IMG/VR virus record: IMGVR_UViG_3300009285_011187
Reading direction: 5' to 3' (one strand)
Source of the DNA: an uncultured virus (IMG/VR IMGVR_UViG_3300009285_011187)
Lineage: Duplodnaviria > Heunggongvirae > Uroviricota > Caudoviricetes
DNA length: 20,000 nt
Positions within the stretch are counted from its first letter, which is position 1. Every line of letters begins with the position of its first letter. A program made the translations under genes and the position numbers. Below the pieces are notes generated by a model. That model had not been told where the DNA came from. It saw only the letters and a list, made by a program, of their open reading frames with translations, and did no database searches. Shown in pieces: positions 1 through 20,000 of this stretch.

Positions 1-424
1 CCGTATCCCCAGGCGTTAACGTGTCCCTTTTCGATAAGCCGGCAAACCTCAGTATCAATTCGCCTGTAATTATCTTCCGGATTGTTACGATGAATGGATT
101 TTCGCCCTCCACTCGCTGGGCCAGGTCGAAAAAAACCTGGTTCACCTCCTGAAATGAATTGTATATGGGCGCCAATTCCGATGGCGTGAGATCGCCGATT
201 TCATCAAGAGTGATCCCGGCCACGCAGTCTGCCCAATTTTTTTTCAGGAAGTCGTCGCCAATAAAGGTGAAGGTAGGATCGGCATCCTTGTTGTCAGTAT
301 CGGTGCTGGCTTGCGGCTCGCCTACCGTTGCGAGATCCTGCCATACTTTCTTAATCTGATTGACCGACAACTCAAAAACCGTGATACGTCGATCGTCGAT
401 CTTCACTTCCTTTGTCGCCCGCAT
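1..424 (-). CDS. Tail assembly chaperone (gpG-like), runs off the window edge
   Basis: Read manually: ATG at 424 after AAGGA; MRATKEVKIDDRRITVFELSVNQIKKVW...LTPSELAPIYNSFQEVNQVFFDL is open to position 1; lies directly after the tail tube gene; slippery T TTT TTC near 128-134. Confidence 0.8.
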   Translation of the reverse strand, partial: MRATKEVKIDDRRITVFELSVNQIKKVWQDLATVGEPQASTDTDNKDADPTFTFIGDDFLKKNWADCVAGITLDEIGDLTPSELAPIYNSFQEVNQVFFDLAQRVEGENPFIVTIRKIITGELILRFAGLSKRDTLTPGDT

Positions 425-443
425 AAAAATCCTTTCTTTGCCA

Positions 444-463
444 GCGGGGGATTGCTCCCCCGC
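444..463 (-). terminator. GC hairpin between tail tube and chaperone genes (attenuator or mRNA stabiliser)
   Basis: GCGGGGG-attgct-CCCCCGC perfect 7-bp stem just after the tube stop codon; no clean U-run. Confidence 0.45.
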
Positions 464-479
464 AAAGCAAGGTTAATGG

Positions 480-1049
480 TTAGTCGGTCGTGGTCGTTGT
501 CGTCGAGGTTGTGGTCGTAGAGGTCGTCGTATCGAAGGTCTCGGTAAACCACGGACTTACAGCGTGGTTTACTCGATCAGCGATTCCTTCGCCAGAAAAG
601 CTCAGGGTTGTGTATTCCTGACTGATTAGCGAAAAACGACCATTGGGCGTCAGTTTGCATTTCCAGAACTCGACCTTTTTGTTCGGCCCTACTGGGTTGT
701 CGGAAATGAATTTCAAAGCGTAGAGCTGATTGACGTTCTGGTTCGCGTACAACACTCTGGTCCCGGACATCGAGGCCTTGATAAACATCCTCATGTTCTC
801 GACAGATTGCTCGTCGAGTATAAAGGATAGGTTATAGCCGACTTCGACAACCGTTTCTTGGTCCTTTTCACGCATGCCAGTGCGCGAACTATAATGTGGC
901 AGGGTCTGCTCTGTCACCTGATAGTCAATATTTGAAGCGTTGCCAACGTCGGCATAAGCCCCTGGCGCAGATCCTGCCCACTTGGCAATGTATAGGATAC
1001 CCTTGCCAATGGTGTAGTTGTTAATCGACGGAGATTCTTCCGGTCCCAT
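480..1049 (-). CDS. Major tail tube protein with C-terminal Thr/Ser tail
   Basis: 189 aa; N-terminal YTIGKGILYIA...DVGN and HYSSRTG motifs typical of siphovirus tube proteins; AGGAGG RBS; position between tail completion and chaperone genes. Confidence 0.8.
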   Translation of the reverse strand: MGPEESPSINNYTIGKGILYIAKWAGSAPGAYADVGNASNIDYQVTEQTLPHYSSRTGMREKDQETVVEVGYNLSFILDEQSVENMRMFIKASMSGTRVLYANQNVNQLYALKFISDNPVGPNKKVEFWKCKLTPNGRFSLISQEYTTLSFSGEGIADRVNHAVSPWFTETFDTTTSTTTTSTTTTTTD

Positions 1050-1063
1050 ATTGCATTCCTCCT

Positions 1064-1528
1064 TTAGTTCGCTATTTCAAATTGAAAATAATGTTGTTCG
1101 TAAACGGTAAAAAGATCGGTCGTAATCAGATATTGACCATCGCTTTCTATCGTCAATTCGCCGGCGCCAGGGACAAGAACCTTGCCGTCCAGCACCTTAC
1201 GACACTGATCAAGCAAAAACAGAACGTTGGGTACGTCTGTACTGCCGATCATGTGCGTGTTCGCATCGCCAATATAAATGGAGATTTCATGCTTCATCTG
1301 GCGATTGCGGTTTTGCTGTTCCCTTGGCCAGCGAAACCGATCCTTGGAAATCACCAAGGCAAACGGAGTAGTCAAATTAACTTCCGCAGGGAAAGTAACG
1401 CTTTTCAACTGTTGAAGTTTGCTGAACCGATCCAGCTCACCATTGTAAGGCCTGACAAGGTTAAAGGTCGGCAGATTAGCGCGCAGGTGATTGCATATCT
1501 TTTCAACCGATGTCGTGCGATCCAGCAT
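1064..1528 (-). CDS. Putative tail completion/terminator protein (Mu gp37-like)
   Basis: 154 aa; VRPYNGELD and PFALV motifs; synteny between the gp36-like gene and tail tube. Confidence 0.6.
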   Translation of the reverse strand: MLDRTTSVEKICNHLRANLPTFNLVRPYNGELDRFSKLQQLKSVTFPAEVNLTTPFALVISKDRFRWPREQQNRNRQMKHEISIYIGDANTHMIGSTDVPNVLFLLDQCRKVLDGKVLVPGAGELTIESDGQYLITTDLFTVYEQHYFQFEIAN

Positions 1529-1962
1529 TAAAAGGTCTCCATATAGTCAACAGTGAATTTCTGGTCTCTGGTATCCACAGCATGAGCGGAAACAGCGGAC
1601 TCTTCAACAACGCCGTCTTCATCCTGGCCAAAAGACAGTTTGCCTTCGGCGATCTTTTCGAGCGTCTTGAGACATTTGTCATAGGCGCGCTCCCAGACAT
1701 CCGAAGCGAAGTACTTGCGCAGGTGCAGTTTCCATATTGCCATCTGTGCCGAAAGATTTGCAGCCATAGGAGGAACTGGATCCATAGGCACATCGTACCC
1801 GGCCATAATGGCGTAAGCATCGATTTCCCGATCTGCGACATCAATGACTTCGTCGATATTGGTTTGGTTCACTACAACTGCCCCGGGAATGTCATTCGAC
1901 AAATTAATCAAAATCGTTTCCGGGATCAGTTTTTTCATGTCAGTGACCGTGCAGTAAGCCAT
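1528..1962 (-). CDS. Head-tail connector, Mu gp36-like (DUF1320)
   Basis: MAYCTVTDM...ADREIDAY...YDVPM...Y..CLKTLEKIAEGKLS is the gp36/DUF1320 pattern; AGGAGG RBS. Confidence 0.88.
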   Translation of the reverse strand: MAYCTVTDMKKLIPETILINLSNDIPGAVVVNQTNIDEVIDVADREIDAYAIMAGYDVPMDPVPPMAANLSAQMAIWKLHLRKYFASDVWERAYDKCLKTLEKIAEGKLSFGQDEDGVVEESAVSAHAVDTRDQKFTVDYMETF

Positions 1963-2294
1963 GGGATCCTCCTTATTATGCGCCCTTTATCGGTTTCAAT
2001 GATGCCAAATTTCAAGGCGTAAGCCTTGAGTGCCGATAGGGGCAGTCGCTTCTTTTCCGGTATGGGCAGCCTGCCAATCAACTCACCAGGAACAAGGTGA
2101 CGTGGTCTTTTTGCTCCAGTGACTATTGTGCGTCGATATCTTAACTGCCCAGATGGATAAAGGGATTTCGCCAACACTGCATTCAGGTACACGCGATCCC
2201 CTTTGCCATAATACCGCTGGCCGATTTTAATACGGCCAGCGGTCACTTCGTAGCAATATGGTCCAGGCCATTCTATCCGATCTATCTTGATCAT
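1935..2294 (-). CDS. Hypothetical basic protein following the capsid gene
   Basis: ATG at 2294 overlaps the capsid TGA (TGATG coupling); fills the gap to gp36; 119 aa. Confidence 0.65.
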   Translation of the reverse strand: MIKIDRIEWPGPYCYEVTAGRIKIGQRYYGKGDRVYLNAVLAKSLYPSGQLRYRRTIVTGAKRPRHLVPGELIGRLPIPEKKRLPLSALKAYALKFGIIETDKGRIIRRIPWLTARSLT

Positions 2295-3259
2295 CAGGCC
2301 TTGGTGTTTTTGATCAGATAGCCGGCGCCGGACATGATCAGCATCTGGTCCCAGATGTCGGTGCATCGCACATTGACCAGCTTTCCCCCGGACTCGAGAT
2401 AGATGTCTACATAGGGGTAGGGCTTGGTGCCGAACATCGGCCGGATCGTGTAACCGAAACAGGGCTCATCGAGGCTTGGGGTTTCGGTCGGTGGAATGTA
2501 GGCCAGAAGCGCGAAGTCGCCCCACAGATCGTAGAAGGCTTCCGCTGAATCCAGTGCCATGGACATACCGACGAGCACTTTGTCGAATCCGTGGATTTCC
2601 TTGATGAATTCCGGTGTCACGACTTTATGGTTCGTCGAGGCCAACTTGTCGGTATAGTTGGCATGGAACTTCAGCTGGAGCCATGTGTCATTGCCGATAA
2701 TGAACGTATTGGGGTAAATGCCGATGGATCCCCGGATCGCTTCTTTGCCGGCGTCGATGTCTGTAACCGGGGTAGATCCCGTGGCGCTCCAGCAATCGGC
2801 GCCGGAAAGAGTGACAACATTCGCGGCCGGATAGTTGGCCGAACTCTGGACCATATCGGCGACGACTTTCTCCAGTTCCAGCTTTAGGTTCCATTGAACG
2901 CGCCGGCGAGTCCTGTCCTGCAAATTAAACAACGCCTTGAGAACGAAGTCTGATGGCAGGGCAGCAAGTGCATCAAGGTCGCGTTGATCCAGGGGGATAG
3001 CCAAATCGTGTTCCTCGCAGCTGAAAGACAGCCACGATTCCGGCGAAATGGTGCCCTTATTGGAATCGGCGCCACGGGCTCGCAGGGTTTCGTAAATTTT
3101 GAATGCATCTTTTCCGAAGACCGGTACCTTGCCGCTCAAGGAAATGCTGCGCGCAACTGGAAATACCTGTTCGCCGATCAAGCCTCGCGGCGTATAACCG
3201 GCAGCCAATGTGGTTAAAGGAACGCTAATTCCTTCTGTAATTGCTTCAAACAAATTCAT
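2294..3259 (-). CDS. Major capsid protein
   Basis: 321 aa; LTTLAAGY..LIGEQVFP, FGK.AF...ET.RARGA and G.YPN motifs of capsid E-like proteins found in Mu-like head modules; AAGGAGG RBS. Confidence 0.9.
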   Translation of the reverse strand: MNLFEAITEGISVPLTTLAAGYTPRGLIGEQVFPVARSISLSGKVPVFGKDAFKIYETLRARGADSNKGTISPESWLSFSCEEHDLAIPLDQRDLDALAALPSDFVLKALFNLQDRTRRRVQWNLKLELEKVVADMVQSSANYPAANVVTLSGADCWSATGSTPVTDIDAGKEAIRGSIGIYPNTFIIGNDTWLQLKFHANYTDKLASTNHKVVTPEFIKEIHGFDKVLVGMSMALDSAEAFYDLWGDFALLAYIPPTETPSLDEPCFGYTIRPMFGTKPYPYVDIYLESGGKLVNVRCTDIWDQMLIMSGAGYLIKNTKA

Positions 3260-3290
3260 GGTGAATATCCTCCTTAGTTAATCAGCGCCA

Positions 3291-3890
3291 CTAAGCTGTA
3301 GTAACAGTCGTGGTGGTTGTGGTGCTGGTTGTCGTGGTCATGCTGGTCGTGGTCGTTGTCATTGTCGTCGACGTAGTAGAAATTGTTGAAGCCGTAGTTG
3401 ACGACGAAGACGTTGTAGAACTACTGGTCGAGGTGGTTGACGACGAAGACGTTGTAGAACTACTGGTCGAGGTGGTTGACGACGAAGACGTTGTCGTAGA
3501 AGTGCTAGTTGAGGTTGTTGTCGTTGTTGGTACCGTACTAACAGTGTTGCCACTCACCCTTATTTCAACCAACTGATCTGCCAACGATTGAGCACGCATA
3601 ACAACGCCATTGATATACTCGCCTCTGCCGGCTATTACAGCCTTACCAAGTCCGTTGGTCGTGACTTTGTCGCCTACGCCCAGGGCTTCGCCGGCAGTAA
3701 TCAGTCCGGTGCCGTCAACAATGATGGCGAATGTCTGCCCATCAATGGCGCTGTCCATAGCAATGCCTTTGGCCAGTTGGCCCTTGGCATTGCACTGGGC
3801 ATCGCTGTAATTAATAAACCGGCGACCAGTGACTGCTCCACTTGCTACGCCAGTTGTCTTCCGGCGTGGCTTTTCCGTATGCAATCCCAT
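3291..3890 (-). CDS. DUF2190-like capsid cement/decoration protein with a 78-aa Thr/Ser tail
   Basis: ASGAVT.RRF, GIA.D.A.DG, AGEAL..GD.VTT...GKAV motifs; located between scaffold and capsid genes; AGGAGG RBS. Confidence 0.8.
   Translation of the reverse strand: MGLHTEKPRRKTTGVASGAVTGRRFINYSDAQCNAKGQLAKGIAMDSAIDGQTFAIIVDGTGLITAGEALGVGDKVTTNGLGKAVIAGRGEYINGVVMRAQSLADQLVEIRVSGNTVSTVPTTTTTSTSTSTTTSSSSTTSTSSSTTSSSSTTSTSSSTTSSSSTTASTISTTSTTMTTTTTSMTTTTSTTTTTTVTTA
3397..3494. repeat. 39-bp tandem repeat (2.5 copies) encoding part of the Ser/Thr tail
   Basis: gttgacgacgaagacgttgt starts at 3397, 3436 and 3475. Confidence 0.9.
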
Positions 3891-3905
3891 AATTCAAAGC
3901 CTCCT

Positions 3906-4334
3906 TTAGGCTGTCGTTGTGGTCGTTGTGGTCGTTGTCGTGGTTGTGGTCGTTGTCGATGTGGACGTCGTCGGAACGGTGCTGACCATATTGCCACCGA
4001 CTCTGATTTCCACAAGCTGGTCTGGAATGAGTTGCTGGCGCATAACTACGCCGTTAACGTAATCCCCCTGGCCGGCGACAACCGCCTTGCCCAGGCCGTT
4101 TGTGGTAACTTGCACACCGGCGTTCAACGCCTCGCCTGCAGCTACCAGACCGGTTCCGTCAATGATAATGCCAAAACTTTGACCATCTATGGCATTATCG
4201 ATAGCGATGCCCTTGGCTAACTGCCCTTTGGCGTTGCACACAGCATCGCTGTAATTGACAAACCGGCGCGCCGTCACGGCGCCGCTGGCCGTCCCGGTTG
4301 TAATAGTTCCGGGTTTCTCAGTATGTAAAGACAT
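3906..4334 (-). CDS. DUF2190-like capsid cement/decoration protein paralog with a 21-aa Thr tail
   Basis: 92/121 residues identical to the domain of 3291-3890 (manual alignment); GGAGG RBS. Confidence 0.8.
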   Translation of the reverse strand: MSLHTEKPGTITTGTASGAVTARRFVNYSDAVCNAKGQLAKGIAIDNAIDGQSFGIIIDGTGLVAAGEALNAGVQVTTNGLGKAVVAGQGDYVNGVVMRQQLIPDQLVEIRVGGNMVSTVPTTSTSTTTTTTTTTTTTTTTA

Positions 4335-4359
4335 GATTTATCCTCCCTGTGCGTGATGG

Positions 4360-4950
4360 TTACTGCATGAAGTGTTGCGAGGCAACTTCATAGGATACTT
4401 TCTTTTCCTCCATGTAAGCCCTGATCTGAGCGTCGAGATCCAACGAAGCTGGGTCAACCTGATCCATCACTTCGCTGTAAGTGGCCGGGAGCGCATTGCC
4501 TTTGGAGTCCTTTTGAGCGGCGCTATCCTTACTAGCAAATCTCGGTTGCCGCTGGTTGATGACAGGCCTGGCCTCGATGCCTGCCTTAAACTTTGCAGAT
4601 GGAGGAAGTTGCTTATCCGCAAAAGTAACGCCCTTTTCCAGGGTCAACAGTTCGGAATACTGATCTACCAATCCCTGCTTTTCTGCAGCCAGGATTTTGC
4701 CTTCCTTGACCATCGATTCAGCAAAGCTGGCAAATTCGGCAACACGATCAGCGTCCTTCGCGACCTTTAGGGTCGTGACGTCTGCCGCCAGTGCCGTAGC
4801 CGTATCGGAAAATTTCTTTACCGAGCTATCCAGCTTTGTAACGGTTTCAGCAAGAGCGGTAATTCCTTTCGCAGCTTCGCCAAACGCGGCCACCTGGGTC
4901 TCGATTTTGGCAAGACGATCGTCTAACGCTTTCTTTTCTTCTGGTGTCAT
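4360..4950 (-). CDS. Internal in-frame scaffolding protein (Mu gpZ-like)
   Basis: AGGAGG-accac-ATG at 4950 inside the protease ORF, giving the helical MTPEEKKALDDRL... product of 196 aa. Confidence 0.7.
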   Translation of the reverse strand: MTPEEKKALDDRLAKIETQVAAFGEAAKGITALAETVTKLDSSVKKFSDTATALAADVTTLKVAKDADRVAEFASFAESMVKEGKILAAEKQGLVDQYSELLTLEKGVTFADKQLPPSAKFKAGIEARPVINQRQPRFASKDSAAQKDSKGNALPATYSEVMDQVDPASLDLDAQIRAYMEEKKVSYEVASQHFMQ

Positions 4951-5901
4951 GTGGTCCTCCTGTGAGTCTGAATATTTTGATTGCGGTTCATCAGGGATGT
5001 ATGTCTCGGTAGCCGACTTCATCAAAGAGTTAATGGAGTTTTTGTCCAGGATCTTATTCGCCGTATCCAGCCCGAACTTCTCGATAAAGAAGTCACGGAT
5101 AGAGGAAAATAGCCTACCGATTGCCGGCACACGGTATTCATCCGTTGCCCAACCAGCAAATGCCGTTTCCAGTTCCTCAAATTCTTCTGTCGCCGAAAAA
5201 GCTACCGGCACAAGGCCCTTGACCGCAGGTGGCGTCGCGCCGAGCAAGCCTACATGACGCAGAAGTTTATTGGGATACAACGCGATGCTGACAAATTTGT
5301 AAGCTCCGCTCTTGGTGGAGTCCTTGGCATACTGACTCACCTGATCACAAAAAGCGTACAGCTTGTTGCCGATCACCTTTAACGTCTGAATCCAACCATG
5401 GGCCGGATCGTCGGTTGCTGGATGACCAAAAACAAGTGGCGCCTTATGTTCTGTTTGAGCATTGTAGAGATCAGCGATCTCGGCAATGTCTTCATGGCTG
5501 TATGTTTTAACCGTACCGTTACTGGCGGTGTGGGTTCCGGTCTTAAAAACTTCTATCCACATGGCGTCGCTATCGTCATGTTCAGTTTTGCAGGCTGGCA
5601 TGTCCGGATATTTTTTGCAGACAGCTTTCATAACTGCGGCATGATCCTTGGTACCAGCTGCGCGTGCCAGTGCATTGGCGGCGTGGGCCTTGTCATGTAT
5701 AGGGAACCGACGCTCCTTTGAAAAAACAAAAGCGCTGTCCGGTAGGGCATTGCGTGTAGCGGATGTAAGTTGCTTGTACTCGAGGCCGGCATATTCCGCA
5801 TAAGCAATTGACGCTGCGATATCGGCATCCATGCCGCGCGTTGCGAGCTCCTCAATGCGCTGCTTCATGTAATCTGACAACATACAGTTAACCGGTTGCA
5901 T
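4360..5901 (-). CDS. Prohead protease/scaffold (Mu gpI-like) with an N-terminal DUF6582-like domain
   Basis: WIEVFKTGTH, APLVFGHP, PAHGWI, YKFVS, LRHVGLLGATPPAVKGL protease motifs; coiled-coil C-terminus. Confidence 0.88.
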   Translation of the reverse strand: MQPVNCMLSDYMKQRIEELATRGMDADIAASIAYAEYAGLEYKQLTSATRNALPDSAFVFSKERRFPIHDKAHAANALARAAGTKDHAAVMKAVCKKYPDMPACKTEHDDSDAMWIEVFKTGTHTASNGTVKTYSHEDIAEIADLYNAQTEHKAPLVFGHPATDDPAHGWIQTLKVIGNKLYAFCDQVSQYAKDSTKSGAYKFVSIALYPNKLLRHVGLLGATPPAVKGLVPVAFSATEEFEELETAFAGWATDEYRVPAIGRLFSSIRDFFIEKFGLDTANKILDKNSINSLMKSATETYIPDEPQSKYSDSQEDHMTPEEKKALDDRLAKIETQVAAFGEAAKGITALAETVTKLDSSVKKFSDTATALAADVTTLKVAKDADRVAEFASFAESMVKEGKILAAEKQGLVDQYSELLTLEKGVTFADKQLPPSAKFKAGIEARPVINQRQPRFASKDSAAQKDSKGNALPATYSEVMDQVDPASLDLDAQIRAYMEEKKVSYEVASQHFMQ

Positions 5902-7225
5902 TTGCCTGCCTCCTCTGATTCTTGATGTCTAATATCTTTCTGGCGCCTTTTCTTTCTTTTTTGGTCCCAGTTACCTGCAACTTGGAAGGATTGACAATCT
6001 CGTCTTCTAGATCGTCTTCCTGGAGCCGGTATGCGCGTACAAAGTAAGATTTTTTGAAAATTACACCAGCCCGGGACAGCGCTTCATCGCGCGTCGCCCG
6101 CTTATCATCGACCTCATTTTCGTGAAAAGCTATAACCCGCGGCCGCGGAGCCTGGGCGTAGCCATTGCGATAAAAAATCATGTTAATGATGTCATCCCAG
6201 ATCGAGGCTACCATTCTTTTATCCCGGTCCTGGATATCGTCACGGACTGTCAGAGCTCCGGCTGTTGCTGCATAGCTGCCCTTTTGCCCGGCGTCTGTGG
6301 AAAGCGTATGACCCAAAATGCGTTTAGATATCTGGGAATCCATAAAATCACACATCTGTTTAAAGCCGTCGTTATTTTGACGCGCACTGCGCTGTTCCAG
6401 CAATTCAACTTCTTTGTTCTCGGAAAGCGCGATCACGGCATCCTGGACCAGGCCTTTTAAATCGGTTGCAAAGGCAGTCAAATCCTCACTTTTGGCACTA
6501 GGGCCTTTAATCGTCCCTTTGACCCATGGCGTGCCAAAGCGCTCCAAACAGTTAAGCCAGAATTCTAGTCCCGCACGCTTAAAAACGATGGGCCAAAAAC
6601 ATTGAGTGGCAACGCCGCGACCGTAGGGATTGTCAAAGGTAGGCTTGAAGCGTGGACAAATCAAAGTCCATTCATCTGGCGGCGGCTCGCCGTTAATCAT
6701 GTCTTTCTTGGAAATAAATCGCAGTTCAGGGACTCCATCGCTGGGAATAAAAAAATGGAACCAGTCTGGCGGCAACGGCGTAATCTCCAACGGCATCCAC
6801 AACCCACTAAAGTAATCCCAGGTTAATTCTGCCGGTTGATAGCCCCAATAAATGACATCCAGCAAGTTCGATGTGAGCTCGTCCCGTGACAGATCCTCTA
6901 CCCTCATTTTCCGTTCAATGATGGAGAAAAACCATGTTTTGATGGCTTTATACAAAAATTCAGGACATTCGCCGCGTTCGATACGCCAATCGTAAGCCAT
7001 GGTAGCCGACTCCCGTGATTCAAGTGTGGCGATCAGGTGTGCGTCAGACATCAATTCCCGGTAAATGGCCATCGTCTGCCCGCGCTTTTCCAGTACGCGA
7101 TCCGGGTTCGGCAGTCGCTGGTTAAGAACCAGCCAGGCTTGCGAAGTGGTCTGGTAGTTGTACTTTGTTTTCCCGTAAGGAATGACAACCGACTGTGGAT
7201 CGCGTGGTTTACGCCGTCTCGACAT
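5888..7225 (-). CDS. Portal protein (Mu gp29/DUF935-like)
   Basis: LPNPD.VL, DAHL...LESR, NPYGRG, FW...LERFGTPW, QISKRILGHTLST..G..GSYA motifs. Confidence 0.93.
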   Translation of the reverse strand: MSRRRKPRDPQSVVIPYGKTKYNYQTTSQAWLVLNQRLPNPDRVLEKRGQTMAIYRELMSDAHLIATLESRESATMAYDWRIERGECPEFLYKAIKTWFFSIIERKMRVEDLSRDELTSNLLDVIYWGYQPAELTWDYFSGLWMPLEITPLPPDWFHFFIPSDGVPELRFISKKDMINGEPPPDEWTLICPRFKPTFDNPYGRGVATQCFWPIVFKRAGLEFWLNCLERFGTPWVKGTIKGPSAKSEDLTAFATDLKGLVQDAVIALSENKEVELLEQRSARQNNDGFKQMCDFMDSQISKRILGHTLSTDAGQKGSYAATAGALTVRDDIQDRDKRMVASIWDDIINMIFYRNGYAQAPRPRVIAFHENEVDDKRATRDEALSRAGVIFKKSYFVRAYRLQEDDLEDEIVNPSKLQVTGTKKERKGARKILDIKNQRRQANATG

Positions 7226-7652
7226 TGACAGCTCCTATCAGTAAATTGCCCTCAGCCTGCCGGCGCCGGATCAGGCCAGGCAGCTTTCTGCCGCCGCCAA
7301 AGACCCATTTCTGCAGCTCCAGATACGCGCCATGGATATCGCCTGCATTAACTCTGCGTCTCAATGTGGATCCCGCAAGTCTAGTAGCGCCAAGGTTATA
7401 AGTAAAATCAGCAATTGCGGCTAGTTGTGGGCCGGCAAGTCCTGGACACAGTTTCATGGTGGCTCGCATAGCGATACCGGCATCCCGGCCAAGCCGAACT
7501 TCGGCCTGTCCGACCGAGAACATCATGCCTGGTTTTATGTCTGGGCCAGTGGCGCCATACATGGCAGTCCACACGCCGGCCGGACATGGGTAGGCCCGCA
7601 GTCGCAGTCCCTCGAACAGACGAATTAAGGATTTAAGTATCTTAATAGCCAA
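7209..7652 (-). CDS. Endolysin, GH24 lysozyme
   Basis: FEGLRLRAYPCPAGVWT (E-C-T catalytic variant), FTYNLG, STLRRRVNAG, LPGLIRRR..E. Confidence 0.93.
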   Translation of the reverse strand: MAIKILKSLIRLFEGLRLRAYPCPAGVWTAMYGATGPDIKPGMMFSVGQAEVRLGRDAGIAMRATMKLCPGLAGPQLAAIADFTYNLGATRLAGSTLRRRVNAGDIHGAYLELQKWVFGGGRKLPGLIRRRQAEGNLLIGAVNVETA

Positions 7653-8184
7653 GGCGCTTCCTCAGTGAACGGTCAACAAACCAGAACCCCAGAATCATAA
7701 AGAGAATGGATGAATCTTCCCTGGTCCATAACACAACCAGAAAAGCTTCAAATGTTTGCGCTGTGATGGCGGCTGAAACAATGACGCATAGTTTGTAAAT
7801 AGTGAACAACACCATCCACCAGTAAGTAATGATTGGGCGTATGGTCGCACTAAGCGCATCGGCCCATGGCAATCCGATGACCGCGGGTGGCTTGATCGCT
7901 TCAAGGTATGCCTGCATCTCCAGGCGCCGTTCGTCGGCGTCTACCTGTGAATCAATAGTTTGGCGCGTCTCGGCGCTCTCGGCATGGAGTTTATCTATTG
8001 CCAACTTGGACCGCAGTTCGTCGATCTTGTATTGCAGCTCGGTCATTCTATATTCGTGGTCGTGGTCTTTCTTCGCCGTCCAAATTTTCATGAACTCTGG
8101 GATCAGGCGCATAAAAGCGCCGGCGCCGCCAGCGAGAATCGGACCGAGACCGCCAGTAAAGATAGCAAGTAGTGCTTCAATCAT
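7642..8184 (-). CDS. Putative holin (GTA-type 3-TM holin-like)
   Basis: N-terminal hydrophobic segment, coiled coil, W.D.LSATIRP.ITY and GFWF.DRSL motifs; adjacent to lysozyme. Confidence 0.7.
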   Translation of the reverse strand: MIEALLAIFTGGLGPILAGGAGAFMRLIPEFMKIWTAKKDHDHEYRMTELQYKIDELRSKLAIDKLHAESAETRQTIDSQVDADERRLEMQAYLEAIKPPAVIGLPWADALSATIRPIITYWWMVLFTIYKLCVIVSAAITAQTFEAFLVVLWTREDSSILFMILGFWFVDRSLRKRLGY

Positions 8185-8315
8185 ACGCGCTCCTTAAATA
8201 AACGACGTTGCTTGATCTCATCTTTTTCGAGTCGAAATCGGCATTGACCCTCGGTGCAGTGATCGCATGGAAGATTGCGGCGCCTGCACCAAGGAAACAC
8301 AAAAATAATATGCAT
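8181..8315 (-). CDS. Small Cys-rich hypothetical protein (44 aa)
   Basis: GAGG RBS; C-x6-C-x2-C-x4-C; stop overlaps the holin ATG (ATGA). Confidence 0.45.
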   Translation of the reverse strand: MHIIFVFPWCRRRNLPCDHCTEGQCRFRLEKDEIKQRRLFKERV

Positions 8316-8325
8316 CGACAGGACC

Positions 8326-8652
8326 TCATTTAAGGGCTCCCGGATTAGTAAGTATAAATTTCCATATTCCGCCGATAATCGACAAAAGGGCCGCAATTGT
8401 CAGGGCGGTGATTACAGCTTCCCTGCGATTTTTTTTTGGTTTGTTTTGCTCTTCGATGGTGATTTCACGGGTTACATGTTCATCATACTTGGCAAACTTG
8501 CCGGCGCAGCGCGTTTGATGATCCATTACTTCCTGGCGGATACATTCAATGCCAGTTTCAACCTTTAAATGGACGTTTTGAAATCCTGTACTCATTTCTT
8601 GTCTTATCAAATTAACAGATGCTAATATTTGAGCGGCCAGGGCTTCGTCCAT
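8326..8652 (-). CDS. Membrane protein with coiled coil and C-terminal TM helix (lysis-cassette accessory)
   Basis: 108 aa; GGAGG RBS; TM segment AVITALTIAALLSIIGGIWKF. Confidence 0.7.
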   Translation of the reverse strand: MDEALAAQILASVNLIRQEMSTGFQNVHLKVETGIECIRQEVMDHQTRCAGKFAKYDEHVTREITIEEQNKPKKNRREAVITALTIAALLSIIGGIWKFILTNPGALK

Positions 8653-8803
8653 ATTAAAGAGCCTCCAAAGGCGGTAGATATCACCTACAATTTATCTACT
8701 ATGATTCCGTGCTTTCGGATGTTCGTTAAAAAGTCAATAGTAGAAATGCATTTATTTTTAAAAAAAGGTAAAAAATTTTTTAGTGGATTATATACCAGCA
8801 GGT

Positions 8804-10438
8804 TTAACGTGCAGGTAAAGAAGTGAATCCTTCAAGCAGTTTCATTGACTTGCGACCACCAGCGGTGACTATCCCGCCACTCCTGGCTGTGACGAGCGTC
8901 ATCAAAAAAGAGATCGCCTGACTGGTGCTATCAGCATCGTCCTTAAATTCAGTGTTCGGAAAATTAGCCATCATGTCGACATAGTCCTGAACCCAGGGTA
9001 CGTTGCCTGGCAACCAGCAGCGGTGCGACTCCACTGTCGGAGATATATATAGCGCCCTGGTTTCCTTGCTTTCATTGCCCGGATTGACACGGATTACCGG
9101 AATAGACGTCTCCTGCTCCAGGCACGAAGCCAGGGCCTGCCCGGAATCCTTGTCCTCGATCAGCACGACATCCGGACGCCAAAGATTATACTGGTCTCCT
9201 GCGGCTTTGCGCAACTGTGGAAACTCCATCCGGTCCTGGAAGCGATCCAGTAGCGCAAAGCCCTGGTCGAACAAGCCCCAGGTCTGGCAGTTGCTCTGAG
9301 CCGAAGTGTCGCCTCTCTTAGATGCCGTGTCCCAGGATTGGACAATATAGTAGCACCGTGGCACTGTGGAATAATACTGCCAATACTTGCGCAGGAATAA
9401 GTTACCTTCCTCAGAGGACGGCCGCTGTTGAAATAGCGCGTTCCACACCTTGCGCGGCGTGTTAGCCCTGATCCGCTCCAGCGCTTTCTCGTCGCGGCGT
9501 TGCGGGCAAAGCGCCTCTCCAATGGAGCGGCCAATAAAGTCGTCAGCTTCAGCGATTGCCGGCAGCCTGATATATATCCAGCCATCATCTTTTTTTTCAC
9601 GCATTACGTAGCCAATCGCGTCATCCTCGTGCCAGCGCGTCATCAGTAAAATTGCCGTGGCGCCCGGTTCCATCCTGGTCAGGAATGTCGAATCGAGCCA
9701 ATCATGCACGCCTTTCCTTATAGTGTAAGACATAACCTCGGCCCAGTTTTTGTGCAGGTCGTCGCCGATTAACAAGTGCGCACCTTCGCCGGTCAGCGGC
9801 CCGCCAACGCCGGCAGTAATCATACCACCCCCTTCAGTGGTAAGCCAGCGCGCCGAAGCTGTGGCGTCCTCAGCAATCACGACGCCGAGTTCAGGATGTT
9901 CCTGGAAAATATTGCGGTCAGTCCGGCCCCACTTCGCCGCGAACTTGGCTTCATATGTGGCCAGAATCACGTTTTTCTGCGGCCAGTTAGTCAAAAACCA
10001 GACCGGCAGCCACTGGGAAATGAACATACTTTTGCCATGTCGCGGCGGCACTGACACAAGTATGCGTCCGTCTCCCTTAGCAATCTCGTTGGTGATGATG
10101 TGAGACAATATGACAAGATAGTCATAAGGTATCCAGGCGCCACGGCTTGTGTGAGCGGCCAGTGTGTGCGGCAATAACTTCCATGGGGTAGGCGGGACCC
10201 AATCCAGAAACTGTCTATAGCCCATCGATGTCGTAGCGGTCTGGTTCTCCGTCTTCAATCTCCTCGCGCTCACTCTCCCCGGAATGCCGGCCCGTCTCGA
10301 AGTCCTTGTCACTATTCTGTGGTTGGAGCTGTATATCTCCCCCCCGGTCGACTCCAGGCAGGTCAATACATCCAGGCCCGCCTGCGCCTCGGCCCTCTGC
10401 CAGTCCTCCCATTCCCGCAACTTCTCTTCCAGGCTCAC
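8804..10438 (-). CDS. terL: Terminase large subunit (start at GTG 10438 or ATG 10225)
   Basis: Walker A VPPRHGKS, GGPLTGEGAHLLIGDD Walker B, MTRWHEDD, QSWDTA, IEDKDSG, DDADS nuclease motifs. Confidence 0.95.
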   Translation of the reverse strand: MSLEEKLREWEDWQRAEAQAGLDVLTCLESTGGEIYSSNHRIVTRTSRRAGIPGRVSARRLKTENQTATTSMGYRQFLDWVPPTPWKLLPHTLAAHTSRGAWIPYDYLVILSHIITNEIAKGDGRILVSVPPRHGKSMFISQWLPVWFLTNWPQKNVILATYEAKFAAKWGRTDRNIFQEHPELGVVIAEDATASARWLTTEGGGMITAGVGGPLTGEGAHLLIGDDLHKNWAEVMSYTIRKGVHDWLDSTFLTRMEPGATAILLMTRWHEDDAIGYVMREKKDDGWIYIRLPAIAEADDFIGRSIGEALCPQRRDEKALERIRANTPRKVWNALFQQRPSSEEGNLFLRKYWQYYSTVPRCYYIVQSWDTASKRGDTSAQSNCQTWGLFDQGFALLDRFQDRMEFPQLRKAAGDQYNLWRPDVVLIEDKDSGQALASCLEQETSIPVIRVNPGNESKETRALYISPTVESHRCWLPGNVPWVQDYVDMMANFPNTEFKDDADSTSQAISFLMTLVTARSGGIVTAGGRKSMKLLEGFTSLPAR

Positions 10439-11168
10439 TTACCGCCTCCACATTTTTTAACGTCTGATCAAGCCGGCGCTGAAAATCCTCACCCTTGTCC
10501 TTGCCGCGCAGTGAAATATTGTAACCAAAAGCCATTGCCGCCAGAAATTCCAATGCCCGTCTGCCGGCAGGGTTCTGGAGGATATTTAAGTATTGCTGGT
10601 TAGACATAGTGCGCGGCGTCTTAACGCTTTGTTGCTTTTCCAGGTCGTTCAGTATCTCAAGTAATCGATCAATTGCCGGTTGTTTTGGGTGCAATTTAAT
10701 TTTAACAGTATGCCCGCCGCGTTGGTTCGCAACGTCGGTTATCTCCATGACGCCGGCACGCTGCAGGTCAGTCAGCTCATCAGAGTCCTTAAGGAAAGTA
10801 ACGCCGTTACTATTCCACTTAATATAATCAGACATCCTGGCCGTGGCCATAGCCTTCAACTCCAGGATCAGGCGATCCACAGTGATATCCAGGCGGGCTG
10901 CGATATGCTTCTTCAGTATATCAATATAGGCCGCAACCTTCTCGTGCTCAAGAACTCTATCAACATTCTTAGACCACATATTTTTCTGGTTAGTGCCGGC
11001 CAGCCAGTTTTCAGGATGCCCGTACCCAGCTTCGTGGAAAGCTAAAAACTTATCATAATGGATAATGTACCGCTCGGCAAACTTGCGTTGTTTTTCAGTC
11101 AGATCAAGTAGTGAAATTTGCTCGCGGCGAACAATGTCAATAGTATTCATTGCGGGCGACGTAGTCAT
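10215..11168 (-). CDS. terS: Terminase small subunit (Terminase_2-like, long C-terminal extension)
   Basis: LTEKQRKFAERY...AGY, V.AYI..L, IT.D....EL..MA, KIKLHPK..A...L motifs; directly upstream of terL. Confidence 0.88.
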   Translation of the reverse strand: MTTSPAMNTIDIVRREQISLLDLTEKQRKFAERYIIHYDKFLAFHEAGYGHPENWLAGTNQKNMWSKNVDRVLEHEKVAAYIDILKKHIAARLDITVDRLILELKAMATARMSDYIKWNSNGVTFLKDSDELTDLQRAGVMEITDVANQRGGHTVKIKLHPKQPAIDRLLEILNDLEKQQSVKTPRTMSNQQYLNILQNPAGRRALEFLAAMAFGYNISLRGKDKGEDFQRRLDQTLKNVEAVSEPGREVAGMGGLAEGRGAGGPGCIDLPGVDRGGDIQLQPQNSDKDFETGRHSGESEREEIEDGEPDRYDIDGL

Positions 11169-11197
11169 GGGTAAAAAATATAGTAAAAAAAAACAAA

Positions 11198-11241
11198 GTC
11201 AAGAAAAAATACTTGACAAGGATAAAAGATGGGGATACAAG
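11198..11241. promoter_or_regulatory. Back-to-back -35 elements / palindromic operator GTCAAG-N8-CTTGAC; plus-strand sigma70-like promoter
   Basis: TTGACA 11213-11218, 17 nt, TACAAG; TTGACT on the minus strand facing terS. Confidence 0.5.
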
Positions 11242-11345
11242 ACAATCGACTTCCTTGTACAAAGGTGCAGTTCGGTTCGGGCCCCGGCTGCACCTCTTTA
11301 AAGATTCAAAACGCATTCCGCCCCAACCCCCCAAAATTGTTACTC

Positions 11346-11861
11346 TAATCACGATAATCACAATAAAGGGAAAATAATCACCATCTCGTGATTATTGTGA
11401 TTAATTCAATAAATTCAACTACTTACAAACTTCTATCAACAGGTTTTTTGATTTTTAACTACCTGAATTTATTCACTAATCACGGTTACGCGTTTTTCTG
11501 GAAATTTTTTTGTGTTTTTTCTGTAGTTGTATTTAGAAGCGTTACCAGGCGGCTTACTATATAGGAAATATTATGATGATAGTAAGTATAAAATAATTTA
11601 AAATATGGTGATTATATGATTAATATAATAATTATAGGTAATTATATAAAATATAGTGTGTAAGTATTGTGATTATTGTGATTAATATAATTAGAATAAA
11701 TACTTACACCGCGCGAAGAATCCACACACACTACTACTTCTATATAAAAATATCTCTATATATACCATCAACTATTAACTAAAATTCATTGCAAAATATC
11801 TACCCTGTGGAAAACATTCAATTAATCACCATCAGAATACCAAAAACGCATATCATGATTA
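11346..11861. repeat. AT-rich region with 10 exact TAATCAC/GTGATTA iteron-like motifs
   Basis: Copies at 11346, 11355, 11375, 11388r, 11397r, 11477, 11608r, 11669r, 11678r, 11823. Confidence 0.85.
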
Positions 11862-12092
11862 ATGGTAGGTACAAATATATGTTTTACCATATATTTCGTT
11901 ATATACTCCAATATATTCAGTACCTTAAAAAGCGCTTTTTGGCAAAATTTACTGTGCGAGGAGAGTGGGGTGCCCTCCACCTACCCCAGAAACCGCGGAT
12001 ATTTACCCCCCACCAGGTTGCTGATCCTTAGCACCGCCTTAGCCGGCCTCATTGCTTGTCGGGTATGGATGCAGCTGCAGCCACATTGTCCT

Positions 12093-12223
12093 GGGCTCGC
12101 TCCGTCACGATTCTTGACTCGCTATCGCTCGTCAACAATCGCGCCGTCGCTGGTTGGTAGCTTAGGGCTCGCTCCGTCACGATTCTTGACTCGCTATCGC
12201 TCGTCAACAATCGCGCCGTCGCT
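12093..12223. repeat. 59-bp exact direct repeat (period 72) containing a hairpin
   Basis: gggctcgctccgtcacgattcttgactcgctatcgctcgtcaacaatcgcgccgtcgct at 12093 and 12165. Confidence 0.92.
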
Positions 12224-12719
12224 ACCTCGTACCAAGCGCCCAGACCTCGCGCTGTAGTCAACACCCCACCTGCGCTAGCCCTTGACCGAGGGGCAAACCA
12301 CCGGGGACCGGTTATGGCGCTGCTCGTCGGCGCTCGCAGCTACAAAGGATGCCGGGGTGCTCCGCTCTCACTGCGCCCCGGCGCTCGATGTTCCGCTCCA
12401 CTGCACAAGGAGGCAGGGATCGCGCCAACAAGGGCATGCTGTCACGATCCCTGCACTTGGTGTAGTCCGTCTATGCTACTGGCCCAAGAAGACGGGCCAG
12501 AAGCATAGACGAGCTATAAGGAGTTCGCACTGGCCCGATGAAGAATGGGCCAGAGCTCACGCGCCGCGCCGCAGTAATGAGTTTAAAGGAGCGCGGCGCC
12601 CCAGTATTTTAGTCTATAAGGAGGCAAGGGCCGCGCCAGCTGCGCTGTCACGTCCCTTGCACATGGTTGTGCCGGGCGCTCCACTCCGTTCCCGCGCCCG
12701 TACCACGTACCCCGTACCC

Positions 12720-12939
12720 CGTAGCCATAACGTAGCCACAGGTGCTAAGTACCCCGTAGCCATAACGTAGCCACAGGTGCTAAGTACCCAGGGGCGCTGC
12801 GGCGCAATTCCCAAATTGGGAGCACCGTCCGTGATTTTCACGGCGCTGTCCGTGATTTTCACGGATTAAGGGGTAGGCATATTACCAAATGGTGACATAA
12901 TTAGCGTAGCCATAACGTAGCCACAGGTGCTAAGTACCC
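12720..12939. repeat. Three exact 35-bp direct repeats
   Basis: cgtagccataacgtagccacaggtgctaagtaccc at 12720, 12755 and 12905. Confidence 0.92.
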
Positions 12940-13049
12940 GCAGCTGTTAGGCTTCTACTGATGTTTCACGTGAAACATTACGCGGGAATAGGGACGAAGA
13001 TGCGAGGTTAGGGCCCTGATTTTCACGATCCAGGCCGTGATTTTAACGG
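12829..13049. promoter_or_regulatory. Repeated palindrome CCGTGA-TTT-TCACGG (putative operator)
   Basis: Exact at 12829-12843 and 12850-12864; degenerate at about 13015-13028 and 13035-13049. Confidence 0.6.
12962..12977. promoter_or_regulatory. parS: parS centromere-like site
   Basis: TGTTTCACGTGAAACA, a perfect match to the chromosomal ParB/Spo0J consensus TGTTNCACGTGAAACA. Confidence 0.85.
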
Positions 13050-13639
13050 TTTCTCCGCAACCATGCTCAGATATTCATCGTTTTCCACTTAATTTTCAAG
13101 GCCAGTAAAAACGCGGTATCCAATAAAGGCGTGGTGAGGGATCGTAATATCATTTTCATAAAGCAGGGCGTTGCGGCGCAAGCGCCGCCGCTCTGGCGGG
13201 CTAAAGCCCCGAGCCAGCAAGCTGTCTCGGCCCAAAGGGCGCCGGCCGCTAACGCAGCAAAGGAAGGGGCGGCAAAAAAGACGCCGCCCGGTTTTATAAA
13301 GCGTTATGGCGCGAAAAGATGCGCCATCGCAGGAATGGCGCTAGGAAAGGCGCGCCAGCAGGGGTCCGTGGGTACATCCCCCTGCACTCCCTTGCGGGCG
13401 GATGATAAAAATACCGCCCGCCGCGTATTTGCAAATCAGTACTACGCTCTCTCTCTCTTGTCGTCTTATTGTGAGCGCGCAACATTGACCATCACAAGCA
13501 TCCCCCGCCCCATAAGACGCGCCGCCCGAAAAGATGCGGCGCATGGGGCGGGAGCCGTACCGGATGCGCGCGACATCGGCCGGGCTGTCAAGGTAGAATC
13601 GCCTCGATTTTTTACGGACCAGAGTATTTTGGTTATTTA

Positions 13640-13672
13640 CGGCCCACCGAAAAGAATGTGGGCCGCTTTTTT
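13640..13672 (+). terminator. Intrinsic terminator-like hairpin
   Basis: CGGCCCAC-cgaaaagaat-GTGGGCCG followed by CTTTTTT. Confidence 0.55.
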
Positions 13673-13903
13673 AAAGGAGAAAATCTTCCTGGCCCTAAAA
13701 ATCGGGCGATCTCTACCTTGACAGCCCCCAGTCTTTCGCGATCACTTTATCGCCGCATCAAGATTATAGCCCCATGATCGATCATCGCAGCTTTATGATT
13801 GTTGCTTTCGACGCGAAAGACGCAAGCTCTGTCATGGGAAAAGGCGACAAGAGCGAGAGAGACGATCCCAGCTCTTGATTAAAATTCGATAGGGAGGTGT
13901 ATT

Positions 13904-14188
13904 ATGATGAAAGTTGTAAATAGACATAGTGAACGCTTTCAGATTTACATTGGCAGGGGGACAATGTGGGGAAATCCCTACATAATCGGTAGGGATGGCT
14001 CTCGCGAGGTTGTTCTTGATAAATATAAGAAATACTTGTGGCAACGTATGAAGGACCAGGGATTCCGAAAAGCCCTGATGAATCTTGATGGTAAAATCCT
14101 GGGTTGTTCTTGTAAACCATTGCCATGTCATGGTGATATTCTTGTTAACGCAATAGCCTGGTTAAAGGGAAGGAGAACAGGACAATGA
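13904..14188 (+). CDS. DUF4326 family protein
   Basis: YIGRG..WGNP...G.DG.R, L.GK.LGC.CKP.PCHGD.L signature; GGAGG RBS. Confidence 0.9.
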   Translation: MMKVVNRHSERFQIYIGRGTMWGNPYIIGRDGSREVVLDKYKKYLWQRMKDQGFRKALMNLDGKILGCSCKPLPCHGDILVNAIAWLKGRRTGQ

Positions 14189-14532
14189 ATACAATTATCG
14201 CTGGATCAAGAGGATTTGAAAACTACAGCTTCATGGTAAGTAGTCTTGATAAGTTATTCTCACGCATTAAGCCAGGCTTGATAATTTCGGGAGGCGCACG
14301 CGGAGCCGATTTACTAGGCGAGCGTTATGGCAGGGAGAATGGGATTCCGGTTAAGACAATCAGGCCGAATTGGTCAAAGGGCAAAGCCGCTGGATATGCA
14401 CGGAATGTCGAAATGGCAAAGATCGCGGATTCATGCGTCGTCTTCTGGGATGGCAAATCTCCGGGCACGGCGCACATGATAAACATAGCTAAAAAGCAAG
14501 GCCTGTCGTTACGGATCGTCAAAATAAAATAA
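14185..14532 (+). CDS. SLOG superfamily protein (YspA/DUF2493-like)
   Basis: IIAGSR.F, ISGGARGAD.LGE, W...GKAAG..RN.EMA, FWDGKSPGT.HMI. Confidence 0.9.
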   Translation: MNTIIAGSRGFENYSFMVSSLDKLFSRIKPGLIISGGARGADLLGERYGRENGIPVKTIRPNWSKGKAAGYARNVEMAKIADSCVVFWDGKSPGTAHMINIAKKQGLSLRIVKIK

Positions 14533-14565
14533 TCTGTTTCATCATAATTCTATGGAGGTGCGACC

Positions 14566-16068
14566 ATGAACACAAGTAGATTACACTTTACCCGGTCCCA
14601 GGAACTCCGAATTATCACCGGAGCCAGGTATGCCGACTTCGTCCTCGAAACGAGGACCAACGGCAACGATTTCAATAATAGCGTCAGCGTGGCCATGGCA
14701 CTCGCCATGATCCAGGCGCTCGATGAGCGCGACACCGACATGACATGCCTCATCCAGTCATACGCAACCTTAAACTCCAAAAGCCAGCTCCAGATCCGCA
14801 AAATCAAGCTGACCGGCACACGGACCGAGGCCCGCAATGGCCGCACCGTTTACAACCTTGACTATCTGTTGCCGGCCATGCCCCTTGAACAGATCTCCGC
14901 ACCAATTGGTAGTGTGGAACACACCTTCACCAACGACGGTGAGGAGACAACCTACTATATCCCCGTCCGCGAGGACGAGGCGCCGGTCATGGGCACGCCA
15001 GGATATAGCGACCAACCCGATCTCCGCAGCGAGCATGCCCGAATCATGGTCCCACAAAATAGCATGGAAGGCATTTTCGGCATCGCCGAGCACCTGGGTG
15101 AGGGCCAGGACATCAAGCAAATCCGGTGCGAGATCCCCGGCAAACTTTACGGCCTTGATCTTGGTCAACGCCTAATCTCCAAGCAAGGCGGACTCAACCA
15201 GCTCGATCGCATCATCTACGACGAGGCCGGCATGACGGCCCAAGGCAAGGCTTGCCTGCCGCACGAAAATCGGCAGCCAACAAAGTGGTGGAAGCATGCC
15301 GGAGGGATCCGCCACAAGTATAATTGCACCATCGAACAGGCAACGCAGCTCGCCGACGCCTGGAAAACGCTGGACGCCACGGCCACCATGGTCGCCACGT
15401 TCGACAAGTGGGTATCTAGGGGCATTGAGGCTGCTTGCGCTTACTTCTCGGCCCTGGGCGCTGAGTTGAAAGCAGTCGCACCCGAGGCCGAGCAGCTGGA
15501 TCTGATTACCTACGAAGAAGCCGACAGCACGGAAGACGCGCTCGACGCAGATCACCCGGTAGATATTCAGACGATCCAGGCCGACGCCTGGCACTTGCTT
15601 GACGATCCCCGGAACGACATGCCAGCCTGGGAAACACGCCAGCCGTACCGATTCCAGACTGTCCTTGGCATGATTCGACAGGCTGACGCTGGCCAGCTCA
15701 CCGCCTGGGCCAAAAGCCAGTACAGCAGCAAGCCCGAATGGCAAGGCGTCCAGGCGCAAGTTTTGTGGTCAGCCTACAAAGCCAGGAAAGCGGGCTTTGT
15801 TACAGGTAAGGGTAAGCGCATCATCGAACGCTGTCGCCTGACCGACAACAAAGCCAAAGCCAGGTTCTGGCTCTACAATAAAGGCGGCACTGTCCTCAAT
15901 TCGGTCGAATTGACCGAGGCCTGGAAAGCTATTGGAAAAGAAAGTCGTCAAAAGAAAGGCTGTCAAAAGATAATAAATACATCGCAATGTAATACGTGCG
16001 ATGTAAGGTTGTGCAGCCACCGTGAGGCAGCCTATAAAGCCGTACCGATACCAGAATATCCAGAGTAA
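14566..16068 (+). CDS. Large hypothetical protein (500 aa) with a C-terminal Cys/His cluster
   Basis: Long ORF, GGAGG RBS; no family recognised. Confidence 0.85.
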   Translation: MNTSRLHFTRSQELRIITGARYADFVLETRTNGNDFNNSVSVAMALAMIQALDERDTDMTCLIQSYATLNSKSQLQIRKIKLTGTRTEARNGRTVYNLDYLLPAMPLEQISAPIGSVEHTFTNDGEETTYYIPVREDEAPVMGTPGYSDQPDLRSEHARIMVPQNSMEGIFGIAEHLGEGQDIKQIRCEIPGKLYGLDLGQRLISKQGGLNQLDRIIYDEAGMTAQGKACLPHENRQPTKWWKHAGGIRHKYNCTIEQATQLADAWKTLDATATMVATFDKWVSRGIEAACAYFSALGAELKAVAPEAEQLDLITYEEADSTEDALDADHPVDIQTIQADAWHLLDDPRNDMPAWETRQPYRFQTVLGMIRQADAGQLTAWAKSQYSSKPEWQGVQAQVLWSAYKARKAGFVTGKGKRIIERCRLTDNKAKARFWLYNKGGTVLNSVELTEAWKAIGKESRQKKGCQKIINTSQCNTCDVRLCSHREAAYKAVPIPEYPE

Positions 16069-16243
16069 CACCTACCACCCCATGCGCCCCGGATTCAACA
16101 TCCGGAGCGCATGAATTATTCACCCACTCTGCCGTCAGGCTCCGGAAGTAGCACCGCTTCCGGGGCCGCGGGACCTGGGGCCGCGGGACTTGGGGATGGG
16201 GAAAATAAAATAGAAACCCAAACTGCAAAAAATGGAGGAAACC

Positions 16244-16516
16244 ATGGACCACATCAGACTGGAAATTCTAGAAGATTTTACACCGATAGCATTTTACGAA
16301 TACGCGCATAGCGTACAAGAAAAAATAATATCGATAGGAGAGGAAGAAACGTACACAGAAACAAAAAACATGCTGGTAGCAGCATTCAACAAAAAAGGGA
16401 TTAAGGCATATAGCGACAATAAGACGGCATTTGAAATCCAGGTGCACGGCAAAAGATATTTCATCGGATTTTATAACTGGCACATGCATATCGGCACTGC
16501 CGTTATGGAAAGATAG
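16244..16516 (+). CDS. Hypothetical protein
   Basis: GGAGG RBS before ATG 16244; operon-like packing. Confidence 0.7.
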   Translation: MDHIRLEILEDFTPIAFYEYAHSVQEKIISIGEEETYTETKNMLVAAFNKKGIKAYSDNKTAFEIQVHGKRYFIGFYNWHMHIGTAVMER

Positions 16517-16526
16517 GAGGAAATTA

Positions 16527-16775
16527 ATGAACCTGTTAATCTTCATAATCATCATAATCGGCGCCGTCAGTCTAGGTTGGTACGCATGGAGGAAAATATG
16601 TTCAAAGTCATTCTCGGCTGGCAGGGTGAACTGCATACGCTCCATTACACGAAAGCATCGACGGCTTGCCAGGCTGAAGCACAGGCCATATACGCCCTGG
16701 GCAAAAAGACAAGAAGATCCACTGCGTCACTTACGGCATACTTCAGATCCCAACCGCGGAGAAAGGAGATTATAA
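16527..16775 (+). CDS. Hypothetical protein with an N-terminal TM helix
   Basis: AGGAGG RBS; MNLLIFIIIIIGAVSLGWYAWRK; overlaps the next ORF. Confidence 0.45.
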   Translation: MNLLIFIIIIIGAVSLGWYAWRKICSKSFSAGRVNCIRSITRKHRRLARLKHRPYTPWAKRQEDPLRHLRHTSDPNRGERRL

Positions 16776-16783
16776 AGTGTTAA
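16598..16783 (+). CDS. Hypothetical protein
   Basis: GGAGG RBS before ATG 16598; 61 aa. Confidence 0.55.
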   Translation: MFKVILGWQGELHTLHYTKASTACQAEAQAIYALGKKTRRSTASLTAYFRSQPRRKEIIKC

Positions 16784-16977
16784 AGGCCGCATACGTGATC
16801 GGACTCCCAGAAACAGGGGGCTGCTGGATCTGCACAGAAAGATGTTATTTTAACCACAAACAAGCATACGCAGCCCTGGAAATCATCAGAAAGCACGACC
16901 CGGACTGTAAAGACAAAGTATTTCATTTATACGGGGAGGAAAATGACAATGGAAACGATGGCTATTATCTACTCTGA
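16777..16977 (+). CDS. Hypothetical protein
   Basis: AGGAG RBS, GTG start overlapping the previous gene end. Confidence 0.55.
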   Translation: MLKAAYVIGLPETGGCWICTERCYFNHKQAYAALEIIRKHDPDCKDKVFHLYGEENDNGNDGYYLL

Positions 16978-17140
16978 CGCCTGCAGTGCCAGAGGCAAAG
17001 CATGCACGCCCGGATTTTTCGGCTGTAATAACGATCCGGCGAACTGCCCATACTTCACCAAGAAAGAAGCTCTACCTGTGGAACCCGAGAGCTTCACGGG
17101 CCGGCAAATGAAAGATTGGGCTGAACAATTATGGTATTGA
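16943..17140 (+). CDS. Small Cys-rich hypothetical protein
   Basis: GGAGG RBS; four Cys (C-x7-C-x6-C-x6-C). Confidence 0.6.
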   Translation: MTMETMAIIYSDACSARGKACTPGFFGCNNDPANCPYFTKKEALPVEPESFTGRQMKDWAEQLWY

Positions 17141-17183
17141 TTCTGTTATTAATTGAACTCACTAACAACAAGGAGGATTTAAC

Positions 17184-17576
17184 ATGAATAAGGCAATGGT
17201 TATTGGAAGGCTAGGCGCGGACCCGGACGTTCGCACAATGCCCAGCGGCGACACAGTTGCAACACTTAGTATTGCGACCAACGAGCGATTCAAGGATGCC
17301 GAGGGCAATAAGCAGGAAAGGACCGAGTGGCACCGCGTTGTGACATTCGGGGCGATGGCAAAGGTGGCCGCAGATTATCTAGCCAAAGGCAGACTCATCA
17401 TGACGGAGGGCCGACTCCGGACCCGAAAATGGAACGATAAGGACGGCGTCACCAGGTACACCACTGAAATCGTGGCTCAACGCCTGGAAATGCTGGACAG
17501 CGCAATCAAGGCTGAATCGCCCAAAGCCCCGGCGCCGGACACGGAAACCTATAATAGCGAGGAGGTCCCGTTTTAA
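17184..17576 (+). CDS. ssb: Single-stranded DNA-binding protein
   Basis: MNKA..IGRLG.DP..R, ERTEWHRVV, YL.KG....EGRLRTRKW, acidic EEVPF C-terminus. Confidence 0.97.
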   Translation: MNKAMVIGRLGADPDVRTMPSGDTVATLSIATNERFKDAEGNKQERTEWHRVVTFGAMAKVAADYLAKGRLIMTEGRLRTRKWNDKDGVTRYTTEIVAQRLEMLDSAIKAESPKAPAPDTETYNSEEVPF

Positions 17577-17701
17577 TGAAACGCTACGTCCTGATCACCA
17601 TAATCGCTCTGGTTGTATATTACGGCATCAGCATTATGGCCGACATCAGGCAGTGTACAGCGGAACACGCCTACGACATCGCGGAGGGGCAGCAAAGATA
17701 A
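17576..17701 (+). CDS. Small membrane peptide (41 aa)
   Basis: TAATG coupling to the ssb stop; MKRYVLITIIALVVYYGISIMA...; below the ORF-track cutoff. Confidence 0.6.
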   Translation: MKRYVLITIIALVVYYGISIMADIRQCTAEHAYDIAEGQQR

Positions 17702-17808
17702 AATTCTTTCTGTCATTTTTTGTATTTATCTCACTTTTCAATCGGCCAGGCAGGGGAACGTAAAGATGCGCCCTGCCTGGCCCCAACAACAACAAGGAGG
17801 TTACAACA

Positions 17809-18153
17809 ATGAAAAAAGTTACAGCAACAAACATCTTTGCAACATTAATGATCGTCATCATGATCGCGTTGTCAGTGGTCCAGGTTCTCGCAGCAGATCA
17901 AATTCTCGAACGCAAAATCTCACAGATCGTCTTCCGGAACGACAAAAACGGCAACCCCTATGCTCGAATCCTCGTACCCGAACCAAAAACATTGAACGGC
18001 GTTACGTACACTAAAGACACATCGATCATGGTTTTCGGCGACCTCGTCAAGGACGCCAAAGTCTACAAAAAGGGCGATACCGTGAAGGCCGTAGTCTCGG
18101 CATCGGAATTCCGGGGTGGCATCAGCTACCAGGCGTTGAAATTTTTGAAATAA
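17809..18153 (+). CDS. Exported protein, signal peptide plus OB-fold-like domain
   Basis: MKK-hydrophobic-VLA signal peptide; DKNGNPYA and VFGD..K..KKGD.V beta-rich pattern; AAGGAGG RBS. Confidence 0.75.
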   Translation: MKKVTATNIFATLMIVIMIALSVVQVLAADQILERKISQIVFRNDKNGNPYARILVPEPKTLNGVTYTKDTSIMVFGDLVKDAKVYKKGDTVKAVVSASEFRGGISYQALKFLK

Positions 18154-18175
18154 TCGGCAAACCAGCAGAAGGGCG

Positions 18176-18305
18176 GGCCAGGGGCCGACAATCAGCACAG
18201 CGGCCCCTGGCCATTGTTTTTAGTTTCGGATCACAACCCGACATCGTAGCCAGGGGATAACGGTCAAAAGCCCATAGCGCCAAGGCCGCCCCTGGCTGTT
18301 TTTTT
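18176..18305 (+). terminator. Tandem terminator-like hairpins
   Basis: GGCCAGGGGCCG/CGGCCCCTGGCC (18176-18212) and AGCCAGGGG/CCCCTGGCT (18248-18297), each followed by T-runs. Confidence 0.55.
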
Positions 18306-18416
18306 CGCAATAGCCGGCCGGGCAGTCGGTAAGGGGATGCGCATCTTAAAAACGCATTTATAAAATTTCCAAGAAGGTATAAAAATAAGAACCGAACTGC
18401 GAAAAACGAGGCCAAT

Positions 18417-18773
18417 ATGTCAAAACCTACCGAAGAGCAAGAAAGATTCAACAAAGAAGAACTTAAAACAAAGATCAAAGAAATTTTCCAAACGAGCCCA
18501 GATCAATCAAAGGCAATAGTCGAAATCTACAAACTAGCGTTCCCGGACTGGGACAAAATCAAAAAGATTGAAGGCTGGCCGACCGCAGGTAAAGAATTGT
18601 CCGATTTTATCTGGGAACAATTTATTAAGTTTGATCTAAGGCACCACCCGGACCTTTTTGCTGGTGGATCATGGTTGAACTACGGCTTTTCAGCTCACGA
18701 CAATGAGCGCCTTGACCTCTGGGCCATCGACACATCGATGTGCCAGGTAGAATATGAGGGTCAGTATGGCTAA
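18417..18773 (+). CDS. Hypothetical protein
   Basis: 118 aa; GAGG RBS; globular-looking composition. Confidence 0.75.
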   Translation: MSKPTEEQERFNKEELKTKIKEIFQTSPDQSKAIVEIYKLAFPDWDKIKKIEGWPTAGKELSDFIWEQFIKFDLRHHPDLFAGGSWLNYGFSAHDNERLDLWAIDTSMCQVEYEGQYG

Positions 18774-18873
18774 ATCAAAAACAGCGCAATTTAAAGAAAT
18801 GGTTTCGACCGGACATATTACGACAAAACAACGCTGAAGATTCATATTACTCATTTAGGGAAGAGAGCATAAT

Positions 18874-19185
18874 GTGACCGCCAATTTCGAGATAATCCAC
18901 ACAGACGTCGACAACAAGATTCTCACTATTCGTGACCTGGGACCATGGGACAGATACCAGACCGTGACTAACGCCGCCGAAGAAATTGTGGATGCCCTAT
19001 TTCGCGTTGGCTGGCTCAAAGATGGATGGCGCCTGCTTTATTATGATTCCAAAAACGATCTTGACGAAATCCTGATCACAGACAAAACGTTCGCTGGGTT
19101 CAGAATTCATGGGAGCATGAGAAATGATCGCAGTATACTTTTACGGAGCTTGTCAGCCCAAAAATTCAGGATACAGCCGGAGTAA
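18874..19185 (+). CDS. Hypothetical protein
   Basis: 103-aa ORF in the operon; IRDLG...TVTNAAE, LYYDS..D.DEI. Confidence 0.7.
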   Translation: MTANFEIIHTDVDNKILTIRDLGPWDRYQTVTNAAEEIVDALFRVGWLKDGWRLLYYDSKNDLDEILITDKTFAGFRIHGSMRNDRSILLRSLSAQKFRIQPE

Positions 19186-19196
19186 AAGAGATTACT

Positions 19197-19577
19197 ATGC
19201 CCAATAAAAGCTATGTTACGATGGAACAAAAAATCTGCCCGGTTTGCGGCAAGCAATTCGACACAGGCGCCATTTTGCTTGATCAGCGTCTACGGGATCG
19301 CTTTGATCATGATACAGTAACCGGACTGTACATTTGCCCAGAAGACCAATCTAAGATAGACAAAGGCTACATACCGCTAGTAGTTGTCGATGAACAAAAA
19401 AGCGGCGGACCGAAGCAGCTCTTAAAGCCTTCCGACGCTTACAGAACCGGCGAAATCTTGTATATGAAAAAAGAAGCAGCCGCCGAGGTATTTAATATTC
19501 AGATATCCAAGTTTGCCTACATCGATGAAGAAACGGCCAGGAAAATCAAGGATATGATGCCCAAAGAAAAAGATTGA
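19197..19577 (+). CDS. Conserved mobile-element protein with CxxC motif
   Basis: KSYV.MEQK.CPVCG..FDTGAILLD.RL...CPE, AYRTG pattern, recalled from ICE/phage accessory proteins. Confidence 0.75.
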   Translation: MPNKSYVTMEQKICPVCGKQFDTGAILLDQRLRDRFDHDTVTGLYICPEDQSKIDKGYIPLVVVDEQKSGGPKQLLKPSDAYRTGEILYMKKEAAAEVFNIQISKFAYIDEETARKIKDMMPKEKD

Positions 19578-19738
19578 CAAACAAAACGCATTGTGCGCAA
19601 TATGATCTTGCGAGGATCGGCATACTGTGCTATCTTGTTTTTCCTGCGCCGCCATGTCGCCGGGCCGCCCTGGTGGATCGACACCCCGATCCTCGCATCC
19701 CAGGGCGGTTTTATTTTTTTCAGAAAGCGAGGATCGTC

Positions 19739-19909
19739 ATGAAGCATTCAACTAAAAATTTAATCAACAAATCATTTAAAGGAAATGCAGTAAAGTTGAA
19801 GCAATTGGAAGTGACACAGATATCTTTGCAGAATAACGCTAAGATAGTATTATCCGAGAAAGGGATCACGCCGCAAATAATATTAGGGAATATACCATTG
19901 GAAAGATGA
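19739..19909 (+). CDS. Small hypothetical protein (56 aa)
   Basis: GAGGA RBS; ATG at 19739 within ORF 19574-19909. Confidence 0.45.
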   Translation: MKHSTKNLINKSFKGNAVKLKQLEVTQISLQNNAKIVLSEKGITPQIILGNIPLER

Positions 19910-20000
19910 GCTTCATAATAGAGAACTTATTTACAGGGGATGTGATGGGTGTGCCTAGAGCACTGATTACTACATCATTAACAGTATTAGCACTCGCTCT

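Follow-up and report, generated by a model that had tools for sequence, protein, structure and literature searches.

Few RNA switches are as well understood as loop-specific readers of hairpins, examples being N-boxB, coat-protein operators, and CsrA sponges, and such readers have also found wide use as tools. In lambdoid phages, the nut site consists of a boxA element and a boxB hairpin that is bound by N, where boxB has a short GC stem and a 5-nt, GNRA-like purine loop. The translational operator of T4 gp43 has an 8-nt loop, and phages also carry 5' stabilizers with Shine-Dalgarno-like elements. The distal face of Hfq binds A-R-N repeats, a logic found in CrcZ. REP elements keep their stems, are dispersed genome-wide, and are linked to a RAYT transposase; ssoA (CS-6) has a conserved loop on variable stems and acts in single-stranded DNA (ssDNA), and a replicon is known to have one or two ssi or sso signals, with sso elements present once. 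The loops of CRISPR repeats are 4 nt long, and those of N4-type hairpin promoters are 3 nt long. TIGR (tandem interspaced guide RNA) arrays of phages and CPR bacteria consist of alternating edge and loop repeats with ~9-nt spacers in 36-nt units, and stem-loop variants with two spacers and box C/D are also described (PMC12045711).

Here, we describe hairpins that belong to no known family and that are so far restricted to one phage population. They lie in a 20,000-nt stretch of DNA (the window) within a contig at least 72 kb long from a novel, uncultivated groundwater tailed phage, whose large terminase shares no more than 39% identity with that of any GenBank phage. Six copies (hp1 to hp6) are found in a 2.7-kb noncoding control region (11169 to 13903; no strand assigned) bordered by the terminase genes (- strand) on one side and the early genes (+ strand) on the other, the first of which encode DUF4326 and a SLOG-family protein. 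The AT-rich half of the region (to ~12000) carries at least 10 GTGATTA/TAATCAC repeats, and the GC-rich half carries repeats, operator-like sites, and the hairpins. Between hp1/hp2 and hp3 to hp6 sits a block of six iteron-like copies of CGTAGCCA (12720 to 12923, + strand), arranged as three pairs 11 nt apart within a 35-nt repeat (D2), and their copy number differs among samples (a 185-nt skip). Four operator-like 15-bp inverted repeats of the CCGTGA-TTT-TCACGG type (12829 to 13050; no strand assigned) flank a predicted extended -10 promoter on the + strand (12874 to 12901). Duplications (D1 to D17) crowd the control region.

The control region does not code for protein. It has no Pfam or PHROG match, and no small ORF in the gap has a Shine-Dalgarno sequence at a usable distance. 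Codon log-likelihoods were -0.02 and 0.06 here, compared with 0.15 to 0.32 for 18 of 21 reference genes; the remaining three gave 0.002, 0.016, and 0.100. The ORF at 13131 to 13721 had a single match among 5.8 billion proteins, namely itself (99% identity), and the AAGA motifs of the hairpins occupy three different frames of this ORF.

An exhaustive scan for perfect inverted repeats recovered the hairpins that a sequence-only reading of the window had noticed. Six perfect GC-rich hairpins between 12479 and 13665 have stems of 7 to 8 bp and loops of 8 to 10 nt, and in all six the 3' end of the loop is AAGA on the + strand, to which all of the following coordinates refer. In hp1 (12463 to 12516), an inner perfect hairpin (12479 to 12500; CTGGCCC/aagaagac (AAGAAGAC)/GGGCCAG) stands atop a 10-bp outer helix, with an MFE of -41.5 kcal/mol (z -8.8) and a mean stem pairing probability of 1.0. 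hp2 (12530 to 12553; CTGGCCC/gatgaagaat (GATGAAGAAT)/GGGCCAG) repeats the hp1 stem, has a mean stem pairing probability of 0.98, and follows an orphan AAGGAG by 6 nt. hp3 (13267 to 13297) comprises a hairpin at 13267 to 13289 (GGGCGGC/aaaaaagac (AAAAAAGAC)/GCCGCCC) and then GGTTTTAT, a U-rich tail that we read directly from the sequence and that makes hp3 terminator-like on the + strand. hp4 (13306 to 13327; ATGGCGC/gaaaagat (GAAAAGAT)/GCGCCAT) competes with a hairpin at 13321 to 13341 (pairing probability, 0.54 versus 0.41 for + strand RNA), and a tandem copy of its stem (hp4b, 13336 to 13357; TGGCGC/GCGCCA) has a loop, TAGGAAAGGC, in which the motif is lost. A degenerate member at 13394 to 13421 (GCGGGCGG/ATGATAAAAATA/CCGCCCGC) has an A-rich, hp2-like loop that lacks the G of AAGA. 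In hp5 (13504 to 13552; MFE -35.1, z -4.7), a 10-bp outer helix leads through a 5' bulge (AAGAC) to a 7-bp inner helix at 13519 to 13542 (GCGCCGC/ccgaaaagat (CCGAAAAGAT)/GCGGCGC). hp6 (13640 to 13672) has a hairpin at 13640 to 13665 (CGGCCCAC/cgaaaagaat (CGAAAAGAAT)/GTGGGCCG) followed by CTTTTTT, so that on the + strand it is shaped like an intrinsic terminator; it is also the tip of a long inverted repeat (I1, 13582 to 13727). The distant hairpin at 17744 to 17782, first listed as an outlier, is a seventh member (hp7; MFE -30.2, z -4.9), with a 12-bp stem (GGCCAGGCAGGG/CCCTGCCTGGCC) and a 15-nt loop, gaacgtaaagatgcg (GAACGTAAAGATGCG). It has no U tail, is flanked on both sides by + strand genes, and lies 12 nt upstream of the Shine-Dalgarno sequence AAGGAGG of ORF 17809 to 18153 in the early operon.

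From hp1 to hp7, loop lengths are 8, 10, 9, 8, 10, 10, and 15 nt, and loop centers from hp1 to hp6 are spaced 52, 736, 38, 214, and 122 nt apart. All 55 of the 55 stem pairs are Watson-Crick, with no G-U pair. In context, all were predicted to form: mean stem pairing probabilities were 0.86 to 1.0 (0.54 for hp4), and the loops were unpaired with probabilities of 0.73 to 1.0 (+ strand RNA). Contigs from four DNA runs carried no sequence variant within the hairpins. Other terminators with GC stems and long loops are found in the window, for example at 18176 to 18212, followed by a T run.

The sequence-only reading had proposed a shuffle test of loop enrichment, and we compared 12000 to 13900 with 1,000 dinucleotide shuffles. 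GC-rich hairpins with stems of at least 7 bp numbered 10, compared with a shuffle mean of 0.77, and those with 8- to 10-nt loops numbered 6 (mean, 0.17). Hairpins of the latter kind with a + strand AAGA loop also numbered 6, compared with a mean of 0.005, a count reached by none of the 1,000 shuffles; on the - strand, AAGA was present in 0/6. Thus, the family is real, nonrandom, and strand specific, as first suspected. A motif-anchored scan (loop ending in AAGA(A)Y, stem of at least 5 bp) found six hairpins on the + strand of the window and none on the - strand. The same scan of 842 kb of other viral loci, with both strands summed, found nine with stems of at least 7 bp, a background that is inflated because 57 of the control loci had been chosen for containing the motif.

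The conserved motif, with the consensus CGAAAAGA(A)UG and a second form, AAGACG, extends beyond the loop into the 3' arm. All four copies of AAGATGCG are on the + strand, as are all six copies of AAGAYGC, which cluster within 830 nt (12997 to 13823). Two to three motif copies lie outside hairpin loops: a linear AAGATGCG without a hairpin (12997 to 13004), the bulge of hp5 (13514), and AAGACGC at 13817. The last belongs to GCG-AAAGA-CGC (13813 to 13823), which had been counted as a family member; it is a weak one, as its stem is only the 3-bp GCG/CGC and a competing 6-bp hairpin (13805 to 13819) overlaps it. One motif is borne by the stems CTGGCCC, GGGCGGC, ATGGCGC, GCGCCGC, CGGCCCAC, and GGCCAGGCAGGG. 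Of the stems first described as mostly unrelated, four to five are different rather than all seven; those of hp1 and hp2 are identical. hp4 and hp5 share a 15-nt string, GC[GC]CGAAAAGATGCG, that is paired in different registers. Since different stems carry one motif and the registers of hp4 and hp5 differ, fold and loop sequence are both retained, and half-sites for a dimer on duplex DNA are not. Several stems with one loop motif argue that what is recognized is a single strand in its folded form, not duplex DNA, in line with the single-stranded recognition first proposed. The motif itself may be linear, because it reaches into the 3' arm and has two to three copies outside hairpin loops.

Like nut sites, whose loop is read by sequence, these hairpins combine a GC stem with a purine-rich loop and are predicted to lie on early transcripts upstream of terminators, and the boxB-like loop strings GAAAA and GAAGA recur among them. 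Unlike boxB, they have loops of 8 to 10 nt (15 nt in hp7) rather than 5 nt, on stems of 7 to 12 bp, and there are seven or more copies rather than two. No boxA adjoins any hairpin, the nearest being in 59-nt repeats at 12127 and 12199, and boxA-type patterns with up to one to three mismatches occur at chance level (21 versus 17 expected and 10 versus 14). None of the ORFs scanned in the 20 kb matched an N-type arginine-rich antiterminator in Pfam or PHROG. Loop size, the missing boxA, and the lack of an N-like gene in these 20 kb argue against a lambda-type nut site, and with it the boxB membership that the sequence-only reading had raised. Translational operators of phages provide another parallel, in hairpins with a sequence-specific loop of 8 to 10 nt and, for hp7, a position near a Shine-Dalgarno sequence. 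Orphan AAGGAG copies beside hp1, hp2, and hp6 likewise recall 5' stabilizers. In contrast to those elements, six of the seven copies are not followed by a gene.

The hairpins also resemble sponge small RNAs (CsrB/RsmZ and CrcZ) in presenting many copies of a short single-stranded motif in hairpin loops within noncoding sequence. They differ in the motif, which is AAGA(A)Y rather than GGA or AANAANAA, in having one copy (hp7) inside an operon, and in lacking an Rfam match. A sponge of the CsrB/RsmZ type was rejected because the loops carry AAGA rather than GGA and because 10500 to 18500 gave no such match in Rfam at E ≤ 1. With TIGR arrays, the family shares an origin in metagenomic phages, short conserved A-rich loop segments flanked by variable ones, and the occurrence of stem-loop forms. 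Alternating edge and loop repeats, 9-nt spacers, and the 36-nt period are all absent here; the hairpins are 38 to 736 nt apart, their arms are perfectly self-complementary, and their loops are too short for spacers. None of 25 window ORFs scanned against Pfam encodes a Nop-domain Tas protein. The irregular spacing, the short loops, and the lack of a Tas protein among these 25 ORFs rule out a TIGR array. Like REP/BIME and sso elements, the hairpins are GC rich and intergenic, and ssoA likewise conserves its loop on variable stems; unlike REP elements, their stems differ between copies, and no transposase was detected in the window (Pfam and PHROG). REP/RAYT-type repeats were rejected on these grounds and because the 18-nt hp4 core has no excess family in GTDB genomes. 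Mimicry of CRISPR repeats and N4-type hairpin promoters were rejected on loop length, and tRNA or tmRNA identity was also rejected.

No relative retains the region: searches of Rfam, GenBank phages, plasmids, IMG/VR, JGI metagenomes, GTDB genomes, and 5.8 billion proteins returned only the same phage. In Rfam (10500 to 18500), the three matches at E ≤ 1 (E, 0.04 to 0.32) were to eukaryotic microRNA models at 22 to 28 bits, far under thresholds of 100 to 297 and attributable to chance, which bears out the earlier statement that no described family matches. Literature searches returned no description of an AAGA-loop hairpin family. With 11200 to 13900 as the query, blastn matched neither GenBank phages nor plasmids. 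In IMG/VR, TerL retrieved 26 loci at 31 to 36% identity, each with zero to three GC hairpins and none with the motif; DUF4326 retrieved one locus (49% identity) without such hairpins (L086); and TerS and a 500-aa early protein retrieved no relative. TerS matched only the same phage in JGI metagenomes (L027 and L028, 100% identity), and TerL had no relative among GTDB genomes. The 500-aa protein is an orphan, for which an Atlas search also gave no usable match.

We tentatively favor a reading in which the hairpins act as RNA on the early strand, with the loop bound by one putative factor through which termination, stability, or translation would be controlled. Across the hairpins, the + strand resembles a sense strand, based on the orientation of AAGGAG, the composition of the strand, and the presence of U-rich tails after hp3 and hp6 on this strand only. 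In the window, 15/15 AAGGAG copies are on the local sense strand; five of these (12407 to 13674, + strand) are orphans, Shine-Dalgarno-like with no gene behind them, and adjoin hp1, hp2, and hp6. On the + strand, A exceeds T from ~12500 onward. The hairpins, the enrichment of their motif, its single orientation, the noncoding setting, and the lack of a matching family are observed; an RNA as the active form, a protein as the reader of the loop, and the regulatory outcome are inferred. The copies would thus form a strand-specific family of cis-acting stem-loops on the phage early (+) strand, in each of which a stable GC helix of freely variable sequence bears the purine motif at its tip and on its 3' shoulder. 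The loop would be the recognition element for a single putative RNA-binding factor of phage or host, and the hairpins would be placed in the untranslated early leader or in noncoding RNA (ncRNA) transcripts of the control region. hp3 and hp6, just upstream of the first early gene, may double as intrinsic terminators, and hp7 would act ahead of its ribosome-binding site within the early operon. Because of the terminator form of hp3 and hp6 and the position of hp7, binding of the factor would govern early transcripts at the level of read-through, stability, or translation, following a multisite nut/boxB-like or operator-like logic without membership in those families. No window protein matched an RNA-binding or antitermination family in Pfam or PHROG.

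The hairpins might instead be ordinary terminators, insulators, or mRNA-stabilizing structures that inherited a common loop by duplication and have no role in recognition. We consider this unlikely, although hp3 and hp6 do have U-rich tails, hp1/hp2 and hp4/hp4b have identical stems and plainly arose by duplication, further duplications (D1 to D17) fill the region, and GC stems with long loops recur in other terminators of the window (18176 to 18212). If the fold alone counted, loops should diverge faster than stems, but it is the stems that were replaced, and AAGA(A)Y-G was kept in 6/6; the loop of hp4b, from which the motif is gone, illustrates a duplicate free of constraint. Furthermore, five of the seven copies (hp1, hp2, hp4, hp5, and hp7) have no U tail. 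Because it allows loops of no more than 8 nt, a terminator consensus scan picked out no copy on the + strand.

The structures are equally compatible with ssDNA, because the stems contain no G-U pairs, G-U pairs in the long imperfect inverted repeats are not biased toward the + strand (3 G.T versus 6 A.C), and both strands fold equally well (z -8.7 and -8.2). The control region may be an origin because of its iteron-like repeats, and hairpins in ssDNA are plausible there. They would then fold in the displaced or lagging + strand as ssi- or sso-like loading or priming sites or as ssDNA promoters. The fully Watson-Crick stems, the 11-nt phase of the six CGTAGCCA repeats between hp1/hp2 and hp3 to hp6, and the AT-rich block together with an SSB gene in the same window all agree with this. 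So does an unrelated IMG/VR contig (L073), where the same 18-nt hairpin core is nested among iterons. We nevertheless consider a role in ssDNA rather unlikely. A bidirectional origin predicts hairpins on opposite strands on its two sides, but all are on one strand; there are seven, rather than the one or two ssi/sso signals of a replicon; hp7 is 4 kb away, inside an operon and just ahead of a ribosome-binding site; and no replication initiator, primase, or HUH nuclease is recognizable in the window (Pfam and PHROG).

It is quite unlikely, in our estimate, that the hairpins form a multivalent decoy, whose one or few transcripts would titrate an RNA-binding protein of the host, such as Hfq by way of its distal face. 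Each loop does offer two consecutive A-R-N triplets (AAG-AAG, AAA-AGA) and is predicted to be unpaired, six to eight loops fall within 1.2 kb of noncoding sequence with terminators, and the endolysin, a small single-domain Phage_lysozyme, fits a Gram-negative host, where this binding mode of Hfq is known. However, every copy retains the G of AAGA and the pyrimidine-G after it, which a reader of A-R-N would not require, and hp7 lies within an mRNA. The iteron/operator/promoter block and the terminator-like hairpins also separate the copies, so that the single long ncRNA imagined by the sequence-only reading is unlikely to carry them all. Very unlikely, finally, is a protein that reads asymmetric AAGAYGC in duplex DNA with the flanking inverted repeats incidental or serving another purpose: the motif does occur six times in 830 nt in one orientation, partly outside hairpin loops and in a region dense in other DNA-binding-type repeats, but this leaves unexplained why six copies sit at the junction of loop and 3' arm of perfect 7- to 8-bp GC repeats (0.17 expected), and the GC of the motif is missing from hp1, hp2, and hp6, which carry AAGACGG or AAGAATG instead.

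Returning to RNA hairpins read by one factor, we can extend this reading to a phage-specific loop code, although we regard the extension as doubtful. Here, one dedicated factor, for which the orphan early proteins are candidates, would recognize AAAGA(A)Y-G loops borne by interchangeable GC stems at no fewer than seven sites and couple origin-proximal noncoding transcripts, terminator read-through, and early-gene translation. If true, this would be a new multisite RNA (or ssDNA) recognition system without a sequence relative in Rfam or current phage, plasmid, genome, and metagenome collections. An uncultivated phage lineage would thereby contribute a new loop/protein pair as an orthogonal module and would show how early genes are controlled in a phage without recognizable regulators. 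Since the family is seen in a single phage population only, the value of the finding is limited at present; what is documented is a 2.7-kb multirepeat control region with iteron-like repeats, operator-like sites, orphan ribosome-binding sites, and hairpins.

Two further observations concern the hp4/hp5 core and, in favor of the RNA hairpins, folding elsewhere in the region. The core had 57 matches in IMG/VR, one of which is a hairpin, that of L073, set among TAACGCACC iterons in a noncoding gap. The 18-nt hp4 core had 106 scattered matches in GTDB genomes, in four of which the stem is extended by at least 4 bp (~0.4 expected); two of these four share flanks. Within the control region, the paralogous units at 12398 to 12466 and 12609 to 12672 keep a helix despite changes in both arms (CAGGGA/TCCCTG versus CAAGGG/CCCTTG), so that folding is maintained elsewhere in the control region as well.

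The gap between the late and early modules of this phage holds a real family of hairpins with a fixed purine loop, which is statistically strong and strand specific and lies in a complex control region. The window comes from an uncultivated tailed phage whose large terminase shares no more than 39% identity with that of any GenBank phage; the same sequence is present in DNA runs from six studies, labelled as groundwater or soil metagenomes, and in two contigs from JGI metagenomes, one of which is 72 kb in length. Late-type genes occupy positions 1 to 11168 on the minus strand (major tail protein, head-tail adaptor, major head protein, scaffold, protease, Mu-type portal, lysozyme-type endolysin, and large and small terminase), and early-type genes run from 13904 on the plus strand (DUF4326, a SLOG-family protein, a 500-amino-acid orphan, SSB, and small orphans). 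We treated the 2.7-kb gap between them (11169 to 13903) as noncoding because its longest open reading frames (ORFs) had no match in Pfam or PHROG and had codon scores of -0.02 and 0.06 (18 of 21 reference genes scored 0.15 to 0.32, and the remaining three 0.002, 0.016, and 0.100), none of its start codons was suitably spaced from a ribosome-binding site, and the sole match to ORF 13131 to 13721 among 5.8 billion proteins was the same ORF, at 99% identity.

The sequence-only reading had described GC hairpins with a shared AAGA loop, and a scan for perfect inverted repeats found them where that reading had placed them: hp1 (12479 to 12500, inside a longer helix at 12463 to 12516), hp2 (12530 to 12553), hp3 (13267 to 13289), hp4 (13306 to 13327), hp5 (13519 to 13542, within 13504 to 13552), hp6 (13640 to 13665), and the outlier hp7 (17744 to 17782). 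A further proposed member at 13813 to 13823 is weak, with a stem of only 3 bp that is overlapped by another hairpin. Of the GC-rich hairpins between 12000 and 13900, 10 have a stem of at least 7 bp (mean of 0.77 in 1,000 dinucleotide shuffles). Six of the 10 have loops of 8 to 10 nt (shuffle mean, 0.17), and all 6 of these loops carry AAGA on the plus strand (shuffle mean, 0.005). None of the 1,000 shuffles reached the observed counts, and the loop enrichment proposed as a check was thereby confirmed. A motif-anchored scan of the window gave six matches on the plus strand and none on the minus strand, while the same scan of 842 kb of other viral DNA, a control set inflated toward the motif, gave nine comparable matches. 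In hp7, a 12-bp helix bears a 15-nt loop able to close further around an AAGA tetraloop. When the plus strand was folded as RNA in context, every copy was predicted to form, with mean stem pairing probabilities of 0.86 to 1.0 except at hp4 (0.54), with which an overlapping hairpin (13321 to 13341) competes.

Stems generally differ from one hairpin to the next, as had been suggested, but hp1 and hp2 have one stem in common. Likewise, AAGA does lie in the loops, but the conserved string extends into the 3′ arm. Four copies of AAGATGCG are found on the plus strand, as are six copies of AAGAYGC within 830 nt, two or three of them outside hairpin loops. One sub-form, CGAAAAGA(A)TG, is present in hp2, hp4, hp5, and hp6, and nearly so in hp7; the other, AAGACG, is present in hp1, hp3, and the bulge 5′ of the inner helix of hp5. 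There are also two decayed relatives, one with an A-rich loop lacking the G (13394 to 13421) and one, hp4b, with the hp4 stem and another loop (13336 to 13357).

An Rfam search returned only subthreshold microRNA noise, in keeping with the earlier remark that no described family matches, and a DNA search of GenBank phages and plasmids returned nothing. Protein-anchored searches recovered nothing beyond this phage itself and distant relatives without the hairpins. The hp4/hp5 core pattern had 57 matches in IMG/VR, 1 of which was a hairpin, and the 18-nt hp4 core had 106 scattered matches in GTDB genomes of many phyla, with extended stems slightly in excess. The one IMG/VR hairpin, at about 1460 to 1640 of an unrelated 39-kb viral contig (L073), has the same 18-nt core as hp4 and lies in a noncoding gap, where it is nested between inverted GGTGCGTTA iteron copies and three direct TAACGCACCCTAC repeats come after it. 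To date, the family is thus known from this phage population alone, and it falls outside every known family checked. Compared with boxB/nut sites, CsrB-type sponges, REP elements, and TIGR arrays (the last as defined in PMC12045711), it belonged to none of them.

The plus and minus strands fold equally well, 55 of 55 pairs in the hairpin stems are Watson-Crick, and the imperfect long repeats contain three G·T versus six A·C pairs. Structure by itself does not decide between RNA and DNA or between the strands. Orientation favors the plus strand as the sense strand in the gap, since the hairpin motifs (7 of 7 copies in the same orientation), hp7 (within a plus-strand operon), U-rich tails (3′ of hp3 and hp6, on the plus strand only), orphan AAGGAG elements (plus strand in every case), and an excess of A over T on the plus strand from about 12500 onward all agree.

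We tentatively infer that the hairpins act as RNA and that one factor recognizes their loop. Such a factor would affect termination at hp3 and hp6, which closely precede the first early gene, and translation or stability via hp7, which lies 12 nt ahead of a ribosome-binding site. A conformational switch may also operate, as suggested by the common stems of hp1/hp2 and hp4/hp4b, which can re-pair with each other. That the hairpins are plain terminators or stabilizers with an inherited loop seems rather improbable, and we think it unlikely that they are single-stranded DNA signals adjoining a likely origin. A decoy RNA for a binder of A-rich motifs, such as Hfq, is distinctly doubtful. A motif read in duplex DNA appears quite unlikely because the arms vary between hairpins and the constant part lacks symmetry. 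The orphan 500-amino-acid early protein (14566 to 16068) could be a replication or regulatory factor for the gap region; it has no relative in Pfam, PHROG, or Atlas, and its Atlas model is of low confidence (pLDDT, 0.35).

The left third of the gap is AT-rich (34% GC). A block at 11340 to 11835 (about 34% GC), a short way upstream of the small terminase gene, contains GTGATTA/TAATCAC repeats in both orientations, at least 10 in all; these are candidate sites for packaging or for initiator binding. A weak minus-strand hairpin with a T run behind it (11198 to 11217), close upstream of where the small terminase gene starts, overlaps a promoter-like TTGACT-16-TATTTT and may be a late-operon attenuator. 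The GC-rich part holds two copies of a perfect 59-nt direct repeat (12093 to 12223; starts at 12093 and 12165, 72 nt apart), each with TTGACT and a string that differs from an rrn-type boxA at two positions. Paralogous units at 12398 to 12466 and 12609 to 12672 each consist of AAGGAGG and then a hairpin; both arms differ between the units at matching positions (CAGGGA/TCCCTG versus CAAGGG/CCCTTG), and the fold is thus conserved between them. The window has 15 copies of AAGGAG, each on the local sense strand, and five plus-strand AAGGAG(G) copies in the gap (12407, 12518, 12586, 12618, and 13674) have no gene behind them and no suitably spaced start codon; two lie within the 10-mer CTATAAGGAG and two within TTAAAGGAG.

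Six direct copies of CGTAGCCA at 12720 to 12923, arranged as three pairs 11 nt apart within a 35-nt repeat, look like replication iterons. Their number varies by sample: one JGI contig (L028) has one 35-nt unit fewer, and a 185-nt skip (12719 to 12905) in the other (L027) and in DNA runs X7 and X9 also deletes two operator-like sites and a predicted promoter. Four 15-bp inverted repeats of the type CCGTGA-TTT-TCACGG (12829 to 12865 and 13014 to 13050), with TTT always on the plus strand, lie on either side of a predicted extended -10 promoter (TAGGCA-16-TGaCATAAT, 12874 to 12901) in what looks like a repressor/operator arrangement; no repressor gene was seen in the window. A perfect 18-bp palindrome, ATGTTTCACGTGAAACAT, lies at 12961 to 12978. 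In one X7 contig, the match to the window ends at 12978 and gives way to unrelated sequence starting a gene, a possible mosaic boundary with another phage.

Long inverted repeats are nested at the right end of the gap. The outer pair (13447 to 13467 and 13841 to 13861; 21 nt, 90% complementarity) closes a stretch of about 415 nt (13447 to 13861) that contains hp5 and hp6 and ends about 30 nt ahead of the first early gene's ribosome-binding site. The inner pair (13582 to 13612 and 13697 to 13727; 31 nt, 81%) has hp6 at its tip and includes a perfect 16-nt core with TTGACA on both strands.
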